This document shows, piece by piece, positions 1 through 21,072 of a DNA stretch of 21,072 bases. The stretch is from IMG/VR virus record IMGVR_UViG_3300014625_000019. One strand, 5' to 3'. Positions within the stretch are counted from its first letter, which is position 1, and the number at the start of each line of letters is the position of its first letter. The stretch is from a virus (Duplodnaviria; Heunggongvirae; Uroviricota; Caudoviricetes). Under the pieces are notes generated by a model. It searched no databases and was not told where the DNA came from. It worked only from the letters and a program-made list of their open reading frames with translations. A program made the translations under genes and the position numbers.

Positions 1-60
1 TGATAGAAACAGAAGCCACTGGAGCACCTCAAAAACACCATCATACACTAAATCAGTAAG

Positions 61-471
61 TTGGCAGCATTACCTGGAAGCACTCCTTATTATCCTAAAA
101 CATACAGTTCACCAAGCTCATCAGGCTCATCCAATTCAGGTACAAATTCGCCATCGTCTTCTTCATCTGTTCGTTCGCTTCGCTCAAATGACACCGATGC
201 CTCTACGACCACAAACTCTGCTGGAATGAATGGAACTACTCGTGCAAGTAGTGGGCTGGCTTCTGATACTGAAAAGCGTAAGCGTTTGATCATGCGAGTG
301 CAGTTCGCATTACTGGATAAAGGGTTTTATAACGGCAATATAGACGGAAGTATGGGGCCTGCGACACGAACTGCTATCAAAAATTACAGAGTTGCATATG
401 GGCTTCCTACTCCAGTAAGAGAAACATTAGATGCTCAGTTATTGAACTCTTTGAATATACTTGCTCGTTAA
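61..471 (+). CDS. Small peptidoglycan-binding-domain protein (Ser-rich low-complexity linker, C-terminal PG_binding_1-like motif); start uncertain
   Basis: ORF bounded by in-frame stops at 1-6 and 49-51. C-terminal LLDKGFYNGNIDGSMGPATRTAIKNYRVAYGLPT fits the PG_binding_1 pattern (L-G-Y-x-G-x-x-D-G-x-x-G-x-x-T-x-x-A-I-x-x-F-Q-x-x-x-G-L). No ATG at the 5' end: candidate starts are TTG at 61 or ATG at 226. No obvious signal peptide. Confidence 0.45.
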   Translation: MAALPGSTPYYPKTYSSPSSSGSSNSGTNSPSSSSSVRSLRSNDTDASTTTNSAGMNGTTRASSGLASDTEKRKRLIMRVQFALLDKGFYNGNIDGSMGPATRTAIKNYRVAYGLPTPVRETLDAQLLNSLNILAR

Positions 472-489
472 AATATTAGGTAAAATAGA

Positions 490-2097
490 ATGAAGATAAA
501 ACTCTCTATTTATAAAACAAAAAGGTTTAGCGATGATATTGATCAGATTTTGAATTTGGAAAGGGTCAAAAGACCTGTTGAATTCGAGATGGAGGATGCA
601 CGAGCATATCTATATGTAAAGGAGTACATGGACCCAAAACCTCCTGAATGGACCACCTTTTTTATGGGCCAAAATCCTGGCATAGAACCTGATTTCTTCG
701 GTATGAATAGTAGCACAGGAGCAGTATTAGTTATTGAAGCTAACAATTCCAGATATCTTATTCCCTTTGGAACCGGTCATCACTTAATCAATGATGGCAG
801 CATTGTCAAAGGATTTGGGCTTAAAACAACTCTTAATAGTATAGAACATAAAAAAATTCGCAGTTTAGATAAAGGCAGTCACAACGAAACGAACCTGTTA
901 ACTCGCAGTCAGAGCAGTAAAGAAGTCGATATATACAACCTAAAAATAGATTCTGAGATGGATATTCTTACAACTCTCACAGGCACTTCGACAGAAGATA
1001 TTTTAGGAAGTAAAATTACTGGCAAAGATGCTTTTGTGATCATGCCGGATATTGAATTGAAGGCTATTCCAGCACTGTTGACCAAAATAGACTCTATTTA
1101 CTTATTACCTCTTCCTGAAGAATTCGAATGGGTTAACAATATCAAGGAGGCTGATGAACAAGAAGTTGAGATATTGGATTCGCTTTTGATTGATCGGATA
1201 AAGGAAAAAGACTTCAATGATTTATGGCTTGGAGAGCCAGAAATAGTAGACTGGGAAAATCAAATAGGCTATTGCTTTGATAAGAGACAAAGATTCATTC
1301 ATGAAACCTTATCAATATACCATGTTTGTGATTATTTTGATGGTAAGAAAACTGAAGTAACTGTTGATGAACTCAAAAAAAATTACCTGCATGTTTTGAA
1401 TGCCGATTTTGAATCAATAAAAAAATGGTCTTTATATAGGTGCCTCTATGCCGAGATAAAAGAAGGTGATCAGAACTATATTCTTCGAGACTCTATATGG
1501 TATGTTGCAGATAGGAATTTTGTATCGACTATTGATGATGAAATGAAAAAAATAATTCATTATGAGGAGTCGGACAAATTCCCTGTATATTCATATAAAC
1601 GAGAGGAGGATTATAATAAAAAACTTTGCCAAGATGATAATTCCTTTACACACATGGATCAGAAATTCATTCATCATGGTGGTGGTAAAAGTAAGATTGA
1701 ATTTTGTGATCTTATCAGAGGTCAATCAGATTTTATCCATGTAAAATATTATACTGGTTCGCAAAGTATGAGCCATCTTTTTTCACAAGGATTTATAGGT
1801 TCTGAACTTTTTATAAGTGACTCTGAATTTCGAGGCAAACTTAATGAGAAACTGCCTGCTCATATAAAATTAGCCGATCATATAAATAGACCAGATGCTA
1901 AAAAATATAAACTAGTTTTCGCCATAGCTTCTAATAAAAATCTTCCCGAAGATTTACCTTTGTTTTCTAAAGTAAACTTAAAAAATTTCCACAAGAGTAT
2001 TACCAATTTTGGGTATGAGGTCAGGATCTGCAAAATTGCTGTGGACCCAGATATTTATAAAAAGAAGCTATGTAAACCACAAAAGAACAAGCTTTAA
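490..2097 (+). CDS. Hypothetical protein, 535 aa, lysine-rich, AT-rich codon usage, no recognisable catalytic motif
   Basis: Long uninterrupted ORF with an ATG start and a weak SD (AGGT) about 9 nt upstream. No convincing Walker A, PLD HKD or canonical PD-(D/E)xK signature found by eye (PDIELK at the VIMPDIELK segment is too compact to be canonical). No transmembrane segments. Confidence 0.7.
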   Translation: MKIKLSIYKTKRFSDDIDQILNLERVKRPVEFEMEDARAYLYVKEYMDPKPPEWTTFFMGQNPGIEPDFFGMNSSTGAVLVIEANNSRYLIPFGTGHHLINDGSIVKGFGLKTTLNSIEHKKIRSLDKGSHNETNLLTRSQSSKEVDIYNLKIDSEMDILTTLTGTSTEDILGSKITGKDAFVIMPDIELKAIPALLTKIDSIYLLPLPEEFEWVNNIKEADEQEVEILDSLLIDRIKEKDFNDLWLGEPEIVDWENQIGYCFDKRQRFIHETLSIYHVCDYFDGKKTEVTVDELKKNYLHVLNADFESIKKWSLYRCLYAEIKEGDQNYILRDSIWYVADRNFVSTIDDEMKKIIHYEESDKFPVYSYKREEDYNKKLCQDDNSFTHMDQKFIHHGGGKSKIEFCDLIRGQSDFIHVKYYTGSQSMSHLFSQGFIGSELFISDSEFRGKLNEKLPAHIKLADHINRPDAKKYKLVFAIASNKNLPEDLPLFSKVNLKNFHKSITNFGYEVRICKIAVDPDIYKKKLCKPQKNKL

Positions 2098-2253
2098 ATA
2101 AATTTTTCAATGCCAGAGACGTTTGCCAGTTCATGCAGAAAATCGCTTTTGTAAGTTACAGCCCATGTATCTTGGTTTAGAACAAAGTGATGTCAAAAAA
2201 GGTTTATGTCTTGGTGGATAAGGGGCTGGGAGATTTAACCCCTTATAGAGTTG

Positions 2254-2466
2254 TTATGCCGCAATAGCTTTAAATTTTTGAGCAATGACATAATCACTCC
2301 ACCACTGCATGAGAATCACTCGTTCTGCCAGATATTCCGGGCGATTGTAAGCTGCAATTATTTCATCTTTCTTCGAGTGGGCAAGGGCCGCTTCTAAGAC
2401 ACCAGTCCTGAACTTACCAGATTCGTCTGTCGCCGTTCTCACAATAGATCTCATTCTGTTAACCAT
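2254..2466 (-). pseudogene. 3'-terminal remnant of a P4-type tyrosine integrase (about 70 codons, N-terminal about 340 codons missing)
   Basis: Translation MRSIVRTATDESGKFRTGVLEAALAHSKKDEIIAAYNRPEYLAERVILMQWWSDYVIAQKFKAIAA aligns almost residue-for-residue with the C-terminus of the intact integrase at 6212-7441. Nucleotide similarity decays upstream of about 2470. Confidence 0.6.
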
Positions 2467-2593
2467 AAGTTCACCTCCTTAAACCGTTCGAATGATTACG
2501 GCTTATACTGCCTACTTATGCTAATATCTAAGAGAAGCCATTATGGTTGTGTAAGTATACTTCATGGTTTATTTCGGATATATAAAACCATAC

Positions 2594-3490
2594 CTATGAC
2601 TGGCTGTTTTCAGCAAGAGTCTTATCATCTAAAGAATTTATTTTCGAAATTCTTTTTAACTCATTAAGATAATCAACCTCGTTTTCCAAGAACCAATGAA
2701 GAACTTTAGAGTTACCAAGTAATTTAATAATATATGACTGGATTATAACGAATTTCAACATATCTGAACCATACTCGGTTTGAAGCTTTTTTGTTTCTTC
2801 CGAAGTTGTTGCCATTTCCTGTTCCAGACGAAGTATGGTTTTTTTTATGTCCTTTTTATAGGGAGTGTTTTTCCCTTTATTTATTATCATCGATGCCGGT
2901 GTTGCATCCAAGATGCTCATTGCAAATTTTTTACTATAATTATCAAAATTAATCATTGTACCGACTGCTTCAATTTGACGAATTGGTTTCATTTTCCTCA
3001 AAACATCAAATGTAGCCTTAGGTATTGGTTTATCAGAAAGTTTCGCAATCACACTTGGATCTATACCGTTCATCACATTAGCTTTATCTTTTATAGCATC
3101 AATAGATATGCCCAAAGCAGCACTAAGTTTTTCAATTGAAACTTTTGCTAAGGACTTGATTATCATTCTATGTTCTTCAACTACATTTATATGATTGACT
3201 TGTTTGTTAGGAGTGAACGCATCATCTATGCTCGAAAGTATACATGGAGCTTTTTCTATGCCTAAATCTTTTAAAGCCTCAACCCTCAAATGGCCATCGA
3301 GTATCTTAATGGCATCTTTATCTTTGTCATAGAACACTATTATTGGTTCAATAATACCTAAGCTTTCAATTGAGGTAACTATTTGATGGTATTTATGACT
3401 TAGCTTTACATTTTCTAACAATTCCTTAGAGGGAATTAACTTGTTAGTTTCTAAATAAATAAAATTGTCGCCAAAACGTATCTGAATCAT
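2594..3490 (-). CDS. ParB/Srx-fold DNA-binding protein (ParB-like N-terminal domain with LDGHLRVEA box, predicted HTH), 298 aa
   Basis: Start codon overlaps the stop of the upstream gene (ATGA at 3487-3490). Motif IIVFYDKDKDAIKILDGHLRVEALKDLG resembles the ParB/Srx G-x-x-R-x-x-A box. Helix-turn-helix-like segment SIEKLSAALGISIDAIKDK. Confidence 0.6.
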   Translation of the reverse strand: MIQIRFGDNFIYLETNKLIPSKELLENVKLSHKYHQIVTSIESLGIIEPIIVFYDKDKDAIKILDGHLRVEALKDLGIEKAPCILSSIDDAFTPNKQVNHINVVEEHRMIIKSLAKVSIEKLSAALGISIDAIKDKANVMNGIDPSVIAKLSDKPIPKATFDVLRKMKPIRQIEAVGTMINFDNYSKKFAMSILDATPASMIINKGKNTPYKKDIKKTILRLEQEMATTSEETKKLQTEYGSDMLKFVIIQSYIIKLLGNSKVLHWFLENEVDYLNELKRISKINSLDDKTLAENSQS

Positions 3491-4383
3491 TTTGATGCCT
3501 CTTTGTTTATTGGATTGAGGATCTGAGATGGCTGTTCTGATAGATTCTCTTGTTCAAGTATATTTTGAAAGCTTTTATTCATCATTATGATGTTAAAAAT
3601 CTCATTTACTATCAGCAAATTAGTTTTAATAAATTTAGAGTTGTTATAAACAGATTTATGTTCAGCGATACTATTTTCATAAAGCTCAATTAACTCCTCA
3701 GCAGTCATTCTTTTTGATGGTTTGTGATAATAAAACCCGGCTGCTTTTGCACCTTTATTCCCAATTGTTCGCTGATTTAGAATGTGTTTTATCTTTATAA
3801 TGTCTCGGCTTTTTATTAATTTTTTATCATATGCTTCGGTAAGAATATCTTGTGCTTCTTCAGTTTCACATCTTGCAAATTGCACTGCGAGATACAGAGG
3901 CAAATTCCCCCGTTCGACTGCAGAGAGAAGTTTATGCTCTCCCTTATCAAGAAGCATATTTATACTGCTCACCCAGTTCGATGAATACCCAGTAATCTCA
4001 CTTATTTCGGAGTCTGAAAGTCCTCTGTTTTTCATATCTTTTATTATCTGTAATAACTCATTGGAACGTGGTCTCCTCCTTGCAATGTTTTCAACCAAAC
4101 TCATAACATAAGCATCTTCTTCTGATACATCTCTTATAATTGCAGGAATAATGGTCTCACCTAATGCAACGAGAGCCTCTATTCTCCCTTGGCCACAAAT
4201 TAAAGCATATTTGAAGTCGTCTTCATCAATCGCTCTTACGCTTATAGGCTTGCTTAATCCTCTTTTTTTTATGCTTTCCTTAATTTCTTCATGCACTACC
4301 TTATTTCTAGTGCGCGGGTTAAGAAATTTTATTTTGGCAATTTCAATTTGGATTATTGGGAATTCATTTGATTCAGGCAGCAT
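3487..4383 (-). CDS. ParB/Srx-fold DNA-binding protein (ISVRAIDEDDFKYALICGQGRIEA box, predicted HTH), 298 aa; paralogue of the downstream gene
   Basis: Start overlaps the 3' end of the recombinase gene by 11 nt. SD-like GAGGG upstream of the ATG. ParB-like box ICGQGRIEALVALG. HTH-like LSDSEISEITGYSSNWVSSI. Confidence 0.6.
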   Translation of the reverse strand: MLPESNEFPIIQIEIAKIKFLNPRTRNKVVHEEIKESIKKRGLSKPISVRAIDEDDFKYALICGQGRIEALVALGETIIPAIIRDVSEEDAYVMSLVENIARRRPRSNELLQIIKDMKNRGLSDSEISEITGYSSNWVSSINMLLDKGEHKLLSAVERGNLPLYLAVQFARCETEEAQDILTEAYDKKLIKSRDIIKIKHILNQRTIGNKGAKAAGFYYHKPSKRMTAEELIELYENSIAEHKSVYNNSKFIKTNLLIVNEIFNIIMMNKSFQNILEQENLSEQPSQILNPINKEASK

Positions 4384-5929
4384 ATAGTTCCCTCACTTTC
4401 ATTCGAGTAATAATTTGTAGAAGTTTATCCAGATTATCAAATCTATAGAGATCTAATCGAATGTTGTTTGTTTCCGTCATGCACATTTTACTATATTCGT
4501 TTTCAATCTTTGGTATGATATAAAAATCAAGTGGTGTAATATTTTGTGAATCCATTCGTATAACAATTGTTATGTCTGCTTTCTGTGAGTTATCAAACCG
4601 GACTTTCCATCTAAGTTTACCCGATTTCATATGTGTGCATTTGGTAATAAGGACGGAAATTAAAAACTCATCATTGATGTAAAGCATTGGTGCATATTTA
4701 TATTCGTCTATATAGCAGTTGCTTTTTATAATTCCCCCCTTAAAATCCTCAATTATGCCTGAGTAAAATGATCTTAGTGCTTCATTTATTTGGATATAGC
4801 TGTAATCATGTTCTGGCTTATAACCAATCAAAGTATATGCTCTTAAAAGACCACCAAATCGGGTTCTGTAAACAGAAGATGAAGGGCCTGTATCATCTTC
4901 ATCAATGATAAAGCCAGATAGTTTTCCATTAGTTTCTAATTTTTGTTTTAGCTTTTCTAAAAGCTCTTCATTAGTCAAATGTACGGATCGGAGCTGAATT
5001 ATTTCTTGAGCTTTATTATATTTTTTCTTTGAAATAATGGGTTTGTATGCCTTGTCGCATCTAACCCATTCATTTTTTGGGTTTTTTACAAGCCTACTTT
5101 TTAGTTTAGATGAGGTTTTGTTATATATGTTATTTCCAATATATTTTTCATTTGTTAAGATTTGATGTATTTTTGCACGAGTCCATAATGTTCCATTTTC
5201 TGCAGGTATATTCTGTTCGTTTAGTCTCTCAGCAATAATGAATTCTGGCATGTTATCATCTATAAAGAGATCATAGATGCTATTTACAATTTTTATCTCA
5301 TTTTTTGGTCCAGGAATTAATATTACCCTATCTGTTTGAATACTCTTTCTTTTGCGGAAGCCCAATATTTCTTTAGCTATGCCATTTTCATCTACTAAAA
5401 GACGTCTCAGCCCATAACCAGCCATTCCGCCTTGATGATAACCAAGCTTTATTAAATTTACTTGCCCTATAAATACCTTTTCTGATAAATTCCTGCTGTG
5501 ATATGCAGCACTAGATCTTTTTATGTTCAGTATAACAGAAGACTCTAAAGGGAAATCTTTAGTGGGAATAGGTTCAGAACAGTATATAAGATCTACACCG
5601 TTTCTCTCAAATAGAAAGGAATAATATGCAGCTTCATCACTATTTTGAAAACGACCAAAACGGCTCACATCATAAAATAATACAGCCTGTATATCTATTT
5701 TCTTTTGTTCTACATCACTAAGTAACTGCTGCAAAGAATGCCGGCCTATGATACTGACTCCGCTCTTACCTGCATCATCGTAGGTATAAGCGATTTCCAT
5801 ATTGTTCTTTTCAGCATAATCTTTGATATATTCGGACTGATTATGTAAAGAATATTGCTGATGGTCGGTAGACATCCTCAAGTACTGTGCGACCCTAACT
5901 TTATGATTTTTATCATTTTCTCTAGCCAT
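4373..5929 (-). CDS. Large serine recombinase (resolvase/invertase-type catalytic domain plus recombinase domain), 518 aa
   Basis: N-terminal YLRMSTDHQ motif with the catalytic serine, followed by the DDAGKSG and VSRFGR motifs of the resolvase domain. Recombinase-domain-like WTRAKIHQILTNEKYIGNNIY. SD GAGG about 8 nt upstream of the ATG. No CxxC pairs seen in the C-terminal region. Confidence 0.8.
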   Translation of the reverse strand: MARENDKNHKVRVAQYLRMSTDHQQYSLHNQSEYIKDYAEKNNMEIAYTYDDAGKSGVSIIGRHSLQQLLSDVEQKKIDIQAVLFYDVSRFGRFQNSDEAAYYSFLFERNGVDLIYCSEPIPTKDFPLESSVILNIKRSSAAYHSRNLSEKVFIGQVNLIKLGYHQGGMAGYGLRRLLVDENGIAKEILGFRKRKSIQTDRVILIPGPKNEIKIVNSIYDLFIDDNMPEFIIAERLNEQNIPAENGTLWTRAKIHQILTNEKYIGNNIYNKTSSKLKSRLVKNPKNEWVRCDKAYKPIISKKKYNKAQEIIQLRSVHLTNEELLEKLKQKLETNGKLSGFIIDEDDTGPSSSVYRTRFGGLLRAYTLIGYKPEHDYSYIQINEALRSFYSGIIEDFKGGIIKSNCYIDEYKYAPMLYINDEFLISVLITKCTHMKSGKLRWKVRFDNSQKADITIVIRMDSQNITPLDFYIIPKIENEYSKMCMTETNNIRLDLYRFDNLDKLLQIITRMKVRELYAA

Positions 5930-6211
5930 GCACGAAACCTCATGGATGATTCAATACAATGTAGAGAATAAAATTGATCAATTTTTAACCAAATTCAACT
6001 CTTTTATCATCGATTAGAGCGAATTTGGTAAATCTTCGAGGTGTATGATAATCGAGAAGAGATGTGAATTATTTAGCTGATATGATCTACAGCTTTCGTT
6101 ATGTGGCCTCAAGGTAGTCATTCGTAAATGGCTATGCTTAGTCCACATAGGTTTATAGTGTGATTATTAATTCTTTAACTAAATCAAGATAGTTAACCCA
6201 TCATGGAAGAG

Positions 6212-7441
6212 TTATGCGGCAATAATTTTGTATTTTTGAGACGAAACAAAGTCACTCCACCACTGCATGAGAATCACCCGTTCTGTGAGATACTCTGCAC
6301 GATTGTAGGCTGCAATTATTTCATCTTTCTTCGAGTGGGCAAGGGCGGCTTCTAAGACATCAGTCCTAAATTTGCCAGACTCCTCCGCAGCCGTTCTGGC
6401 GATTGATCGCATACCGTGAGCTACAAGCTCACCTCCGAAACCCATACGGATTATGGCCGCATTAGCTGTTTGTTCATGCATGTGATTGAGTGGAGCTTTG
6501 ATACTGGGGAAAACCCACTCTCTATGCCCACTGATGGCTTTCATTAAATCCAAAACTCGCAAAGCTTCTTTGCTCAGTGGAACTTTGTGAGGCTTCTTCA
6601 TTTTCATAAACTCCGCTGGGATGTTCCACATGCCAGTTTCAATATCAATATCTGACCATCTTGTGCGAACAGCCTCACCAGGACGAACCCAAGTTAGCAA
6701 TTGCCATTCAATCAGCAATCGTGTCTCCATACGGACTGATGCGTTGTTTAACACTGTAAGGAAGCGGGGGAGTTCGGTTGGGGGCAGGGCTGGCATGTTC
6801 TGTTTCTTCGGCTTACTAAATCTCTGGGCAAGATTGTCAGCCGGATTGAATTCTATGAGTTCTTCTGTTGCTGCATAGCGGAAAATTTCATTCAGGCGGG
6901 ATATGATGCGGCGAAGTGTTTCAAGGACACCTCGTTTTTCTATGGGGTCTAAATGCTGTTTAAGCATTTTAGGCCGAATCTCTTTAATGGGAGTATCACC
7001 CAATGTGGGAAAGATATTTCTCTCCAGGCTTCGCCAGATGTCTTCTGCATGGTCTTGTGAGATACCTGAGGTCTTTACCTTCTCGTCCAACCATTTCCTT
7101 GCTACGGCTTGAAGAGTGTGTTCAATAGCACTCTTTAATGCCTTCGCCTTATTATTGTTATGGACTTGGGGATCAACACCATTTGCCAGTAAGGAGAGAT
7201 TTTCATCTCGTAAGGCTCTGGCTTTTGCAAGGGTAAGGTGAGGATAGGTCCCAAGGCTCATTTTTGTTCTTTTCTTGCTTACTGGTACTGCATACCTGAA
7301 ATACCAATTTTTCTTGCCACCTTTCGCCAAAGGAGCGATTCGTAGAATCAAACCATCCCCGTCGAACAAGTTGATTTCTTTATCGGCTGGCTTGGTGCTT
7401 TTGATTTCAGTGTCAGTGAGTTTCTTAGCGATTTTTGCCAT
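6212..7441 (-). CDS. int: P4-type tyrosine integrase (site-specific recombinase, tRNA/tmRNA-targeting family), 409 aa
   Basis: N-terminal arm-binding-like segment (LFDGDGLILRIAPLAKGGKKNWYFRY). C-terminal catalytic region with the R...H-x-x-R...Y arrangement (HGMRSIARTAA, AAYNRAEY). Architecture parallels CP4-57 IntA as I recall it. Lies directly next to the ssrA 3'-end fragment. Confidence 0.85.
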   Translation of the reverse strand: MAKIAKKLTDTEIKSTKPADKEINLFDGDGLILRIAPLAKGGKKNWYFRYAVPVSKKRTKMSLGTYPHLTLAKARALRDENLSLLANGVDPQVHNNNKAKALKSAIEHTLQAVARKWLDEKVKTSGISQDHAEDIWRSLERNIFPTLGDTPIKEIRPKMLKQHLDPIEKRGVLETLRRIISRLNEIFRYAATEELIEFNPADNLAQRFSKPKKQNMPALPPTELPRFLTVLNNASVRMETRLLIEWQLLTWVRPGEAVRTRWSDIDIETGMWNIPAEFMKMKKPHKVPLSKEALRVLDLMKAISGHREWVFPSIKAPLNHMHEQTANAAIIRMGFGGELVAHGMRSIARTAAEESGKFRTDVLEAALAHSKKDEIIAAYNRAEYLTERVILMQWWSDFVSSQKYKIIAA

Positions 7442-7537
7442 TTGGGACCCTCGGTTTTTGGACCCATCTTAGAGGGTCCCATTCAGGGTGCCATAACTTA
7501 TAGTTCTCAGCAATTCGCACTGGACGACAATAGACGT

Positions 7538-7570
7538 AAAAAAGCCCGCAGAGCTTGTGCTGTGCGGGCT
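7538..7570 (-). terminator. Rho-independent terminator (GC-rich hairpin plus T-run on the minus strand) downstream of the ssrA fragment
   Basis: Minus strand reads AAGCCCGCACAGCACAAGCTCTGCGGGCTTTTTT: a 7-bp GC-rich stem (7544-7550 with 7563-7569) followed by six T. Confidence 0.5.
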
Positions 7571-7605
7571 TAGTAGACTTCATTGTACTTCAAACAACTA
7601 AAAAG

Positions 7606-7637
7606 TGGTGGAGCTGGCGGGAGTTGAACCCGTGTCC
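7606..7637 (-). other. ssrA: 3'-terminal fragment of ssrA (tmRNA): T-arm, acceptor 3' strand and CCA; putative att core / junction repeat
   Basis: Reverse complement GGACACGGGTTCAACTCCCGCCAGCTCCACCA matches my recollection of the E. coli tmRNA 3' end (GGACGCGGGTTCAACTCCCGCCAGCTCCACCA) at 31 of 32 positions. Sequence further 5' in RNA sense (window coordinates above 7637) does not continue as tmRNA, so this is a fragment, not a gene. Confidence 0.55.
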
Positions 7638-8064
7638 ATAGTTATGTAATTCATTGAATTTAAATAGCCAAATATTGTTGATTTTACAAGCGGCTCTTTT
7701 GCGGAACTTTTTCTGTCCTGTTACTGTCTTACTATTTATTTTAAAATAGTTTCATTTGGAATTAATGGTTTGTGGTTGCAGTTTCGGAGATAGATAGCAT
7801 TTTTTGCTAAAAAATATTTTTATAAAAAAATGTGTGTAAAAATGATGTTATGCACAGATTTATGCACAGAGGCTTTGTGATAAACCAGATTGTTTTGGAT
7901 AAGTTTGTTTTTTTGTGATTTGTCAACAATATTATTGACTCTTGTTACTAAAGTGAGTGTTTTCTAAGGTGGTCAGAAGTTGTCCCTTCATGTAATCTTA
8001 TTAGCCATAAAGAACAAAAAATAATTCAACATCATTACCAACTATTTGTAAGATAAGGTTTTTA

Positions 8065-8880
8065 ATGTTGCAGCCAGCAAAAAAAGCATCAGTTATTAGC
8101 GCGCGGCTAACTAAATACCTCAAAGATGGAGTGAGGATTGATGACTTTAGCTTTAGAAGGATGTTACGTGAGATTGAAGCACTTAGAGATCCTGTCTCTG
8201 AGGACTATCTTTTAGCGTTGGTCTATGGTGCACATGGCCAAGTGAATGAGGCGATAGGCTTCTTTGAGCGTTCCTTGCAGGTATGCCATAATGAGGTTGT
8301 TGCAAAGAATTTTCTTGTTTTCTTGTCAGATTACGGTACGTTGAAGAAAAGCTTTGAAACAAGCATTAAGCTTGCTGAAAGCTTCATATCCCCGTTTATT
8401 TATCTTCAAGCTTATGAAAACTCCCTCTTTATGGGGAAGATGGCGTTGGCGGAGAAGTATTTCCAGTCATACTCTAAATTGTTCGGAGATAAGGAGCCTG
8501 AAAAAATGGACAACAATTTTGATGAAGTTGTTTCCCAGGTCGAATCCTTTAAGCAACGTGCCGATCTTTCTGGTTTAGAATATGAACTTATTTTCAATAA
8601 TGTAGCCAATGTCATGGATTCTCAGAAGGTTCATCTTTCGGGAATGCGTTTTTATAATATTTCGGAAGAGAAAGTGAATGCGATTGTATTCATGACAAAG
8701 TCTTCTGATGCTGAACAAATCGCTGATATGAATATTGAGCTTGCTTTTTCAATGGCTGAGCACGATTGTTTAGTCGGTAAAGATTTTGCTGTTTGGTTTG
8801 AATGTAAAGACACACATATTGAGCAGAATGCTATCTCCGAATTAGGTCTGATTACCCGGAGGGTTGCACATGCCGGTTAA
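8065..8880 (+). CDS. Hypothetical protein, 271 aa (first gene of a two-gene moron operon)
   Basis: ATG start preceded by an AAGG SD. Long AT-rich leader upstream (7640-8064). Overlaps the downstream gene by 11 nt. No recognisable motif. Confidence 0.6.
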   Translation: MLQPAKKASVISARLTKYLKDGVRIDDFSFRRMLREIEALRDPVSEDYLLALVYGAHGQVNEAIGFFERSLQVCHNEVVAKNFLVFLSDYGTLKKSFETSIKLAESFISPFIYLQAYENSLFMGKMALAEKYFQSYSKLFGDKEPEKMDNNFDEVVSQVESFKQRADLSGLEYELIFNNVANVMDSQKVHLSGMRFYNISEEKVNAIVFMTKSSDAEQIADMNIELAFSMAEHDCLVGKDFAVWFECKDTHIEQNAISELGLITRRVAHAG

Positions 8881-9253
8881 TAGTCAAGATTTTCTCGGTT
8901 TTGCAAAAGACTGTCATCAACGTAATGACGAAATCGGCTATCGAAATGCTATAGCAAGATCCTACTATGGCGCTTACCATCATGTCTTGCCTTGTATGGT
9001 AAACGGGCCGAAAGACAGTCATCAGGGGCTAATCAATTATTTGCAGGGCGATGCTTCAAGAGGAAGTGAAGTATATGAAGCTAGATATCTAAAAGGGATT
9101 AGTTTTATCCTGAGTCAACTTAAAGCTCAGAGGATTGTTGCAGACTATCGACTTGATCAATCGGTCACTTCTAAACAGTCTGAAGTTGCGATTCTAACAA
9201 CTGAGAGGCTCTTTGCTAAGTGTACGGAAATGCTTAAATCGAGAGCCTCCTAA
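8870..9253 (+). CDS. Hypothetical small protein, 127 aa, with an R-x6-H motif (possible HEPN-like fold)
   Basis: ATG at 8870 preceded by GGAGGG (8857-8862) at 7-nt spacing; the track ORF begins at an in-frame TTG at 8864. Motif AIARSYYGAYHH matches the minimal HEPN R-x(4-6)-H signature, but it is N-proximal, so the assignment is tentative. Confidence 0.55.
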   Translation: MPVNSQDFLGFAKDCHQRNDEIGYRNAIARSYYGAYHHVLPCMVNGPKDSHQGLINYLQGDASRGSEVYEARYLKGISFILSQLKAQRIVADYRLDQSVTSKQSEVAILTTERLFAKCTEMLKSRAS

Positions 9254-9258
9254 TTGAT

Positions 9259-9283
9259 AAAGCCACTTAAGTGGCTTTTTTTG
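9259..9283 (+). terminator. Rho-independent terminator hairpin (AAAGCCAC-TTAA-GTGGCTTT plus T-run), possibly bidirectional
   Basis: Perfect 8-bp inverted repeat with a 4-nt loop followed by TTTTT on the plus strand and an A-run on the other side. The int stop codon (9267-9269) lies in the loop. Confidence 0.5.
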
Positions 9284-10439
9284 TGATATTGCTGGTCGTA
9301 TTACCGTCATATTCCTTTAAATATGAACCATAATGACGAAATAACATTTCCGGCCCTTTATGCCCCATTTGAGCTGCAAGCCAAAACAGGTTTGCTCCCC
9401 GGCTGATATGGCGGGTGGCGAATGTATGCCTAGTTTGATATGGATTTCTGTAACGAATACCTGCTTTTCGCAATGTTGGCACCCATGCTTTTTTCCTGAT
9501 TGCATCAGCACTTGCCCAAGGCTTATTGGTCTTTGGATCTTCAAAGACAGTAGTATCCTTCATGAATGTAAATGGCTTCTGATTTATCAGCGCCAACATT
9601 GCCTCTTCTGTCAGTTCAACTTTCCGAGTACCTGCTTTTGTCTTTGTCCCTTTGATAACACCGACAACACTTGCGCTCTGGACATGGGCAGTTTTTCCAA
9701 CAAAGTCGATATCACGCCATCGAAGGGCACATAATTCAGAACTACGCAGGCCTGTATGTATAGCGAACCGGAACAGATTTTCCCATTGTTTGTTTCCGGC
9801 TGCTGCTAGTAATGCATCAACTTCTGCTGGTGATAGCGGATCAACTACGTAGCTGCTTTCTGCTTCTGACTTATCACTTTGGTAGCGCGAAGCTGTTACT
9901 AACGATACGGGGTTAATTTGAAGTACCCCATCGGTCACGGCTTCATCAAGTGCTGACCGCAGGAAAGATAACTGGTTGCGAATTGTTTTTAAGGTCGTTT
10001 TCTGATTTTGAATCCACGCTTTCAGGGTTGCTGGTGTTAATTCACTTGCAGGGCAAATGTGAAGTGAGGCTAACGCACTACGGCATTTTTTATAGCCACC
10101 AATCGTAGAGGGTGAAAGTTTTCTTGTTTCGCAGATTTCAAGATATTCGTCCAGGTACATCTTTACCGTTTTGCCTGCAGCAGCATTACCAAAAATTTTC
10201 AAACGAGCAGAACGGGGAAAATATTCTGCATAAATGAATGTTCCCCTTTCGATCTTATTATGGATTTCGCCGAGTGTACGCTCGGCGTATTTAATGTTCT
10301 TTGGTGTTACTTCCAGATTGGAAAGCGGCTCACGACATCTAACTCCTTTGTAGGTGAAAGTTATATTGATCGTTTCTCCCTGGCGGTGTTTCCTGATTGT
10401 TACGCCGCGCGGTAGTTTGAGCAGTTTTGTCTGGCCCAT
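9267..10439 (-). CDS. int: Lambda-type tyrosine integrase, 390 aa
   Basis: Catalytic signature GLRSSELCALRW (Arg), RHTFATRH (His-x-x-Arg), LFRHYGSY (Tyr). N-terminal arm-binding-type region. 5' end overlaps xis, as in lambda. Confidence 0.85.
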   Translation of the reverse strand: MGQTKLLKLPRGVTIRKHRQGETINITFTYKGVRCREPLSNLEVTPKNIKYAERTLGEIHNKIERGTFIYAEYFPRSARLKIFGNAAAGKTVKMYLDEYLEICETRKLSPSTIGGYKKCRSALASLHICPASELTPATLKAWIQNQKTTLKTIRNQLSFLRSALDEAVTDGVLQINPVSLVTASRYQSDKSEAESSYVVDPLSPAEVDALLAAAGNKQWENLFRFAIHTGLRSSELCALRWRDIDFVGKTAHVQSASVVGVIKGTKTKAGTRKVELTEEAMLALINQKPFTFMKDTTVFEDPKTNKPWASADAIRKKAWVPTLRKAGIRYRNPYQTRHTFATRHISRGANLFWLAAQMGHKGPEMLFRHYGSYLKEYDGNTTSNITKKAT

Positions 10440-10606
10440 TTTGCAACCTCACTAAGATCAATCCACCTCTCCTTAACGCCTTCAACCTTTAAAACCTGAA
10501 CACCTTCACGCCAAACACCGCGCTGTACACGTTTGTTTATTGCTTCAGGAGTTTCGCCAGTTTCTTTGCAATAAGTTGAGATAGGAACACAATCGAGGTT
10601 CAGCAT
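10400..10606 (-). CDS. xis: Excisionase (Xis-like small DNA-binding protein), about 68 aa
   Basis: Small basic protein immediately upstream of and overlapping int. Internal ATG at 10606 has GGAG 6 nt upstream; the track ORF extends to 10645 but lacks an SD there. Loose resemblance to lambda Xis at the N-terminus. Confidence 0.6.
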   Translation of the reverse strand: MLNLDCVPISTYCKETGETPEAINKRVQRGVWREGVQVLKVEGVKERWIDLSEVAKWARQNCSNYRAA

Positions 10607-10647
10607 ACGTTTCTCCATTATCCCGTCTGCACACGGGAGCAACATTA

Positions 10648-11514
10648 TTAACGAATAGTGTCGTTACTTTGAAGTACAGCAAATGCCATTAATACTTCTA
10701 AAGTATATCTTCTATAAAATTTAACAAAACCAACATAGAAAACATAGACGAAGAAAAAGCTAAGCATTATTGAAAGTAAACTATAAAGATAATCACTATG
10801 AGTACATAATCGATAAATAAAGGTTGGAACTGATACCCAAAATGAAATTATAAAGATTAAACATATGTTTCTGCAAAAACCATATAATGCAACATAGTTT
10901 TGAATTTTTGTTTGATGTTGTTTTGAAAACTCATAAACATAATGATATGCCAATCTGAAGAGATCATCATCAAGTCCGTTTTTATCTTGTAATAATTGGC
11001 GATTTGTTATGAACTTTTTCTCATAACCTTCTTTGATCATTAACCATGTTGTATTAGCTAAATGAAATGGTAGAGATTGAGAATAACATAGTTTTTGTGT
11101 TATAAAATCCCATAGTATTATTGGGCATAATACGCATTTGATTATGCGATTCTTTATTTTTGTTTTTTTATCAGCGCTTCTCTCATCGCATGATGGGCTA
11201 CAAATGCTTTCTGAGGTATCTATCAATTTTTTAAATAGATATTTGGAAGGATATCCTAATTCTTTATTCATGTATTTTTCGATAAAAAATGCTGACGTGA
11301 TAGAAATAAAATGTCCAGCTATATAAGATATAATAACTATTGAAGCGTAGTTCAAAATGCCAAAGATTTGACTTTGACCTCTGAGCAATTCACTTAAGTC
11401 AATAACAATATCTAGATCGAATGTCAAACCACAGAAATACATTAATAGGATAAAAAAACCACCTGGTATTAAATATCCAAGAAAGTCATAGAATGAGAAT
11501 GGATTTTGATTCAT
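10648..11514 (-). CDS. Predicted integral membrane protein (about 4 TM segments, Cys-containing central soluble region), unknown function; AT-rich moron
   Basis: Hydrophobic stretches FLGYLIPGGFFILLMYFCGLTF, IFGILNYASIVIISYIAGHFISITSAFFI, ICLIFIISFWVSVPTFIY, LLSIMLSFFFVYVFYVGFV. ATG at 11514 with GGAG 7 nt upstream; the track ORF starts at TTG 11538. Stop abuts the xis start. Confidence 0.6.
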   Translation of the reverse strand: MNQNPFSFYDFLGYLIPGGFFILLMYFCGLTFDLDIVIDLSELLRGQSQIFGILNYASIVIISYIAGHFISITSAFFIEKYMNKELGYPSKYLFKKLIDTSESICSPSCDERSADKKTKIKNRIIKCVLCPIILWDFITQKLCYSQSLPFHLANTTWLMIKEGYEKKFITNRQLLQDKNGLDDDLFRLAYHYVYEFSKQHQTKIQNYVALYGFCRNICLIFIISFWVSVPTFIYRLCTHSDYLYSLLSIMLSFFFVYVFYVGFVKFYRRYTLEVLMAFAVLQSNDTIR

Positions 11515-11622
11515 TGTTGCTCTCCAATAATTTTTCAATTTGTAATATAACCTATATCTATATGTTAATAAATTACTTATATGTTCTTTTATGGCAGAGT
11601 TTGAATTCGTACGTGCTGATTT

Positions 11623-12147
11623 TTACGACTCAGTTAACTCTTTAAAGCGTTCCATAAACATCCCATAGGTATGGCCTGGCGACAGTGGAATAACTTTGAA
11701 CATCTCTGTTGCCGGGATACCTTCCAGTACGGGCCAGAAAGAGCCATCATCAAGCCCGAGATCGCGGCGTTCGGTTGCCAGCATGATGAGATCGGCATAT
11801 TTCACGGGCGTACTCATAACCGGGGGTAACCCGTATTTCTCACGGATTACGGCGTCTATTTTTTCTTCCATCCGTTTATAGTCAGGAAGAAGGCGTTTCA
11901 GTGGAGCCGGGATGTCCTGGCAATACGCTTCTGTTGCATCATGCATTAACGCTTCAAAAGCAAATTCCTGCGGTACCAGCTGGCTGCAAAGCACCGCATG
12001 TTGGGCGACGCTGTAGAAGTGTGAAAGATGGCCGGCAAAGCGACAGATATTTGAAAGGGAAACCGCGATATCGTTAATATCGATGTTGTCTTTATTTATC
12101 CTGTCATAATAAAAATGTTTCCCGGAAAAAGTTTTAATAAATGACAT
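11623..12147 (-). CDS. yfdR: HD-domain phosphohydrolase (YfdR-like 5'-deoxynucleotidase family)
   Basis: HD signature H...SVAQH...L(x)nLMHDATEAY with downstream acidic residues. ATG at 12147 with GGAG 6 nt upstream; the track ORF starts at GTG 12159. Name assigned from recollection of the CPS-53 prophage yfdR; not verified by search. Confidence 0.7.
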   Translation of the reverse strand: MSFIKTFSGKHFYYDRINKDNIDINDIAVSLSNICRFAGHLSHFYSVAQHAVLCSQLVPQEFAFEALMHDATEAYCQDIPAPLKRLLPDYKRMEEKIDAVIREKYGLPPVMSTPVKYADLIMLATERRDLGLDDGSFWPVLEGIPATEMFKVIPLSPGHTYGMFMERFKELTES

Positions 12148-12275
12148 TTTGTTCTCCACGTTATATGCGCTGCACCGCGCTGAATTTTGGTTAAAGAAAA
12201 CCCTCGCCTTCAGGCGATTATTGAGTCAATTACGTTTCCATAAATGCCCCCGCAGGGGCATTTGCAGTAATGAAA

Positions 12276-13100
12276 TCAGGCGGTGAAAGTCCCAATAAAG
12301 GTTTCTACTTTGCTGTCCTTGAATTTCTCAACAAGCAGATCACGAAATTCGTTAGCCATATCTTCCTGCACCGCTTCCAGCTGAATAATGCGCAGAACCA
12401 GTACAGGACGATCGCCAGTGATAATGCTGAGGCGTAATTTAAACGGACGTTCTTTCAGACCTTCAAACGGAACGCATTTAAACTCAAATGCCACTGGCAT
12501 AATGTCTTTGGTCTTCGCTTCGACAGACTCCATCAGGGAGCGTTTGCCGCTGAAGTCATTATCTTCAAAATCAGCAGTCTGGTTTGCTTCAATCGTGATT
12601 TTACGGACCGCCGCAGCCGCTTTTGTTGCCTGAATGGTGTCACCATTAGCATCAAAGCCCACAAGGTAGTCGGCCCAGTCTTCGATCCATTCTGCCAGTG
12701 ACTTCTGGGAGTTACGCTCGCCGTTAACAGACAACAGAGCAGAGAACGGTGCTGTCTTTTTCAGTTTGAGAGTGGCAGTGTTATCTGCGTGACCTGGCTC
12801 ATCAATAGTACCCAGGTTAAGCACACTGACGGCACGCATATTATCGGCATCGATAAAGCAGCGGGTGCCTTCATCTGCAAGATCTTTAGAATAACGGGTA
12901 AAATCATCGATGCTGGCAGTGGAAAGTGCACCACGGAAACGGAAGCGATTTAAATTAAATTTTTCCAGATCATGAATGCGGAAATTCTCAGGCAATGCCA
13001 CAGCATCGGCACCAATCTTACTGATAATTTCATTAACACCCTGAGCAGAAATAAGGGCATGGATTTGATTAATTGCGGTTGCGTCTAAGTTCTGAGACAT
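12276..13100 (-). CDS. yfdQ: YfdQ-like prophage protein (DUF2303-type), 274 aa
   Basis: Uninterrupted ORF in the same orientation within the yfdP-yfdQ-yfdR order. Size and N-terminus ([12 protein letters not shown]...) match my recollection of E. coli YfdQ; unverified. Confidence 0.65.
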
Positions 13101-13165
13101 AATAAGTCCTCACTATATAAAGATATTCAGTGATGAGATAAATAATCAGTTTATTACGAACGATA

Positions 13166-13528
13166 TTAACGACCTGCTGCGCGGAGTTTTCCGTCAGGTT
13201 CACCGGCAAGAGTCAGTAATTGTCCCTGGTCTTCCTGCAGAATAGTCAGGCGACCACCGCGATTGACATACATCGGCGTTTCGGTGGTGTCTTCTTCGGA
13301 AATTTTCCCGCGGTTAGTTGGGCGAACATATGAGAGTTTGTGTTTGATTTTCACACGGTTCTCATCAAACGGTTCGATTTCCAGGTTGAGCGAGACCTTA
13401 CCTTTGGTTTTCGTGTTCATCACACCGGAAGCGACTTCACTGAGAACTGCGCCGATTTTGGTTTCAAATACGCCGCCGTCCAGCTCCCCGATAAATGCCT
13501 GCACATCAGTACTGCGTTCGCTAGCCAT
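13166..13528 (-). CDS. yfdP: YfdP-like small prophage protein, 120 aa
   Basis: ATG at 13528 (MASERSTDVQ...) with GAGGAG SD 9 nt upstream. The longer track ORF (to 13846) extends into a GC-rich region with Arg/Cys-rich, non-protein-like translation, so the shorter start is preferred. Confidence 0.6.
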   Translation of the reverse strand: MASERSTDVQAFIGELDGGVFETKIGAVLSEVASGVMNTKTKGKVSLNLEIEPFDENRVKIKHKLSYVRPTNRGKISEEDTTETPMYVNRGGRLTILQEDQGQLLTLAGEPDGKLRAAGR

Positions 13529-13576
13529 TTTGCTGCTCCTCATCATATCGACCCTGCAAGGTCGGTTAGTTTCTCC

Positions 13577-13665
13577 ACAAAACAGAGAAGAACACCTGCG
13601 GTGACTGCCGCCCGGATGGATTGGGTTATGAGCCCGTCGTCCGGTGATGCTCTTCTCTGTTTTGT
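13577..13665. repeat. Long inverted repeat (18-bp arms, 17 of 18 complementary) enclosing a 53-nt GC-rich segment; potential large hairpin
   Basis: ACAAAACAGAGAAGAACA (13577-13594) pairs with TGCTCTTCTCTGTTTTGT (13648-13665). Lies in an apparently non-coding GC-rich segment upstream of yfdP. Confidence 0.5.
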
Positions 13666-13929
13666 AAAAAGGACGGTACCAGCCGGAAGCAAGGGTACAA
13701 GCTGGTACCGCCAGGACTACACACAGCATAAAGTTGTGGTGCCGGGTGCCTCCCGGTGCCTGGCGAAGGTTGCACACCAGGCGGGTGGGTATCCACAGAA
13801 GGTCGACTGTCAGCCTCAACCTTAACCCGCGTGCGCTGAGCCGCATTCACCACAACGCTAAGGATTCTCTCTGGTTGAAAATACTTAGCTGTTATGTGCC
13901 TGCTTTTAGCCACATCAGGCGAGGTGGAC

Positions 13930-13981
13930 CTGGTTATTCCCCAACAACAAGGATTCGGTTAATCTGGTTATCCCCAACAAC
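13930..13981 (+). repeat. Two direct repeats CTGGTTAT(T)CCCCAACAAC separated by 15 nt, immediately upstream of the 13997 start codon; possible regulator binding sites
   Basis: Copies at 13930-13948 and 13964-13981 differ by a single extra T. Confidence 0.5.
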
Positions 13982-13996
13982 GCAAAAGGAAAAGAA

Positions 13997-14431
13997 ATGT
14001 CCGGTAATATCTACACGCTGTACAAATCCCACTGTGAAAATGTTGGAAAGTATCGGGGCATTGAAATCAGTGGGGTAGTGTCATCAGTCGAAATAAGCAA
14101 AGTGGAATCAAGGGCAACATTACTTACTCTTCTGGACCTTGTCTTACATGAGCACCGGAAGAAATTCGGCACTCCCTATAATCAGTTGAATGGGAAAAAG
14201 GCTCTGGTTCACCTTATTCTGATGAAGCATCACTGGATGCCAAAACAGATTAATGAGATGAAATTTGATGAACTTCTTCTTTCAATTCAGGATGAACTCA
14301 CACTTGATAAAATAAGCGTAACCGCCCAGAAATTTTTAGATTATCGAGACTGGAGATCACAAATTCATCACTTTGATGATTTTGACGAAAATGAATGGGA
14401 TCCTAATTTGTCTGCACAATATCTAAAGTAA
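13997..14431 (+). CDS. Hypothetical protein, 144 aa
   Basis: ATG with AAGGA SD upstream. Protein-like composition. 3' end overlaps a convergent minus-strand gene by 29 nt. Confidence 0.5.
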   Translation: MSGNIYTLYKSHCENVGKYRGIEISGVVSSVEISKVESRATLLTLLDLVLHEHRKKFGTPYNQLNGKKALVHLILMKHHWMPKQINEMKFDELLLSIQDELTLDKISVTAQKFLDYRDWRSQIHHFDDFDENEWDPNLSAQYLK

Positions 14432-14609
14432 CATCCTGTGATAAAACCGTGATTTCCTGATCCAGTTTTTTTAAGGAGTCTATTGTTTCCTGTCGATAAG
14501 ACAGCACTTCACGAAGCTGGTTTATAGCTGCCAGCTTCTTTGCCATCCACTCGTAAATTTCCTCATTTGTGTATCCGGGCGCGACGATTTTGGGTTCTGT
14601 TTTGTGCAT
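14403..14609 (-). CDS. Hypothetical small protein, 68 aa, first gene downstream of the putative leftward operator region
   Basis: ATG at 14609 with strong GAGGAGG SD 6 nt upstream. Helical/coiled-coil-like composition. Confidence 0.5.
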   Translation of the reverse strand: MHKTEPKIVAPGYTNEEIYEWMAKKLAAINQLREVLSYRQETIDSLKKLDQEITVLSQDVTLDIVQTN

Positions 14610-14668
14610 TTCACACCTCCTCAAGTTATCAGTTACTTGTTGATGGGGACCAGATTGTTAAAGAGCTA

Positions 14669-14691
14669 AGCGTCCTGTAGGGCGCTTTTTT
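14669..14691 (+). terminator. Rho-independent terminator-like hairpin plus T6 on the plus strand
   Basis: AGCGTCC-TGTA-GGGCGCT stem (7 bp including one G-U) followed by TTTTTT. No annotated plus-strand gene ends nearby, so it may terminate read-through from the 13997 gene or a small RNA. Confidence 0.4.
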
Positions 14692-14771
14692 GTTGCTAAC
14701 GAATCATCCTGGACTTTATATGCCCCAGGCGGCTACTTCGTGGGCGTCCTGCCTGTTTGTTGTTTCTCTTG

Positions 14772-14798
14772 GGTACATTATGTATCTCATAGGTACAT
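14772..14798. promoter_or_regulatory. Putative leftward operator (OL-like): repeated GGTACAT half-sites including a near-palindrome
   Basis: GGTACATTATGTATC (14772-14786) and GGTACATTG (14792-14800) share the GGTACA core with the palindromes between cI and cro. Confidence 0.35.
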
Positions 14799-14804
14799 TG
14801 TCAA

Positions 14805-14831
14805 GTATAAAAAAACCTGCCGAAGCAGGTT
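14805..14831 (-). terminator. Rho-independent terminator for cI (minus-strand hairpin ACCTGC-TTCG-GCAGGT followed by T-run)
   Basis: Minus-strand reading AACCTGCTTCGGCAGGTTTTTTTAT, 14 nt downstream of the cI stop. Confidence 0.5.
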
Positions 14832-14843
14832 CATAAACATTGA

Positions 14844-15518
14844 TTAGGCTTTGATTTTGTATCTTCTTGGTTTTCCTGAGAAAATCACAGTTCCAATTAT
14901 AGAGCAATTACCGTTGATCTTAATGTAAGGCTCAGGCCAGTTTGGGTTTAACGCTTTGAGATAACGCTGTGTCCCATCTTCTATCAACCTTTTGAAGGTG
15001 GTTTCACCTGTATCGTGCATCAATGCAATAACGTCGTCACCGTGGCAGGCAGGTACTTCAGGATCGACAAAAATCATGTCTCCCGGGCGGTACTCATCAA
15101 TCATTGAATCACCTATCACCCGCAAGATATAAGTCATTTCCCCACAGGGTACAGGGCAGGGATACGTTTCTGCTGTGCTCAAATCAACCTCAGAATATCC
15201 AACTTCTTTCCATGCTCCGGCCTGTACCCATGATATGACAGGGACTAATGTGATTTGTTTATTAGTGATTGAAACATCAGGTTTTTTTGTGATGTTCGTT
15301 GTCTGGTGTTCTTGATCGAGCCATCCGACAGGCAGGTCGAAACATTTTTCGATGTGTCGTGCCATGCTGTCACCGATATTTTTAGTAGCACCATCTCCCA
15401 TAAACCTGCTGGTCTGGGTTGGCTCGCGATCAATCATAGTGGCAAAGGAAGAATTCCCGCCAACACCATCTCTCAGTTTTCTGGCGTTAGACCGCCGGAT
15501 GTCATGGATTGTTTTCAT
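14844..15518 (-). CDS. cI: CI-like phage repressor with C-terminal LexA/S24-type autopeptidase domain
   Basis: C-terminal region aligns with lambda CI motifs (VISWVQAGAWKE vs VFSHVQAGMF; GDSM vs GNSM; TTFKRLIEDGTQRYLKALNPNWP vs [23 protein letters not shown]). Divergent from the cro-like gene across an operator region. Confidence 0.85.
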   Translation of the reverse strand: MKTIHDIRRSNARKLRDGVGGNSSFATMIDREPTQTSRFMGDGATKNIGDSMARHIEKCFDLPVGWLDQEHQTTNITKKPDVSITNKQITLVPVISWVQAGAWKEVGYSEVDLSTAETYPCPVPCGEMTYILRVIGDSMIDEYRPGDMIFVDPEVPACHGDDVIALMHDTGETTFKRLIEDGTQRYLKALNPNWPEPYIKINGNCSIIGTVIFSGKPRRYKIKA

Positions 15519-15533
15519 AACGAAATTAAAACC

Positions 15534-15605
15534 CTTGTACCGTTAAGGTACAAGTATCTTGAAGGTTCATTTCAATCATGTAATATGTACACCGGAGGTA
15601 CATAT
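15534..15605. promoter_or_regulatory. OR-like operator/promoter region: two palindromes with GTAC cores between divergent cI and cro
   Basis: CTTGTACC-GTTAA-GGTACAAG (15534-15554, perfect 8-bp arms) and ATATGTAC-ACCGGAG-GTACATAT (15583-15605, perfect 8-bp arms). The second overlaps the cro SD. Confidence 0.5.
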
Positions 15606-15608
15606 TGT

Positions 15609-15809
15609 ATGAAAGCGTATTGGGACTCTTTAACCAAAGAACAGCAGGGCGAGTTGGCCGGAAAAGTTGGCTCAACACCTGGCTACTTACGGCTGGTTTT
15701 CAATGGCTATAAAAAAGCCAGTTTTGTGCTGGCTAAAAAACTTGAGCAATGCACGTCAGGTGCAATTACGAAATCTGACTTAAGACCGGATATCTATCCG
15801 AAAGATTAG
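15609..15809 (+). CDS. cro: Cro-like small HTH regulator (YdaS-like), 66 aa
   Basis: ATG at 15609 with GGAGG SD at 10-nt spacing. HTH-like QGELAGKVGSTPGYLRLVFNG and a C-terminal DLRPDIY motif reminiscent of YdaS-type Cro proteins. Divergent to cI. Confidence 0.6.
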   Translation: MKAYWDSLTKEQQGELAGKVGSTPGYLRLVFNGYKKASFVLAKKLEQCTSGAITKSDLRPDIYPKD

Positions 15810-15840
15810 CAGAACACTTTCAATTTTTAACCACAGAACG

Positions 15841-16410
15841 ATGAGGCTAATCGTGGGTAAGCATCACTGGAAAATAGAAAAACAGCCTGAGTGGTACGTG
15901 AAAGCTGTCAGAAAAACTATCGCGGCGTTGCCGGGTGGTTACGCTGAAGCGGCTGATTGGCTCGATGTAACAGAAAACGCTTTATTCAACCGCCTTCGTG
16001 CAGATGGCGATCAGATTTTCCCGCTGGGATGGGCAATGGTTTTACAGCGTGCTGGTGGCACTCACTTCATTGCTGATGCTGTGGCGCAGTCTGCAAATGG
16101 CGTCTTTGTGTCTCTTCCTGACGTCGAGGATGTGGACAACGCCGATATTAACCAGCGTCTGCTGGAAGTCATTGAACAGATCGGCAGTTATTCAAAACAG
16201 ATTCGTTCAGCAATCGAAGACGGTGTAGTGGAACCGCATGAGAAGACAGCAATTAACGACGAGCTGTATCTCTCAATTTCGAAGCTGCAGGAGCATGCAG
16301 CACTTGTCTACAAAATTTTTTGCATTTCAGAAAGTAATGACGCCCGCGAGTGTGCAGCTCCGGGCGTCGTGGCGTCGATTGCTTCTGGTTGTGGAGAAAC
16401 TAACGCATGA
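15841..16410 (+). CDS. Putative phage regulatory protein (CII/CP76-like), 189 aa; C-terminus may be altered by a deletion junction
   Basis: Position immediately downstream of cro and weak resemblance to the 186-type CII family (recollection only). Its 3' end abuts a portal fragment. Confidence 0.4.
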   Translation: MRLIVGKHHWKIEKQPEWYVKAVRKTIAALPGGYAEAADWLDVTENALFNRLRADGDQIFPLGWAMVLQRAGGTHFIADAVAQSANGVFVSLPDVEDVDNADINQRLLEVIEQIGSYSKQIRSAIEDGVVEPHEKTAINDELYLSISKLQEHAALVYKIFCISESNDARECAAPGVVASIASGCGETNA

Positions 16411-17263
16411 ACAGTTTAACAACACACTACCGAAGCTTAACAGTAGCTGGGAGCCGGTCTATCAGGTCACATTCCCGGATGGCTCCACGGATGTACTGAG
16501 CCAGGAGGATATCTGGCATGTGCGCACGCTGACGCTGGACGGACTGGTGGGGCTGAATCCCATCGCCTATGCCCGCGAGGCAATATCGCTGGCGGCAGCG
16601 ACCGAAGAGCACGGGGCCAGACTGTTCAGCAATGGCGCGGTGACGTCGGGTGTGTTGCGTACAGAGCAGACGCTGTCAGATCAGGCTTACGAGCGCCTGA
16701 AGAAAGATTTTGAGGAGCGTCACACCGGGCTTGGCAATGCTCACCGCCCGATGATCCTTGAGATGGGGCTGGACTGGAAGTCGATGGCGCTGAACGCCGA
16801 GGACAGCCAGTTCCTGGAAACCCGCAAGTTTCAACTTGAAGAAATCTGTCGTCTGTTCCGGGTACCGTTGCACATGGTGCAGAACACCGATCGCGCCACC
16901 TTCAACAATATCGAAGAACTGGGGCTCGGATTTATCAACTATTCACTGGTGCCGTATCTGACCCGCATCGAACAGCGGATCAACACCGGACTGGTACGAA
17001 AAAGTAAGCAGGGCGTTTATTACGCCAAATTTAACGCCGGGGCGTTACTGCGCGGGGATATGAAGTCCCGTTTTGAAGCCTACGCCACCGGGATTAACTG
17101 GGGAATTTACTCTCCCAATGACTGCCGCGACCTGGAAGATATGAATCCGCGTCCCGGTGGTGATGTCTATCTCACACCGATGAACATGACCACGAAACCC
17201 TCCGATGGCAGTAAAGCCGGTAAGCAGAAGGATAACGCCAATGCAGACGAAACAACGTCTTGA
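16400..17263 (+). pseudogene. HK97-family phage portal protein, 5'-truncated fragment (C-terminal about 285 codons only)
   Basis: Portal-like segment (GLGNAHRPMILEMGLDWKSMALNAEDSQFLETRKFQLEEICRLFRVPLHMV). The upstream part of the track ORF is an alternate frame of the CII-like gene, so roughly the first 120-130 residues of a normal portal are absent. Confidence 0.55.
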
Positions 17264-17588
17264 TGTACCGCTGAGTCTGAAATCTGTCAGTGACTCCGGT
17301 GAGTTTGAAGGGTATGGCTCCGTCTTTGGTGTAAAGGACAGCCACGATGATGTGGTGATGTCCGGGGCATTTGCTGCTTCCCTGCGGGCGTGGAGTGACA
17401 GAAAAGCGTTACCTGCGCTGCTCTGGCAGCACCGCATGGATGAACCCATCGGTGTTTACACCGAAATGAAGGAAGACGATGTCGGGCTTTACGTCAGGGG
17501 ACGGTTGCTTATTGATGATGATCCCCTCGCAAAACGCGCACATGCACACATGAAGGCCGGTTCGTTACGGCGACGGCGCAGACGCTGA
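17241..17588 (+). pseudogene. HK97-family prohead protease, 3'-truncated fragment
   Basis: ATG at 17241 with AAGGA SD. N-terminal protease-like motifs (FEGYGSVFGVKDSHDDVVMSGAFAASL; LLWQHRMDEPIGVY; EDDVGLYVRGRL). The frame ends abruptly in RRRRRR* where the conserved GLSIG-type region is expected. Confidence 0.5.
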
Positions 17589-18508
17589 TGTCATCCTGTT
17601 CTGCACTGGATGACTGCATCAGTGACAGTTTCAGTAGTTTCAGTATCGATGGCGTGGCAGATTTTGTGCAGAACGACGTCGTCGGTAATGCCAGCACAAT
17701 GCTTGGGTATGTTTCTGATGCGATGAAAGTGGTGGATTCTGCCGTATCGGATGCCGCCAGGCTGTTGCAGGGGGATATCTCGGTACTTCTGCCGCCGCCA
17801 TCGTCAGGCAAAAATTTCGTTGAGCAGGTGCAGAAAATGTGGCGTACCGGGAAACGCCTTTATGGTAACGCCAGCGACCTGGTCACCATGATCAAAACGC
17901 TTTCCGGTGTCAGCCTCGGCAGCGATCTGCAACCGCGCGGCGTCTGGAAAACGGACAGTAAAACCACCGCCACGGCTACGCAGCAGCGTAACGTGGTTGC
18001 CAGCACCCTTCGTACGACCGCAATCAGCGAAGCGGCGTATGCCGTCACCCGATTGCCTGCGCCAACAACTTCCGCGGTGATGCAGAATGCCGCAGTGGGG
18101 CAGGCAACAACACCTGCGCAGAGCACTGGCTGGCCTTCCGTCACGCATCCGGCACTGAACAATGCACCGGCGGTGAAAAACACAGTTGACCTGCCGACGT
18201 GGGAAGAACTGACTGACATTCGCGACACACTGAATACGGCAATTGATAAGGAGTTGTCCCGTACAACCAGTGATGCGCTGTTTCTGGCGCTGCGCCGGGT
18301 GAAAGCAGATCTGAATGCGGATATCAACACGCGCCTTGAACAGTCTGCACGGATCATTCAGCGCACGCCGGATGAGGTTTTACCCGCGCTGGTGCTGGCG
18401 GCGACCTGGTTTGATAACGCGGCGCGTGACGCGGACATTATCCGGCGTAATGCCATTACGCATCCCGGCTTTGTGCCGGTGATCCCTCTGAAGGTGCCAG
18501 TGCAATGA
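17588..18508 (+). CDS. Mu-like tail protein (gpN/DNA-circulation-like, C-terminal portion); probably 5'-truncated
   Basis: Sits immediately upstream of and coupled (ATGA overlap at 18505-18508) to a Mu gpP-like gene. The N-terminus lacks the conserved DNA-circulation N-domain. Family assignment is by gene order and recollection, low confidence. Confidence 0.4.
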   Translation: MSSCSALDDCISDSFSSFSIDGVADFVQNDVVGNASTMLGYVSDAMKVVDSAVSDAARLLQGDISVLLPPPSSGKNFVEQVQKMWRTGKRLYGNASDLVTMIKTLSGVSLGSDLQPRGVWKTDSKTTATATQQRNVVASTLRTTAISEAAYAVTRLPAPTTSAVMQNAAVGQATTPAQSTGWPSVTHPALNNAPAVKNTVDLPTWEELTDIRDTLNTAIDKELSRTTSDALFLALRRVKADLNADINTRLEQSARIIQRTPDEVLPALVLAATWFDNAARDADIIRRNAITHPGFVPVIPLKVPVQ

Positions 18509-19584
18509 ACGATAACGTCACGCTACGGGTAAATGGCCGGGAGTGGAATGGCTGGACATCGGTGCGCATCGGTGCCGGTATTGAACGGCTGGCGCGGGAT
18601 TTCAGTGTGGAGATCACTCGCCAATGGCCGGGAGATGAGGGTATCACCACGCTTCAGCCGCGCATTAAAAACGGTTCAAAAGTGGAAGTGCTGATTGGTG
18701 ATGAGCTGGTAATCACCGGCTGGGTGGAGGCGACGCCCGTTCGGTACGATGCCCGTTCGGTCAGCACCGGTATTGCCGGACGTAGTCTGACGGCTGACCT
18801 GATTGACTGTGCAGCCGAACCGACACAGTTTAACGGACGCTCGCTGGTGCAGATTGCGCAGGCGCTTGCTGCGCCTTTCGGCATTGAGGTGGTGAACAGC
18901 GGTGCGCCGTCGGGTGTTATTCCTGATGTTCAGCCTGATCACGGTGAAACGGTGATTGAGGTAATCAACAAAATACTCGGTCAGCAGCAGGCGCTGGCTT
19001 ACGACGACCCGCACGGCAGGCTGGTAATTGGCGGTATTGGCTCAACGCGGGCACATACCGCGCTGGTACTTGGGGAAAACATCCTTTCCTGTGATACGGA
19101 GAAGAGTATCCGGGAGCGGTTTTCTGTTTACCAGGTGGCGGGGCAGCGTGCCGGAAACGACGATGATTTCGGTGAGGCCACCACCACCGCGCTGCGGGCC
19201 CGCACAGAGGACGCATTTATTGCCCGTTACCGTCCGATGTATATCAGGCAGACAGGGCAGGCTACGGGGGCAGGCTGTATTGCGCGTGCTGACTTTGAAG
19301 CCCGGCAACGGGCGGCGCGGACGGATGAAACCACCTATGTGGTGCAGGGCTGGCGACAGGGTAACGGTACGCTGTGGCAACCCAACCAGCGGGTGATTGT
19401 CTTTGATCCGGTCTGTGGTTTTGACAATACCGAACTGCTTGTTTCGGAAGTCACGTTTACTCAGGACCAGAACGGCACCCTGACGGAAATCCGTGTCGGC
19501 CCGCCTGATGCTTATCTGCCTGAACCTGAAGCCCCCGGCGCGCGGAAAAAGAAAAAAGCCAGAGTACAGGAGGACCCGTTCTGA
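18505..19584 (+). CDS. Mu gpP (gp44)-like baseplate hub / tail protein, 359 aa
   Basis: Uninterrupted GC-rich ORF. Translationally coupled to neighbours on both sides (the stop overlaps the next start at 19584). Sequence and position fit a Mu-like baseplate module. Confidence 0.7.
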   Translation: MNDNVTLRVNGREWNGWTSVRIGAGIERLARDFSVEITRQWPGDEGITTLQPRIKNGSKVEVLIGDELVITGWVEATPVRYDARSVSTGIAGRSLTADLIDCAAEPTQFNGRSLVQIAQALAAPFGIEVVNSGAPSGVIPDVQPDHGETVIEVINKILGQQQALAYDDPHGRLVIGGIGSTRAHTALVLGENILSCDTEKSIRERFSVYQVAGQRAGNDDDFGEATTTALRARTEDAFIARYRPMYIRQTGQATGAGCIARADFEARQRAARTDETTYVVQGWRQGNGTLWQPNQRVIVFDPVCGFDNTELLVSEVTFTQDQNGTLTEIRVGPPDAYLPEPEAPGARKKKKARVQEDPF

Positions 19585-20132
19585 TGAGGACGATTGAAGC
19601 CATGCAGCGACAACTTCTCGGCCTGATTGGGCGGGCAGTGGTGAAAAGCATCAGTGCCGCCACGAAATGTCAGACCGTGGATGTGTCCCTGATTGCCGGT
19701 GAACCCAAAGCCGGGGTTGAACATCTTGAACCCTACGGTTTTACCGCAAGGGCAAACAGCGGTGCGGAAGCGGTGGTGTTGTTTCCGGATGGCGACCGTT
19801 CTCATGCGGTGGTTGTTACGGTGTCGGACCGGCGCTACCGCCTGAAAGGGCTGCAGACGGGTGAGGTGGCTGTCTATGACGATCAGGGGCAGTCTGTGAC
19901 GCTGACCCGGGAGGGGATCGTGGTGGACGGTGCAGGTAAAACGATCACGTTTCGCAATGCGCCCAGAGCACGTTTTGAAATGGACCTGGAAGTGACCGGA
20001 CAGGTGAAAGACCTGTGCGACTACGGCGGCACCACCATGTCAGCGATGCGGCTTGCCTATAACGGCCATTGTCACAGAGAGAACGGTCAGGGCAGTAACA
20101 CCGACAAACCGGATAAAGCGATGGAGGCATGA
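19584..20132 (+). CDS. Baseplate assembly protein V-like (Mu gp45-like), 182 aa
   Basis: gpV-like central region (GEVAVYDDQGQSVTLTREGIVVDGAGKTITF). Overlapping start/stop with neighbours. Confidence 0.7.
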   Translation: MRTIEAMQRQLLGLIGRAVVKSISAATKCQTVDVSLIAGEPKAGVEHLEPYGFTARANSGAEAVVLFPDGDRSHAVVVTVSDRRYRLKGLQTGEVAVYDDQGQSVTLTREGIVVDGAGKTITFRNAPRARFEMDLEVTGQVKDLCDYGGTTMSAMRLAYNGHCHRENGQGSNTDKPDKAMEA

Positions 20133-20557
20133 TGGAACTGTGGCTGACGGTGAACGGTAAACGCACCTGCGCCAGCGCACCGCTGGATCCGCTGACCCGC
20201 GCCGTGGTGATTTCCCTGTTTACCTGGCGGCGGGCGGAGCCTGATGACAATGCCGACGTCCCGATGGGATGGTGGGGGGATACCTGGCCTGCGGTACAGA
20301 ATGACCGTTACGGCTCCCGGCTGTGGCTGCTTCAGCGCGGCAAACTGACCAATCAGCTGGTGCAGACGGTAAGGGGGTATATCCGCGAATGCCTGCAATG
20401 GATGATTGATGACGGTGTGGTGTCCCGTATTGATCTGGATATCCGCCGCACCGGGATTAATGAACTGGGTAACAGTATCACTCTCTGGCGTCGTGACGGA
20501 CCGGTAATGATTTCTTTTGATGATCTGTGGAGTGCGATAACGCATGGCGGACAGTGA
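20129..20557 (+). CDS. Mu gp46-like baseplate protein (GP46/W-like), 142 aa
   Basis: Small ORF between gpV-like and baseplate-J-like genes. ATGA overlap with the upstream gene. Confidence 0.65.
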   Translation: MMELWLTVNGKRTCASAPLDPLTRAVVISLFTWRRAEPDDNADVPMGWWGDTWPAVQNDRYGSRLWLLQRGKLTNQLVQTVRGYIRECLQWMIDDGVVSRIDLDIRRTGINELGNSITLWRRDGPVMISFDDLWSAITHGGQ

Positions 20558-21072
20558 ATTTCAGCGCCCGACGCTGGCAGAAAATATCAGTATGCTCCGT
20601 AACGATTTATTCGCCAGGCTGGACGTCAGCGACACGCTCCGGCGCATGGATGAAGACGTGCGGGCAAAGGTGTATGCGGCGGCGCTGCATACGGTTTACG
20701 GTTACATCGATTATCTGGCAATGAACATGCTGCCTGACCTGTGCGATGAGTCCTGGCTGGCGCGACATGCTGCGATGAAACGGTGTCCGCGCAAGGGGGC
20801 CACGTCTGCCAGCGGGTATATGCGCTGGGAAGGTGTCAGCGATGGCCTGAAGGTGACCGCCGGGAGCGTGATTCAGCGCGATGACCTGGTTCAGTACACG
20901 GCAACTGCCGATGCAACCAGCTCCGGTGGTGTCCTGCGTGTGCCGATCACTTGCTCAACTACAGGCGCGGTCGGTAACGCTGACGACGGTACGGCATTAA
21001 TCCTGGTCACGCCGGTGAATGGTCTGCCGTCTTCCGGTGTTGCAGATACCCTGACTGGCGGATTCGATACTG
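20545..21072 (+). CDS. Baseplate J-like protein (Mu gp47-like), partial: 5' part only, runs off the window end
   Basis: ATG at 20545 overlapping the previous gene by 13 nt. Open frame to the window end (MADSEFQRPTLAENISMLRNDLFARLDVSD...). Not in the ORF track because no stop is reached. Confidence 0.65.

What the first reader, a model, noticed from the sequence alone, without database searches (positions are those of the whole stretch)
490..2097. 535-aa orphan protein in the AT-rich island cargo, with no recognisable domain
This is a long, clean ORF with its own start signals, lysine-rich and AT-rich, in the outer cargo of the ssrA island next to a decayed integrase remnant. I cannot find P-loop, HKD, canonical PD-(D/E)xK, transmembrane or HTH signatures by eye. 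Single large orphan proteins in such positions often turn out to be abortive-infection or restriction-like effectors.
Basis: inference. Interest (0 to 1): 0.6.

Follow-up and report, generated by a model that had tools for sequence, protein, structure and literature searches.

The report
DUF6119 nuclease-like gene behind HXS operon
The 535-aa ORF is real but not an orphan: it belongs to a large uncharacterised family (DUF6119/TIGR04141) with a probable nuclease domain at its C-terminus, and here it sits directly behind a recently proven anti-phage operon (HXS), so it is a good but untested defence candidate.

The parts
1..74 (.). Terminal 74 bp of an IS1 element. Its insertion truncates hxsA at window base 74/75.
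   Evidence: 100% identical to IS1 copies annotated as IS1 family transposase in 4,963 E. coli genomes. Homology to intact hxsA loci starts at base 75. No complete E. coli genome in the collection has this junction.
75..471 (+). 3' part of hxsA, the effector gene of the HXS anti-phage system: Ser-rich linker plus peptidoglycan-binding-like C-terminus. The signal peptide and His-Xaa-Ser repeats are lost.
   Evidence: 99.95% identical to L001, where the gene is annotated hxsA. The role of HxsA is taken from PMC13128918.
472..489 (+). 18-nt spacer between the hxsA stop codon and the ORF start, with an AGG(T) Shine-Dalgarno-like site at 478-481. There is no room for a promoter.
   Evidence: Sequence. 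No + strand promoter-like site in 1-490. The same 19-20 bp spacing occurs in 7 Enterobacterales species loci.
490..2097 (+). The ORF: 535 aa, a full-length member of DUF6119 / TIGR04141 ('sporadically distributed protein').
   Evidence: Pfam PF19614 E 6.3e-127, residues 5-516. TIGR04141 E 1.7e-156. dN/dS 0.04-0.10. 3,109 cluster representatives in the family.
490..1563 (+). N-terminal region (aa 1-358): mixed alpha/beta with no close solved relative. Proposed sensor or nucleic-acid-binding part (inference).
856..975 (+). Loop aa 123-162: strongly conserved in sequence (S125, D127, K128, R139, Q141, S142) but predicted with pLDDT below 50.
1564..2094 (+). C-terminal domain (aa ~359-535) with a PD-(D/E)xK-type (restriction-endonuclease-like) fold.
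1603..1788 (+). Putative active-site motif: E372 (helix), E404-x-C406-D407 (strand), H417-x-K419 (strand), Q433 (following helix).
   Evidence: E372, E404, C406, D407, K419 and Q433 are 6 of only 12 invariant positions in 98 members at 27-43% identity to the query; H417 is >=90% conserved. Motif alignment.
2254..2478 (-). Decayed integrase remnant (3' end only).
   Evidence: Annotated as an incomplete integrase pseudogene in L001. 79% identical to window 6193-6454.
2594..5929 (-). RepB/ParB-like gene (2594-3490), ParB-like gene (3487-4383) and large serine recombinase (4373-5929): the backbone trio of the mobilizable element that carries HXS plus this ORF.
   Evidence: Pfam hits. The same trio abuts the ORF in Enterobacter, Raoultella, Erwinia, Brenneria and a second E. 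coli lineage.
6212..7441 (-). Intact P4-type tyrosine integrase of the ssrA island.
   Evidence: Pfam Arm-DNA-bind_3, Phage_int_M and Phage_integrase. Lies next to ssrA in L001.
7606..7637 (-). ssrA (tmRNA) 3'-end fragment, an att site. A different element, a lambdoid prophage, follows.
   Evidence: Homology to L001 ends 32 nt inside ssrA. The sequence TGGTGGAGCTGGCGGGAGTTGAACCCG is the reverse complement of the tmRNA 3' end (identification of the tmRNA 3' end is from my own knowledge). Prophage context.

Best explanation
The ORF encodes a cytoplasmic, self-contained nuclease-type effector of the DUF6119/TIGR04141 family. It has two parts. The first ~355 residues form an N-terminal region of unknown fold that holds the family's other conserved motifs. 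I infer that this region recognises a target or signal, either a nucleic-acid feature or an infection cue. The last ~175 residues form a PD-(D/E)xK-like domain whose invariant E372, E404/D407, H417-x-K419 and Q433 would make a metal-dependent phosphodiesterase site.

The gene spreads by horizontal transfer as single-gene cargo of defence islands, integrative elements, plasmids and, rarely, prophages. It needs no partner. Because it has no methyltransferase, antitoxin or immunity gene, its activity must be restrained in one of two ways. It could be specific for a non-self feature, as in type IV restriction, or it could be auto-inhibited until infection, as in abortive-infection nucleases.

In the Enterobacterales lineage in this window it is wired as the last gene behind the HXS operon and is probably co-transcribed with it. 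That would give the element a cytoplasmic nuclease layer behind HXS's periplasmic DNA-entry block.

Shown: family membership, purifying selection, the fold resemblance, the invariant motif, the absence of a partner, the genomic contexts and the HXS adjacency. Inferred: nuclease activity, substrate, defence role, co-transcription and any cooperation with HXS.
For: Family.

Selection: dN/dS 0.04-0.10. All 72 E. coli copies match over at least 80% of the gene.

Active site: 6 of the 12 invariant residues in 98 diverse members are E372, E404, C406, D407, K419 and Q433. They fall on a helix, consecutive strands and the following helix, as in a PD-(D/E)xK core.

Stand-alone: no neighbour cluster is shared by the ~60 distant loci, and there is no conserved small ORF within 700 bp.

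Context: Vibrio island with integrase, AlpA, Mrr, type I R-M and an AAA_15/21 ATPase. Herbaspirillum with integrase and Mrr. Marinomonas with ParDE pairs and a transposase. Rhizobium plasmid with a TIR protein and a deaminase, and Enterococcus plasmid with a KAP NTPase. Pseudomonas phage with the gene between two integrases. PADLOC hits among neighbours include CBASS cyclases, type I R-M, dGTPase, PifA, GajA, LmuA, PrrC and DRT.

HXS link: the gene is 19-20 bp downstream of hxsA on the same strand in 7 Enterobacterales species loci and in 69 of the 72 E. coli genomes that carry the gene, across two lineages about 75% identical in DNA. HXS is a validated anti-phage system (PMC13128918).
Against: No experiment on any DUF6119 member was found, and PADLOC v2 has no model for it.

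Motif III carries His where the canonical motif has Asp, Glu or Gln, so the chemistry may differ (for example RNA cleavage or another metal).

The defence-gene 'enrichment' has no proper background. My control set 7-10 kb away was just as PADLOC-rich as the adjacent genes, which shows island-level association only. Some neighbours are ordinary housekeeping genes.

I could not inspect model coordinates, so the spatial clustering of the invariant residues is inferred from secondary-structure order.
Confidence: 0.5

Rival explanations
1. It is an accessory fifth component of the HXS system in this lineage. It would be co-transcribed with hxsDBCA and would modulate, back up or depend on HxsA, for example by destroying DNA that escapes the periplasmic block.
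For: The 18-20 nt gap, the same strand and the lack of an upstream promoter. The adjacency is kept in 7 genera and in two E. coli lineages about 75% identical in DNA. 69 of the 72 E. coli copies are in the HXS block. Pectobacterium and Brenneria copies keep a small HxsD-like ORF 25 bp upstream.
Against: The cloned four-gene hxsDBCA operon protects MG1655 against 110 of 113 phages, and more than 99.8% of HXS systems consist of four proteins (PMC13128918). About 87 of 156 E. coli HXS loci lack the gene. About 60 of 73 species-level DUF6119 loci have no Hxs gene within 10 kb. HxsA acts in the periplasm, while this protein has no signal peptide or TM segment.
Confidence: 0.12
2. It serves the mobile element rather than the host. 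It could be a nuclease used for element maintenance, exclusion of competing elements or plasmids, or post-segregational killing, and not anti-phage immunity as such.
For: It abuts the RepB/ParB-ParB-serine recombinase backbone of a mobilizable element that has a relaxase. Integrases lie within 10 kb in 14 of 73 loci. It occurs on 30 plasmids, 15 of them conjugative. In the one phage record it lies between two integrases.
Against: Most loci have no conserved element-backbone neighbour. There is no antitoxin-like partner. The distinction from defence is partly semantic, because many defence genes are element cargo.
Confidence: 0.2
3. The conserved His-x-Lys centre on the PD-(D/E)xK-like scaffold acts on RNA or on another phosphoester substrate. 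The protein would then be an RNase-type toxin or another enzyme rather than a DNA nuclease.
Against: The best structural matches are DNA endonucleases. Three invariant acidic residues (E372, E404, D407) fit a metal-dependent site. The RnlA scores are at noise level.
Confidence: 0.1
4. It is a DNA repair or recombination accessory protein related to RdgC: a DNA-binding ring protein with an attached nuclease, with no role in conflict with mobile elements.
Against: hhalign probability 4%. The distribution is sporadic (72 of 5,426 E. coli genomes), the gene has low GC, and it lies in islands. None of this fits a housekeeping repair gene.
Confidence: 0.04

Closest known systems
Pfam DUF6119 (PF19614) / NCBIfam TIGR04141 'sporadically distributed protein'
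   Same: Full-length match far above the curated cut-offs. Length and architecture match about 3,100 cluster representatives. RefSeq already gives identical E. coli copies this name.
   Different: Nothing: it is a typical member. The family itself has no assigned function or published study.
Single-polypeptide PD-(D/E)xK restriction or defence nucleases with an N-terminal recognition part and a C-terminal nuclease (FokI cleavage domain, Mrr and MspJI-type type IV enzymes, Hachiman HamA, Shedu SduA)
   Different: No detectable sequence homology. Motif III is H-x-K rather than (D/E/Q)-x-K, with an extra invariant E-x-C-D. The N-terminal 358 aa resembles none of their recognition domains. HamA and SduA have their own partners or oligomeric contexts. 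No activity has been shown.
HXS (HxsA-D) anti-phage system (PMC13128918)
   Same: Immediately adjacent, on the same strand and probably in the same transcript in this lineage. Same mobile element. Same low-GC cargo.
   Different: It is not one of the four defining proteins. HXS works without it, and most family members occur without HXS. HXS acts in the periplasm, whereas this protein is predicted to be cytoplasmic.
RdgC (PDB 2owl)
   Different: 6% identity and hhalign probability 4%. RdgC has no nuclease domain and is a core gene in its hosts (own knowledge).

Membership tests
DUF6119 / TIGR04141 | Score above the curated cut-off of the family HMMs, over the full length | tested here: met
   PF19614: 424.8 bits against a cut-off of 27, residues 5-516 of 535. 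TIGR04141: 521.7 bits against a cut-off of 35, profile 1-516 of 516.
PD-(D/E)xK nuclease superfamily | Core alpha/beta fold (helix, three or more strands, helix, strand) | tested here: met
PD-(D/E)xK nuclease superfamily | Catalytic motif D...(D/E)-x-K with an upstream acidic residue | tested here: inconclusive
   D407...H417-x-K419, with invariant E372 and E404 and Q433 downstream. Asp and Lys are invariant, but the motif III acid is replaced by His. The geometry could not be inspected.
PD-(D/E)xK nuclease superfamily | Detectable sequence or profile homology to an established member family | tested here: not met
   PDB profile search: 0 hits at E<=10. Permissive Pfam scan of 72 members: no nuclease family. 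hhalign against Mrr_cat neighbours: probability 0.1%. Only one family was tested by hhalign; no HHpred-type library search was available.
PD-(D/E)xK nuclease superfamily | Metal-dependent nuclease activity | not testable with these tools
   Needs biochemistry.
HXS anti-phage system | Being one of HxsA, HxsB, HxsC or HxsD | tested here: not met
   No similarity to the Hxs proteins. It is a separate gene downstream of hxsA.
HXS anti-phage system | Obligate co-occurrence with hxsA-D | tested here: not met
   HXS without the gene in about 87 of 156 E. coli genomes. The gene without HXS in about 60 of 73 species-level loci. The paper reports four-protein composition in more than 99.8% of systems.
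HXS anti-phage system | Required for HXS defence | not tested
   The literature shows hxsDBCA alone is sufficient in MG1655. No experiment has included this gene.
Type IV (modification-dependent) restriction enzymes | Nuclease without a cognate methyltransferase | tested here: met
   No conserved neighbour of any kind. Methylases seen nearby belong to separate type I or Dcm-type modules in a minority of loci.
Type IV (modification-dependent) restriction enzymes | Domain that recognises modified DNA, and modification-dependent cleavage | not testable with these tools
   The N-terminal region matches no known reader domain. An aromatic-rich beta segment (W313, Y316, C318, Y320, W337) is only suggestive.
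Toxin-antitoxin or abortive-infection pair | Conserved adjacent antitoxin or immunity gene | tested here: not met
   No small ORF cluster is shared beyond 3-4 closely related loci.
RdgC family | Sequence or profile homology to RdgC | tested here: not met
PLD/HKD nucleases | Conserved HxK(x)4D motif | tested here: not met
   There is one regex hit (H120-K122...D127) in this protein, but position 120 is not conserved in the family.

The most novel reading that the evidence does not exclude
DUF6119 is a new, widespread single-gene anti-phage or anti-mobile-element nuclease family with a previously unseen sensor fold. In Enterobacterales it would form a functional two-layer unit with HXS: HxsA blocks DNA entry in the periplasm, and the DUF6119 nuclease destroys DNA that gets through. 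That could include phages such as T4 and P1, which escape HXS.
Probability: 0.2. Interest if true: 0.7.

Novelty: new variant of a known kind. Interest (0 to 1): 0.45.

Why it matters
DUF6119/TIGR04141 is a large family with no function assigned: about 3,100 clusters at 50% identity, spanning Proteobacteria to Enterococcus, on chromosomes, plasmids and a prophage. Three results make it a concrete and cheap-to-test candidate for a new single-protein immune nuclease. It carries an invariant nuclease-type centre, it has no partner gene, and it lives in defence islands. Its fixed position behind the newly described HXS operon in Enterobacterales raises a question the HXS study did not address: does that operon have an optional fifth gene that adds a cytoplasmic layer? 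If the protein is not a defence factor, the result still corrects the 'orphan' label.

Tried and rejected
- **Orphan status:** rejected by Pfam and NCBIfam.
- **Known defence family:** PADLOC gave 0 hits. PHROGs gave only an unknown-function family.
- **Sequence link to solved structures:** 0 hits at E<=10.
- **Foldseek against the PDB:** nothing below E 1e-3. The sliding-clamp hits have TM about 0.08 and are noise.
- **Permissive Pfam scan of 72 members for a second domain:** only weak DUF7589 and DUF7786 hits.
- **RdgC homology:** hhalign probability 4%.
- **Mrr_cat homology:** hhalign probability 0.1%.
- **HKD/PLD motif:** a chance regex hit at a non-conserved His.
- **Obligate HXS component:** rejected by the co-occurrence counts and by the paper.
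- **Conserved partner or antitoxin:** none found among proteins of at least 70 aa or among 30-160 aa ORFs within 700 bp.
- **Distance control for defence-gene enrichment:** it failed as a background, because genes 7-10 kb away were equally PADLOC-rich. I therefore claim only island-level association.
- **Own promoter:** none found upstream.
- **tmRNA or tRNA in the window:** none.
- **Literature under family names or accessions:** nothing functional.
- **The cited nuclease-screen paper PMC10308915:** not held in the library.
Full report
**1. The observation**

The nearest in-frame upstream stop is at 481.

It is AT-rich (GC 33.9%, GC3 29.5%) and lysine-rich (10.5%). It has no hydrophobic segment long enough for a membrane helix and no Walker A motif.

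It is a real gene under strong purifying selection. dN/dS is 0.04-0.10 against orthologues from Citrobacter, Raoultella, Yersinia and Serratia.

An integrase 3' remnant lies just downstream at 2254-2478 on the - strand. RefSeq annotates it as a pseudogene in identical loci, and it is 79% identical to the end of the intact integrase at 6212-7441.

- **'Own start signals'** means only an ATG preceded by AGG(T) at 478-481. The gap to the preceding stop codon is 18 nt, and no sigma-70-like promoter is found upstream on the + strand.
- **'ssrA island'** cannot be read from an intact gene, because ARAGORN and Rfam find no tmRNA in the window. It is still correct in substance. Homology to a reference locus ends 32 nt inside ssrA, and the tmRNA 3'-end sequence is visible at 7606-7634.

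**2. It is not an orphan**

The protein matches Pfam DUF6119 (PF19614; E 6e-127, residues 5-516) and NCBIfam TIGR04141 'sporadically distributed protein' (E 2e-156) over its full length. RefSeq already uses that name for identical E. coli copies.

An exhaustive HMMER search of 1.84 billion cluster representatives finds 3,109 relatives at E <= 1e-3 and 1,025 at E <= 1e-30. Nearly all are 515-570 aa and match end to end, so this is one uniform architecture.

Members occur across Gamma-, Beta- and Alphaproteobacteria, Enterococcus and a candidate Omnitrophota genome. They are on 30 of 72,556 plasmids and in 1 of 50,697 phage records. In that phage the gene lies between two integrase genes.

In E. 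coli the gene is in 72 of 5,426 complete genomes, always single-copy and chromosomal.

I found no paper that assigns a function to the family. PADLOC v2 has no model for it, and its PHROG family is of unknown function.

**3. What the protein looks like**

An AlphaFold2 model built from 72 homologues has mean pLDDT 80.7 and pTM 0.69.

Foldseek against the PDB gives nothing significant. The only local hits with appreciable probability are the PD-(D/E)xK-fold proteins CdiA-CT EC869 and Hef/XPF.

- Also LlaBIII, BamHI, Bse634I, NgoMIV, BglII, Shedu SduA, CdiA-CT and Can2.

**4. The conserved centre**

Among 72 homologues at 42-86% identity, many residues are invariant. Among 98 representatives at only 27-43% identity to the query, just twelve positions remain invariant: G94, G110, G178, W337, E372, E404, C406, D407, K419, Q433, P490 and F492. 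H417 is among the residues conserved in at least 90% of members.

In the model these fall as follows:
- E372 lies on a helix.
- E404-x-C-D407 and H417-x-K419 lie on consecutive strands.
- Q433 lies on the following helix.

That is the order of catalytic elements in PD-(D/E)xK nucleases, but with His where the motif III acid normally sits.

I could not confirm the relationship by sequence:
- A PDB profile search gave no hits at E <= 10.
- A permissive Pfam scan of all 72 members found no nuclease family.
- hhalign against four Mrr-type endonucleases was not significant at probability 0.1%, although it placed IHVK over Mrr's catalytic VQCK.

The nuclease assignment therefore rests on fold plus conservation pattern. 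I put it at roughly 0.75-0.8 for the fold and lower for actual DNA cleavage.

A 40-residue loop (aa 123-162) is strongly conserved in sequence yet predicted with pLDDT below 50 in both models. I have no explanation for it. It may become ordered on binding a substrate or on oligomerisation.

**5. Genomic context in this window**

- **Left edge.** Bases 1-74 are the end of an IS1 element.
- **hxsA.** From base 75 the window is 99.95% identical to E. coli loci in which the upstream gene is hxsA, the last gene of hxsD-hxsB-hxsC-hxsA. In this strain IS1 has therefore cut hxsA, removing its signal peptide and His-Xaa-Ser repeats. No complete genome in the collection shares that junction.
- **Downstream.** The order is the integrase remnant, two ParB/RepB-like genes, a large serine recombinase, an intact P4-type integrase, the ssrA fragment, and then a lambdoid prophage.

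A 2026 paper shows that HxsABCD ('HXS') is an anti-phage system that blocks phage DNA entry from the periplasm. The cloned four-gene operon protected MG1655 against 110 of 113 phages. All four genes were needed, and more than 99.8% of HXS systems consist of those four proteins. No fifth gene is mentioned (PMC13128918).

**6. Is the ORF part of HXS?**

I fetched 73 species-level loci and searched them for Hxs proteins:
- hxsDBCA lies immediately upstream in seven Enterobacterales loci where the protein is 80-94% identical to the query. The gap is 19-20 bp where the annotated start is used.
- Three Pectobacterium/Brenneria loci (75% identity) keep only a small HxsD-like ORF 25 bp upstream.
- About 60 more distant loci have no Hxs gene within 10 kb.

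In E. coli, 156 genomes carry HXS. Of these, 69 have the HXS-plus-ORF block, including a lineage only about 75% identical in DNA that sits on a mobilizable element at a different chromosomal site. About 87 have HXS without the ORF.

The pairing is therefore recurrent, tight and probably co-transcribed in this lineage, but it is optional in both directions. I treat the ORF as an independent module that has become linked to HXS, not as an HXS component.

**7. Partners and neighbourhoods elsewhere**

Clustering all predicted proteins of the 73 loci shows no neighbour family shared by the distant loci. A dedicated search for small ORFs within 700 bp found none conserved beyond three or four closely related genomes. 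The gene is a single-gene module with no methyltransferase, antitoxin or immunity partner.

The few recurrent neighbours are:
- Integrases, in 14 loci.
- Type I R-M subunits: HsdM in 6 loci and HsdR in 4.
- C-5 cytosine methylases in 3 loci, and Mrr-type endonucleases immediately upstream in 2.
- A KAP-type P-loop NTPase directly downstream in both Pseudomonas chlororaphis and an Enterococcus plasmid.

Annotated examples show classic islands:
- Vibrio: integrase, AlpA, Mrr, type I R-M and an AAA_15/21 ATPase.
- Herbaspirillum: integrase and Mrr.
- Marinomonas: ParDE pairs and a transposase.
- Rhizobium plasmid: a TIR protein and a deaminase.

PADLOC hits among the immediate neighbours include CBASS cyclases, type I R-M, dGTPase and PifA.

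My control did not give a clean background. Genes 7-10 kb away were at least as rich in PADLOC hits, including GajA, LmuA, PrrC, DRT and MADS. The evidence is therefore for location in larger defence or mobile islands, not for a particular adjacency. A genome-wide statistic is still needed.

**8. Most likely mechanism**

I read the protein as a self-contained nuclease-type effector. An N-terminal region of novel fold recognises a target or signal. A C-terminal PD-(D/E)xK-like domain cleaves nucleic acid using E372, E404/D407, H417-x-K419 and Q433.

Because no protective partner exists, activity must be limited in one of two ways. It could be specific for a non-self feature, as in type IV restriction, or auto-inhibited until infection, as in abortive-infection nucleases. 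I cannot distinguish these two modes.

In this lineage the gene would be expressed from the hxs promoter and would add a cytoplasmic layer to HXS. In this particular strain IS1 has broken hxsA and probably the operon's transcription, so the ORF's expression is uncertain.

My confidence by step:
- Family membership: about 0.99.
- Nuclease fold: about 0.75-0.8.
- Defence or anti-mobile-element role: about 0.5.
- Functional cooperation with HXS: about 0.2.

**9. Novelty and verdict**

The gene is an already-annotated member of a catalogued but uncharacterised family, so the 'orphan' framing fails. What is new here is a supported domain model, an invariant putative active site, the demonstration that the gene is a stand-alone module in defence islands, and its hard-wired but optional link to the newly validated HXS operon.

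That makes it a plausible new variant of the single-protein nuclease type of defence. It is worth a quick experimental test, but it is not categorically new. Interest: 0.45.

Noticed in passing
window 1-74 and 75-471: An IS1 end abuts a truncated hxsA, so the HXS anti-phage system is inactivated in this strain. None of 5,426 complete E. coli genomes has this junction. Several other strains carry IS3 or ISEc47 insertions inside their hxs operons (H27, H31, H40, H41), which suggests recurrent IS-mediated loss of HXS.
   Followed up: partly
window 7606-7637, then 7638-21072: An ssrA 3'-end att fragment is followed by a second integrated element, a lambdoid prophage with yfdR/yfdQ/yfdP-like genes, a CI-like repressor and portal/capsid genes in the 55-59% GC part. 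This gives a tandem array at ssrA. The intact ssrA is outside the window. 44 genomes share this junction, with different cargo to the left of the same integrase (L093).
   Followed up: partly
window 8065-8880 and 8864-9253 (+): Two overlapping ORFs (271 and 129 aa) with no Pfam match lie between the att fragment and the prophage integrase (9267-10439). That is a typical position for prophage accessory or defence cargo. RefSeq annotates them as hypothetical.
   Followed up: no
window 2235-2496 vs 6193-6454: The integrase remnant is 79% identical to the 3' end of the intact P4-type integrase. This suggests two successive integrations at the same att site, or a recombination between related islands.
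   Followed up: no
window 2594-5929 (-); L010, L011, L014, L018, L082: The RepB/ParB - ParB - large serine recombinase trio sits next to HXS plus the ORF in two versions that are only 44-49% identical in protein, while the cargo (HxsB/C/A and the ORF) is 76-89% identical. Either the cargo has moved between backbones or the backbone evolves much faster.
   Followed up: partly
L015 9736-9972, L016 9733-9972, L017 3072-3227: In Pectobacterium and Brenneria the family gene is preceded, 25 bp upstream, by a small HxsD-like ORF (33-37% identity) without hxsB/C/A. It does not reach Pfam HxsD at E 0.001. It may be a deletion remnant that keeps the hxs promoter.
   Followed up: partly
L007 9727-11649; L091 8754-10571: A 600-640 aa KAP-family P-loop NTPase lies directly downstream of the family gene, on the same strand, in Pseudomonas chlororaphis (95 bp) and on an Enterococcus hirae plasmid (233 bp). 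It is a possible occasional two-gene variant.
   Followed up: partly
window 856-975 (aa 123-162): This loop has invariant residues (S125, D127, K128, R139, Q141, S142) but pLDDT below 50 in both AlphaFold models. It is conserved but not confidently folded, and unexplained.
   Followed up: no
L037, L061, L079 and L080 (family gene at about 10001-11600): Several family copies appear frameshifted or truncated: products of 424-475 aa with separate C-terminal fragments. Occasional pseudogenisation of this kind would be expected for costly accessory genes.
   Followed up: no
window 10648-11538 (-) and 13166-14100: A 296-aa predicted membrane protein with no Pfam match lies beside the prophage integrase/AlpA pair. 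A 0.53 GC spike around 13.5-14.0 kb has only overlapping, low-quality ORFs. Neither was examined.
   Followed up: no

What the first reader, a model, noticed from the sequence alone, without database searches (positions are those of the whole stretch)
2594..5929. Coupled triplet of a large serine recombinase plus two paralogous ParB/Srx-fold proteins as the only cargo beside a P4-type integrase
Three minus-strand genes are chained by overlapping stop/start codons (11-nt overlap at 4373-4383; ATGA at 3487-3490), which implies co-translation as one unit. The first encodes a 518-aa serine recombinase (YLRMSTDHQ catalytic motif). The next two encode equal-length (298 aa) ParB/Srx-like proteins whose arginine box is degenerate (ICGQGRIEA and LDGHLRVEA, versus the GERRxRA CTP-binding box of partition ParB) and looks closer to DGQHR/DndB-type variants; each also has an HTH-like segment. 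The island already has its own tyrosine integrase at the att site, so the serine recombinase is probably not the island integrase. ParB-fold proteins occur in DNA-modification and defence contexts (Dnd, Dpd, GmrSD-type), but I know of no described defence or maintenance system with a recombinase-ParB-ParB architecture. The AT-rich composition and the position directly behind an integrase at a tmRNA hotspot are typical of defence-island cargo. Alternatives: a partition-like maintenance module for the excised element, or an invertase-type switch.
Basis: partly seen in the sequence, partly recalled or inferred. Interest (0 to 1): 0.8.

Follow-up and report, generated by a model that had tools for sequence, protein, structure and literature searches.

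The report
Serine recombinase plus two ParB cassette
Three overlapping genes in an E. coli genomic island (a large serine recombinase and two ParB-like DNA-binding proteins) form a cassette that is kept intact in hundreds of bacterial species, moves between mobile elements as one unit, and has apparently never been described or tested; it looks more like a recombination or mobility module than an anti-phage system.

Summary
Genes 4373-5929, 3487-4383 and 2594-3490 (all minus strand) overlap by 11 and 4 nt. They encode a large serine recombinase (LSR) and two 298-aa proteins with ParB_N and PF07506 domains.

The triplet is strongly co-conserved: same order in about 76 of 80 species-level loci, in alpha-, beta- and gamma-proteobacteria, on chromosomes, megaplasmids and mobilizable islands. 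dN/dS is 0.05-0.17 for all three genes.

It behaves as a discrete 3.6-3.9 kb cassette with unrelated flanks. In Agrobacterium plasmids a 19-bp direct repeat flanks it, and a related plasmid carries one copy at a left-side-only empty site. In a second E. coli island type it replaces 406 bp of a conserved backbone.

The LSR model resembles the SPbeta and Bxb1 integrases. The ParB2 model resembles the CTP-binding clamps ParB, Noc and KorB, not DndB. ParB1 resembles Spo0J/Noc by sequence.

No ParA is present, and no PADLOC or literature match was found. Known defence genes are rare among neighbours.

Alpha/beta relatives add a small HTH gene and a covarying ~136-nt RNA-like motif absent from Rfam and from this window.

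Best reading: an LSR-driven recombination/mobility module nested in other mobile elements (confidence 0.4). Rivals: a stability module, or defence. The function is untested.

The parts
4373..5929 (-). Large serine recombinase (518 aa), first gene of the cassette. Catalytic Ser in the RMST motif. The C-terminal ~200 aa are conserved across the family but lack zinc-ribbon cysteines.
   Evidence: Pfam Resolvase + Recombinase. Family alignment. AF2 model (mean pLDDT 64) matches SPbeta integrase 9dxd/9dxh (E 1e-12, 454-474 columns) and Bxb1 9iu2. dN/dS 0.055 versus the Salmonella copy.
3487..4383 (-). ParB1 (298 aa): ParB N-terminal domain, HTH and C-terminal region. Overlaps the LSR stop by 11 nt.
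   Evidence: Pfam ParB_N 8e-14 + PF07506. TIGR00180 64.7 bits, above its cutoff. Best solved relatives are Spo0J 1vz0 (7e-12), M. xanthus ParB and Noc. Family invariants: NPRxR, GL[KR]xPIxV, CG[QE]GR, MSLxEN.AR.
2594..3490 (-). ParB2 (298 aa): diverged ParB N-domain (DGHLR), HTH, a 47-residue helix and a helical C-terminus. ATGA overlap with ParB1.
   Evidence: Pfam PF07506 8e-23. AF2 mean pLDDT 76.7. Foldseek top hits: ParB-CTPgS 7bnr 1e-9, Noc 7ol9, ParB-CDP 6sdk, KorB 8qa8. 494 clusters at 50% identity with E<=1e-10, nearly all 290-310 aa.
5930..6204 (-). Conserved non-coding leader of the cassette. It probably holds the promoter and is a candidate cis site. Its distal ~70 bp (about 6133-6204) are a relic of an older integrase 3' end (QWWANYLD-coding).
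   Evidence: DNA homology (82-83%) with Salmonella/Cronobacter copies runs from 6204-6209 to 2619-2622. No strong sigma-70 match or repeat was found.
2486..2593 (-). 108-bp spacer after ParB2. It is not conserved with the Salmonella/Cronobacter copies and lacks the RNA-like motif found in alpha/beta relatives.
2254..2485 (-). 3' fragment of a second P4-type integrase. It marks the junction with the DUF6119/Hxs block and forms a 38-bp exact repeat with the intact integrase.
   Evidence: PGAP annotates it as a pseudogene in strain Z0117EC0005. The repeat explains the recurrent 3980-bp Logan contigs.
6212..7441 (-). Intact P4-type tyrosine integrase of the island (context, not part of the cassette).
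   Evidence: Pfam Arm-DNA-bind_3 / Phage_int_M / Phage_integrase. NF007246 443 bits.
7607..7636 (-). 30-bp copy of the ssrA (tmRNA) 3' end: the att repeat of the island. A prophage has inserted beyond it.
   Evidence: Sequence comparison with strain Z0117EC0005, where full ssrA follows. Prophage genes at 9267-21072.

Best explanation
The three genes are one self-contained cassette (LSR, then ParB1, then ParB2) that is inherited and horizontally transferred as a discrete 3.6-3.9 kb unit and nests inside other mobile elements. Examples are P4-integrase islands at ssrA, MobQ/TraD mobilizable islands, rhizobial megaplasmids and sphingomonad conjugative plasmids.

Most likely it is a site-specific recombination (integration/excision) module, either a hitch-hiking mini-element or an auxiliary integration engine. 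In this model the integrase-type LSR exchanges strands at a site in the cassette's non-coding flank. The two ParB/KorB-like proteins bind beside that site as a dedicated pair, probably nucleotide-dependent. They would assemble or gate the synapse, set directionality as a recombination directionality factor (RDF) does, and/or hold the excised circle.

Shown here: operon structure; co-conservation; equal purifying selection on all three genes; modular transfer with sharp ends; an att-like direct repeat plus an empty site in Agrobacterium; fold assignments.

Inferred: that the LSR made those junctions; what the ParB proteins do; and that the E. coli copy is still active.
For: 1. The same order LSR-ParB1-ParB2, with overlapping or abutting genes, occurs in about 76 of 80 loci from GTDB species. 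The exceptions are truncated or decayed copies. It also occurs in 36 of 55 IMG/VR hits, where most of the remaining hits are cut by a contig end.
2. dN/dS is 0.05-0.17 and divergence is equal for the three genes.
3. Flanks are unrelated while the cassette stays 84-97% identical across genera.
4. In Agrobacterium, the 3.9-kb unit L007:5044-8947 is 96.9% identical to a copy in a different plasmid context (L097). The motif CCTKGARNGGRRTYGAACC occurs exactly at both ends of each copy, once at an empty site with the same left flank (L098), and only once elsewhere in 100 loci. SCC elements moved by Ccr serine recombinases are likewise bounded by direct repeats of about 15-20 bp (general knowledge).
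5. In an E. coli mobilizable-island backbone, a 3,664-bp segment (250 bp leader + triplet + 104 bp) replaces 406 bp found in strains 042 and MS 21-1. The cassette is therefore optional and discrete.
6. The LSR model aligns over most of its length with the SPbeta and Bxb1 integrases. Its best NCBIfam hit, though far below cutoff, is CcrB.
7. Frequent decay fits a selfish element: frameshifted LSR in L026/L040/L045/L052/L084, truncated ParB1 in Cronobacter, and remnants in S. meliloti.
Against: - No flanking repeat above shuffle background and no empty site was found for the window-type cassette. In E. coli it always travels with the DUF6119 block, and the P4 integrase can explain the island's mobility.
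- The L098 empty site matches only the left flank. The E. coli 042 comparison is a replacement, not a clean insertion.
- The cassette is usually single-copy.
- The LSR lacks zinc-ribbon cysteines and has no PF13408 hit. Its model confidence is modest.
- No LSR system is known to use ParB proteins, so their role is pure inference.
- The direct-repeat motif looks like a tRNA 3' end, a typical target of tyrosine integrases.
Confidence: 0.4

Rival explanations
1. Stability module for the host mobile element. The LSR would resolve multimers or cointegrates at a res-like site. The ParB pair would act as a ParA-less centromere-binding, anchoring or silencing complex, analogous to plasmid par/mrs loci.
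For: - In 15 Rhodobacteraceae loci the operon lies next to a divergent parDE toxin-antitoxin pair. This layout resembles RK2 parCBA/parDE, which combines a resolvase with a toxin-antitoxin pair (the RK2 layout is from general knowledge).
- A conserved non-coding element sits immediately downstream of ParB2, where parS/sopC centromeres usually lie.
- A Tn5053/Tn402-type TniABQ set, a family known to target sites bound by serine resolvases, abuts the ParB2 stop in one Agrobacterium plasmid.
- The cassette is present on conjugative plasmids and in mobilizable islands near the relaxase and leading region.
Against: - It is not enriched on plasmids: 103 of 72,556 PLSDB records, mostly megaplasmid accessory regions.
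- Most copies are chromosomal.
- Many E. coli genomes carry the same mobilizable-island backbone without it.
- No ParA ATPase was noted in any of the gene tables read, but ParA was not specifically searched for.
- The LSR is integrase-type, not a small resolvase.
- The downstream element covaries like an RNA, with G-U pairs, rather than a repeat-type centromere.
- The TniABQ adjacency is not recurrent.
Confidence: 0.22
2. Anti-phage or anti-plasmid defence/exclusion system. ParB-like sensors or clamps would load on foreign DNA and a recombinase would inactivate or rearrange it.
For: - The cassette is AT-rich cargo next to an integrase at a hotspot.
- Some neighbours are defence-like: Gabija in Rahnella; AbiE, Fic and a restriction enzyme in pAtC58; Abi and toxin-antitoxin genes in a Paraburkholderia plasmid; TIR + CoiA in E. 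coli 49610.
- It is optional and patchily distributed.
Against: - No PADLOC model matches beyond weak ParB-domain similarity to methyltransferases.
- Across 21 Enterobacterales loci, known defence proteins occur in only one or two.
- No nuclease, NTPase or other effector domain is present.
- Att-like repeats and cassette-type mobility point to self-mobility.
- No experimental data exist.
Confidence: 0.12
3. Regulatory or switch module. The ParB pair would act as KorB- or BisD-like long-range transcriptional regulators of the host element. The LSR would act as an invertase or excisionase-type switch rather than a mobility enzyme.
For: - ParB-like CTP clamps regulate genes of mobile elements: KorB is among the structural matches, and BisD of ICEclc is described in PMC12409273 (found).
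- Alpha/beta versions add a divergent HTH regulator and a structured RNA.
Against: - No inverted repeats flank any invertible segment.
- The flanking genes differ in every context, so there is no constant regulatory target.
- The LSR is integrase-like.
Confidence: 0.08
4. Chance adjacency of an ordinary partition ParB pair and an unrelated recombinase.
For: Database names only: 'ParB/RepB/Spo0J family partition protein' and 'recombinase family protein'.
Against: Fixed order and overlap in about 76 of 80 loci across classes. No ParA. Non-canonical arginine box. PF07506 is essentially specific to these proteins.
Confidence: 0.01

Closest known systems
Large serine integrases/transposases (SPbeta SprA, Bxb1 Int, TnpX of Tn4451, CcrA/B of SCCmec)
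   Same: Resolvase catalytic domain with the RMST serine, recombinase domain, and ~500-aa size. The predicted fold aligns with SPbeta and Bxb1 integrases over most of the chain. Relatives in Agrobacterium are bounded by short direct repeats, like SCC elements.
   Different: No zinc-ribbon cysteine motif and no PF13408 hit; instead a family-specific conserved C-terminal region. Always followed by two ParB-like genes rather than a small RDF. The score against CcrB is far below its cutoff (65 vs 900 bits). No att pair was demonstrated for the E. coli copy.
ParB-family CTP-dependent DNA clamps (chromosomal ParB/Spo0J, Noc, KorB of RK2, BisD of ICEclc)
   Same: ParB N-domain + HTH + C-terminal helical region. 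Best sequence and fold matches are ParB-CTPgS, Noc and KorB. ParB1 conserves GxxR and ENxxR. KorB and BisD show that such proteins serve mobile elements outside partition (PMC12409273).
   Different: The arginine box is GQGR / GHLR instead of GERR. There are two diverged copies in tandem. No ParA/IncC partner is present. No parS or operator site was identified. CTP binding is untested.
RK2/RP4 par stability locus (parCBA multimer resolution operon divergent from parDE)
   Same: A serine recombinase heads a three-gene operon. In 15 Rhodobacteraceae loci it lies beside a divergent parDE pair.
   Different: RK2 ParA is a small resolvase, and RK2 ParB is a nuclease unrelated to the ParB/Srx fold (general knowledge). 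The present cassette is mostly chromosomal and optional.
P4-type integrase islands at ssrA with int-proximal cargo hotspots
   Same: The cassette sits directly downstream of a P4-type integrase at an ssrA att copy. P4-type integrases lie within three genes in 9 of 21 Enterobacterales loci.
   Different: The cassette also occurs without any tyrosine integrase nearby and in alpha/beta-proteobacterial plasmids. It is not a component of P4-like satellites (no psu/sid/delta/alpha genes here).

Membership tests
Large serine recombinase (integrase-type) | N-terminal resolvase catalytic domain with nucleophilic serine | tested here: met
   PF00239 8e-22. The RMST motif is invariant across 41 homologues.
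Large serine recombinase (integrase-type) | Recombinase domain (PF07508) following the long alpha-E helix | tested here: met
   PF07508 6e-22, residues 210-312. Aligns with SPbeta integrase residues 188-307.
Large serine recombinase (integrase-type) | Zinc-ribbon domain with embedded coiled-coil | tested here: inconclusive
   No PF13408 hit and no conserved Cys pairs. Foldseek nevertheless aligns 454-474 columns with SPbeta integrase, although the model is of modest confidence.
Large serine recombinase (integrase-type) | Cognate att site pair flanking the element | tested here: inconclusive
   A 19-bp direct repeat and an empty site were found in Agrobacterium relatives. Nothing above background was found in the window.
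Type I partition ParB (ParABS) | ParB N-terminal domain + HTH DNA-binding domain | tested here: met
   Pfam/TIGR00180. PDB sequence and fold matches.
Type I partition ParB (ParABS) | GERRxRA arginine box / CTP pocket | tested here: not met
   GQGR in ParB1 and GHLR in ParB2. Only the GxxR core is kept. CTP binding cannot be tested here.
Type I partition ParB (ParABS) | Adjacent ParA ATPase | tested here: inconclusive
   None in the window. No ParA was annotated among the Pfam- or PGAP-annotated neighbours inspected, and the recurrent neighbour families are not ParA-like. ParA was not searched for directly in the 80+ loci.
Type I partition ParB (ParABS) | parS centromere repeats nearby | tested here: inconclusive
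   No repeat families in the window flanks. Relatives carry a conserved downstream element, but it behaves like a structured RNA.
DndB / GmrSD-type ParB-fold defence proteins (DGQHR) | Closest sequence/fold relatives are DndB/DUF262-type, with associated modification or nuclease partners | tested here: not met
   Top fold and sequence matches are ParB, Noc and KorB. No Dnd/Dpd/GmrSD partners are present, and PADLOC is negative.
Known anti-phage defence systems (PADLOC-DB v2) | Match to a defence-system protein model | tested here: not met
   LSR: no hit. ParB1/ParB2: only weak hits to the ParB domain of type II methyltransferases.
SCC-type cassette chromosome recombinase (CcrB) | NCBIfam equivalog score above cutoff | tested here: not met
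   65.4 bits against a cutoff of 900.

The most novel reading that the evidence does not exclude
LSR-ParB1-ParB2 is a previously unrecognised, widespread class of mobile-DNA machinery. In alpha/beta-proteobacteria it is joined by a divergent HTH gene and a ~136-nt structured RNA. In this reading, ParB-type nucleotide-dependent clamps and possibly an RNA direct or license a serine integrase. The result would be either a new kind of minimal integrative element or a new inter-element conflict/exclusion system.
Probability: 0.3. Interest if true: 0.8.

Novelty: new variant of a known kind. Interest (0 to 1): 0.64.

Why it matters
- A Pfam family named 'RepB plasmid partitioning protein' (PF07506) would turn out to mark a recombinase-linked cassette, not a partition system. 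That would correct the annotation of thousands of genes.
- Large serine integrases are leading genome-engineering tools, and control of their directionality by accessory proteins is an active question. A natural LSR that has co-evolved with two ParB/KorB-like partners would be a new control logic. In one lineage a structured RNA is also present.
- ParB-CTP clamps are being found in roles beyond chromosome segregation (Noc, KorB, BisD). Coupling to site-specific recombination would extend that list.
- The cassette is also a useful marker for boundaries and nesting of mobile elements in Enterobacterales islands at ssrA.

Tried and rejected
- Terminal direct or inverted repeats around the window cassette: nothing above shuffle background, apart from the integrase / integrase-fragment duplication.
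- Empty site in E. coli for the window-type cassette: none. All 61 genomes with the DUF6119 junction also carry the triplet.
- Recurrent 3980-bp Logan contigs as a sign of a circular form: rejected. They span window 6338 to 2359 and are bounded by the 38-bp exact repeat shared by the integrase and its fragment, which is an assembly effect.
- A tRNA gene at the Agrobacterium att-like repeat: ARAGORN finds none.
- The hairpin GGCGTGYCGGAG-N9-CTCCGGCACGCC as a terminal inverted repeat: it occurs only at the right end, covaries, and looks like a transcript-end hairpin.
- S. meliloti multi-copy hits: these are decayed remnants and were not informative.
- Sphingomonad plasmids: the cassette lies in a variable hotspot between ArdC and DUF2493, with no clean empty site.
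- TniABQ next to ParB2 in one plasmid: no terminal inverted repeats found and not recurrent.
- Rfam search of the RNA-like motif: no family. A covariance-model search for it in the window and in Enterobacterales found it absent.
- IMG/VR hits clustering at contig ends: judged partly a consequence of how provirus boundaries are called, so not used as evidence.
- Literature searches (serine recombinase + ParB-like, PF07506, DUF6119, RinQ, 'RepB C-terminal domain-containing', RDF virtual pulldown paper): no description of this cassette.

Full report
**1. The observation**

The window is E. coli chromosome. Three minus-strand ORFs sit at exactly the stated coordinates: 4373-5929 (518 aa), 3487-4383 (298 aa) and 2594-3490 (298 aa). 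The overlaps were read from the sequence. The LSR stop and the ParB1 start share 11 nt (ATGCTGCCTGA). ParB1 and ParB2 share ATGA. Each start has a GAGG-type ribosome-binding site upstream.

Pfam domain hits:

| Gene | Domain 1 | Domain 2 |
|---|---|---|
| LSR (first gene) | Resolvase, 8e-22 | Recombinase, 6e-22 |
| ParB1 (second gene) | ParB_N, 8e-14 | RepB/PF07506, 4e-9 |
| ParB2 (third gene) | RepB/PF07506, 8e-23 | ParB_N, 7e-6 |

GC content is 32-34% over the cassette.

- ParB1 and ParB2 are only distantly related to each other: 32% identity over 63 aa.
- The window holds no tmRNA gene. It does hold a 30-bp copy of the ssrA 3' end at 7607-7636, next to the P4-type integrase at 6212-7441.
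- In other E. coli the same 7.2 kb lies directly beside ssrA.
- Here a prophage has inserted between the island and ssrA. It carries its own integrase (9267-10439), an S24 repressor, CII, a portal protein and a Mu-like baseplate.

**2. Local anatomy**

- Downstream of ParB2 lies a 232-bp 3' fragment of a second P4-type integrase (2254-2485; 83% aa identity to residues 344-409 of the intact integrase).
- After that fragment come DUF6119/TIGR04141 and the end of a His-Xaa-Ser (HxsDBCA) cluster.
- In Salmonella, Cronobacter and Enterobacter copies (82-83% DNA identity over the cassette), the integrase fragment lies upstream of the LSR instead, and DUF6119/Hxs follows ParB2 directly.
- Cassette homology runs from window 6204-6209 to 2619-2622. 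It therefore includes a 275-bp leader, whose distal part is itself a relic of an integrase 3' end.
- The simplest history is tandem accretion of P4-integrase islands at ssrA, with deletions, and an ancestral int-then-triplet arrangement. Rahnella and Pantoea also show this arrangement.
- All 61 complete E. coli genomes with this junction carry the triplet, so there is no local empty site.
- Recurrent 3980-bp assembly contigs are explained by a 38-bp exact repeat in the two integrase ends.

**3. Co-conservation**

- A ParB2 search found more than 1,400 relatives.
- An exhaustive search found 494 clusters at 50% identity with E<=1e-10, nearly all 290-310 aa long.
- A single peptide pattern recovered relatives in 319 of about 100,000 species-representative genomes.
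- In the 80 loci retrieved, LSR-ParB1-ParB2 occurs in the same order and tightly packed in about 76. The exceptions are truncated contigs or decayed copies.
- Hosts span gamma-, beta- and alpha-proteobacteria plus an Acidobacteriota MAG. Replicons include chromosomes, pAtC58 and other rhizobial megaplasmids, a 30-kb Paraburkholderia plasmid and sphingomonad conjugative plasmids.
- dN/dS is 0.05-0.17 for all three genes, and their divergence is matched.

**4. The cassette is a discrete, transferable unit**

- Flanks are unrelated while the cassette remains 84-97% identical between genera.
- In Agrobacterium, a 3.9-kb unit (a small divergent gene plus the triplet) is 96.9% identical in two different plasmid contexts.
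  - The 19-bp motif CCTKGARNGGRRTYGAACC lies exactly at both ends of each copy.
  - It occurs once in a related plasmid that shares the left flank but lacks the unit.
  - It occurs only once more in the 100 loci examined.
  - No tRNA gene is present at that site.
- A second triplet type occurs in 7 E. coli genomes, inside an ssrA island that also carries MobQ and TraD.
  - Compared with strains 042 and MS 21-1, a 3,664-bp segment (leader + triplet + 104 bp) replaces 406 bp of an otherwise conserved backbone.
  - The cassette is therefore optional for that island.
- In Enterobacterales, the most frequent neighbours among 115 proteins from 21 loci are P4-type integrases (9) and DUF6119/Hxs (5-6). 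Known defence proteins are rare.

**5. The proteins**

- The LSR family is conserved along its whole length. Its C-terminal ~200 aa lack zinc-ribbon cysteines but carry family-specific motifs (LSGxIIDE..PSSSxYxxRFGSLxxAY; RWxxRxD..PDITxxVRM..DYYxxP..AYRFD).
- The LSR AF2 model (pLDDT 64) matches SPbeta integrase complexes (E 1e-12, 454-474 columns) and Bxb1. By sequence it also matches the TP901-1 and TnpX catalytic domains.
- ParB1 resembles Spo0J, M. xanthus ParB and Noc over its N-domain and HTH. It keeps NPRxR, GL[KR]xPIxV, CG[QE]GR and MSLxEN.AR as family invariants.
- The ParB2 AF2 model (pLDDT 76.7) has an N-domain, an HTH, a 47-residue helix and a helical C-terminus. It matches ParB-CTPgS, Noc, ParB-CDP, KorB and Caulobacter ParB.
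- Both proteins are therefore ParB/KorB-type DNA binders with a reduced GxxR box, not DndB/GmrSD-type.
- No ParA was seen in the window or in any of the annotated neighbourhoods inspected; ParA was not searched for directly.

**6. Extra components in relatives (absent from the window)**

- About 46 of 60 alpha/beta loci carry a small divergent gene with weak HTH signals directly upstream of the LSR.
- About 45 of 62 carry a ~136-nt element immediately after the ParB2 stop.
  - It has six helices.
  - 94.8% of cells are paired, 16 pairs show compensatory changes, and many G-U pairs lie on the operon strand.
  - 0 of 500 shuffles reach the observed covariation.
  - Rfam has no match.
  - A covariance model finds it in 25 further loci, but not in the window, Enterobacterales or Agrobacterium.
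- Fifteen Rhodobacteraceae loci add a divergent parDE pair.

**7. Interpretation**

The data establish a conserved, autonomous cassette whose enzymatic core is an integrase-type serine recombinase.

- **Best-supported reading (0.4):** a recombination/mobility module nested in other mobile elements, with the ParB pair acting as dedicated DNA-binding accessory or regulatory factors. The Agrobacterium direct repeats and empty site, the cassette replacement in E. coli islands, the cross-genus transfer with sharp ends and the frequent decay all fit. The link between the LSR and those junctions is inferred, and nothing comparable was found for the window copy.
- **Stability module (0.22):** fits the parDE neighbourhood and the position of a conserved element downstream of ParB2. 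It is weakened by the lack of plasmid enrichment, the optional nature of the cassette and the absence of ParA.
- **Defence (0.12):** has only contextual hints and no model match.
- **Regulatory or switch role (0.08):** remains possible.
- **Chance adjacency:** excluded.

**8. Novelty**

No paper in the searchable library describes this architecture. Database names ('plasmid partitioning protein RepB C-terminal domain-containing protein', 'recombinase family protein') are uninformative. I rate it a new variant of a known kind: an LSR-based mobile-DNA module with unprecedented ParB partners. There is a 0.3 chance that it represents something more distinct.

Noticed in passing
L059:7465-7600, L066:6945-7080, L083:10909-11045 and ~45 other alpha/beta-proteobacterial loci; absent from the window: A ~136-nt element with six helices lies immediately after the ParB2 stop. 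It shows strong covariation (16 compensatory pairs, 94.8% paired, 0/500 shuffles) and G-U pairs on the operon strand. Rfam 15 has no match. It is a candidate new structured RNA linked to this cassette.
   Followed up: yes
window 61-2097 (HxsA end + DUF6119); L010, L015, L033, L035, L037: A DUF6119/TIGR04141 gene plus the His-Xaa-Ser radical-SAM cluster (HxsDBCA) lies convergent to ParB2 in six Enterobacterales loci. Their cassettes have diverged to 44% ParB2 identity. This is a recurrent linkage of unknown meaning.
   Followed up: partly
L002:5041-5424, L007:5083-5490, L008:4862-5209, L104:5748-6362: A small divergently transcribed gene (115-210 aa, weak DeoR/HTH_36 signals, motif AGWTGxSERTVKxW) sits upstream of the LSR in ~46 of 60 alpha/beta loci. 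This makes the module a quartet there. It has no counterpart in Enterobacterales.
   Followed up: partly
L107:6916-10501 (A. tumefaciens LN-1 plasmid): TniQ-TniB-TniA (the Tn5053/Tn402 family, known to target sites bound by serine resolvases) ends 16 bp from the ParB2 stop codon. No terminal inverted repeats were found and the adjacency is not recurrent.
   Followed up: partly
L100:20016-23679 versus L164:5569-5974 and L165: A second triplet type occurs in 7 E. coli genomes, inside an ssrA island with MobQ, TraD, TIR and CoiA genes. In E. coli 042 and MS 21-1 the same backbone carries an unrelated 406-bp segment instead of the 3.66-kb cassette.
   Followed up: yes
window 8065-9253: Two small genes lie between the ssrA att copy and the prophage integrase. 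One is 271 aa with a weak TPR hit; the other is 129 aa with weak HEPN-like PADLOC hits. This may be a moron or toxin-antitoxin-like pair at the prophage end.
   Followed up: no
window 10648-11538: A 296-aa multi-pass membrane protein in an AT-rich patch of the prophage shows weak similarity to Csx27 (PADLOC E 1.4e-5).
   Followed up: no
window 6133-6204: Just after the stop codon of the intact integrase lies a degenerate second copy of an integrase C-terminal coding stretch, homologous to the QWWANYLD-coding part of the Salmonella integrase fragment. This shows that the integrase upstream of the cassette has been swapped.
   Followed up: partly
L040-L069, L086 (15 Rhodobacteraceae loci), ~0.9-1.3 kb upstream of the LSR: A parDE toxin-antitoxin pair is conserved on the opposite strand beyond the small HTH gene. 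The layout recalls RK2 parCBA/parDE.
   Followed up: partly
L104:4551-10175 (Sphingobium pNIN3) versus L105, L106: Sphingomonad conjugative plasmids have a variable hotspot between ArdC and DUF2493 in the leading region. In pNIN3 it holds CoiA plus the quartet. In relatives it holds arsenic resistance genes, transporters or trios of tyrosine recombinases.
   Followed up: partly
L101, L103 (3980-bp Logan contigs) = window 6338-2359: Many independent assemblies yield an identical-length contig containing only the cassette. This is caused by a 38-bp exact repeat shared by the integrase 3' end and the integrase fragment.
   Followed up: yes

What the first reader, a model, noticed from the sequence alone, without database searches (positions are those of the whole stretch)
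4373..5929. Serine recombinase with a long C-terminal region but no CxxC zinc-ribbon cysteines
The protein has the size of a large serine recombinase and a recombinase-domain-like segment (WTRAKIHQILTNEKYIGNNIY), but its five cysteines are all isolated, with no CxxC pairs. Integrase-type large serine recombinases usually carry a Cys-rich zinc ribbon that helps select att sites. A divergent C-terminal domain could mean a different DNA-recognition mode or a non-integrase role such as inversion or resolution within the triplet.
Basis: partly seen in the sequence, partly recalled or inferred. Interest (0 to 1): 0.4.

Follow-up and report, generated by a model that had tools for sequence, protein, structure and literature searches.

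The report
Zinc-free serine recombinase with ParB partners
This E. coli island gene encodes a large-serine-recombinase relative in which the usual zinc-ribbon/coiled-coil DNA-selection domain is replaced by a homing-endonuclease-type repeat plus a restriction-endonuclease-like fold; it always travels with two ParB-like genes as a widespread module whose function nobody has tested.

Summary
The gene lies on the minus strand (4373-5929) and encodes 518 aa with five isolated Cys and no CxxC.

Pfam finds Resolvase plus Recombinase domains and no zinc ribbon. A confident AlphaFold model (pLDDT 90) matches the SPbeta, Bxb1 and phiC31 integrases only over the first ~325 residues.

The C-terminal 200 residues consist of:
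- a diverged HNH_repeat helical module;

This is a family trait, not a local oddity. At least 1348 50%-identity clusters match at E<=1e-30, and CxxC is absent or sporadic among the 60 relatives inspected.

The gene is translationally coupled to two ParB/RepB-like genes. The trio is kept in 72 of 80 loci from diverse bacteria, often with a small divergent regulator gene.

Its flanks are hypervariable and rich in defence and toxin-antitoxin genes. It is almost absent from phages and rare on plasmids. In E. coli (660/5426 genomes, including BL21) it sits next to a P4-type integrase at ssrA and is under purifying selection.

In Agrobacterium plasmids the 3.9-kb cassette is bounded by a recurring 19-bp direct-repeat motif, which suggests cassette-type site-specific mobility.

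The function is untested. My best guess is a self-contained site-specific recombination module with ParB-like accessory proteins. It is a new variant of a known kind.

The parts
4373..5929 (-). Recombinase gene (518 aa): large-serine-recombinase relative without zinc ribbon or coiled-coil
   Evidence: ORF and translation. Pfam Resolvase plus Recombinase only. Foldseek matches SPbeta, Bxb1 and phiC31 integrases over ~325 columns. dN/dS 0.12 against the WL164 allele.
5474..5890 (-). Catalytic (resolvase-type) domain, residues 14-152, with presumed nucleophile Ser20 in YLRMSTDHQ
   Evidence: PF00239, E 8.4e-22. S20 is nearly invariant, and R63, D87, R90 and R93 are invariant in 69 relatives. The alignment to TP901-1 and 3guv catalytic domains places Ser20 on their active-site serine motif.
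4985..5422 (-). Recombinase domain (about residues 170-315) following the long alpha-E helix (127-161)
   Evidence: PF07508 at residues 210-312. AF2 secondary structure. Sequence match to SPbeta integrase residues 188-307.
4829..4972 (-). Diverged HNH_repeat (homing-endonuclease-associated repeat) helical module, residues ~320-367, with the invariant RFG..L..AY..IGY motif
   Evidence: Weak PF18780 hit (E 0.02, 15.7 bits, profile positions 2-47 of 54). F358 is invariant and G359, A364, Y365 and G369 are each kept in at least 61 of 69 relatives. The same position scores 77 bits in relative P0132, which carries several tandem copies.
4376..4801 (-). C-terminal restriction-endonuclease-like (PD-(D/E)xK fold) domain, residues ~377-518
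3487..4383 (-). ParB/RepB-like gene 1 (298 aa); its start overlaps the recombinase stop
   Evidence: ParB_N (E 7.9e-14) plus RepB. TIGR00180 above cut-off. Matches Spo0J, ParB, Noc and KorB structures over the N-domain and HTH. dN/dS 0.06.
2594..3490 (-). ParB/RepB-like gene 2 (298 aa); its start overlaps the ParB1 stop (ATGA)
   Evidence: RepB (E 8e-23) plus ParB_N. Matches Noc. dN/dS 0.06.
2546..2593 (-). Short conserved tail of the trio block with a hairpin (ATGGTTT...AAACCAT); homology between different E. coli contexts ends at 2546
   Evidence: Sequence. Window-to-WL164 homology spans 2546-7638.
6212..7441 (-). P4-type tyrosine integrase (409 aa) directly upstream; context, not shown to be part of the module
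   Evidence: Pfam Arm-DNA-bind_3, Phage_int_M and Phage_integrase; NCBIfam PRK09692. Adjacent to ssrA in E. coli genomes. Mosaic alleles.
7606..7632 (+). ssrA 3'-end fragment (att site of the tyrosine-integrase island); ssrA itself is not in the window
   Evidence: no tmRNA found by ARAGORN or Rfam.
2254..2562 (-). Remnant of a second P4-type integrase gene (last ~102 codons), between the trio and the DUF6119/Hxs cargo
   Evidence: 83% aa identity to the C-terminus of the intact integrase. 292-nt direct repeat at 76%. Annotated as a partial integrase in CP098223.

Best explanation
The gene encodes an active-looking site-specific serine recombinase of a distinct, widespread subfamily of large serine recombinases. 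The catalytic domain, alpha-E helix and recombinase domain are conventional. The zinc-ribbon/coiled-coil unit, which in phage integrases reads the outer att half-sites and controls directionality, is replaced by a homing-endonuclease-type HNH_repeat helical module plus a PD-(D/E)xK-fold domain that is probably non-catalytic. I infer that these two parts bind DNA and/or mediate subunit contacts. The recombinase works as part of a fixed three-gene operon with two different ParB/RepB-like DNA-binding proteins, in most lineages with a small divergent HTH regulator as well. I infer that the ParB-like pair acts as accessory or architectural and regulatory factors, doing the site selection, synapsis control or directionality that the missing coiled-coil provides in integrases. 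The module behaves as a compact cassette of about 3.6-3.9 kb. It moves horizontally and lodges in variable, defence-rich regions of genomic islands and large plasmids. In E. coli it is fixed as the integrase-proximal cargo of ssrA islands. Shown: domain architecture, family size, operon conservation, genomic context and purifying selection. Inferred: catalytic activity, DNA binding by the new C-terminal modules, the role of the ParB-like proteins, and cassette integration/excision at short direct repeats (seen only in Agrobacterium plasmids).
For: Architecture:
- Pfam finds Resolvase plus Recombinase only.
- Catalytic residues are conserved: S20, D87, R90, R93.
- The AF2 model has pLDDT 89.8, and Foldseek hits to SPbeta, Bxb1 and phiC31 integrases are restricted to ~325 columns.
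- HNH_repeat identity is validated in relatives (77 bits) that carry 3-6 tandem copies.

Family: 15151, 4873 and 1348 cluster representatives at E<=1e-3, 1e-10 and 1e-30. Most of the top 150 align end to end at 33-47% identity.

Operon:
- Overlapping stop/start codons.
- REC-ParB1-ParB2 in the same order in 72 of 80 GTDB loci; 7 more have ParB1 only, and four of those end at a contig end.
- A divergent small ORF in 41 of 80, annotated as a DeoR-family regulator in Sphingobium.

Selection: dN/dS 0.12, 0.06 and 0.06.

Not a phage integrase or plasmid par system: 1 of 50,697 phage records, 68 of 72,556 plasmids, and 0 plasmid places in E. coli.

Cassette behaviour:
- A 96.9%-identical 3.9-kb unit sits in unrelated flanks in pAtC58 and pAt1D1460.
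- Both junctions carry CCTKGARNGGRRTYGAACC in direct orientation.
- The same motif occurs at cassette-free junctions in pAtCFBP5507a and pAtS7/73, with a more degenerate copy in pAt15955.
- Zero-mismatch copies occur only at 5 junction positions in 1.36 Mb of fetched loci.
Against: - No recombination substrate was found for the E. coli copy. There are no flanking repeats above chance, no presence/absence polymorphism with clean ends, and one copy per genome, always beside the same integrase.
- In other clades no junction repeats exceeded shuffled controls.
- The Agrobacterium repeat is only 15/20 identical between the two ends. It is significant only through its position and recurrence.
- The same motif also flanks a HipBA module that has no recombinase. 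It could therefore be an att relic of a different (tyrosine) integrase, with the trio as mere cargo.
- In Sphingobium plasmids the module is part of a conserved conjugative backbone rather than an insertion.
- Nothing shows that the ParB-like proteins touch the recombinase.
- All structures are predictions.
Confidence: 0.45

Rival explanations
1. The trio is itself a defence or anti-mobile-element system. The ParB-like proteins would load on or recognise invading DNA (plasmid or phage), and the recombinase, with its nuclease-fold domain, would cut, topologically trap or rearrange it.
For: Guilt by association.
- In E. coli the trio occupies the cargo slot of P4-integrase mini-islands, whose other slots hold AbiL-like RloB/AAA_15, DUF6119 plus Hxs, and type I R-M.
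- In pAtC58 it lies between AbiE and Fic.
- Neighbours in 80 loci include Mokosh, Hma, DISARM DrmD, Shedu, BREX, pAgo, Zorya, Gabija, DRT and many methyltransferases.
- The C-terminal domain has a nuclease fold.
Against: - There is no hit to any PADLOC model.
- The expected catalytic Lys of the nuclease fold is Y/F, and no conserved Glu lies on the first helix.
- Mobile-element integration modules also sit next to defence cargo, so the association does not discriminate.
- No literature report was found.
Confidence: 0.22
2. It is a maintenance module of its host element. The recombinase would resolve multimers of the excised island or plasmid at a nearby res-like site, and the ParB-like proteins would act as partition, silencing or KorB-like regulatory proteins.
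For: - Recombinase and par-type genes are classic neighbours on plasmids (established knowledge: P1 Cre/lox with ParAB, RK2 par region).
- The module is part of the conserved backbone of Sphingobium conjugative plasmids, near ssb, and of Rhizobiales megaplasmids.
- ParB1 aligns with Spo0J, ParB, Noc and KorB over the N-domain and HTH.
Against: - No ParA partner was seen in the operon in any locus examined.
- Only 68 of 72,556 plasmids carry it, and none of 660 E. coli copies is plasmid-borne.
- In BL21 the whole island is just integrase plus trio, with nothing to maintain.
- No repeated parS-like palindrome was seen.
Confidence: 0.15
3. It is an ordinary phage or ICE serine integrase whose zinc ribbon was simply missed, responsible for integrating the surrounding island.
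For: Its size (518 aa) and its Resolvase plus Recombinase domains resemble those of integrases. It lies in a genomic island at ssrA.
Against: - No Zn_ribbon_recom hit and no CxxC in the protein; CxxC is absent or sporadic among the relatives checked.
- Confident models show a different C-terminal fold and no coiled-coil.
- It is virtually absent from phages.
- The island's ssrA att site and a complete P4-type tyrosine integrase explain integration.
- The trio recurs in unrelated contexts without island ends.
Confidence: 0.03
4. In E. coli the module is a decaying, non-functional passenger.
For: No substrate sites were found. The small regulator gene present in other lineages is missing. No consensus promoter lies upstream. 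IS insertions or deletions occur in some strains.
Against: The genes are intact in 619 of 660 carrier genomes. dN/dS is 0.06-0.12 across ~7% nucleotide divergence. Catalytic residues are retained.
Confidence: 0.07

Closest known systems
Large serine recombinases / serine integrases (SPbeta SprA, Bxb1, phiC31, TP901-1, A118)
   Same: N-terminal catalytic domain with a Ser nucleophile, a long alpha-E helix and the recombinase domain. Foldseek E 8e-16 to SPbeta integrase, with hits also to Bxb1 and phiC31. Sequence hits to TP901-1 and SPbeta.
   Different: No zinc-ribbon domain and no coiled-coil motif; HNH_repeat plus a PD-(D/E)xK fold stand in their place. Not phage-borne. Obligatorily linked to two ParB-like genes. 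No attP/attB or RDF identified.
CcrB/CcrC cassette chromosome recombinases (SCCmec)
   Same: Best NCBIfam partial hits (CcrB E 3.8e-18 over residues 8-309). These are also recombinases of non-phage chromosomal cassettes.
   Different: The score of 65 bits is far below the 900-bit cut-off. The match covers only the N-terminal 60%, and the C-terminus is unrelated.
Dehalococcoides ssrA-island integration module (DsiB serine recombinase with a ParB-domain protein; PMC3146451)
   Same: A CcrB-like ~540-aa serine recombinase is co-encoded with a ParB-domain protein in a conserved integration module of islands at ssrA, which also holds a tRNA-like element.
   Different: That module has six genes (a second small recombinase, RecF-like, Mom-like and others) and one 210-aa ParB-domain protein. 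Homology of its recombinase C-terminus to this family was not tested here. In E. coli the ssrA location is explained by the tyrosine integrase.
I-Ssp6803I and Hjc-type PD-(D/E)xK proteins
   Different: Only 12-14% identity and no sequence-level match. The Lys position is Y/F and there is no conserved helix-1 Glu. The domain is fused to a recombinase rather than free-standing.
ParABS partition systems and KorB/Noc-type ParB regulators
   Same: ParB N-terminal domain plus HTH in both partner proteins.
   Different: No ParA and no identified parS. There are two paralogous ParB-like genes with RepB-type C-termini, and the module is chromosomal in E. coli.

Membership tests
Large serine recombinase (serine integrase) | Resolvase-type catalytic domain with Ser nucleophile and conserved Arg/Asp | tested here: met
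   PF00239, E 8.4e-22. S20 nearly invariant; D87, R90 and R93 invariant in 69 relatives. Aligned to the TP901-1 and 3guv active-site motif.
Large serine recombinase (serine integrase) | Alpha-E helix followed by the recombinase domain (PF07508) | tested here: met
   PF07508, E 5.8e-22. Helix 127-161 in the model. Foldseek to SPbeta, Bxb1 and phiC31 over ~325 columns.
Large serine recombinase (serine integrase) | Zinc-ribbon domain with four coordinating Cys (PF13408) | tested here: not met
   No Pfam hit. No CxxC in the protein, and none in 56 of the 60 relatives inspected. The predicted fold is different.
Large serine recombinase (serine integrase) | Long coiled-coil motif inserted in the zinc-ribbon domain | tested here: not met
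   The longest C-terminal helix is 26 residues (377-402), packed against the alpha/beta domain.
Large serine recombinase (serine integrase) | attP x attB integration with a 2-bp core; RDF-controlled excision | not testable with these tools
   No sites were found in E. coli. There are only candidate flanking repeats in Agrobacterium plasmids.
Small serine resolvase/invertase | ~180-200 aa; HTH domain directly after alpha-E | tested here: not met
   518 aa with a recombinase domain after alpha-E.
HNH_repeat (PF18780) | Profile match above the gathering score | tested here: inconclusive
   The window protein scores 15.7 bits against a cut-off of 26. The homologous segment in relatives P0132, P0176 and P0146 scores 77, 61 and 34 bits.
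PD-(D/E)xK nuclease | Restriction-endonuclease-like alpha/beta fold | tested here: met
PD-(D/E)xK nuclease | Catalytic D...(D/E)xK plus helix-1 Glu | tested here: inconclusive
   P/A451-D452 and D468 are conserved (87-88%), but position 470 is Y/F/L and no Glu is conserved in helix 377-402. The mapping is by spacing, not by superposition.
ParABS partition system | ParA ATPase, ParB and a parS centromere together | tested here: not met
   ParB-like domains are present. No ParA ORF is present in or next to the operon in the window or in the annotated loci. No parS was identified.
Known anti-phage defence systems (PADLOC v2) | Match of the component proteins to a system model | tested here: not met
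   No hit for the recombinase; only weak methyltransferase-model hits through the ParB_N domain.

The most novel reading that the evidence does not exclude
The recombinase-ParB-ParB module would be a previously unrecognised kind of system. One version is a serine-recombinase-driven cassette platform that inserts or shuffles defence and toxin-antitoxin cassettes at short tRNA-like sites, making it a serine-recombinase analogue of an integron. The other is a defence system against plasmids or other mobile DNA, in which ParB-type CTP-dependent clamps mark the target DNA and a zinc-free serine recombinase with a nuclease-fold domain executes it.
Probability: 0.2. Interest if true: 0.8.

Novelty: new variant of a known kind. 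Interest (0 to 1): 0.55.

Why it matters
Serine integrases are prized genome-engineering tools. How they choose sites and direction is attributed to the zinc-ribbon/coiled-coil unit. A large natural family that keeps the catalytic and recombinase domains would show an alternative solution to site selection and directionality. This family swaps that unit for modular HNH_repeat units (1 to about 6 copies) and a nuclease-fold domain, and it always co-occurs with two ParB-like proteins. It could also link ParB-type proteins to site-specific recombination. The module sits beside many defence systems and is present in E. coli BL21, so it can be tested directly with standard genetics.

Tried and rejected
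1. Trio as an element targeting the integrase gene. The 292-nt direct repeat (2230-2521 versus 6188-6479) and the integrase remnant suggested an element inserted into the 3' end of the integrase gene with a surrogate 3' end. Rejected for four reasons:
   - The remnant is absent in the commoner WL164/BL21 context.
   - Integrase alleles are mosaic, with a breakpoint near nt 400 and not at codon 308.
   - A third context shows integrase fragments of different lengths on both sides of the trio.
   - Together these fit tandem accretion of ssrA mini-islands with decay of the inner integrases.
2. Flanking repeats around the E. coli trio: none above shuffled controls.
3. Junction repeats in other clades: none above shuffled controls. 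The Agrobacterium motif is absent elsewhere.
4. Circular small contigs: no terminal overlaps.
5. IS1-deleted strain MLI105 as an 'empty site': uninformative.
6. Sphingobium plasmids: the same backbone on both sides, so no boundary information.
7. Promoter/terminator scan: not above chance.
8. Rfam: nothing in the window or in the conserved block.
9. Profile search of the C-terminus against PDB sequences: only noise.
10. The afdb50 library was unavailable. BFVD hits were weak and unannotated.
11. Literature searches for this trio, TIGR04141/DUF6119, or zinc-free large serine recombinases found nothing specific.
12. The look-up of encoding contigs on P0124 returned only a 2.3-kb contig.
Full report
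**Observation**

The ORF at 4373-5929 is on the minus strand; the plus strand is full of stops. It encodes 518 aa. Cys residues are at 117, 291, 405, 431 and 483, with no CxxC or similar pair. Pfam finds Resolvase (residues 14-152, E 8e-22) and Recombinase (210-312, E 6e-22), and nothing else above threshold. NCBIfam gives only partial, sub-threshold hits; CcrB is the best, at 65 bits against a cut-off of 900.

**What the protein is**

A search of 1.84 billion cluster representatives returned 15151, 4873 and 1348 proteins at E<=1e-3, 1e-10 and 1e-30. Most of the best 150 are 490-560 aa and align from about residue 10 to about 510 at 33-47% identity. The C-terminal third is therefore conserved in a large family.

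Fifty-six of the 60 relatives printed have no CxxC, and the other four have one each at unrelated positions.

In a 69-sequence alignment the catalytic residues are invariant or nearly so: S20 in RMST, and D87, R90 and R93. C-terminal positions F358, G359, W441, D452, R458, D468, P473 and R496 are also invariant or kept in at least 60 of the 69 sequences.

AlphaFold2 on this alignment gave mean pLDDT 89.8. Foldseek against the PDB put the SPbeta integrase (E 8e-16), Bxb1 and phiC31 on top, but only over ~325 columns, which is the catalytic plus recombinase domains.

A separate model of residues 316-518 (pLDDT 92.1) shows:
- four short helices;
- one 26-residue helix;
- a beta-rich domain with a terminal helix.

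It contains no zinc knuckle and no long coiled-coil.

The short helices are a diverged HNH_repeat (PF18780). The score is only 15.7 bits here. The homologous segment scores 77, 61 and 34 bits in relatives P0132, P0176 and P0146, whose C-termini consist of 3-6 tandem copies of the same ~60-aa unit.

By spacing, P/A451-D452 and D468 could be the PD and (D/E) positions. The expected Lys (position 470) is Y/F/L, and no Glu is conserved on the first helix. I infer a non-catalytic DNA-binding or oligomerisation role, but this was not checked by superposition. A profile of the C-terminus finds nothing in PDB sequences.

**The operon**

The recombinase stop overlaps the start of a 298-aa ParB_N+RepB protein (3487-4383). 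That gene's stop overlaps the start of a second 298-aa ParB_N+RepB protein (2594-3490). The first aligns with Spo0J, ParB, Noc and KorB over the N-domain and HTH; the second aligns more weakly with Noc.

In 80 loci from GTDB species genomes, the order REC-ParB1-ParB2 is kept in 72. These span alpha-, beta- and gamma-proteobacteria, Acidobacteriota, a Clostridia MAG and a Bdellovibrio-like MAG. Seven more show the first ParB gene only, four of them cut by contig ends, and one shows neither.

Forty-one loci also have a ~128-aa ORF transcribed divergently ~120 nt upstream. It has no Pfam family but is annotated as a DeoR-family regulator in Sphingobium plasmids. The E. coli version lacks it.

Between the window and the WL164 allele (7% nucleotide divergence), dN/dS is 0.12 for REC (0.23 for its C-terminal third), 0.06 for ParB1 and 0.06 for ParB2.

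**Context in E. coli**

The 3.8-kb region occurs once per genome in 660 of 5426 complete E. coli genomes, always chromosomal and always beside an integrase.

In CP098223 the order is ssrA, P4-type integrase, trio, integrase remnant, TIGR04141/DUF6119, HxsABCD, and then a relaxase further on. In WL164 a type I R-M system follows the trio. In BL21 the island is just integrase plus trio plus IS1.

A further common context has three consecutive units:
- a full integrase with an AbiL-like RloB/AAA_15 pair;
- a 5'-truncated integrase with the trio;
- the short integrase remnant with DUF6119/Hxs.

The window carries the ssrA 3'-end att fragment at 7606-7632 but not ssrA itself.

Integrase alleles are mosaic. 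The 3' two-thirds co-segregates with the trio, while the first ~400 nt matches trio-less alleles.

My early idea was that the trio is an element inserted into the integrase 3' end. These data do not support it. Tandem accretion of mini-islands at ssrA, with decay of the inner integrases, fits better. No repeats above chance flank the E. coli trio.

**Context elsewhere**

The family is almost absent from phages: 1 of 50,697 records, an unverified 7.4-kb virome contig. It is rare on plasmids: 68 of 72,556, mostly Rhizobiales megaplasmids including pAtC58, plus Sphingobium conjugative plasmids.

Neighbouring genes are hypervariable. Pfam found 90 families among 126 downstream ORFs and 105 among 150 upstream ORFs. 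They include many bona fide defence components: Mokosh, Hma, DISARM DrmD, Shedu, BREX, pAgo, Zorya, Gabija, DRT, AbiE and methyltransferases. The trio proteins themselves match no PADLOC model.

**Evidence for cassette behaviour**

In pAtC58 the small ORF plus the trio form a 3.9-kb unit. The same unit recurs at 96.9% identity in pAt1D1460 with unrelated flanks.

Both junctions in both plasmids carry the motif CCTKGARNGGRRTYGAACC in direct orientation. Three other plasmids share one flank but lack the cassette:
- pAtCFBP5507a carries the motif at the same junction.
- pAtS7/73 carries it with one mismatch.
- pAt15955 carries a more degenerate copy there.

In pAtS7/73 a second copy (two mismatches) lies on the far side of a HipBA module. 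Zero-mismatch copies occur only at five junction positions in 1.36 Mb of fetched loci.

Comparing the two insertions places the exchange near the GA of CCTTGA. This gives attP ...CACCTTGA|AGGGAGTTGAACCG... and attB ...TCGCCTTGA|GCGGAATCGAACC... (inference).

There are three caveats:
- The two ends are only 15/20 identical, which is not exceptional without the positional argument.
- The motif resembles a tRNA T-arm/acceptor end, so it could be an att relic of another integrase.
- No equivalent repeats were found in other clades.

**Mechanism**

I commit to a site-specific recombination module. The recombinase supplies catalysis. The HNH_repeat and nuclease-fold domains replace the zinc ribbon in DNA recognition. 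The two ParB-like proteins supply the architectural or regulatory control that the coiled-coil and RDF provide in integrases. The cassette moves between variable regions of islands and plasmids. My confidence in this is 0.45.

The rivals are:
- a defence or anti-mobile-DNA system (0.22);
- a resolution and maintenance module of the host element (0.15);
- a decaying passenger in E. coli (0.07);
- a conventional integrase (0.03).

**Comparison and novelty**

The protein passes the catalytic-domain and recombinase-domain tests for large serine recombinases. It fails the zinc-ribbon and coiled-coil tests. It is best described as a new architectural variant of that kind, not a canonical serine integrase.

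The nearest described system in spirit is the Dehalococcoides ssrA-island integration module, which pairs a CcrB-like recombinase with a ParB-domain protein and a tRNA-like element (PMC3146451). Its composition differs, and homology of the C-termini was not tested.

Literature searches found no description of this family or trio.

Noticed in passing
L022:4690-4940, L034:7425-7680, L012:11270-11440, L049:5255-5440 and others (alignment A6); not present in the window: Alpha-proteobacterial versions of the cassette carry a ~105-nt GC-rich block right after parB2 whose columns are mostly invariant across three orders. It has three predicted hairpins, 7 of 25 pairs show compensatory changes, and it ends in ...CCCACCA. 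It has no Rfam match. It could be a structured RNA, a ParB loading site or an att site.
   Followed up: partly
L083:6496 and 10378; L088:5004 and 8886; L089:7897; L091:1611 and 3503; a more degenerate copy in L090 just upstream of ~3501: A 19-bp tRNA-T-arm-like motif (CCTKGARNGGRRTYGAACC) marks junctions between small modules (AbiE, the recombinase cassette, Fic, HipBA) on Agrobacterium pAt plasmids, always in the same orientation. This looks like a cassette array.
   Followed up: partly
proteins P0132, P0176, P0146, P0150, P0160 (relatives, not in the window): A sister group of the family ends in 3-6 tandem HNH_repeat units instead of one repeat plus the nuclease-fold domain. P0122 and P0123 (1057 aa) are tandem fusions of two recombinases.
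   Followed up: partly
window 490-2097 (+) and 61-471 (+): A TIGR04141/DUF6119 'sporadically distributed' protein (E 1.7e-156) lies directly after the 3' part of an HxsA His-Xaa-Ser repeat gene. In CP098223 the full hxsDBCA operon precedes it. The function of this pairing is unknown.
   Followed up: partly
window 2254-2562 (-) versus 6212-6520 (-): A remnant of a second P4-type integrase (last ~102 codons, 83% aa identity over the last 66) lies in direct repeat with the intact gene's 3' end. Related genomes have a longer 5'-truncated integrase on the other side of the trio, which points to stacked mini-islands at ssrA.
   Followed up: yes
window 6212-7441 (-): The integrase is mosaic. Its first ~400 nt are 91-96% identical to trio-less ssrA integrases, and the rest is mostly 93-99% identical to the BL21-type integrase. 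This implies recombination inside the integrase gene.
   Followed up: yes
window 7606-7632: A 27-nt ssrA 3'-end fragment is present without the tmRNA gene, followed by unrelated DNA and a second integrase. The island here is separated from ssrA by another integrated element.
   Followed up: partly
window 8065-8880 (+) and 8864-9253 (+): Two overlapping genes of unknown function lie between the att fragment and the second integrase (9267-10439). One has a weak TPR hit and the other a weak HEPN-type PADLOC hit. They could be a small toxin/defence pair.
   Followed up: no
window 10648-11538 (-): A low-GC (31%) gene encodes a 296-aa multi-pass membrane protein with a weak PADLOC hit to Csx27 (E 1.4e-5). 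It sits inside a prophage-like region next to yfdR/yfdQ homologues.
   Followed up: no
window ~16000-21072: GC content rises from ~45% to ~58%, with a run of same-strand ORFs that match phage tail, capsid and DNA-circularisation genes in E. coli genomes. A separate prophage adjoins the low-GC islands.
   Followed up: no

What the first reader, a model, noticed from the sequence alone, without database searches (positions are those of the whole stretch)
7538..7637. ssrA 3'-end fragment plus terminator as an internal junction of a tandem array at the tmRNA hotspot
The 32-nt segment is a near-exact tmRNA 3' end (T-arm to CCA) followed on the same strand by a strong terminator and then the P4-type integrase. 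The tmRNA body does not continue on the other side, so this is a duplicated att copy rather than the gene. It marks the boundary between the degraded prophage on the right and the integrase island on the left, implying serial integrations at ssrA, with the intact ssrA gene expected beyond the right end of the window.
Basis: partly seen in the sequence, partly recalled or inferred. Interest (0 to 1): 0.45.

Follow-up and report, generated by a model that had tools for sequence, protein, structure and literature searches.

The report
Leftover tmRNA-gene end between two mobile elements
This is the displaced 3' end of the tmRNA gene (ssrA), left at the seam where a phage integrated next to an older integrase island; it is a real but ordinary and well-documented scar of serial integration at a known hotspot.

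Summary
On the minus strand, window 7637..7606 reads GGACACGGGTTCAACTCCCGCCAGCTCCACCA, which matches the E. coli/Salmonella ssrA 3' end at 31 of 32 bases. A 32-nt spacer follows, then a -20.4 kcal/mol hairpin with a U6 run (7571..7538), then an intact P4-type integrase (7441..6212). No tmRNA body lies upstream.

- In more than 1000 E. coli genomes, one Salmonella genome and 10 other species, the same CCA-spacer-terminator-integrase block directly follows an intact ssrA.
- The DNA to the right of 7637 is the arm of a prophage. Its integrase (9267-10439) is 93% identical to that of Citrobacter phage phiNP, whose record is bounded by the same ssrA 3' repeat.
- In E. coli W409 the same tandem layout has intact ssrA about 45 kb to the right.
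- The single mismatch (A, not G, at 7633) is phage-derived, which places the crossover 3' of it, in or after the T-loop.
- The prophage is degraded: it has two internal deletions relative to SfIV.

Two things could not be shown. No second repeat copy lies in the window, and the source genome was not found, so its own ssrA is inferred. This is the known pattern of tandem islands at ssrA (Williams 2003; Islander).

The parts
7606..7637 (-). Displaced 3' end of ssrA, running from 4 nt before the T-arm to CCA. It serves as attR of the prophage on the right and, at the same time, attL of the P4-type island on the left. It matches ssrA at 31 of 32 bases. The A at 7633 (minus strand) is the phage-arm variant of the first T-stem base.
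7572..7605 (-). Island-borne spacer between CCA and the terminator (CTTTTTAGTTGTTTGAAGTACAATGAAGTCTACT). It is identical to the spacer that follows intact ssrA in island-only genomes.
7538..7571 (-). Intrinsic terminator: a 12-bp interrupted stem plus U6, -20.4 kcal/mol. In island-only genomes it acts as the ssrA terminator; here it is separated from the ssrA body. It is identical to the 3' module of Rfam IsrM.
6212..7441 (-). P4-type (CP4-57 IntA-like) tyrosine integrase of the island, 409 aa and full length. It is 48% identical to K-12 IntA.
75..6211 (.). Island cargo and maintenance genes: truncated hxsA, a TIGR04141/DUF6119 protein, an integrase fragment, two ParB/RepB-like genes and a large serine recombinase. 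Gene order matches the ssrA island of E. coli H6.
1..74 (.). End of an insertion sequence that truncates hxsA and therefore the island. Naming it IS1 rests on my own recall of the IS1 terminus.
   Evidence: the 74 nt also match SfIV 35186-35259
7638..8064 (.). AT-rich, attP-derived arm (P arm) of the prophage. The motif GGACAGAAAAAG..CCG.AAAAGAGCCGC at 7690-7718 (-) is also present in the arm of phiNP and, less closely, in that of a third phage.
8065..9253 (+). Two cargo ORFs of unknown function (phrog_17809 and phrog_5176), lying between the att site and the phage integrase.
9267..10439 (-). Prophage tyrosine integrase (Arm-DNA-bind_2 + Phage_integrase). It is 93% identical to the integrase of Citrobacter phage phiNP.
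10400..10645 (-). Prophage excisionase.
   Evidence: phrog_2917, E = 8e-45
11628..21072 (.). Body of the degraded SfIV/SfV-like prophage. It has deletion joints at 16428-16432 (replication, Q, lysis, terminase and part of the portal gene lost) and at 17567/17568 (head to tape-measure genes lost).

Best explanation
The 32-nt segment is the displaced 3' end of the tmRNA gene at an internal junction of a two-element array at ssrA.

Step 1 (inferred from comparison): a P4-type integrase island integrated at the extreme 3' end of ssrA. It brought its own copy of the last ssrA bases, a 32-nt spacer, a terminator and its integrase. In this state the island directly follows an intact ssrA.

Step 2 (inferred from comparison): a temperate phage integrated into the rebuilt ssrA. 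It has an SfIV-like body and a phiNP-type int/xis/attP module. Its attP carries a copy of the ssrA T-arm-to-CCA segment, and the crossover fell in or 3' of the T-loop. The phage's copy now completes the functional ssrA at the far (right) end of the prophage. The previous 3' end, still joined to the island's spacer, terminator and integrase, was pushed to the distal end of the prophage, which is window 7606-7637.

The A at 7633 and everything to its right come from the phage arm. Everything from roughly CGGG leftwards is the older ssrA/island sequence.

The fragment has no RNA function of its own. It is a recombination scar that could still act as attR for the phage and as attL for the island. 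Later decay, namely two deletions in the prophage and an IS cut in the island, has probably immobilised both elements.
For: Shown directly:
- Identity to the ssrA 3' end and absence of a tmRNA body.
- The sequence from CCA to the integrase ATG is 100% identical to a Salmonella locus, and about 96% identical to E. coli H6, where it follows an intact ssrA.
- The exact integrase protein sits directly after smpB-ssrA in 6 of the 8 places shown, and after an intact ssrA without smpB in a seventh, a Salmonella locus.
- 1288 complete E. coli genomes hold at least 80% of the fragment-terminator-leader block, mostly under the annotated ssrA.
- The exact 34-nt terminator occurs in 16 species' representative genomes. 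ARAGORN finds an intact tmRNA next to it in 11. Three have only a fragment, as here. In two short contigs the ssrA 3' half runs off the contig end.

Phage side:
- The integrase is 93% identical to phiNP Int. The phiNP record begins and ends with GGTTCAACTCCCGCCAGCTCCACCA.
- An excisionase lies next to the integrase.
- The identical phage arm plus fragment is found beside P4-type integrase islands, beside a different P4-like element carrying Psu and Ogr/Delta genes, beside the ypjA flank, and beside csiD. It occurs in 44 of 5426 complete E. coli genomes.

Same tandem layout with intact ssrA 45 kb away on the same strand: E. coli W409. In that genome the intact gene has G and the displaced copy has A at the mismatch position.

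Prophage degradation.

General principle of a regenerated tDNA plus a displaced fragment, and of tandem arrays: PMC4383910.
Against: - The source genome was not recovered, so its intact ssrA and the other repeat copies were not seen.
- No second copy lies in the 21-kb window.
- The order of the two integrations cannot be read from the sequence. The P4-type integrase needs only the last 14-17 nt of ssrA, judging from K-12 psaA. The island could therefore in principle have entered the displaced fragment after the phage, giving the same sequence.
- The crossover position is inferred from one phage-specific mismatch, not measured.
Confidence: 0.9

Rival explanations
1. Same structure, opposite order. 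The phage integrated first. The P4-type island then integrated into the displaced 32-nt fragment, which still holds the last 14-17 nt that this integrase class uses, rather than into the intact gene.
For: The att repeat of the CP4-57 class covers only about 14-17 nt at the very 3' end of ssrA (K-12 psaA; H6 distal end). The fragment therefore contains that repeat segment in full. Both orders would give an identical sequence.
Against: The island-next-to-intact-ssrA state is far more common: more than 1000 E. coli genomes and 11 other species. In contrast, 44 genomes carry the phage junction. The same phage junction also sits beside several different older neighbours, as expected if the phage is the later arrival, nearest the gene. 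Integrase attB sites usually need sequence on both sides of the crossover, and here the 5' side is partly replaced by phage arm. That last point is general knowledge and was not tested.
Confidence: 0.08
2. The fragment is the remnant of an ssrA gene whose body was lost by an ordinary deletion, that is, a pseudogene rather than an att duplication.
For: Only the 3' 32 nt remain, and the region is rich in IS elements and deletions.
Against: The breakpoint coincides exactly with a phage attP arm. That arm is 100% conserved in other genomes and is partly similar to the phiNP arm, including a shared motif. It lies next to int and xis. In W409 the same junction coexists with an intact ssrA. ssrA and smpB are near-universal, so loss would be unusual (general knowledge).
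Confidence: 0.01
3. The fragment-spacer-terminator block is a small-RNA gene of the IsrM type, transcribed from the phage arm and ending at the terminator.
For: Rfam IsrM matches 7538-7615 at E = 2e-14. A weak promoter-like site lies upstream on the minus strand at 7840-7811. Salmonella IsrM lies just upstream of an integrase gene (STM2763) about 66 kb from smpB.
Against: The match scores 56 bits against a gathering score of 376. It covers only the first 20 and last 57 model positions, with 253 internal positions missing. The same partial match appears where the block follows an intact ssrA, so it reflects the shared island terminator. The number of promoter-like sites is no more than chance (2 found, 2.2 expected).
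Confidence: 0.01

Closest known systems
[quoted passage not shown]
   Same: A regenerated tDNA plus a displaced 3' fragment mark the ends of each element. [quoted passage not shown] The tmRNA gene is the most enriched integration target.
   Different: Nothing in kind. Only the internal junction is visible in this window, and both elements are decayed.
E. coli K-12 cryptic prophage CP4-57 (intA, with the ssrA duplicate 'psaA')
   Same: A P4-type integrase lies immediately downstream of ssrA, after an island-supplied terminator. A short displaced ssrA 3' repeat marks the far end.
   Different: The integrase is only 48% identical and the cargo differs: Hxs, DUF6119, ParB-like genes and a serine recombinase. 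In K-12 the island abuts the intact gene, whereas here a prophage lies between them.
Citrobacter rodentium phage phiNP (OR565852)
   Same: The integrase is 93% identical and an excisionase lies next to it. The layout is the same: att, a cargo slot, int, xis. The record is bounded by the ssrA 3' repeat.
   Different: The rest of the phage differs, since the window's prophage body is SfIV/SfV-like. The cargo gene next to att differs (an AAA ATPase in phiNP). The arm variant also differs: GGACGCTGG in phiNP against GGACACGGG here.
Salmonella IsrM sRNA (Rfam RF02763)
   Same: The last ~57 nt, including the terminator, and the first ~20 nt are shared. It lies upstream of an integrase gene downstream of the ssrA region.
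   Different: 253 internal nucleotides are missing, and the score is far below the gathering score. This locus is not a member of the family.

Membership tests
Displaced tDNA fragment (att junction) of an integrative element at ssrA | The fragment matches the 3' end of the tmRNA gene | tested here: met
   31 of 32 bases (27 contiguous) match ssrA of E. coli, Salmonella and 10 other species.
Displaced tDNA fragment (att junction) of an integrative element at ssrA | A tyrosine integrase gene lies inside the element that the fragment bounds | tested here: met
   Phage integrase at 9267-10439 with xis at 10400-10645. Island integrase at 6212-7441.
Displaced tDNA fragment (att junction) of an integrative element at ssrA | An intact tmRNA gene lies in the same orientation at the other end of the element | not testable with these tools
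   It lies outside the window and the source genome was not found. The feature is met in a relative with the same tandem layout, E. coli W409.
Displaced tDNA fragment (att junction) of an integrative element at ssrA | The element's attP carries the same tDNA segment | tested here: met
   The phiNP record, whose integrase is 93% identical, starts and ends with the 25-nt ssrA 3' repeat. The record appears to be cut at the prophage ends, so this is indirect evidence for attP.
Displaced tDNA fragment (att junction) of an integrative element at ssrA | Genomes exist in which the site lacks the element | tested here: met
   Island-only loci are H6, L023-L027, L029 and L028. The phage junction occurs without this island in L011 and L013.
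tmRNA gene (ssrA, RF00023) | A full tRNA-like domain plus an mRNA-like domain with a tag reading frame | tested here: not met
   ARAGORN finds no gene. Rfam finds nothing at gathering score and gives 21 bits against a threshold of 47 in the permissive search.
IsrM sRNA (RF02763) | A full-length match at or above the gathering score (376 bits) | tested here: not met
   56 bits, covering only the model ends, with 253 positions skipped.
P4-type integrase (PRK09692 / CP4-57 IntA-like) | A full-length match above the curated cut-off, with an Arm-DNA-bind_3 N-terminus | tested here: met
   443 bits against a cut-off of 434. Pfam finds all three domains. It is 48% identical to K-12 IntA.
Intrinsic (Rho-independent) terminator | A GC-rich hairpin followed by a U run | tested here: met
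   -20.4 kcal/mol, z = -5.4, followed by U6. Termination activity was not tested.

The most novel reading that the evidence does not exclude
The orphaned block (ssrA 3' fragment, spacer and island terminator) might be transcribed from the phage arm. It would then be a short counterpart of Salmonella IsrM. More broadly, IsrM itself might have arisen as an insertion into this island-borne 'surrogate ssrA terminator' module at an internal junction of the Salmonella ssrA array.
Probability: 0.04. Interest if true: 0.35.

Novelty: already known. Interest (0 to 1): 0.1.

Why it matters
The finding has practical value for annotation. It gives the exact boundary (7637/7638) between two mobile elements. 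It shows that the phage integrase recombines in or 3' of the ssrA T-loop, whereas the island integrase uses the last ~14-17 nt. It also explains why a strong terminator sits with no gene in front of it. It adds no new biology, because serial occupation of ssrA by P4-type islands and temperate phages is a well-described pattern in enterobacteria.

Tried and rejected
- **Finding the source genome.** I looked up ORFs that span the two prophage deletion joints. I searched complete E. coli genomes for the joints (no genome covers at least 80%). I scanned the species-representative genomes for the exact joint (0 hits). I looked up the IS-truncated hxsA product (only island-only or other contexts). 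None recovered the source, so the host's own ssrA was not seen.
- **A second repeat copy in the window.** None was found with 32-, 20- or 16-nt probes allowing up to 3 mismatches, or with any 10-mer.
- **A third copy at the distal end of the same island in E. coli H6.** There were no 16-mer matches. An 11-mer hit was on the wrong strand and at chance level. Reading the ypjA flank by eye showed only a degenerate CGCCAGCCCA.
- **Williams 2003 (PMC142792).** The paper is not held in the library, so it is cited from memory and from a reference list.
- **IsrM and tmRNA_permuted Rfam hits.** Both were rejected as memberships, since they are partial and far below the gathering score.
- **PADLOC scan of the neighbouring cargo.** It gave nothing convincing.

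Full report
**1. What is in the sequence**

On the plus strand, window 7606-7637 reads TGGTGGAGCTGGCGGGAGTTGAACCCGTGTCC. On the minus strand this is GGACACGGGTTCAACTCCCGCCAGCTCCACCA. The ssrA genes of E. coli W409, H6 and K-12, of a Salmonella genome, and of 10 other species' representative genomes all end ...TTTCGGACGCGGGTTCAACTCCCGCCAGCTCCACCA. The match is therefore 31 of 32, with 27 contiguous bases. The one difference is A instead of G at the first T-stem base (window 7633).

It is the only copy in the window even with 3 mismatches, and no shuffle produced a match. ARAGORN finds no tmRNA gene and Rfam finds none at gathering score. A permissive Rfam search gives only 21 bits, from the 3' end.

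Downstream on the same strand the features are:
- a 32-nt spacer;
- a hairpin with stem 7542-7554/7559-7571, followed by U6, folding at -20.4 kcal/mol with z = -5.4;
- about 100 nt further on, a full-length P4-type integrase at 7441..6212 (PRK09692 443 bits against a cut-off of 434).

**2. Left side: an island that normally abuts intact ssrA**

E. coli H6 carries smpB, an intact ssrA, and then the same spacer, terminator and integrase. These are followed by a serine recombinase, two ParB-like genes, an integrase fragment, a TIGR04141/DUF6119 gene and hxsA-C. That is the gene order of window 1-7441.

The alignment is continuous from the T-arm leftwards and breaks exactly at window 7637/7638. 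The exact 409-aa integrase protein is on record in 493 blocks of the collection. In 6 of the 8 places shown it directly follows smpB-ssrA. A seventh place is a Salmonella locus with an intact ssrA (tag ANDETYALAA). Its sequence from CCA to the integrase ATG is 100% identical to the window. An eighth place has a P2-like prophage between, which is another tandem array.

In complete E. coli genomes, 1288 hold at least 80% of the 198-nt fragment-terminator-leader block, mostly under the annotated ssrA. The exact 34-nt terminator occurs in 16 species' representative genomes, from Klebsiella, Citrobacter and Kluyvera to Xenorhabdus and Photorhabdus:
- ARAGORN finds an intact tmRNA next to it in 11.
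- Two are short contigs in which the ssrA 3' half runs off the contig end.
- Three have only a fragment, as in the window: Superficieibacter, Photorhabdus heterorhabditis and S. enterica subsp. diarizonae.

**3. Right side: the arm of an ssrA-targeting phage**

Window 7638-8064 is AT-rich non-coding DNA. It is followed by two ORFs of unknown function, a tyrosine integrase (9267-10439, minus strand) and an excisionase (10400-10645).

The integrase is 93% identical to that of Citrobacter phage phiNP. The phiNP record begins and ends with GGTTCAACTCCCGCCAGCTCCACCA and has the same layout: att, a cargo slot, int, xis.

The exact integrase protein is widespread. In complete E. coli genomes the identical phage arm plus fragment (...AACTATGGACACGGG...CCACCA) abuts different neighbours:
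- P4-type integrase islands;
- a different P4-like element carrying Psu and Ogr/Delta genes and a HamA-helicase pair;
- the ypjA flank;
- csiD.

44 of 5426 genomes carry the junction, and 21 carry it together with this class of island integrase. The fragment is therefore the distal end of the phage whatever lies beyond it.

In E. coli W409 the same tandem layout has intact ssrA on the same strand about 45 kb to the right, at the far end of the prophage. In that genome the intact gene has G and the displaced copy has A at the mismatch position. The A is thus phage-arm sequence and the crossover lies 3' of it. Other phage arms carry different variants at adjacent positions: GGACGCTGG in phiNP and GGACTCGGG in E. 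coli F8.

**4. State of the two elements**

Against SfIV, the window aligns as follows:
- 11628-16432 matches SfIV 25323-30120.
- 16428-17567 matches SfIV 2892-4031.
- 17568-21072 matches SfIV 12398-15902.

In prophage order these are two simple deletions. The first removes replication, Q, lysis, terminase and part of the portal gene. The second removes the head to tape-measure genes. 'Degraded prophage' is correct.

The island is cut at window position 74 by the end of an insertion sequence, which I recognise as IS1. Both integrases and the excisionase are intact.

**5. Mechanism**

Integration at a tDNA splits the gene. The element's attP copy regenerates the gene, and the displaced piece marks the far end of the element. 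Tandem arrays arise when each member has its own fragment and integrase (PMC4383910).

Applied here, the island most likely came first. It used the last ~14-17 nt of ssrA. The evidence for that length is that K-12's CP4-57 is bounded by the 14-nt 'psaA' ssrA duplicate, and H6's island ends at a degenerate CGCCAGCCCA. The phage then entered the rebuilt gene at the T-loop region. This pushed the old 3' end, with the island's terminator and integrase attached, to the distal side.

The reverse order would give the same sequence and cannot be excluded. It is less parsimonious given the population frequencies.

**6. Comparison with what is known**

This is the textbook pattern described as 'traffic at the tmRNA gene' and catalogued by Islander. 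The nearest named relatives are CP4-57 (integrase 48% identical) and phage phiNP.

The Rfam IsrM hit (56 bits against a gathering score of 376, model ends only, 253 positions skipped) recurs where the block follows an intact ssrA. It reflects the shared island terminator and does not indicate an sRNA gene.

**7. Verdict**

Three points remain open: the source genome's own ssrA, any further repeat copies, and the order of the two integrations.

Noticed in passing
window 7538-7615 (-); also L028 9827-9904: Rfam IsrM (a Salmonella island sRNA) matches only at its first ~20 and last ~57 positions. The IsrM 3' module is therefore the terminator that P4-type islands place behind ssrA. In LT2, isrM lies just upstream of the integrase gene STM2763, about 66 kb from smpB (PMC2330248). 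That position suggests it sits at an internal junction of the Salmonella ssrA array.
   Followed up: partly
L032-L047: The 34-nt island terminator is 100% conserved in 16 species' representative genomes, including Xenorhabdus and Photorhabdus. Two of the 16 are MAG contigs labelled Clostridiaceae (L034) and Sphingobacterium (L046). Both carry an enterobacterial ssrA 3' half, so they are probably mis-binned or contaminated.
   Followed up: no
L031 23473-23540 (K-12), L007 24760-24890 (H6), L003 32880-33035 (W409), L009 1-125 (phiNP): The sequence after K-12's psaA and after the H6 island's distal end (ATCATGATTGGACGGTGTAAGGACAACACC...) is the same as the ssrA-proximal arm of the phiNP-type phages. 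The 'native' flank next to ypjA therefore looks like the remnant of an older phage of this family.
   Followed up: partly
window 1-74 and 61-471: The window opens in the terminal ~74 nt of an insertion sequence, which I recognise as IS1. It truncates hxsA of a His-Xaa-Ser (HxsABCD) radical-SAM cluster. Draft assemblies with contigs that break at the same point suggest this insertion is shared by several strains.
   Followed up: partly
window 490-5929: The island cargo is a TIGR04141/DUF6119 'sporadically distributed' protein, two tandem ParB/RepB-like genes and a 518-aa large serine recombinase, alongside the tyrosine integrase. The roles of the second recombinase and of the ParB pair in this island are unexplained. 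PADLOC gave no defence-system match.
   Followed up: no
window 7690-7718 (-) and 7848-7870: The phage arm holds the motif GGACAGAAAAAG..CCG.AAAAGAGCCGC, also present in the phiNP arm and, less closely, in the E. coli F8 phage arm. It also holds a perfect tandem 11-mer (TTATGCACAGA, twice). Both are candidate arm-type or accessory-protein binding sites.
   Followed up: no
window 8065-9253; L008 1087-2874; L004 11979-13849; L048 27911-31592: The slot between the att site and the phage integrase holds different cargo in different relatives: two unknown ORFs here, an AAA ATPase in phiNP, a STAS-like set in F8, and a ParA-containing set in 24AR0142. It is a variable cargo slot.
   Followed up: no
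window 16428-16432 and 17567/17568: There are two clean internal deletion joints in the SfIV-like prophage. No complete E. coli genome in the collection shares them.
   Followed up: yes

What the first reader, a model, noticed from the sequence alone, without database searches (positions are those of the whole stretch)
8065..9253. Two-gene moron operon between the prophage att and int, with a HEPN-like R-x6-H motif in the small protein
Two plus-strand genes (271 aa and 127 aa, overlapping by 11 nt) sit in the att-to-int gap, convergent with int. They have their own AT-rich upstream region and share a hairpin terminator with int. The small protein carries AIARSYYGAYHH, which fits the minimal HEPN RNase signature R-x(4-6)-H, though the motif is closer to the N-terminus than usual, so this is tentative. 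The larger protein has no motif I can recognise. The att-int gap is a classic slot for prophage-encoded defence, toxin-antitoxin or abortive-infection cargo. The pairing is unlike the HEPN/MNT pairs I know, so it could be an undescribed two-component system.
Basis: partly seen in the sequence, partly recalled or inferred. Interest (0 to 1): 0.7.

Follow-up and report, generated by a model that had tools for sequence, protein, structure and literature searches.

The report
Prophage HEPN–TPR two-gene cargo cassette
A defective E. coli prophage carries, between its attachment site and integrase, a strictly co-inherited gene pair (a repeat-protein plus a small HEPN nuclease-like protein) that hops between cargo slots of many phages and looks like an uncharacterised toxin–antitoxin or anti-phage module.

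Summary
The anatomy is real. Gene A (8065-8880, 271 aa) and gene B (8870-9253, 127 aa) overlap by 11 nt. They lie between a 3' fragment of ssrA (the att core, 7606-7640) and the prophage integrase (9267-10439, minus strand).

B is a true HEPN protein of the AF0298/UPF0332 type, shown by a profile match to solved HEPN structures and a confident four-helix model. The canonical position reads R88-x3-D92-Y93, and an invariant H51 comes from the helix 2-3 insert, as described for this family.

A is a TPR-like solenoid with a small alpha/beta C-terminal domain. It is not the MNT nucleotidyltransferase that usually partners such HEPN proteins.

The pair is strictly linked: 67 of 67 testable viral loci have A directly upstream of B, and the two proteins co-diverge. 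It occupies at least four different prophage cargo slots, including the P2 old/tin hotspot, and also non-prophage chromosomal sites. It matches no PADLOC model and is "unknown function" in PHROGs.

Best reading: a toxin–antitoxin-like, probably anti-phage, module. B is the effector and A the neutraliser or sensor. Function is inferred, not shown.

The parts
7606..7640 (-). 3' fragment of ssrA (tmRNA): the att core repeat marking the left end of the prophage
   Evidence: Sequence tggtggagctggcgggagttgaacccgtgtcc. Rfam partial tmRNA hit at 7606-7653, E 5e-6. ARAGORN finds no whole tmRNA in the window. The full ssrA lies at the other prophage end in SFE8. The 31-33 nt core is shared with genomes that carry other cargo.
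7639..9303 (.). Swappable cargo interval between the att core and the conserved part of int
   Evidence: Genomes with the same int (about 97% identical from 9304 onward) and the same att core have unrelated DNA across this whole interval.
7641..8064 (+). AT-rich non-coding leader of the cassette; promoter presumed but not identified
   Evidence: GC 0.35 over 7501-8000. Only weak sigma-70-like matches.
7922..7939 (.). Inverted repeat GTCAA-N8-TTGAC, 143 nt upstream of gene A; candidate operator or -35 element
   Evidence: The same inverted repeat, with a 3-8 nt spacer, sits at -130 to -143 in 14 of 64 distinct upstream regions, against 0.28 expected from shuffles. All 14 are cassettes in att-int slots, next to different integrases.
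8065..8880 (+). Gene A, 271 aa: TPR-like helical solenoid (about residues 4-187), small alpha/beta C-terminal domain (about 188-248), disordered tail. Proposed neutraliser or sensor.
8858..8863 (+). Shine-Dalgarno GGAGGG for gene B, inside the 3' end of gene A (translational coupling)
   Evidence: Read directly from the sequence. The genes overlap by 4-14 nt or are separated by at most about 15 nt in relatives.
8870..9253 (+). Gene B, 127 aa: AF0298/UPF0332-type HEPN protein. Proposed effector (RNase or RNA binder).
   Evidence: Profile hits to PDB HEPN proteins 9xbd (E 9e-6) and 2hsb/AF0298 UPF0332 (E 0.009). Model pLDDT 93.8. Foldseek top hits are HEPN domains. JGI and NCBI name relatives UPF0332 or HEPN. 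Invariant E21, R25, R30, Y32, Y33, H51, R88, Y93.
9259..9278 (+). Hairpin AAAGCCAC-TTAA-GTGGCTTT followed by a T-run: likely intrinsic terminator of the A-B operon. It overlaps the int stop codon.
9267..10439 (-). Prophage tyrosine integrase (context), convergent with the cassette
   Evidence: Pfam Arm-DNA-bind_2 plus Phage_integrase. Present in 412 E. coli genomes, of which 44 carry the cassette.
10400..10645 (-). Excisionase (context)
   Evidence: PHROG 2917 excisionase, E 8e-45.

Best explanation
The cassette is an autonomous, horizontally mobile two-gene module of the toxin-antitoxin / abortive-infection type, carried as prophage cargo.

Gene B encodes a small HEPN protein of the AF0298/UPF0332 branch. 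It most likely acts as a dimeric RNA-targeting effector: an RNase using the variant site R88/D92/Y93 plus H51, E21 and R25, or at minimum an RNA binder that blocks translation.

Gene A is translated first and is coupled to B. It encodes a non-enzymatic TPR scaffold with a small C-terminal alpha/beta domain. A binds B and keeps it inactive. This replaces the MNT nucleotidyltransferase that neutralises related HEPN toxins by AMPylating the conserved tyrosine.

The proposed trigger is an event during infection by another phage, such as a phage protein captured by the TPR groove or loss of A. This frees B, which arrests the cell and so protects the lysogen population and the resident prophage.

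Shown here: the folds, the family assignment, the strict linkage and order of the genes, the mobility between cargo slots, and the absence of an MNT partner.

Inferred: toxicity of B, neutralisation by A, the trigger, and the anti-phage outcome.
For: - **B is HEPN of the AF0298 type**. It has every family hallmark described in PMC3710099: R kept, H replaced by D, an alternative invariant His from the helix 2-3 insert (H51), and a conserved Tyr (Y93) right after the motif.
- **B keeps a polar constellation.** Over 59 distinct sequences down to 28% identity, E21, R25, R30, H51, R88 and Y93 are 100% conserved and D92 and H37 98%. This argues for a retained active or ligand site.
- **A has no such constellation**, no enzyme-family match, and a TPR fold. 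This fits a binder or sensor.
- **Operon layout is antitoxin-first.** A is upstream and the Shine-Dalgarno and ATG of B lie inside A. PMC3710099 describes this layout for MNT-HEPN dyads.
- **Linkage is strict.** 67 of 67 testable IMG/VR loci and all gammaproteobacterial genome loci have A directly upstream of B. B was never seen without an upstream partner gene.
- **The two proteins co-diverge.** Spearman 0.83 over 63 distinct pairs. A evolves faster: mean identity 28% against 44% for B.
- **The pair moves between cargo slots.**
  - att-int gaps next to at least 3 integrase types.
  - The Q antiterminator to lysis slot.
  - The tail-chaperone to tape-measure slot.
  - The gpQ-gpA slot of a P2-like Vibrio phage. 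This is the documented old/tin anti-phage hotspot (PMC9122126).
  - Stand-alone between frr and an MFS transporter gene in Gilliamella.
- **The slot is variable in E. coli.** The att-int interval is swapped for other cargo beside the same int.
- **The cassette survives prophage decay.** It is intact here although the prophage has lost about 21 kb.
Against: - There is no experimental or expression evidence.
- No convincing promoter was found upstream.
- RNase activity has not been demonstrated here, and the canonical catalytic His is absent. PMC3710099 only proposes the alternative site.
- A-B binding was not modelled, because no multimer prediction was available.
- A lacks a DNA-binding domain, unlike most type II antitoxins.
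- Neither protein matches a PADLOC v2 defence model.
- Neither protein was found in the DefensePredictor supplements, though several of those files were truncated when stored.
- The pair is absent from 72,556 plasmids, which is unusual for a classical addiction module.
- Faster evolution of A could simply reflect lax constraint on TPR repeats.
Confidence: 0.55

Rival explanations
1. The pair is a plain addiction (post-segregational killing) toxin-antitoxin module. It stabilises the prophage or a chromosomal segment and has no role against other phages.
For: The same architecture evidence applies as for the best explanation. The pair also occurs stand-alone between housekeeping genes in Gilliamella. 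It persists intact in a decaying prophage.
Against: It is absent from all 72,556 PLSDB plasmids. It is strongly enriched in prophage cargo slots, including a documented defence hotspot. A has no DNA-binding autoregulatory domain.
Confidence: 0.2
2. The pair is a non-toxic accessory function. B is a catalytically inert, RNA- or ligand-binding HEPN adaptor and A is a TPR scaffold. Together they modulate host or phage gene expression, for example lysogenic conversion or control of lysis or late genes.
For: The canonical HEPN His is missing. PMC3710099 notes that some HEPN domains act non-catalytically, for example MtlR. Many copies sit in the Q-lysis or tail-gene regions and are transcribed with late genes.
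Against: The constellation E21/R25/R30/H51/R88/D92/Y93 is invariant. The pair appears in unrelated slots of unrelated phages and outside prophages, which argues against a role tied to one phage pathway. The same int carries unrelated cargo in its place.
Confidence: 0.15
3. The pair is a counter-defence module. The phage uses it to disarm a host immune system, for example by degrading a signalling RNA or nucleotide, or by sequestering a host factor through the TPR.
For: It is phage-borne. HEPN domains act on RNA, and cyclic-oligonucleotide-activated HEPN nucleases such as Csm6 are known (own knowledge). TPRs bind proteins.
Against: The pair is retained in a defective prophage that cannot replicate and at stand-alone chromosomal sites. 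Placement next to att-int, where cargo can be expressed from the lysogen, suits lysogen-expressed genes.
Confidence: 0.06

Closest known systems
AF0298-like / UPF0332 'HEPN-T' family (PDB 2hsb; also 9xbd/9xbc 'HEPN domain-containing protein'), as defined in Anantharaman et al. 2013 (PMC3710099)
   Same: Size of about 125 aa and a four-helix HEPN fold. The R of the motif is kept with D in place of H. An alternative conserved His comes from the helix 2-3 insert. A conserved Tyr follows the motif, and helix 2 carries R-x-Y-Y. Profile E-values are 9e-6 and 0.009.
   Different: Members of that family are typically stand-alone, or paired or fused with MNT nucleotidyltransferases, largely in archaea and thermophiles. 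This clade is proteobacterial, mostly prophage-borne, and paired with a TPR protein.
Type VII HEPN-MNT (HepT/MntA) toxin-antitoxin systems (PMC7641770, PMC11586414, PMC13000451)
   Same: A two-gene operon with the neutraliser upstream and the small HEPN protein downstream. A conserved Tyr sits beside the R-motif. In HepT, a Tyr near the RNase motif is the AMPylation site.
   Different: There is no MNT: A has no nucleotidyltransferase match or motif. B lacks the Rx4-6H histidine and belongs to a different HEPN branch from DUF86/HepT. Neutralisation would have to be by binding, not by AMPylation.
Other HEPN modules linked to repeat proteins noted in PMC3710099: AbiU2 with a Sel1-repeat gene, and LA2681 HEPN fused to or in an operon with TPR
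   Same: A HEPN effector genetically coupled to a helical-repeat (TPR/Sel1) partner in conflict-system contexts.
   Different: Those are different HEPN families with a canonical Rx4-6H. No sequence relationship to A or B was detected here.
Prophage and satellite defence hotspots: P2 old/tin locus and P4 psu-int locus (Rousset et al. 2022, PMC9122126)
   Same: Small, variable, horizontally swapped cargo cassettes at fixed positions of temperate phages. One homologous pair sits in the gpQ-gpA hotspot of a P2-like Vibrio phage.
   Different: The E. coli copy is in the att-int gap of a lambdoid/Mu-tail hybrid prophage at ssrA. The main text of that paper does not describe such a pair among the systems it tested.
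DefensePredictor DS-28 (HEPN family nuclease plus a hypothetical protein; PMC13092281)
   Same: An E. coli two-gene system combining a small HEPN protein with an unannotated partner of about 250 aa, validated as anti-phage.
   Different: The sequences are unrelated, the HEPN motif is canonical (RNSVAH), and the gene order is opposite. It is not the same system.

Membership tests
HEPN superfamily (gene B) | Four-helix up-down bundle of the HEPN type | tested here: met
   Model pLDDT 93.8 with helices 5-17, 21-42, 71-93 and 101-126 plus an insert. Foldseek top hits are 2hsb, sacsin HEPN 3o10, 1ufb, 2q00, 1o3u, AbiV and HepT (E-values modest, 0.02-1).
HEPN superfamily (gene B) | Canonical Rx4-6H motif at the end of helix 3 | tested here: not met
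The end of helix 3 reads R88-I-V-A-D92-Y93. R is 100% conserved, the H position is absent, D is 98% conserved.
AF0298-like / UPF0332 HEPN-T family (gene B) | Sequence-profile similarity to family members | tested here: met
   hmmsearch of the family profile against PDB: 9xbd E 9e-6, 9xbc E 5e-5, 2hsb (UPF0332 AF0298) E 0.009. JGI names relatives 'UPF0332 family', and one relative carries PF05168. The window protein itself has no Pfam hit.
AF0298-like / UPF0332 HEPN-T family (gene B) | [quoted passage not shown] | tested here: met
   R88 and D92 as above. H51 is invariant and lies in the 43-70 insert. It aligns to the SSH of 9xbd.
Type VII HEPN-MNT (HepT/MntA) TA system | Partner is a minimal nucleotidyltransferase (MNT) that AMPylates the HEPN tyrosine | tested here: not met
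   A has no NTase match in Pfam, NCBIfam or PADLOC. It has a TPR fold and no conserved G-S / DxD-type residues.
Type VII HEPN-MNT (HepT/MntA) TA system | Conserved Tyr adjacent to the R-motif | tested here: met
   Y93 is 100% conserved. Whether it is modified cannot be tested here.
TPR repeat proteins (gene A) | Tandem helix-turn-helix repeats forming a solenoid, with a TPR sequence signature | tested here: inconclusive
Type II toxin-antitoxin module | Toxin is toxic alone and is neutralised by direct binding of the co-transcribed partner | not testable with these tools
   Only the genetic architecture fits.
Known anti-phage defence systems (PADLOC-DB v2.0.0) | Significant match of the components to a system model | tested here: not met
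   A has no hit. B has only HEPN_IX at E 0.0013 over 40 residues.

The most novel reading that the evidence does not exclude
This is a previously unnamed, widespread prophage-borne abortive-infection system. A minimal TPR sensor directly gates an AF0298-type HEPN nuclease that uses a non-canonical active site (R-x3-D-Y plus a His from the helix 2-3 insert). The TPR protein has functionally replaced the MNT AMPylase of type VII TA systems. This would be a compact sensor-effector pair whose trigger is a phage protein bound in the TPR groove.
Probability: 0.35. Interest if true: 0.7.

Novelty: new variant of a known kind. Interest (0 to 1): 0.58.

Why it matters
HEPN proteins of the UPF0332/AF0298 branch are abundant but have no demonstrated biochemical activity that I know of. 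Their variant active site has only been proposed.

A tightly linked, mobile, prophage-borne pair in E. coli and its relatives offers a tractable genetic system for three questions. First, is this branch toxic, and is it an RNase? Second, how can a non-enzymatic TPR partner substitute for the MNT antitoxin? Third, is this another lysogen-protecting immune module?

The pair also gives a candidate function to two PHROG families annotated as unknown (17809 and 5176). It documents the att-int gap beside this ssrA-targeting integrase as a cargo-swapping site.

Tried and rejected
- **R-x6-H as a HEPN signature.** Rejected. 57% of shuffles of B match the pattern, A matches too, and it lies in the wrong helix.
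- **A as a hidden MNT or other enzyme.** Rejected. There are no family hits and no conserved catalytic-type residues.
- **Identity with DefensePredictor DS-28 (HEPN plus hypothetical).** Rejected: the sequences are unrelated. The accessions and peptide strings of A and B are absent from that paper's supplements, though some files were truncated.
- **PADLOC and NCBIfam.** Nothing meaningful.
- **Literature searches.** Searches for UPF0332+HEPN, for the PDB code 9XBD, for the protein accession, and for HEPN+TPR+antitoxin+prophage found no paper describing the pair.
- **afdb50 fold library.** Not available.
- **Viral-contig scan with the diverse A alignment.** Failed because no conserved stretch was available.
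- **hhalign of the A family against distant partners.** Against the roughly 250-aa upstream partners in Azospirillum and Variovorax the result was only suggestive (E 0.007 and 0.026). Against the 183-aa Rufibacter partner it was negative.
- **Promoter search upstream of A.** Only weak matches.
- **Plasmid search for B.** No match.
- **Second word-indexed protein search with the A alignment.** Added only three proteins: two full-length homologues and one fragment.

Full report
**Where the window comes from**

The window is an E. coli chromosomal segment at the ssrA integration hotspot. Region 7400-9400 is 99.5% identical to strain SFE8 and others.

From left to right the window holds:
- the cargo of a P4-int type island;
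- its integrase (6212-7441, minus strand);
- a 3' fragment of ssrA on the minus strand (7606-7640);
- an AT-rich gap;
- gene A (8065-8880);
- gene B (8870-9253);
- a hairpin (9259-9278);
- a second tyrosine integrase (9267-10439, minus strand) with its excisionase (10400-10645);
- the early region of a prophage.

ARAGORN finds no complete tmRNA in the window. In SFE8 the intact ssrA lies about 41 kb away at the other end of the same prophage. The fragment at 7606-7640 is therefore the duplicated att core, and the A-B pair is the outermost cargo of the prophage, between att and int. A strong GGAGGG Shine-Dalgarno for B lies inside the end of A.

A profile of 30 homologues matches three solved structures: the HEPN proteins 9xbd (E 9e-6) and 9xbc, and the UPF0332 protein AF0298 (2hsb, E 0.009). 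Some sources name relatives 'UPF0332 family' or 'HEPN domain-containing'.

The AlphaFold model is confident (pLDDT 93.8). It has four long helices plus an insert between helices 2 and 3. Its best structural matches are HEPN domains: 2hsb, sacsin, TT1696, TM0613, AbiV and HepT. The Foldseek E-values are modest.

That regular expression is found in 57% of shuffles of B, and also in A. The canonical HEPN motif sits at the end of helix 3. There B reads R88-I-V-A-D92-Y93.

This matches what Anantharaman et al. 2013 (PMC3710099) describe for the AF0298-like branch:
- the R is kept and the H is replaced by D;
- a second, strongly conserved His comes from the insert between helices 2 and 3 and may form an alternative active site;
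- a conserved Tyr is proposed as the MNT modification site, and AMPylation of a Tyr near the RNase motif was later shown for HepT (PMC7641770).

In B, H51 lies in the insert and is invariant. Over 59 distinct sequences reaching 28% identity, E21, R25, R30, Y32, Y33, H51, L81, R88 and Y93 are 100% conserved, and D92 and H37 are 98% conserved. B is therefore a bona fide member of this branch, with a preserved polar constellation. Whether that constellation is catalytic is inference.

**Gene A is a TPR-like scaffold, not an MNT**

A has only sub-threshold TPR hits in Pfam and nothing in NCBIfam or PADLOC.

Its model (pLDDT 87) shows:
- about ten helices forming a solenoid (residues 4-187);
- a small alpha/beta unit (strands 191-199, 204-211 and 242-247; helix 216-231);
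- a disordered tail.

An exhaustive HMMER search found 78 representative clusters at E up to 0.001. Most are full-length homologues of about 250-260 aa, alongside a few short fragments and several long multi-repeat TPR proteins that match only the repeat region. The family has very few conserved polar residues. This argues against an enzyme and for a binding protein.

**The pair is one unit**

In the IMG/VR scan seeded with B, 68 loci were found. In 67 of them A lies directly upstream on the same strand. The single exception is cut at the contig end.

All gammaproteobacterial loci from the species-level genome scan have the pair: Pseudocitrobacter, Enterobacter, Aeromonas and three Gilliamella. 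More distant B homologues also have an overlapping or abutting upstream ORF of about 250 aa with TPR-like sequence. These are in a Comamonadaceae MAG, Variovorax and Azospirillum. Homology of those ORFs to A is only suggestive. A Rufibacter homologue has a different, 183-aa partner.

Across 63 distinct pairs, A and B identities co-vary (Spearman 0.83). A diverges faster: mean identity is 28%, against 44% for B.

**The pair is mobile cargo**

It occupies several unrelated positions:
- att-int gaps beside at least three integrase types;
- the Q-antiterminator/DUF968 to lysis slot;
- the tail-chaperone to tape-measure slot, including Klebsiella phage ST405-OXA48phi1.3;
- the gpQ-gpA interval of a P2-like Vibrio phage, which is the old/tin anti-phage hotspot defined by Rousset et al. 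2022 (PMC9122126);
- a stand-alone site in Gilliamella, between frr and an MFS transporter gene.

No plasmid in PLSDB carries the pair.

In E. coli, 412 of 5,426 complete genomes have this integrase but only 44 have the cassette. Genomes with the same int and att core carry unrelated DNA over the whole interval 7639-9303. Examples are a three-gene cassette with a STAS-like protein and a single 259-aa protein.

**Interpretation**

The most economical reading is a toxin-antitoxin-like, probably abortive-infection, module. B would be the RNA-targeting effector. A, translated first, would be its stoichiometric inhibitor and possibly a sensor, standing in for the MNT AMPylase of related HEPN systems.

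The supporting evidence is architectural and contextual. No step of the mechanism was tested.

Points against are the missing canonical His, the lack of an identifiable promoter, the absence of a DNA-binding domain in A, and the absence of any match to known defence models.

Rival readings cannot be excluded: pure addiction, a non-toxic regulatory adaptor, or counter-defence.

**Novelty**

Both proteins fall in PHROG families of unknown function (17809 and 5176). No PADLOC model fits. The literature and supplement searches found no description of the pair. The superficially similar DefensePredictor DS-28 is unrelated. HEPN-repeat-protein linkages exist for other HEPN families (AbiU2 with Sel1, LA2681 with TPR). 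I therefore class this as a new variant of a known kind rather than something categorically new.

Noticed in passing
window 16428-17568 (junctions near 16430 and 17567/17568): The prophage in this window is defective. Relative to the intact SFE8 prophage it lacks about 12.6 kb (replication, Q, lysis, terminase and the portal N-terminus) and about 8.3 kb (capsid through tape measure). This leaves a truncated portal (16238-17263) and a truncated prohead protease (17205-17588) fused to baseplate genes. The A-B cassette, int and xis remain intact.
   Followed up: yes
window 10648-11538 (minus strand): A 296-aa protein with several long hydrophobic segments lies next to xis in a very AT-rich stretch (GC 0.29-0.33). 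It belongs to PHROG 12528 (unknown function) and has a weak match to the type VI-B CRISPR accessory membrane protein Csx27 (PADLOC E 1.4e-5). Some prophages with the same int have other genes here (yfdS plus a small ORF in an ST131 strain), so it may be a second cargo gene.
   Followed up: partly
window 61-5929: The neighbouring P4-int island carries low-GC cargo (0.31-0.35). It holds a DUF6119 protein (490-2097), two tandem ParB_N/RepB-like proteins (2594-3490 and 3487-4383, minus strand) and a large serine recombinase (4373-5929, minus strand). SFE8 has different cargo here: an ATP-binding protein plus a receiver-domain protein. No PADLOC system matched.
   Followed up: partly
window 7922-7939; also L002, L010, L039, L042, L046 about 130-143 nt upstream of gene A: An inverted repeat GTCAA-N3-8-TTGAC sits at a fixed distance upstream of gene A in cassettes found in att-int slots, next to different integrases. 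It is present in 14 of 64 distinct upstream regions, against 0.28 expected by chance. It could be an operator or promoter element that travels with this sub-clade of the cassette. It is absent from cassettes in other slots.
   Followed up: partly
L094 2066-3936 and L095 2102-3972 (E. coli PMV-1, Ecol_545); L093 3140-3919 (ST131 strain 751): The same att-int slot beside the same integrase holds other unannotated cargo. One version is a three-gene plus-strand cassette (303 aa hypothetical, 108 aa STAS-like, 199 aa hypothetical). Another is a single 259-aa hypothetical protein. The homology break on the int side falls inside the last ~37 nt of int (window 9304).
   Followed up: partly
L033-L037 (IMG/VR), about 1.5 kb between gene B and int: In one group of att-int cassettes the integrase lies 1584 bp downstream of B instead of 20-55 bp. 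An extra cargo insertion therefore seems to sit between the pair and int.
   Followed up: no
L021 6001-6396 (Klebsiella phage ST405-OXA48phi1.3, MK416008.1): The GenBank record annotates the HEPN gene as two short CDS (6053-6184 and 6181-6396). The reading frame 6001-6396 is in fact open and encodes an intact 131-aa homologue of B. This is an annotation error, not a pseudogene.
   Followed up: yes
window 7538-7615 (minus strand): Rfam reports a partial IsrM sRNA match (56 bits, E 2.8e-14, far below the gathering score of 376) just downstream of the ssrA fragment. It overlaps a terminator-like hairpin at 7542-7556. It is probably conserved ssrA-flanking or island-border sequence rather than a real IsrM gene.
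   Followed up: no
L001 34497-35908 and L092 16782-18671 (strain SFE8, same prophage when intact): The intact version of this prophage carries further likely defence cargo. There is a KwaB-like gene pair between Q and the holin, and a DUF262-domain protein near the ssrA-proximal end. One prophage may therefore hold several cargo slots filled with candidate immune genes.
   Followed up: no

What the first reader, a model, noticed from the sequence alone, without database searches (positions are those of the whole stretch)
10648..11514. AT-rich 4-TM membrane protein inserted immediately upstream of xis
This gene is strikingly AT-rich relative to the neighbouring int/xis and yfdR. It encodes a protein with two N-terminal and two C-terminal hydrophobic segments flanking a Cys-containing soluble region, and its stop abuts the xis start. 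Compositionally foreign membrane proteins in the early-left region are frequent candidates for superinfection exclusion or abortive infection. I recognise no family.
Basis: inference. Interest (0 to 1): 0.5.

Follow-up and report, generated by a model that had tools for sequence, protein, structure and literature searches.

The report
Prophage-borne stand-alone Csx27-family membrane protein
The AT-rich gene upstream of xis is real and encodes a four-helix inner-membrane protein that is a distant relative of Csx27, the uncharacterised membrane partner of the CRISPR enzyme Cas13b, carried here as swappable prophage cargo whose role (probably in phage-versus-phage conflict) has never been tested.

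Summary
Window 10648-11514 (minus strand) is a 288-aa gene with 28.5% GC, against 44-47% in its neighbours. It has a 2+2 transmembrane layout around a cytoplasmic helical domain and is under purifying selection.

It is a large family (PHROG 12528; 659 clusters at 50% identity, many phyla) homologous to genuine Cas13b-adjacent Csx27: hhalign 97.6%, E 3e-12. All four conserved motifs are shared. No Cas13b or CRISPR array is present, so this is a stand-alone branch, not Csx27 proper.

It is mobile cargo. A 990-bp cassette (10638-11627) replaces two small genes found in a sister prophage. Diverged copies (78%, 50%) sit at the same spot, just upstream of xis-int modules of at least three integrase types. 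A 42% homologue, paired with a DUF4760 protein, is the third most common cargo of the P2 gpA-gpQ anti-phage hotspot (Rousset 2022, untested).

Conserved residues cluster at the cytoplasmic membrane face. No conserved partner gene, solved structural relative, holin link or SieA link was found.

Function is unproven. My best guess (about 0.4) is a membrane-level exclusion or abortive-infection module. The main rivals are an immune dampener and a plain channel.

The parts
10648..11514 (-). CDS, 288 aa plus stop: stand-alone Csx27-family four-TM inner-membrane protein (identical to RefSeq WP_001075212.1, PHROG 12528)
   Evidence: ORF and sequence. PHROG 12528 matched full length, E 8e-174. RefSeq 'hypothetical protein' in 205 E. 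coli genomes. hhalign to true Csx27 97.6%, E 3.2e-12. dN/dS 0.24.
11278..11514 (-). Residues 1-79: conserved N-terminal motif (P5 F6 S7 Y9 D10 F11 L12 G13 Y14 P17 G18), TM1, variable acidic periplasmic loop, and TM2 carrying the conserved stripe Y64-G67-H68-S74-E79
   Evidence: Hydropathy. Conservation. This module aligns to Csx27 positions 3-72 and weakly to PDC-M48A.
10900..11277 (-). Residues 80-205: lysine/arginine-rich cytoplasmic helical domain. It holds the GYPSKYL motif, a variable Cys-containing loop (99-115), a hydrophobic Pro131-kinked helical pair (116-139), and the D..FR..YHY..E...H..K motif leading into TM3
   Evidence: Positive-inside count: family mean K+R 18.3 against D+E 11.7. 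AF2 secondary structure and pLDDT. Conservation. The stretch is shorter in true Csx27.
10651..10899 (-). Residues 206-288: QNYVALYGFxR motif at the cytoplasmic start of TM3 (Y211 and R215 are invariant across the superfamily), TM3, short periplasmic turn, TM4, and the cytoplasmic KFYRRxTLE tail
   Evidence: The same motifs occur in Cas13b-adjacent Csx27 (Y162, R166 and R223 invariant in A5).
11515..11627 (-). AT-rich 5' leader belonging to the cassette, with GGAG at 11525-11522. No sigma-70 consensus promoter was detected
   Evidence: Sequence. Promoter scan negative in this stretch. Cassette boundary.
10638..11627 (.). The swappable cassette. In E. coli AVS0362 the same int-xis and yfdR flanks (97-98% identical) enclose two small genes (216 and 363 bp) instead
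   Evidence: blastn breakpoints. Annotation of L084. Spread of partial matches. No flanking repeats.
10400..10606 (-). Context: excisionase (xis), 41 nt downstream of the gene
   Evidence: phrog_2917 excisionase, E 8e-45. RefSeq coordinates transferred from L001.
9267..10439 (-). Context: tyrosine integrase (Arm-DNA-bind_2 plus Phage_integrase)
   Evidence: Pfam.
11623..12147 (-). Context: yfdR (HD-domain 5'-deoxynucleotidase), the upstream neighbour on the same strand
   Evidence: Pfam and PHROG. RefSeq annotation.

Best explanation
What it is (shown, confidence about 0.95). The gene encodes an inner-membrane protein with both termini in the cytoplasm, four transmembrane helices in a 2+2 arrangement, and a roughly 125-residue helical cytoplasmic domain between TM2 and TM3. 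It belongs to a large, sporadically distributed and consistently AT-rich family. That family is a stand-alone branch of the Csx27 superfamily, whose founding members are the membrane accessory proteins encoded next to Cas13b in type VI-B1 CRISPR loci.

In Enterobacteriaceae it travels as exchangeable temperate-phage cargo. It is the last gene before xis-int in several unrelated lambdoid prophages. Paired with a DUF4760 single-TM protein, it also occupies the P2 gpA-gpQ hotspot.

How it probably works (inferred, confidence about 0.4). The residues conserved across the whole superfamily sit at the cytoplasmic ends of the helices: S7, P17-G18, G67, Y211, R215 and R268/269. They include no catalytic-type set. 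I therefore read the protein as an oligomeric, gated membrane channel or scaffold that is operated from the cytoplasmic side, with the central domain serving as its built-in sensor or regulator.

As prophage cargo it most likely acts in conflict with other phages at the inner membrane. It would either open or perturb the membrane when infection is sensed (abortive infection, as with RexB or Csx28), or interfere with incoming DNA crossing the membrane (exclusion).
For: Identity:
- The PADLOC Csx27 model is hit by the window protein (E 1.4e-5) and by 77 of 112 diverse family members (best E 2.2e-10).
- None of 28 reversed-sequence controls hits it.
- I recovered genuine type VI-B loci from metagenomes. 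Their large ORFs are Cas13b (E about 1e-194) and the adjacent small ORFs are Csx27 (E about 1e-51).
- The family HMM finds those Csx27 proteins (E 4e-9 to 1e-3 among 1162 ORFs). A 7-sequence Csx27 HMM scores the window protein at 32.6 bits.
- Profile-profile comparison gives 97.6% probability, E 3.2e-12, over 171 columns.
- The N-terminal FSxYD..PG, the Y..F.R at TM3 and the YR after TM4 are shared motifs.

Topology: hydropathy, the positive-inside count and a confident AF2 model agree.

Cargo status:
- cassette swap;
- same position upstream of non-homologous xis-int modules for the 100%, 78% and 50% variants and for a Klebsiella phage;
- in 39 of 66 IMG/VR loci the largest ORF within 3.2 kb downstream is an integrase, of three architectures;
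- lower GC than the flanks in 75 of 76 genome loci;
- present in only 205 of 5426 complete E. coli genomes.

Conflict role:
- A 42% homologue plus DUF4760 is system #3, with 1102 occurrences, in the P2 hotspot that holds old/tin and other validated defences (PMC9122126).
- Most untested genes in the sister P4 hotspot gave protection when cloned: 6 of 8. In P2, 15-32% of unknown proteins are predicted antiviral (bioRxiv 10.64898/2026.02.27.708500).
- The gene is kept intact in decayed prophages under purifying selection.
- Its relatives are CRISPR- or defence-candidate-associated (Csx27, tm_4, PDC-M48A).
Against: - No experiment exists for this family, and Csx27 itself has no known mechanism. 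Its only reported phenotype is repression of Cas13b interference (bioRxiv 10.1101/092577; still 'inhibitory Csx27' in a 2026 review).
- The P2 system #3 was catalogued but not cloned or tested.
- In 80 non-enterobacterial genome loci the neighbours show no conserved partner and only a thin defence or mobile signal: integrase 4, type I RM S subunit 2, AAA_21 2, out of 146.
- No promoter of its own was found. The gene lies in the early-left transcription unit, so expression in the lysogen, which exclusion needs, is not shown.
- The periplasmic loops are variable. That fits poorly with direct recognition of incoming phage parts in the periplasm.
- Channel formation is inferred from architecture only. 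Fold searches found no solved relative.
Confidence: 0.45

Rival explanations
1. Immune dampener or anti-defence factor. Like Csx27, which lowers Cas13b interference, the phage copy is made early from the leftward operon and restrains a host or co-resident abortive-infection or dormancy response, so that the phage can finish its cycle or the lysogen avoids self-harm.
For: - Csx27 repressed both BzCas13b and PbCas13b, by up to 1e5-fold in MS2 assays.
- The gene lies on the early-left strand, where lambdoid phages keep anti-defence genes. P22's ral, abc1/abc2 and gene 17 are in the same operon.
- No own promoter was detected.
- The conserved face is cytoplasmic, which suits binding a cytoplasmic partner.
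Against: - E. coli has no Cas13b, and no target is known.
- The family is mostly chromosomal and stand-alone across many phyla.
- The P2 gpA-gpQ hotspot is known for defence rather than counter-defence cargo.
- The gene persists in defective prophages that no longer make phage.
Confidence: 0.15
2. Ordinary membrane channel or transport component with no role in conflict, for example the ssDNA channel proposed for the Csx27 family. It would be carried by phages as a neutral or mildly useful passenger.
For: - Makarova et al. 2019 proposed that Csx27-family proteins form channels for ssDNA uptake or degradation. I take this from PMC7642515 and PMC11662929, because the original paper is not held.
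- Neighbours in other phyla include housekeeping loci such as glycosyltransferases, RNR and FAA hydrolase.
- No defence model other than Csx27, tm_4 or PDC-M48A is hit.
Against: - Distribution is sporadic and the gene is AT-rich relative to its flanks in 75 of 76 loci.
- It repeatedly sits in phage cargo slots and an anti-phage hotspot.
- No competence-machinery genes are next to it. The only such hit was one CoiA-like domain among 66 viral neighbours.
- E. coli is not naturally transformable under usual conditions (my own knowledge).
Confidence: 0.15
3. Lytic-cycle helper of the prophage itself. It would be a membrane protein made after induction that modifies host physiology for the phage's benefit, for example membrane energetics, block of division, or exclusion of secondary infection during lytic growth as with T4 Imm.
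For: It has the same strand and operon position as the non-essential ea/kil/cIII genes of lambdoid phages; P22 EaC occupies the equivalent slot. No own promoter was found.
Against: - It is dispensable, since sister prophages carry other genes in the slot.
- It is retained in prophage remnants without lytic genes.
- Most family members are not in phages.
Confidence: 0.1
4. Holin-like or lysis-timing membrane protein.
For: Only that it is a small multi-TM phage membrane protein.
Against: - At 288 aa with a large cytoplasmic domain, it is located at the integration end and far from any lysis cassette.
- There is no endolysin or spanin neighbour in any of the contexts examined.
- It has no Pfam or PHROG lysis hit.
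- It is common in non-phage chromosomal loci.
Confidence: 0.03

Closest known systems
Csx27, membrane accessory protein of type VI-B1 CRISPR-Cas13b loci (Smargon et al. 2017; extended family of Makarova et al. 2019)
   Same: Homologous: hhalign 97.6%, E 3.2e-12, with reciprocal HMM hits and PADLOC model hits. The architecture is the same: N-terminal FSxYD..PG motif, TM1-TM2, cytoplasmic helical domain, Y..F.R at the start of TM3, TM4, then a YR tail.
   Different: - No cas13b or CRISPR array is nearby; the gene stands alone in a prophage of E. coli.
- It is about 40-80 residues longer, mostly in the cytoplasmic domain.
- It has subfamily-specific conserved H68, E79, H191 and H200 that Csx27 lacks.
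- Identity is only about 20%.
- Whether it can repress Cas13b is unknown.
P2-hotspot 'system #3' (DUF4760 + 4-TM protein), Table S5B of Rousset et al. 2022 (PMC9122126)
   Same: The 4-TM component is a 42%-identical full-length homologue with the same motifs. It is also phage cargo in a hypervariable slot.
   Different: - There it is preceded, 42 nt upstream, by a DUF4760 single-TM protein. No DUF4760 gene is in the window or the other loci.
- It sits between gpA and gpQ of P2-like phages, not next to xis-int.
- It was catalogued without a note on Csx27 homology and was not tested.
PDC-M48A (PADLOC candidate system; Lactamase_B + short 4-TM protein, Rousset Table S5B #34)
   Same: Weak similarity over the N-terminal motif plus TM1-TM2 (5 of 112 members hit the model; hhalign E 0.0015). 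It is also P2-hotspot cargo.
   Different: It is about 160 aa without the central domain, and it is paired with a metallo-beta-lactamase-fold protein. The relationship is marginal (probability 17% with a single-sequence template).
RexB (lambda) and Csx28 (type VI-B2): membrane effectors that depolarise the cell on infection
   Same: Working analogy only. They are small helical inner-membrane proteins of defence systems; RexB also has four TM helices.
   Different: No sequence or fold relationship was detected. Both need a cytoplasmic sensor partner (RexA, Cas13b), whereas this gene is solo.
P22 SieA, P22 SieB, T4 Imm: superinfection-exclusion membrane proteins
   Same: Working analogy only: prophage- or phage-encoded inner-membrane proteins that protect against other phages.
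   Different: P22 SieA and SieB are unrelated by HMM (E > 0.09). sieA and sieB have mapped promoters of their own, and none was found here.
P22 EaC and lambda ea genes (positional equivalents)
   Same: Same slot: the last early-left gene, ending at the start of xis.
   Different: EaC is a soluble 211-aa protein with no similarity.

Membership tests
Csx27 family (broad sense: the 4-TM superfamily founded on Csx27) | Significant profile-level similarity to bona fide Cas13b-adjacent Csx27 proteins | tested here: met
   hhalign A1 against A5 gives 97.6%, E 3.2e-12, over 171 columns. The A1 HMM finds Csx27 next to Cas13b. The A5 HMM scores the window protein at 32.6 bits. PADLOC Csx27 is hit by 77 of 112 members against 0 of 28 reversed controls. 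A5 members are verified as Csx27 and their neighbours as Cas13b.
Csx27 family (broad sense: the 4-TM superfamily founded on Csx27) | Four predicted TM helices, 2+2, around a cytoplasmic segment | tested here: met
   Hydropathy of the window protein and of Csx27, the AF2 model and charge distribution.
Csx27 family (broad sense: the 4-TM superfamily founded on Csx27) | Shared sequence motifs (N-terminal FSxY[DE]..PG; Y..[FG]F.R at TM3; [FW]YR after TM4) | tested here: met
   Conservation maps and alignments.
Csx27 family (broad sense: the 4-TM superfamily founded on Csx27) | Operon association with natural-transformation, ubiquitin-like or WYL genes, as reported for the extended family by Makarova 2019 (known here only through citing papers) | tested here: not met
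   421 neighbour ORFs fall into 392 clusters with no recurrent partner. The Pfam top list of the 146 immediate neighbours shows none of these families. The original paper is not held.
Csx27 proper (type VI-B1 CRISPR accessory protein) | Encoded next to cas13b and a type VI-B CRISPR array | tested here: not met
   The window neighbours are xis, int and yfdR. The eight window proteins scanned with PADLOC gave no Cas13b hit, and no neighbouring gene is annotated as Cas13b. No array was seen in the 10500-11800 repeat scan.
Csx27 proper (type VI-B1 CRISPR accessory protein) | Represses Cas13b-mediated RNA interference | not testable with these tools
   The phenotype comes from Smargon et al. and needs a Cas13b/MS2 assay.
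P2-hotspot system #3 (DUF4760 + 4-TM) | 4-TM component homologous | tested here: met
   42% identity over 272 residues.
P2-hotspot system #3 (DUF4760 + 4-TM) | DUF4760 partner immediately upstream | tested here: not met
   tblastn with the DUF4760 protein finds it only in L003. The window's upstream neighbour is yfdR, with a 108-nt gap.
Superinfection-exclusion proteins (P22 SieA/SieB type) | Sequence relationship to a characterised Sie protein | tested here: not met
   A1 and A5 HMMs against all P22 ORFs give best E 0.09-0.4.
Superinfection-exclusion proteins (P22 SieA/SieB type) | Expressed from the repressed prophage (own promoter) | tested here: inconclusive
   The consensus scan finds no sigma-70 site in 11515-11627. 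That scan is crude, and AT-rich leaders can hide weak promoters.
Superinfection-exclusion proteins (P22 SieA/SieB type) | Blocks entry or growth of superinfecting phage | not testable with these tools
   Needs plaque, injection and survival assays.
Holins | Small protein in the late lysis cassette next to an endolysin | tested here: not met
   The gene is at the integration end of the early-left operon. No lysis genes are adjacent in any context, and no lysis family is hit.
MotA/ExbB/TolQ stator-like proteins (considered because of the same 4-TM layout with a large TM2-TM3 cytoplasmic domain) | Fold similarity to solved MotA, PomA or ExbB | tested here: not met

The most novel reading that the evidence does not exclude
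Stand-alone Csx27-like proteins, alone in lambdoid prophages or paired with DUF4760 in P2-like phages, are a widespread and so far unrecognised phage-borne membrane module of inter-phage conflict. They would be either a one-gene exclusion or abortive-infection system, or a phage-deployed damper of host dormancy responses. If so, the E. coli copies would give the first genetically tractable handle on what the Csx27 family does, which has been open since 2017.
Probability: 0.35. Interest if true: 0.7.

Novelty: new variant of a known kind. Interest (0 to 1): 0.5.

Why it matters
Csx27 was the first accessory protein reported to modulate Cas13b, and nine years on it still has no mechanism. This work shows that a sister branch of the family is common, swappable cargo of E. 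coli temperate phages. It is in 205 of 5426 complete genomes for this allele group alone, in more than 1000 contigs for the 78% variant, and it is the third commonest P2-hotspot cargo.

This does three things:
- it links two literatures that had not been joined, the Csx27 family and the phage defence-hotspot catalogues;
- it offers native E. coli proteins and lysogens (including CFT073) in which the family's function can be tested directly;
- it names specific residues to mutate (R215, Y211, R268/R269, G67, and the subfamily-specific H68, E79, H191, H200).

If the gene turns out to be an exclusion or abortive-infection factor, it adds a widespread single-gene membrane defence. If it turns out to be a dampener, it would be a phage-captured immune regulator.

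Tried and rejected
- Curated family searches: Pfam, NCBIfam and PDB sequence searches, with the single sequence and with the 112-sequence profile, gave nothing.
- MotA/ExbB: a faint Foldseek resemblance, tempting because the topology is the same, was rejected as too weak.
- Composition artefact: the Csx27 hit could have been due to TM composition. This was rejected by the reversed-sequence control and by the independent Csx27 set.
- Conserved partner gene: all-against-all BLAST of 421 neighbours, plus Pfam and PADLOC scans of the 146 immediate neighbours, found none.
- Domain fusions: longer family members only have extra TM helices or low-complexity tails.
- Own promoter or terminator: none convincing.
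- Flanking direct or inverted repeats marking an insertion: only AT-rich chance matches.
- tRNA at the island borders: none.
- Homology to P22 SieA, SieB or EaC: none.
- Literature: searches on the protein accession and on DUF4760 found nothing useful. The key Makarova 2019 paper and the Mol Cell version of Smargon 2017 are not held, so statements about the extended family's contexts rest on citing papers.
Full report
**1. The observation.**
The feature is a real gene on the minus strand. The ATG is at 11514, the stop at 10650-10648, and the product is 288 aa. A GGAG lies seven bases before the ATG. The start MNQNPFSFYDF coincides with the start of the family consensus, so the longer TTG start at 11538 is unlikely.

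GC is 28.5% and GC3 is 21.8%. The neighbours int, xis, yfdR and yfdQ have 44-46% GC and 38-49% GC3.

Hydropathy gives four helices at about residues 12-32, 50-78, 209-232 and 243-266, plus a weaker hydrophobic stretch at 124-142.

The cysteines are there but are not conserved. They lie in the most variable, least confidently modelled loop.

The stop abuts only the longest possible xis ORF. RefSeq places the xis start 41 nt further on, and the excisionase profile begins at residue 10 of the long ORF.

dN/dS against a 78%-identical variant is 0.24, so this is a coding gene under constraint.

**2. The gene is a swappable cassette.**
A sister prophage in E. coli AVS0362 has the same int-xis (97% identical) and yfdR-yfdQ (98% identical). 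Between them it carries two small genes. Homology breaks at window 10637 and resumes at 11628, so the exchanged unit is the ORF plus its 108-nt leader. No repeats mark the ends.

The identical protein (WP_001075212.1, annotated 'hypothetical protein') is in CFT073 and 204 other complete E. coli genomes out of 5426.

**3. A large family.**
The protein matches PHROG 12528 (unknown function) end to end. An exhaustive HMMER scan found 659 representative clusters at E <= 1e-3, 369 of them at E <= 1e-10, nearly all 265-310 aa.

A genome scan gave 80 loci in Bacteroidota, Gamma-, Beta- and Deltaproteobacteria, Bacillota, Chloroflexota, Acidobacteriota and others.

A 112-sequence alignment has nine invariant residues: F6, Y14, G18, Y64, G67, E79, H191, R215 and K265. 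It shows four conserved blocks:
- the N-terminal QNPFSLYDFLGYLIPG;
- SY..GH.LS..SS.TIE.Y at the end of TM2, followed by GYPSKYLL;
- D.FR..YHY..E...H..K.QNYVALYGF.R leading into TM3;
- KFYRRFTLE after TM4.

Longer members only add TM helices or low-complexity tails. The gene is more AT-rich than its flanks in 75 of 76 loci, by ten points on average.

**4. Structure and topology.**
AlphaFold2 with this alignment gives a confident all-helical model (pLDDT 89.9, pTM 0.89).

The central segment is rich in Lys and Arg (family mean 18.3 against 11.7 acidic), and the tail begins KFYRR. The two short loops are poor in positive charge. Both termini and the central domain are therefore cytoplasmic.

All conserved blocks lie at the cytoplasmic ends of the helices. 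The periplasmic halves and loops are variable.

**5. Relationship to Csx27.**
The one database lead was the PADLOC model for Csx27, the membrane protein encoded beside Cas13b in type VI-B1 CRISPR loci. The window protein hits it at E 1.4e-5, and 77 of 112 family members hit it, the best at E 2.2e-10.

TM proteins can match each other through composition alone. I therefore scanned 28 reversed sequences, and none hit.

To test against real Csx27, I searched metagenome contigs for two adjacent repeats of the type VI-B form. I then searched the 1162 ORFs of the 120 loci with the family HMM. The only hits were small four-TM ORFs lying 4-13 nt from ORFs of 1124-1213 aa beside the arrays. PADLOC confirmed the large ORFs as Cas13b (E about 1e-194) and the small ones as Csx27 (E about 1e-51).

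An alignment of seven such Csx27 proteins, compared with the family alignment, gives 97.6% probability and E 3.2e-12 over 171 columns. An HMM built from the seven scores the window protein at 32.6 bits in two pieces, which cover TM1-TM2 and the pre-TM3-to-tail region.

The motifs correspond:
- (K/P)FSxY(D/E)..PG at the N-terminus;
- Y(Y/H)Y.(E/Y)...K..Q at the end of the cytoplasmic domain;
- an invariant Tyr and Arg at the start of TM3 (Y211 and R215 here; Y162 and R166 in Csx27);
- an invariant Arg after TM4.

H68, E79, H191 and H200 are specific to the window's branch.

The protein is thus a member of the Csx27 superfamily, but it is not Csx27 proper. No cas13b and no array are present.

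**6. Genomic context.**

*6a. Diverse bacterial genomes.* In the 80 genome loci there is no conserved partner. The 421 neighbouring ORFs fall into 392 BLAST clusters. Pfam and PADLOC scans of the 146 immediate neighbours give only scattered integrases (4), glycosyltransferases (3), type I RM S subunits (2) and the like.

*6b. Enterobacterial prophages.* Here the position is strikingly constant.
- The 100%, 78% and 50% variants, and a 52% copy in Klebsiella phage P7641, all sit directly upstream of a small excisionase-like gene. In three of the four cases an integrase follows. The excisionases and integrases belong to different families.
- Of 66 IMG/VR loci with a sizeable ORF within 3.2 kb downstream, that ORF is a tyrosine integrase in 39. 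The architectures are Arm-DNA-bind_2 (24), Phage_int_M (10) and lambda-type Arm (5). In six more loci a larger ATPase ORF was picked up in that window at 7250-9034, which leaves room for an int-sized gene in between that I did not check.
- P22 EaC occupies the equivalent slot.

*6c. The P2 hotspot.* In P2-like phages a 42% homologue lies between gpA and gpQ. Rousset et al. showed this region to be a hotspot of anti-phage systems (PMC9122126).
- Their Table S5B lists exactly this protein, paired with a DUF4760 single-TM protein, as system #3 with 1102 occurrences. There is no functional note, and it is absent from their cloned set.
- In phage vB_EcoM-705R2 the DUF4760 gene lies 42 nt upstream of the homologue and is unannotated in the record.
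- No DUF4760 gene accompanies the window gene.
- A short four-TM protein paired with a metallo-beta-lactamase-fold protein in the same table is PADLOC candidate PDC-M48A. It shares the N-terminal module weakly.

*6d. Retention in decayed prophages.* The 78% variant sits in a remnant without an integrase next to zur-dinF-lexA, in more than 1000 contigs. In this window, homology to intact relatives ends at 16432, where a portal fragment and Mu-like baseplate genes of 55-60% GC begin.

**7. How it probably works.**
Shown: the protein's identity, its topology, its cargo status, and the cytoplasmic location of its conserved surface.

Inferred: everything about activity. The superfamily-wide invariant residues (Ser, Pro-Gly, Gly, Tyr, Arg, Arg) do not look catalytic. 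That favours a channel, gate or scaffold over an enzyme.

What is known of Csx27 is only that it lowers Cas13b interference in E. coli. Secondary sources add that the extended family was proposed to form ssDNA channels. A 2026 review still has no mechanism.

Several facts point the same way:
- the hotspot location;
- the swappable slot;
- the sporadic, AT-rich distribution;
- retention in dead prophages;
- the precedent of RexB and Csx28 as membrane effectors;
- a high success rate when unknown hotspot genes are tested (6 of 8 in P4; 15-32% of P2 unknowns predicted antiviral).

I therefore rate a membrane-level conflict role (abortive infection or exclusion) as most likely, at about 0.4.

Against it:
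- no promoter of its own was found;
- the gene sits in the early-left operon;
- the periplasmic face is variable;
- it has no similarity to SieA or SieB;
- the defence signal around non-phage copies is thin.

The rivals are an immune dampener modelled on Csx27's only known phenotype (0.15), a plain channel (0.15), a lytic-cycle helper (0.1) and a holin (0.03).

**8. Novelty and verdict.**
The Csx27 family has been reported to extend beyond CRISPR loci, according to papers citing Makarova et al. 2019, so this is not a new kind of protein.

As far as I could check, three things are new:
- a distinct, enlarged, stand-alone branch is common temperate-phage cargo in E. coli and its relatives;
- it occupies a fixed xis-proximal slot across unrelated integration modules;
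- it is the same protein that hotspot catalogues list as an anonymous '4 TM' gene.

I file it as a new variant of a known kind and score interest at 0.5. It is not surprising enough to rank high without a phenotype. It does make the open question of what Csx27-family proteins do directly testable in E. coli.

Noticed in passing
window 8065-8880 and 8864-9253 (+ strand): Two overlapping genes lie between the prophage end and int: phrog_17809 (weak TPR hit) and phrog_5176 (weak PADLOC HEPN_IX hit, E 1.4e-3). The pair is conserved with the prophage in CFT073 and WP2-S18-ESBL-07. It could be a second cargo, toxin-antitoxin or defence pair at the att-proximal end.
   Followed up: partly
window 61-7441: A separate AT-rich (30-35% GC) integrative island lies next to the prophage. 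It holds an HxsA-like fragment (61-471), a DUF6119/TIGR04141 protein (490-2097), two ParB/RepB-like genes (2594-4383), a large serine recombinase (4373-5929) and a P4-type integrase (6212-7441). In strain WP2-S18-ESBL-07 the same integrase flanks different cargo (an ATP-binding protein plus a response-regulator receiver-domain protein).
   Followed up: partly
window 16238-21072, junction near 16432: Homology to intact relatives of this prophage stops at 16432. The cII/ymfL-like gene is followed by a portal-protein fragment (Pfam positions 94-321 only) and Mu-like baseplate genes (GpP, Gp45, Gp46) at 55-60% GC. The element is therefore a truncated or mosaic, e14-like prophage.
   Followed up: partly
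window 13166-13950: This is a GC-rich (50-55%) stretch with long overlapping ORFs on both strands. RefSeq annotates only yfdP and a frameshifted pseudogene in the equivalent region of related strains.
   Followed up: no
L003 (Escherichia phage vB_EcoM-705R2, ON470623) 4464-4958 (+): The DUF4760 gene that partners the Csx27-like gene is not annotated in the GenBank record. The record instead calls small ORFs on the opposite strand (4448-4857).
   Followed up: yes
L109, L111, L114, L116, L117, L126 (IMG/VR), about 7250-9034: A 594-aa AAA_15/AAA_21 ATPase ORF (OLD/PARIS/Gabija-like domain set) begins about 1.4 kb downstream of the Csx27-like gene, beyond where xis-int lies in sister contigs. It could be a further defence gene near the prophage end.
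   Followed up: no
L001 (NZ_AP021944) 23248-24132: In the intact relative of this prophage, a KwaB-like (Kiwa) gene and a small partner gene sit just after the Q antiterminator. This is another cargo slot of the same phage lineage.
   Followed up: no
L183, L229, L208, L186 (metagenome type VI-B1 loci): csx27 lies 4-13 nt from cas13b. It is upstream in three loci and downstream in one. Sizes range from 206 to 259 aa, so gene order in VI-B1 loci is not fixed.
   Followed up: partly
L086-L090 (E. coli, 78% variant): The variant sits in an integrase-less prophage remnant beside zur-yjbJ-dinF-lexA. The remnant also carries a SocA/Panacea-domain gene pair and a PyocinActivator-family small gene in the xis position.
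   Followed up: no

What the first reader, a model, noticed from the sequence alone, without database searches (positions are those of the whole stretch)
13529..13996. GC-rich, apparently non-coding segment of about 470 bp with nested hairpins and direct repeats
This stretch is visibly more GC-rich than its flanks. Every ORF through it gives Arg/Pro/Cys-rich, non-protein-like translations. It contains an 18-bp near-perfect inverted repeat (13577-13594 with 13648-13665) enclosing 53 nt, a 9-bp-stem hairpin GGTACCAGC...GCTGGTACC (13676-13709), a small hairpin just upstream of the yfdP SD (13549-13564), and two CTGGTTAT(T)CCCCAACAAC direct repeats abutting the 13997 start. This is more structure than a simple divergent promoter needs. 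It may be a structured non-coding RNA, a long regulated leader for the yfdPQR operon, or an antitermination/processing site.
Basis: seen in the sequence. Interest (0 to 1): 0.55.

Follow-up and report, generated by a model that had tools for sequence, protein, structure and literature searches.

The report
Structured prophage small RNA, not protein
The GC-rich "non-coding" stretch is a real, heavily folded small-RNA locus of a lambdoid prophage. It is a divergent relative of the known phage RNAs STnc100/PasD and DicF, and genome pipelines mislabel it as a protein (YmfH). It is interesting, but it belongs to a known kind.

Summary
Region 13529-13996 is GC-rich (0.59 against about 0.40-0.49 in the flanks), lacks credible ORFs and folds far better than chance (z -6.3).

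It is not one element. It is a string of RNA modules on the minus strand, in the early-left (pL) operon of an e14/SfV-type lambdoid prophage.
- **Core, 13856-13733:** a ~125-nt pseudoknotted domain that aligns end to end with Rfam STnc100 (42.4 bits, E 1e-7, just under the 47-bit cut-off). Compensatory changes in 61 non-redundant relatives support helices P1, H1, P2, H4 and H5. They also support a pseudoknot that the Rfam structure line shown here and the RNAalifold-based published structure do not include.
- **Downstream of the core:** a conserved single-stranded seed (UGCUGUGUGUAGUC), then a DicF-like 12-bp terminator. Next comes a 25-bp hairpin with a three-way junction that carries an initiator-tRNA-like anticodon arm, and last the yfdP leader.
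- **ORF calls:** the ORFs annotated here (K-12 "YmfH"; "frameshifted hypothetical protein") are artefacts.

Best reading: a prophage sRNA gene of the STnc100/PasD/long-DicF kind, followed by an RNase III-type processing hairpin. It is a new member of a known kind. What the folded domain does, and how the RNA gets its 5' end, remain unknown.

The parts
13733..13856 (-). Pseudoknotted 5' domain ('body') of the sRNA, STnc100 type. P1 GUUGUGGUG 13856-13848 pairs with CACCACAAC 13741-13733. AAU lies at 13847-13845. H1 is 13844-13829 (5 bp with a bulged A). P2 pairs GGG 13828-13826 with CCC 13785-13783. H4 pairs GCCUGGUG 13782-13775 with CGCCAGGC 13765-13758. H5 is CCGGG-AGGCA-CCCGG at 13756-13742.
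   Evidence: Full-length match to Rfam RF02076. Coordinates. P1, H1, P2 and H5: 96.4% of cells paired against 80.8% when shuffled (0 of 500), and 11 pairs with changes on both sides. H4 has 47 distinct stems among 61 representatives.
13817..13823 (-). Pseudoknot 5' strand AAGGUUG. It pairs with the H4 loop.
   Evidence: There are 40 distinct complementary helix sequences at the equivalent position in 61 representatives. 44 of 61 score >=6, against 10.5% (maximum 20%) when loops are swapped between sequences.
13766..13772 (-). Pseudoknot 3' strand CAACCUU, inside the loop of H4.
13713..13732 (-). Single-stranded linker and candidate seed UUUAUGCUGUGUGUAGUCCU.
   Evidence: The core GCUGUGUG(U/A)AG is kept in E. 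coli, Salmonella, Cronobacter and Klebsiella phages while the adjacent terminator stems change. The same seed sits in the dicF slot of Rac/Qin-type loci.
13666..13712 (-). Rho-independent terminator. Stem GGCGGUACCAGC 13712-13701 pairs with GCUGGUACCGUC 13683-13672. The loop is 17 nt and the U5 run lies at 13670-13666. It is DicF-like.
   Evidence: The loop varies and the stem is kept between the window and e14. Stems covary among relatives. Weak DicF model hit at 13671-13725 (15.9 bits).
13857..13889 (-). 5' hairpin directly before P1 (GCUAAGUAUUUUC / GAGAAUCCUUAGC).
   Evidence: Inverted repeat I3. ST64B and phiES15 have hairpins of different sequence at the same place.
13890..13927 (-). Conserved 38-nt upstream block CCACCUCGCCUGAUGUGGCUAAAAGCAGGCACAUAACA. 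Its role is unresolved: a promoter, a processing signal, or a relic of a neighbouring unit.
   Evidence: Kept in e14, phiES15, Klebsiella Kp4866-6 and Salmonella F1055 while the flanks differ. A mosaic breakpoint lies at 13927. No sigma-70-like promoter was found.
13577..13665 (-). Long hairpin of about 25 bp topped by a three-way junction, between the terminator and yfdP. It is a candidate RNase III-type processing or leader element for read-through transcripts.
   Evidence: z -8.4. All 25 stem pairs are kept in 14 variants, with several G-U pairs and 4 compensated pairs. The stem also takes in the terminator's U tract.
13619..13638 (-). Tip of arm A, GACGGGCUCAUAACCCAAUC. 14 nt are identical to the anticodon stem-loop of initiator tRNA-fMet (GGG/CCC stem, loop CUCAUAA).
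   Evidence: GGG/CCC and U-CAU are kept in the Salmonella and Klebsiella phage copies and in related motifs of P1-like phages.
13529..13576 (-). yfdP leader. It holds GGAGAAAC, the small hairpin 13564-13549 and the Shine-Dalgarno GAGGAG at 13541-13536. The yfdP ATG is at 13528.
   Evidence: The segment 13530-13713 is shared as a unit by many phages.
13930..13981 (+). Two direct repeats, CTGGTTATTCCCCAACAAC (13930-13948) and CTGGTTATCCCCAACAAC (13964-13981), in the divergent control region ahead of the ECs1072-family gene. They are not part of the RNA.
13166..13528 (-). yfdP, the first gene downstream of the RNA modules.
13997..14431 (+). ECs1072-family gene, on the strand opposite to the RNA.
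   Evidence: NCBIfam NF033230, 157.8 bits

Best explanation
The region is a non-coding RNA locus on the minus strand, in the early-left (pL) operon of an e14/SfV-type lambdoid prophage. The gene order is repressor, pL, ydfC-like gene, this locus, then yfdPQR. This is the slot that dicF occupies in the Qin prophage.

**The RNA.** It has the three-part build of STnc100/PasD and of the 190-nt form of DicF.
1. A ~125-nt 5' domain closed by a long-range helix P1. It contains H1, P2, H4 and H5, plus a pseudoknot between the segment after H1 and the H4 loop.
2. About 20 nt of single-stranded, highly conserved sequence, UUUAUGCUGUGUGUAGUCCU.
3. A 12-bp Rho-independent terminator with U5.

**Shown here:**
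- homology to STnc100;
- the fold and its covariation;
- the terminator;
- conservation of the seed;
- the non-coding nature of the region.

**Inferred:**
- Leftward transcripts, from pL or from an unrecognised start in the conserved block 13927-13890, end at about 13666 and give an RNA of about 220 nt.
- As for DicF, cleavage in the AU-rich linker may release a short form of about 65 nt.
- The seed, together with the terminator/U-tail Hfq module, pairs with host or phage mRNAs.
- The folded 5' domain protects or marks the RNA, or has a further unknown role.
- Transcripts that read through the terminator fold the U tract and the next ~90 nt into a 25-bp hairpin. That hairpin is a likely RNase III site which uncouples or tunes yfdPQR expression.
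For: **Homology**
- Rfam STnc100 aligns over model positions 1-206 at 42.4 bits, E 1.1e-7.
- The invariant family motifs UGGUGAAU and CCGGGAGGCACCCGGCACCA are present.

**Covariation**
- P1, H1, P2 and H5: 96.4% of cells paired against 80.8% shuffled (0 of 500) and 33-51% when slid. 50 cells change on both sides.
- H4: 47 distinct stems. Pseudoknot: 40 distinct helices, with 44 of 61 scoring >=6 against 10.5% in the swap control.

**Fold, terminator and seed**
- Fold z-scores are -6.3 and -8.4.
- The terminator stem is kept while its loop varies.
- The seed is conserved across phages of four genera and also occupies the dicF slot.

**Synteny with Qin**
- The 73-aa ORF at 14403-14624 is YdfC-like (E 1e-16).
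- In the Qin-type locus, DicF lies between two related folded domains.

**Published work on relatives**
- STnc100_4 was seen on a northern blot, and 11 copies are transcribed in EDL933 (PMC5331693).
- PasD1/2 are about 173 nt, Hfq-dependent and detected by RIL-seq (PMC8550237).
- PasD and STnc100 share ancestry (bioRxiv 10.64898/2026.05.13.724894).
- DicF is made as a 190-nt species through RNase III and a 53-nt species through RNase E (bioRxiv 10.1101/2023.04.14.536235).

**ORFs**
- The ORFs are not conserved and have no protein family.
Against: - The score is below Rfam's gathering cut-off, so the gathering scan finds nothing.
- No sigma-70-like promoter lies near the 5' end (best 6 of 12). 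About a third of canonical STnc100 copies, by contrast, have one ending 7-8 nt before UGGUG.
- The genomic position (early-left operon) differs from that of canonical STnc100/PasD (late region).
- No expression, Hfq-binding or target data exist for this subfamily.
- The K-12 e14 copy carries mutations in invariant H5 positions and may be dead.
- A domain this elaborate and this conserved is more than a base-pairing sRNA normally needs. The sRNA reading may therefore be incomplete.
Confidence: 0.75

Rival explanations
1. The region is a purely cis-acting leader of the pL operon, not a stand-alone riboregulator. In this reading the folded domain, the terminator and the long hairpin act only as an attenuator and processing cassette. 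They gate transcription into yfdPQR (termination against antitermination, then RNase III cleavage), and any short RNA released is a by-product.
For: - There is no recognisable promoter of its own.
- In ST64B about 800 nt of non-coding sequence with two terminators lie between pL and the yfdP homologue, with no N-like gene. Read-through must therefore be regulated.
- Related domains without a terminator sit directly in front of dicB, kilR-like and tciA start codons.
- DicF itself has no promoter and is processed from the operon transcript (bioRxiv 10.1101/2023.04.14.536235).
- The long hairpin takes in the terminator's U tract.
Against: - The single-stranded seed is conserved more strongly than the structures around it, and across four genera. 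That is the signature of trans pairing.
- Close relatives (STnc100, PasD, DicF) are abundant, Hfq-associated trans-acting RNAs (PMC8550237, PMC5331693).
- The two readings do not exclude each other.
Confidence: 0.3
2. The region is a frameshifted pseudogene of a protein-coding gene (ymfH), as PGAP annotates it.
For: PGAP calls 13543-13853 'hypothetical protein, frameshifted'. It does the same in O157:H7. K-12 e14 has an intact 103-codon ymfH over the homologous DNA.
Against: - The 103-codon frame occurs in only 3 of 31 unique close relatives, and ST64B-type copies stop after 19 codons.
- 1-nt indels separate relatives inside the 'gene'.
- There is no Pfam or NCBIfam family, and the predicted protein is Arg/Pro-rich and of low complexity.
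- The K-12 frame is created by deleting one base of the invariant AGGCA loop.
- The substitution pattern is base-pair compensation, including G-U pairs.
Confidence: 0.03
3. The folded domain is a binding module in its own right, for a ligand, a protein or RNA polymerase (riboswitch-like or put-like). In this reading it controls whatever lies 3' of it: a seed plus terminator here, and toxic genes such as dicB, kilR and tciA elsewhere.
For: - A P1-closed, pseudoknotted fold has invariant unpaired nucleotides: AAU, the AGGCA loop and the H1 loop.
- The same domain is reused in front of different 'expression platforms'.
- In Qin-type copies P1 extends to more than 20 bp and reaches the region just before the dicB Shine-Dalgarno.
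Against: - Nothing in Rfam apart from STnc100 matches; the other four hits, none to a riboswitch family, score far below their cut-offs.
- There is no similarity to HK022 putL.
- The P1 3' strand does not overlap the terminator, so no obvious switch exists.
- No ligand or partner is suggested by gene context.
Confidence: 0.12

Closest known systems
STnc100 (Rfam RF02076; EcOnc27/sRNA103 region downstream of stx2)
   Same: - The alignment to the model runs end to end.
- Both have the core UGGUGAAU ... CCGGGAGGCACCCGGCACCA closed by P1, and the same H4, H5 and pseudoknot architecture.
- In both a short linker and a Rho-independent terminator follow the domain.
- Both are prophage-borne.
   Different: - The score is 42.4 bits against a 47-bit cut-off, where canonical copies score 54-131 bits.
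- H1 has the class-B sequence (GCGGC.../...GCACGC in place of CCCCC.../...GGGGC), with three G:C pairs flipped.
- It lies in the early-left operon next to yfdP or xis, not in the late region near Q, tRNA genes, stx and lysis genes.
- It is not in tandem arrays and has no promoter at the fixed -10 distance.
- The seed is different.
PasD1/PasD2 (EPEC E2348/69; EcOnc13)
   Same: A prophage sRNA of about 170-220 nt, reported to share ancestry and structure with STnc100. Hfq-dependent stability is shown for PasD (PMC8550237; bioRxiv 10.64898/2026.05.13.724894).
   Different: - PasD lies near Q and lpxR in the late region.
- Its mapped seed (UGUGAG) is elsewhere in the RNA and is unrelated to UGCUGUGUGUAGUC.
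- I did not align PasD directly, because its sequence was not in hand.
DicF (Rfam RF00039), especially its 190-nt long form in the Qin dicBF operon
   Same: - Same operon slot, downstream of a ydfC-like gene in the pL-equivalent operon.
- Same type of terminator (UUGGCGGUAYCAG...CCGCC + U5).
- The long DicF form likewise consists of a P1-closed folded domain, then a seed, then a terminator.
[quoted passage not shown]
   Different: - The DicF model scores only 15.9 bits against a 48-bit cut-off.
- The seed sequence differs, so ftsZ, manX and the other DicF targets are not implied.
- The 5' domain upstream of Qin DicF belongs to a third sequence class.
HK022 put RNA (cis-acting antiterminator)
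   Same: A structured nascent RNA in early operons of N-less lambdoid phages that must pass intrinsic terminators.
   Different: - put is about 70 nt, two stem-loops, immediately after pL/pR.
- No sequence similarity was found.
- The element here is followed by a terminator that, judging from its relatives, does stop transcription.
RNase III processing hairpins of phage early operons (lambda N leader, sib). This comparison rests on my own knowledge.
   Same: A near-perfect RNA duplex of 20 bp or more in the pL operon, just upstream of a coding region.
   Different: Cleavage was not tested. This hairpin also carries a three-way junction with a conserved apical motif.
tRNA anticodon-arm mimics in mRNA leaders (for example the thrS operator). 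This comparison rests on my own knowledge.
   Same: A leader hairpin that reproduces a tRNA anticodon stem-loop. Here 14 nt are identical to initiator tRNA-fMet.
   Different: No partner is known and there is no tRNA-like fold overall. It may be a coincidence or a relic.

Membership tests
STnc100 (Rfam RF02076) | Covariance-model score at or above the curated gathering score (47 bits) | tested here: not met
   42.4 bits. No hit in the gathering scan.
STnc100 (Rfam RF02076) | Significant full-length alignment to the family model | tested here: met
   Model positions 1-206 of 206, E 1.1e-7 for the 901-nt search.
STnc100 (Rfam RF02076) | Conserved core UGGUGAAU ... CCGGGAGGCACCCGGCACCA closed by helix P1, with H4, H5 and the pseudoknot | tested here: met
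   An exact 20-mer is shared with more than 100 canonical copies. The helices are supported by covariation.
STnc100 (Rfam RF02076) | Rho-independent terminator shortly after the folded domain | tested here: met
   12-bp stem plus U5, 20 nt after P1.
STnc100 (Rfam RF02076) | Location in the late region (near Q, tRNA genes, stx, lysis genes), often in tandem | tested here: not met
   The window copy lies between yfdP and the immunity region. Canonical copies sit next to tRNA genes and in tandem (PMC12370729).
STnc100 (Rfam RF02076) | Discrete, abundant transcript associated with Hfq | not testable with these tools
   Shown only for relatives (PMC5331693, PMC8550237).
DicF (Rfam RF00039) | Covariance-model score at or above 48 bits | tested here: not met
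   15.9 bits, E 1.5, at 13671-13725. True DicF scores 61-77 bits.
DicF (Rfam RF00039) | Position in the early-left operon downstream of a ydfC-like gene | tested here: met
   The ORF at 14403-14624 is 39% identical to YdfC, E 1e-16. Qin order.
DicF (Rfam RF00039) | DicF seed sequence (UUUCUGGUGACGUU) | tested here: not met
   The window has UGCUGUGUGUAGUC instead.
DicF (Rfam RF00039) | [quoted passage not shown] | not testable with these tools
   Published for Qin DicF only (bioRxiv 10.1101/2023.04.14.536235).
YmfH protein / protein-coding pseudogene | Reading frame conserved among homologues | tested here: not met
   103 codons in 3, 75 in 26 and 19 in 2 of 31 unique sequences.
YmfH protein / protein-coding pseudogene | Membership of a curated protein family | tested here: not met
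   No Pfam or NCBIfam hit.
HK022 put antiterminator RNA | Similarity to putL/putR and a position immediately after pL/pR | tested here: not met
   No BLAST similarity. The element starts about 880 nt from pL. Alignment.
Known riboswitch or ribozyme classes | Match to any Rfam family other than STnc100 | tested here: not met
   The other four hits (mir-9412, ftsZ-DE, DicF, Hairpin ribozyme) have E 0.26-7.5 and score far below their cut-offs.
tRNA gene | Cloverleaf detected by ARAGORN or the Rfam tRNA model | tested here: not met
   0 genes in the window. No tRNA hit.

The most novel reading that the evidence does not exclude
The ~125-nt pseudoknotted domain may be more than the 5' end of a base-pairing sRNA. 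It may be an autonomous, widely reused phage RNA module with its own molecular partner, whether a protein, RNA polymerase, a nuclease or a small molecule.

- **Reuse in phages:** lambdoid and P1-like phages place it in front of whatever must be controlled. Examples are sRNA seeds, the toxic division inhibitors dicB and kilR, and tciA.
- **In the window:** it would work together with the downstream hairpin, whose tip copies the anticodon arm of initiator tRNA. That tip could be a decoy or sensor for factors that recognise or cleave tRNA-fMet, such as VapC-type toxins, MetRS or the 30S P site.
- **Link to a published phenotype:** phenotypes ascribed to 'YmfH' over-expression, such as triggering the retron toxin RcaT, would then be RNA effects.
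Probability: 0.2. Interest if true: 0.75.

Novelty: new member of a known kind. Interest (0 to 1): 0.45.

Why it matters
**Annotation.** Homologous DNA covering at least 80% of the region occurs in about 1,626 of 5,426 complete E. coli genomes. It is labelled 'hypothetical protein', 'frameshifted' or, in K-12, 'YmfH'. The evidence here says it is an RNA gene that Rfam-based pipelines miss by about 5 bits.

**Family structure.** The STnc100/PasD family gains a covariation-supported pseudoknot and a P2 helix. It also gains a sister subfamily in the early-left operon that shares DicF's terminator type and operon slot. This links three named phage sRNAs into one architecture: folded domain, then seed, then terminator.

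**A testable target search.** A seed conserved across phages of Escherichia, Salmonella, Cronobacter and Klebsiella predicts a conserved enterobacterial target. That target can be looked for directly.

**Reinterpreting 'ymfH'.** Over-expression phenotypes of 'ymfH' may need to be reread as RNA effects.

Tried and rejected
- **Sigma-54 promoter.** The upstream block contains TGGC-N9-GGCA with correct -24/-12 spacing in the window. I rejected it because functional phage F1055, and e14, have one extra base in the spacer.
- **Sigma-70 promoter for the RNA.** None was found within 45 nt of P1 (best 6 of 12).
- **HK022 put homology.** No BLAST similarity was found for the element or for the pL leader. 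The alignment shares only CAGGAUGA.
- **PasB identity.** Rejected. PasB is an 83-nt RNA, and I did not recognise its probe sequence in the part of the window I read; I ran no search for it.
- **tRNA gene or attP relic.** ARAGORN finds none. Identity to tRNA-fMet stops at the anticodon arm, so this is not an att-type duplication.
- **Protein reading.** There is no family and the frame is not conserved.
- **MAFFT alignments across subfamilies.** These misplace H4 and the pseudoknot. I therefore analysed those two helices with my own parser and a loop-swap control, not with the count of structure pairs.
- **Literature on 'ymfH' and locus tags.** The searches gave no transcript data for this locus.
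- **EDL933 ncR1085800 and ncR1481381.** I looked at these as possible transcripts of the locus. They could not be mapped, and they lie near STAXI elements instead.
- **Not used.** I did not run the large protein-database or structure-prediction tools, because the evidence pointed away from a protein.
Full report
**Setting**

The window is part of an e14/SfV-type lambdoid prophage.
- A cI-like repressor lies at 14844-15518 (-).
- A strong leftward promoter, TTGACA-16-CATAAT, lies at 14804-14777.
- Next comes a 73-aa ORF at 14403-14624 (-). It is 39% identical to YdfC of the Qin dicBF operon (E 1e-16).
- An ECs1072-family gene sits on the opposite strand at 13997-14431.
- The region in question follows, and then yfdP (13166-13528), yfdQ and yfdR.

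The region therefore lies in the early-left operon, where dicF lies in Qin.

**Checking the observation**

- GC content peaks at 0.59 against 0.35-0.49 around it.
- The long inverted repeat has arms of 25 nt.
- The GGTACCAGC hairpin has 10 perfect pairs, or 12 with G-U.
- The small hairpin before yfdP is present.
- The two direct repeats lie at 13930-13948 and 13964-13981.
- The minus strand of 13530-13930 folds 6.3 standard deviations better than shuffles.

**What it is**

A permissive Rfam scan gave one clear hit. Minus strand 13886-13663 aligns to the whole STnc100 model (1-206) at 42.4 bits, E 1.1e-7. That is 4.6 bits below the curated cut-off, which is why the default scan and genome pipelines see nothing.

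PGAP instead calls a 'frameshifted hypothetical protein' at 13543-13853. The 90%-identical DNA in K-12 e14 is annotated as ymfH.

**Coding or not**

- The K-12 ORF starts at the GUG of the RNA's P1 helix and encodes an Arg/Pro-rich product.
- Among 31 unique close relatives, the 103-codon frame exists in 3. It is 75 codons in 26 and 19 codons in the two ST64B-type sequences.
- No Pfam or NCBIfam family matches.
- The K-12 frame is opened by losing one base of the AGGCA loop, which is invariant in all 61 non-redundant relatives, together with a G-to-A change in the H5 stem.

The ORFs are by-products of GC-rich structured DNA.

**The fold**

I collected relatives in two ways.
- One scan used the 3' core 20-mer. 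The other used the 5' core motif. Each set is unbiased for the other end of the domain.
- This gave 144 unique domains and 61 representatives below 90% identity.

RNAalifold on 16 diverse members recovered P1, H1, a new 3-bp helix P2, and H5.
- On that alignment 96.4% of cells pair, against 80.8% after shuffling (0 of 500 shuffles as good) and 33-51% when partners are slid by one to three columns.
- 11 pairs and 50 cells change on both sides.

MAFFT misaligns H4 and the pseudoknot, so I parsed those two features per sequence.
- H4 has 47 distinct stem sequences.
- The segment just after H1 is complementary to the H4 loop in 40 different sequence versions. Examples are AAGGUUG/CAACCUU in the window, CAGUUAA/UUAACUG in Qin-type copies and AUCAGCG/UGCUGGU in canonical copies.
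- 44 of 61 reach a score of 6 or more, against 10.5% (maximum 20%) when loops are swapped between sequences.

The Rfam structure line shown does not show this pseudoknot. The published structure came from RNAalifold, which does not predict pseudoknots.

**The 3' module**

After P1 come 20 unpaired nucleotides, UUUAUGCUGUGUGUAGUCCU. They are followed by the stem GGCGGUACCAGC/GCUGGUACCGUC and a U5 run.
- The seed core GCUGUGUG(U/A)AG is kept in phages of E. coli/Shigella, Salmonella (ST64B, F1055), Cronobacter (phiES15) and Klebsiella (Kp4866-6). Meanwhile the terminator stems change with compensation.
- The same seed-plus-terminator also occurs in the dicF slot of Rac/Qin-type loci: 18 of 61 occurrences.
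- The terminator resembles DicF's, but the DicF model scores only 15.9 bits.

**Link to DicF**

In a Qin-type locus (L132) the order is as follows:
1. ydfC;
2. about 340 nt of non-coding sequence containing another P1-closed domain (GUUGUGGC ... GCUGCAAC);
3. DicF (76.7 bits);
4. a terminator-less copy of the class-B domain;
5. the dicB start codon.

Published work shows that DicF accumulates in two forms. A 190-nt species has its 5' end made by RNase III, and a 53-nt species is made by RNase E. Neither has a promoter of its own (bioRxiv 10.1101/2023.04.14.536235).

By my coordinates, the 190-nt form equals that upstream domain plus DicF. STnc100, long DicF and the window's RNA therefore share one architecture: folded domain, then seed, then terminator.

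F1055 carries the Qin-type upstream domain in exactly the window's slot, with the same upstream block, seed and hairpin.

**The second half, 13665-13529**

Blast shows that 13530-13713 travels as a unit in many phages that have a different body upstream, such as mEp460, Stx2c phages and cdtI.
- It folds into a stem of about 25 pairs that also absorbs the terminator's U tract, topped by a three-way junction (z -8.4).
- In 14 variants all 25 pairs are kept, with several G-U pairs (strand-specific) and 4 compensated pairs.
- I infer an RNase III-type site that acts on read-through transcripts. This has not been tested.

The tip of one arm, GACGGGCUCAUAACCCAAUC, is identical over 14 nt to the anticodon stem-loop of initiator tRNA-fMet.
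- The GGG/CCC stem and the U-CAU loop persist in the Salmonella and Klebsiella phage copies and in related motifs of P1-like phages.
- The defective e14 copy is degenerate.
- No tRNA gene is present.
- I regard this as a lead, not a finding.

**How the RNA starts is unresolved**

- About a third of canonical STnc100 copies have TTGACA-17/18-TAAATT ending 7-8 nt before UGGUG. The window has nothing comparable.
- A 38-nt block (13927-13890) is conserved in five phage lineages. It ends at a mosaic breakpoint.
- The block resembles a degenerate H5 plus P1-3' end of a lost neighbouring unit.
- The RNA may, like DicF, be processed from pL transcripts.

**Direct repeats**

They are real and are conserved even where the gene downstream differs. 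They lie upstream of the conserved block and belong to the divergent control region. Their binding partner is unknown.

**Comparison with what is known**

The element works like STnc100/PasD and long DicF.
- It meets the structural criteria of STnc100.
- It fails the curated score and the usual genomic position.
- It is not DicF proper, PasB, a put RNA, a known riboswitch or a tRNA.

I file it as a new, divergent member of the STnc100 kind. It carries a DicF-type 3' end and sits in the early-left operon.

**Verdict**

The element is real and widespread: about 30% of complete E. coli genomes carry it. It is mis-annotated as protein. The new points are an unrecognised subfamily, the pseudoknot and the architectural link to DicF. 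The kind of element is already known, hence the moderate interest score.

Noticed in passing
window 14700-14770 (-): The first ~70 nt of the pL transcript (AACAGGCAGGACGCCCACGAAGUAGCCGCC...GGAUGAUUCG) are conserved in the window, e14 and ST64B. One stem covaries: CCUGG/CCAGG, CCGG/CCGG and CCCGG/CCGGG. The position matches that of HK022 putL, but there is no real sequence similarity. It could be a different cis-acting antiterminator or leader.
   Followed up: partly
window 13619-13638 (-): 14 nt are identical to the anticodon stem-loop of initiator tRNA-fMet (three G:C pairs, loop CUCAUAA), at the tip of the long hairpin. Salmonella and Klebsiella phage copies, and related motifs of P1-like phages, keep it with small changes. 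The e14 copy is degenerate.
   Followed up: partly
L132 4240-4390 (Qin-type locus) and other loci: A terminator-less copy of the same folded domain lies between the DicF terminator and the dicB start codon. In other loci it lies before kilR-like and other small ORFs. Its P1 extends to more than 20 bp and reaches the sequence just before the Shine-Dalgarno. It is not annotated, and Rfam finds nothing at gathering thresholds.
   Followed up: partly
L132 4060-4170: A third sequence class of P1-closed domain (GUUGUGGC ... GCUGCAAC) lies just upstream of Qin DicF. By position it corresponds to the 5' part of the published 190-nt DicF species. The same class sits in the window's slot in Salmonella phage F1055 (L248).
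   Followed up: partly
L125 2995-3130 (P1-like phage SJ46); short hits also in P1 and P7: P1-like phages carry the class-B domain directly upstream of tciA, downstream of tRNA-Asn and tRNA-Thr. P1 shows a compensatory change there (GUUGCGGUG/CACCGCAAC).
   Followed up: partly
L247 ~2870-2990, L248 ~2820-2940, L032, L125 2705-2795: Some relatives have a larger 5' domain before the body. It contains hairpins with perfect tRNA T-arm-like loops (CUGGUUCGAUUCCAG, GUCCGUUCAAUUCGGAC, GAGGGUUCGAAUCCCUA). Canonical copies also lie next to tRNA genes. Together this hints at a tRNA-derived origin for these RNA arrays.
   Followed up: no
L002 4002-4313 (K-12 e14 ymfH): The K-12 copy has lost one base of the invariant AGGCA loop and has a G-to-A change in the H5 stem. 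These changes create the 103-codon 'ymfH' ORF. The K-12 copy is probably decayed. The published report that ymfH over-expression triggers the retron toxin RcaT (bioRxiv 10.1101/2020.06.22.160242) could reflect the RNA.
   Followed up: partly
loci L003-L122: About a third of canonical STnc100 copies have a sigma-70-like promoter (TTGACA-17/18-TAAATT) whose -10 ends 7-8 nt before UGGUG. In those copies the RNA would start at the P1 helix. Canonical copies also form tandem arrays of two or three.
   Followed up: partly
window 13930-13981 (+): The two 18-19-nt direct repeats are kept in Salmonella phage F1055 and in loci where the downstream gene is not the ECs1072 family. e14 and phiES15 keep one degenerate copy. 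This looks like an operator-type site with no known binding protein.
   Followed up: partly
window 14403-14431 and 14668-14687: The ECs1072-family gene (+) and the ydfC-like gene (-) overlap tail to tail by 29 nt. A GC-rich hairpin with T runs on the plus strand (14668-14687) lies inside the pL leader and may act as a terminator for rightward transcripts.
   Followed up: no
L249 (O157:H7 F1273) 3475-3794: In O157:H7 the same RNA locus lies next to yfdR, with yfdP and yfdQ missing, in a prophage at tRNA-Thr. It is again annotated 'hypothetical protein, frameshifted'.
   Followed up: yes

What the first reader, a model, noticed from the sequence alone, without database searches (positions are those of the whole stretch)
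15841..18508. Two deletion junctions leave a defective prophage with regulatory, portal-fragment, protease-fragment and Mu-like baseplate parts
The CII-like gene runs straight into a portal ORF that lacks roughly the first 120-130 residues. The prohead protease starts normally but ends in an out-of-context RRRRRR* after about 115 residues, directly followed by a tail protein lacking its expected N-domain. Replication, lysis, terminase, major capsid, sheath, tube and tape-measure genes are all absent between the immunity region and the baseplate genes. The retained immunity, int/xis and moron cargo are consistent with a domesticated cryptic prophage kept for its accessory genes.
Basis: partly seen in the sequence, partly recalled or inferred. 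Interest (0 to 1): 0.4.

Follow-up and report, generated by a model that had tools for sequence, protein, structure and literature searches.

The report
Twice-deleted e14/SfV-like prophage remnant
This is an ordinary dead prophage of the E. coli e14/SfV family that lost about 21 kb in two internal deletions, but one of its breakpoints falls on a spot in the portal gene where at least nine independent deletions, including the classic one in E. coli K-12, start or stop.

Summary
Against an intact relative (E. coli WP2-S18-ESBL-07, locus L003), the window carries two clean deletions.

- Junction 1 (16428-16432, 5-bp microhomology TACCG) removes 12,560 bp. It runs from 22 nt after the ymfL (CII-like) stop codon to codon 136 of the portal gene.
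- Junction 2 (17567|17568, blunt) removes 8,276 bp. It runs from codon 110 of the HK97-type prohead protease to codon 130 of the Mu gpN-like DNA circularization protein.

Replication, Q, lysis, HNH, terminase, capsid, sheath, tube and tape-measure genes are all gone. The repressor is 100% identical to K-12 e14 YmfK, and the baseplate genes are about 98% identical to Shigella phages SfII/SfI/SfV.

The "domesticated" reading is not supported. The retained genes are 98-100% identical to the intact relative. Neither junction occurs in 5,426 complete E. coli genomes. Only one metagenome contig shares junction 2.

One result was unexpected. Deletion endpoints in this prophage family are strongly non-random. 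GG-TA-CC in the portal is an endpoint in nine distinct events, including K-12 beeE|jayE, and two further sites recur. All three recurrent sites carry ACC(C)GA. ACCG is the nicking site reported for terminase-adjacent phage HNH nickases, and this family encodes a homologue. That link is a hypothesis, not a demonstration.

The parts
9267..10439 (-). Prophage tyrosine integrase (390 aa), intact
   Evidence: 100% identical to the L003 integrase. Pfam: Arm-DNA-bind_2 plus Phage_integrase.
10403..10606 (-). Small 68-aa gene next to int, in the excisionase position; function not shown
   Evidence: 100% identical to the L003 68-aa protein. The 10400-10645 ORF that contains it has no Pfam hit.
14844..15518 (-). 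CI-type repressor with an S24 self-cleavage domain, identical to e14 YmfK
   Evidence: 224/224 residues identical to K-12 YmfK. Pfam Peptidase_S24.
15609..15809 (+). Cro-like regulator (YmfT type, 66 aa)
   Evidence: Translation. The same 66-aa gene lies upstream of ymfL in related loci. Weak YdaS_toxin/HTH Pfam hit.
15841..16410 (+). ymfL, CII-like regulator (Phage_CP76), complete
   Evidence: Pfam PF06892, E 1.3e-13. Full-length match to L003 YmfL. The exact 189-aa protein occurs in 22 contigs read from the public collection, 10 of which were shown.
16407..16432 (+). Left flank of junction 1: the first 8 codons of a ymfM-type gene, which overlaps the ymfL stop and now reads out of frame into the portal
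   Evidence: Translation MNSLTTHY.... Homology of every related locus ends at 16432. In K-12 the gene after ymfL is the cell-division inhibitor ymfM.
16428..16432 (.). Junction 1: 5-bp microhomology TACCG; 12,560 bp deleted relative to L003 (10890-23449)
   Evidence: The right side is recurrent endpoint A of the portal gene.
16427..17263 (+). Portal gene fragment (residues 136-413 of 413), with no start codon of its own
   Evidence: tblastn 98.6% over residues 135-413. Pfam Phage_portal profile 95-321 of 321.
17241..17588 (+). HK97-type prohead protease fragment: 109 native residues, then RRRRRR and a stop
   Evidence: tblastn residues 1-109, 100% identical. Pfam Peptidase_S78 profile 6-106 of 165. 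Sequence.
17567..17568 (.). Junction 2: blunt, no microhomology; 8,276 bp deleted relative to L003 (24590-32865)
   Evidence: The identical junction is in contig L007.
17570..18508 (+). C-terminal 312 residues of the Mu gpN-like DNA circularization protein. An internal ATG at 17588 gives the 306-aa ORF. The DNA_circ_N domain is lost.
   Evidence: tblastn residues 131-442, 99.7%. No Pfam hit here, versus DNA_circ_N at 7-93 in the intact protein.
18505..19584 (+). Baseplate hub protein (Mu gpP/gp44-like), intact
   Evidence: 100% identical to L003. Pfam GpP-like_1st, Gp44-like_2nd, GpP_4th.
19584..20132 (+). Baseplate assembly protein V (Mu gp45-like), intact
   Evidence: 99.5% to L003. Pfam Phage_Mu_Gp45.
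20129..20557 (+). Mu gp46-like baseplate protein, intact
   Evidence: 100% to L003. Pfam GP46.
20544..21072 (+). Baseplate J (gp47-like), cut off by the end of the window
   Evidence: tblastn residues 1-176 of 352, 98.3%. The full 352-aa gene is present in the identical contig L007.

Best explanation
Shown:
- The region is a recently decayed prophage of the e14/SfV family: lambdoid early genes, an HK97-type head and a Mu-type contractile tail.
- Two illegitimate deletions, one with 5 bp of microhomology and one blunt, removed 12.6 kb and 8.3 kb.
- What remains is int, a small 68-aa gene in the excisionase position, the e14 immunity region (ymfK repressor, cro, ymfL), three gene stumps (portal C-terminus, protease N-terminus, gpN C-terminus) and an intact baseplate module.

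Inferred:
- It cannot replicate, lyse, package or build a head or tail.
- It should still confer e14-type immunity and may still be excisable.
- Because Q and the late promoter are gone, the stumps and baseplate genes now lie directly downstream of cro-ymfL. They would be transcribed, if at all, from the early rightward promoter after SOS cleavage of the repressor.

How the deletions arose (inferred):
- A break or stalled end formed at a preferred site and was joined to a distant site with little or no homology.
- Junction 1 uses the family's strongest recurrent endpoint, GG-TA-CC followed by GAAG in the portal gene.
- The leading but unproven candidate for what creates these preferred ends is the phage's own terminase-adjacent HNH endonuclease. 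It is a full-length homologue of nickases that cut CG|GT, which is AC^CG on the other strand. Its gene lies inside deletion 1.
For: Identity and anatomy:
- Collinear alignment to an intact prophage, with two clean junctions.
- Per-gene tblastn and Pfam truncations.
- Repressor 100% identical to K-12 YmfK.
- About 98% DNA identity to SfII/SfI/SfIV/SfV over the tail-baseplate region.
- An independent contig, L007, carries junction 2 at 100% identity.
- No strong terminator-like site on the + strand between ymfL and the baseplate genes.

Recurrent endpoints:
- The portal TA at L003 23450/51 is an endpoint in K-12 e14, L008, L022, L023 and L024 (left arm kept).
- It is also an endpoint in the window, L051, L054 and L055/L059 (right arm kept). 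Sources.
- IMG/VR scans one base to either side found no junctions.
- Site B (32580/81) and site C (29041/42) each serve in 4 events.

Nickase link:
- The literature-defined motif SG|GT/AC|CS sits at 12 of 43 distinct endpoint sites, against 3.7 +/- 1.8 expected.
- The family's 116-aa HNH gene next to terS has the GVE2 HNH endonuclease (5H0M) as its best match among solved structures. The match is full length, E 2.9e-12.
- That enzyme and N.phiGamma nick CG|GT / AC^CGR (PMC3592412; PMC4027164 abstract).
Against: Against the main statement: nothing substantial. Junction 1 has no second, independent contig.

Against the nickase step:
- ACCGR occurs 106 times in 30 kb of L003, and most copies are not endpoints.
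- A very similar site, GGTACCGAT at L003 25256, is not used in the sample. The motif is therefore not sufficient.
- I recognised the motif after seeing the data.
- The predicted nick (AC|CG) lies 1 nt from the apparent break (A|CCG) at sites A and B, unless paired nicks and fill-in are assumed.
- The right side of junction 2 has no motif.
- HK97 gp74, the best-known relative in this position, is described as non-specific.
- The specificity of the E. coli enzyme is unknown.
- Transcription of the stumps from the early promoter is untested.
Confidence: 0.85

Rival explanations
1. The remnant is a domesticated element. The deletions were selected and the rest is kept by purifying selection because the immunity region, int/xis or cargo genes benefit the host.
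For: The immunity, int and baseplate genes are intact. Cryptic prophages of K-12, including e14, are reported to help under stress (PMC3105296 abstract). Deleting lysis and replication genes removes a lethal load.
Against: - 98-100% identity to an intact relative leaves no room to detect selection, and the stumps have not decayed further.
- The junctions are absent from 5,426 complete E. coli genomes.
- Other strains carry different deletions of the same prophage, which points to repeated recent decay rather than one conserved product.
- The cargo has no recognisable defence system.
- Part of the cargo is a separate island.
Confidence: 0.12
2. The recurrent endpoints are real but have another cause. 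Candidates are a replication pause or template switch at these sequences, a host nuclease or topoisomerase with a preferred site, RusA-type cutting 5' of CC at reversed forks, or a recombinase exchanging at the TA.
For: - Both arm types keep the central TA at site A.
- Microhomology of 0-5 nt is typical of template switching or end joining.
- These prophages encode RusA, which from memory cuts 5' of CC; sites A and B read A|CC.
- TA touches the break at 18 of 36 distinct sites, against 8.4 expected.
Against: - There is no hairpin or palindrome beyond 6 bp.
- GGTACC occurs 10 times in L003 (6 between positions 10000 and 40000), and only the portal copy is an endpoint in the sample.
- The site does not resemble the pix sites of the Pin invertase.
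- The integrases differ between the prophages that share the hot spot.
- One partner (L051) has TG, not TA, at the crossover.
- CC alone is far too common to define three sites.
Confidence: 0.3
3. One or both junctions are assembly chimeras and do not exist in any cell.
For: Junction 1 was not found in any other public sequence searched.
Against: - Junction 2 is present at 100% identity in an independently assembled metagenome contig.
- Junction 1 has the same architecture (partner|TACCGAAGC) as four independent junctions in other genomes.
- A 5-bp overlap is too short to mislead an assembler.
Confidence: 0.03

Closest known systems
Cryptic prophage e14 of E. coli K-12 (ymfK-ymfT-ymfL ... beeE, jayE, ymfQ, pinE)
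   Same: The immunity region is the same: YmfK 100% identical, and DNA 99% identical over 1.7 kb. The head and tail modules are of the same type. Both are defective through two internal deletions, one of which ends at the same TA of the portal gene.
   Different: - e14 keeps the N-terminal portal stump (beeE) joined to baseplate J. This element keeps the C-terminal portal part joined to ymfL.
- e14 keeps ymfM, part of the terminase, and ymfR. This element keeps the baseplate genes gp44-gp46 that e14 lost.
- The integrase differs, and probably the attachment site too: K-12 e14 sits in icd, whereas the intact relative L003 lies next to ssrA.
- The left arm here carries yfdP-yfdQ-yfdR genes as in CPS-53.
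Shigella serotype-converting phages SfV, SfII, SfI, SfIV (functional relatives)
   Same: 97.7-98.1% DNA identity over the gpN-baseplate region. They have the same head-tail layout, and SfI is described as closely related to SfV and e14 (PMC3636060).
   Different: Those are complete, inducible cos phages with O-antigen modification genes and thrW integration. This element lacks all replication, lysis, packaging, head, sheath, tube and tape-measure genes.
Terminase-adjacent phage HNH nicking endonucleases (N.phiGamma, N.phiE2 of GVE2, N.phi105)
   Same: The family's 116-aa HNH protein sits in the same position, just before terS. It aligns over its full length to the GVE2 enzyme. The published nick sites CG|GT / AC^CG(R) match the core of the recurrent endpoints.
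   Different: The specificity of the E. coli prophage enzyme has not been measured. The gene is not in the window, because it lies inside deletion 1. A role of such nickases in prophage decay was not found in the papers searched.

Membership tests
e14/SfV-like lambdoid prophage | e14-type immunity region (ymfK repressor, cro-like ymfT, CII-like ymfL) | tested here: met
   YmfK 224/224 identical to K-12. 99% DNA identity over window 14695-16432. Pfam S24 and Phage_CP76.
e14/SfV-like lambdoid prophage | HK97-type head genes (portal, S78 prohead protease) followed by Mu-type baseplate genes (gpN, gp44-gp47) | tested here: met
   Pfam hits. 98-100% protein identity to the intact prophage L003. About 98% DNA identity to SfII/SfV.
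e14/SfV-like lambdoid prophage | Pin invertase and invertible tail-fibre segment at the right end | not testable with these tools
   This part lies beyond the window. The identical contig L007 reaches only the tail-fibre start, and its last 132 nt match the L003 invertible segment in inverted orientation.
Defective (cryptic) prophage | Loss of genes essential for replication, lysis, packaging and particle assembly | tested here: met
   All genes in L003 10890-23449 and 24590-32865 are absent.
Defective (cryptic) prophage | No particles or plaques after induction | not testable with these tools
   Needs a mitomycin C induction experiment.
Domesticated prophage (conserved remnant under purifying selection) | The same remnant conserved across a host lineage | tested here: not met
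   No complete E. coli genome of 5,426 holds either junction. A single metagenome contig shares junction 2.
Domesticated prophage (conserved remnant under purifying selection) | dN/dS well below 1 in the retained genes since the deletion | not testable with these tools
   Retained proteins are 98-100% identical to the intact relative, which leaves too few substitutions.
Phage tail-like bacteriocin (tailocin) | Sheath, tube and tape-measure genes alongside the baseplate, without head genes | tested here: not met
   Sheath, tube and tape-measure genes lie inside deletion 2.
CG|GT-type HNH nickase (for the family's HNH gene, L003 20150-20500) | Sequence homology to characterised members, and a position next to terS | tested here: met
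   Best hit among solved structures is 5H0M (GVE2 HNH endonuclease), residues 1-114 against 1-126, E 2.9e-12. Gene order HNH-terS-terL-portal.
CG|GT-type HNH nickase (for the family's HNH gene, L003 20150-20500) | Strand-specific nicking at CG|GT / AC^CG | not testable with these tools
   Needs purified enzyme and run-off sequencing. Only indirect enrichment of the motif at deletion endpoints is available.

The most novel reading that the evidence does not exclude
Decay of e14/SfV-family prophages is not random. It is seeded at a few specific sequences: TACCGAAG in the portal, TACCCGAA in gpN and TGACCGAG in the sheath gene. The proposed cause is that the phage's own terminase-associated HNH endonuclease nicks there, with paired nicks at GGT..ACC making a double-strand break. 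The ends are then joined with little homology. On this reading the classic beeE|jayE and oweE|aaaE junctions of K-12 e14, and junction 1 of this window, would be scars of self-inflicted cuts.
Probability: 0.3. Interest if true: 0.65.

Novelty: new member of a known kind. Interest (0 to 1): 0.42.

Why it matters
The element itself is one more defective e14-like prophage and changes nothing. The by-product may matter more.

- Nucleotide-exact reuse of deletion endpoints across unrelated strains was not reported in the papers I could search. It includes a junction carried by every K-12 laboratory strain.
- If a phage-encoded nickase creates these ends, two questions get a mechanistic and testable answer: why some prophage families decay quickly, and why they decay into similar remnants.
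- It would also assign an in vivo side effect to the widespread terminase-adjacent HNH enzymes.
- Practically, the three sites predict where new deletions in this family will fall.

Tried and rejected
Searches for the window's source or for the same junctions:
- Exact junction patterns in one genome per species: nothing.
- Exact look-ups of junction-specific ORFs of 127, 115, 341 and 322 aa: nothing.
- JGI metagenome scan for new left-arm junctions: only two unrelated chance matches.

Explanations for the portal hot spot that were considered and dropped:
- Restriction at GGTACC. The site occurs 10 times in L003, and only the portal copy is an endpoint in the sample.
- Cruciform or hairpin. No inverted repeat was found, and the fold z-score is +0.6.
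- A Chi site. The nearest one is about 100 nt away.
- Quasi-sites of the Pin invertase. The pix sites read AAACC-TT-GGTTT, which is unlike the hot spot.
- Pseudo-cos cleavage. The SfI cohesive end is TGCCCGCCCC (PMC3636060; sequence).
- A shared integrase. The integrases differ between the affected prophages.
- A Ter site, F-type nic site or CRISPR target. These were judged from memory of the consensus sequences only and do not fit the position of the break.
- A strict 'TA in both partners' rule. It fails for L051.

Other dead ends:
- Surveying site B through the E. coli genome search gave mostly mosaic boundaries, not junctions.
- The Mehta et al. 2004 paper on e14 is not held in the library.
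- Literature searches for a reported prophage deletion hot spot found nothing.
Full report
**1. What is there**

The window is E. coli-type DNA. Positions 9000-21072 match thousands of E. coli genomes in pieces, but no complete genome covers them contiguously.

A nearly intact relative was found in E. coli WP2-S18-ESBL-07 (locus L003). Its gene order is:
- integrase, a small 68-aa gene, yfdR-yfdQ-yfdP, repressor, cro, ymfL;
- replication genes, Dam, RusA, KilA-N, DUF968, Q;
- lysis genes, HNH, terS, terL;
- portal, HK97-type protease, major capsid protein, connectors;
- sheath, tube, tape measure, DNA circularization protein (Mu gpN-like);
- baseplate gp44-gp48, tail fibres, Pin.

blastn of the window against L003 gives four collinear blocks:

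| Window | L003 | Identity |
|---|---|---|
| 6227-14764 | 551-9088 | 97.2% |
| 15825-16432 | 10288-10889 | 93.8% |
| 16428-17567 | 23450-24589 | 98.2% |
| 17568-21072 | 32866-36370 | 99.5% |

The immunity block (14650-16432) is a different allele from L003. It is 99% identical to several other prophages and to K-12 e14. Its repressor is 224/224 identical to K-12 YmfK.

**2. The two junctions**

Junction 1 reads ...AACAACACAC-TACCG-AAGCTTAACAG...
- TACCG is shared by both parents.
- The left parent is the sequence 22 nt downstream of the ymfL stop codon. In many relatives these bases are the first eight codons of a ymfM-type gene.
- The right parent is codon 136 of the 413-codon portal gene.
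- 12,560 bp are missing.

Junction 2 reads ...GGTTCGTTA|CGGCGACGG... with no shared base.
- The left parent is codon 109/110 of the 216-codon prohead protease.
- The right parent is codon 130 of the 442-codon DNA circularization gene.
- 8,276 bp are missing.
- The fusion reads six arginine codons and then TGA. That stop overlaps an internal ATG of the gpN frame, which is why a 306-aa ORF appears.

tblastn and Pfam confirm the truncations.
- The portal lacks profile positions 1-94.
- The protease lacks the last third of the S78 domain. That includes a GLSIGY motif that follows the break in intact copies. From memory, the nucleophile serine lies in this motif; I did not test that.
- gpN lacks its only Pfam domain, DNA_circ_N.

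All other retained genes are 98-100% identical to L003 with no new frameshift.

**3. Family**

- Tail-baseplate DNA is 97.7-98.1% identical to Shigella phages SfII, SfI, SfIV and SfV.
- SfI is described as closely related to SfV and e14 (PMC3636060).
- K-12 e14 is itself a twice-deleted member. Its oweE|aaaE junction joins L003 11445 to 21714, and its beeE|jayE junction joins 23451 to 36113.

The window is therefore a sibling of e14 with different deletions.

**4. Is it domesticated?**

I see no evidence for it.
- Neither junction is in 5,426 complete E. coli genomes. One search gives at most 61% coverage, and that comes from strains with a different deletion.
- Neither junction is in GTDB species representatives.
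- Junction 2 recurs once, in a human bile metagenome contig that is 100% identical over 3,756 nt (L007).
- That contig shows that the next 1.5 kb holds baseplate J, gp48 and a tail-fibre start, and no sheath or tube gene.
- Other strains carry other deletions of the same prophage type.
- Window 75-7637 is a separate island: TIGR04141 protein, two ParB-like proteins, a large serine recombinase and a P4-type integrase. It is found without this prophage elsewhere.
- PADLOC finds no known defence system in the cargo.

The picture is one of frequent, recent decay.

**5. Unexpected: recurrent endpoints**

The right side of junction 1 is L003 23450. K-12 beeE ends at 23451.

Five distinct junctions keep the left arm, all ending ...GTGTGGTA:

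| Source | Joined to L003 |
|---|---|
| K-12 e14 | 36113 |
| L008 | 27258 |
| L022 | 37395 |
| L023 | 32580 |
| L024 | 25573 |

Sources.

Four distinct junctions keep the right arm, all starting at or just before TACCGAAGC. They are the window, L051, L054 and L055/L059.

How sharp the site is:
- IMG/VR scans for a break one base earlier found only a synonymous GTG allele and no junction. Scans for a break one base later found nothing.
- At least 120 contigs carry the intact site.
- Within the 160-nt stretch sampled without bias by the 247-aa product look-up, four distinct ends are at this site and two are elsewhere. A further nearby end, at 23470, comes from the E. coli genome search.

A survey of all fetched loci against L003 showed two more recurrent sites.
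- Site B lies at 32580/81, with the sequence ACGAATA|CCCGAACC. It serves in L017, L023, L059 and L050.
- Site C lies at 29041/42, with the sequence GCTGGTGA|CCGAGATG in the common allele. It serves in L055, L008, L054 and L050.
- L054 keeps exactly the segment from the portal site (A) to site C, embedded between dsdC and a truncated integrase.
- TACCGAAG occurs three times in the L003 prophage, and two of those copies are endpoints.

**6. A candidate cause**

- The shared core ACC(C)GA contains ACCG. That is the reported nicking site of terminase-adjacent phage HNH nickases: N.phiGamma YCG|GT = AC^CGR, N.phiE2 CG|GT, and relatives with SG|GT or CSG|GT (PMC4027164 abstract; PMC3592412 Table 1).
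- This prophage family has a 116-aa HNH gene directly before terS. Its best match among solved structures is the GVE2 enzyme, over its full length.
- With the literature motif SG|GT/AC|CS, 12 of 43 distinct endpoint sites coincide with a predicted nick, against 3.7 +/- 1.8 for random positions. With the strict CG|GT motif and 2 nt of slack, the count is 11 against 4.5.
- Sites A (G|GTAC^C), C (G|GTGAC^C) and the K-12 oweE site (G|GTAAC^C) have opposed motifs 4-5 bp apart. Two nicks there would make a break with 5' overhangs. Fill-in would let both arms keep the central bases, as observed.
- The left side of junction 2 lies between CG|GT and AC^CG, with CGGT and ACCG separated by 6 nt (CGGTTCGTTAACCG).

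Caveats:
- The motif is common: 106 ACCGR in 30 kb.
- A near-copy of site A is unused in the sample.
- I recognised the motif after seeing the data.
- The specificity of this enzyme is unknown.

I rate this step at about 0.3. That the hot spots are real, whatever their cause, I rate at about 0.85.

**7. Function of the remnant (inferred)**

- It should give e14-type immunity through the intact S24 repressor, and it may still excise through the intact integrase.
- No strong terminator-like site lies on the + strand between ymfL and the baseplate genes. The stumps and baseplate genes may therefore be read through from the early promoter after SOS induction.
- The ymfM cell-division inhibitor of e14 is lost.

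**8. Verdict**

The 'domesticated' part is unsupported. The element is an ordinary new member of a known kind. The recurrent endpoints are the part worth a follow-up.

Noticed in passing
window 16428-16432; L003 23448-23453; K-12 L019 11136-11139: The GG-TA-CC site of the portal gene is a deletion endpoint in nine distinct events with different partners. They include the K-12 e14 beeE|jayE junction and junction 1 of this window. Left arms all end in GGTA, and right arms all start at or just before TACC.
   Followed up: yes
L003 32580/32581 and 29041/29042: Two further recurrent endpoints. One is in the DNA circularization gene (AATA|CCCGAA) and one is in the sheath gene (GGTGA|CCGAG in the common allele). 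Each serves in 4 events, with either arm kept. L054 retains exactly the segment between the portal site and the sheath site.
   Followed up: partly
L003 20150-20500 (inside deletion 1, so not in the window): A 116-aa HNH endonuclease gene lies directly before terS. It is a full-length homologue of the GVE2 HNH nickase (5H0M), whose published site CG|GT / AC^CG matches the core of the recurrent endpoints.
   Followed up: partly
window 75-7637: A separate integrative island next to the prophage. It holds a TIGR04141 protein (490-2097), two ParB-like genes, a 518-aa large serine recombinase and a 409-aa P4-type integrase. An HxsA fragment lies just upstream, at 61-471. The island is 99.9% identical in other E. 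coli strains that lack this prophage. PADLOC has no hit for the TIGR04141 protein, one of the ParB-like genes or the recombinase, and only a weak partial Type II methyltransferase hit for the other ParB-like gene.
   Followed up: partly
window 8065-9253: Two overlapping genes (271 aa and 129 aa) lie between the two integrases. They have no Pfam, NCBIfam or PADLOC hit and are 99.6-100% identical to the same pair in L003.
   Followed up: no
window 10648-11538 (- strand): A low-GC (about 31%) 288/296-aa predicted membrane protein lies between the small gene next to int and yfdR, in a typical moron position. Its only hit is a weak PADLOC match to Csx27 (E 1.4e-5).
   Followed up: no
L052 about 9983, L057, L058 (portal gene, about 70 nt after the hot spot): Otherwise intact prophages in several genomes carry the same amber codon (CAG to TAG) in the portal gene, splitting it into 160-aa and 247-aa products. 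L053 has a 2-nt deletion at the same place.
   Followed up: no
L028 7304-9817 (E. coli E92): An 837-aa gene annotated as 'portal protein' lies directly after a truncated terS gene, with portal homology to L003 beginning only at 23470-23473. It looks like a fusion of upstream sequence, probably terL, to the portal C-terminal part. This prophage has a siphovirus-type tail behind the same head module.
   Followed up: no
window 13545-13853 (- strand): A hypothetical gene that is annotated as frameshifted in L003 and is 100% identical here. It is therefore an older pseudogene that predates the two deletions.
   Followed up: no
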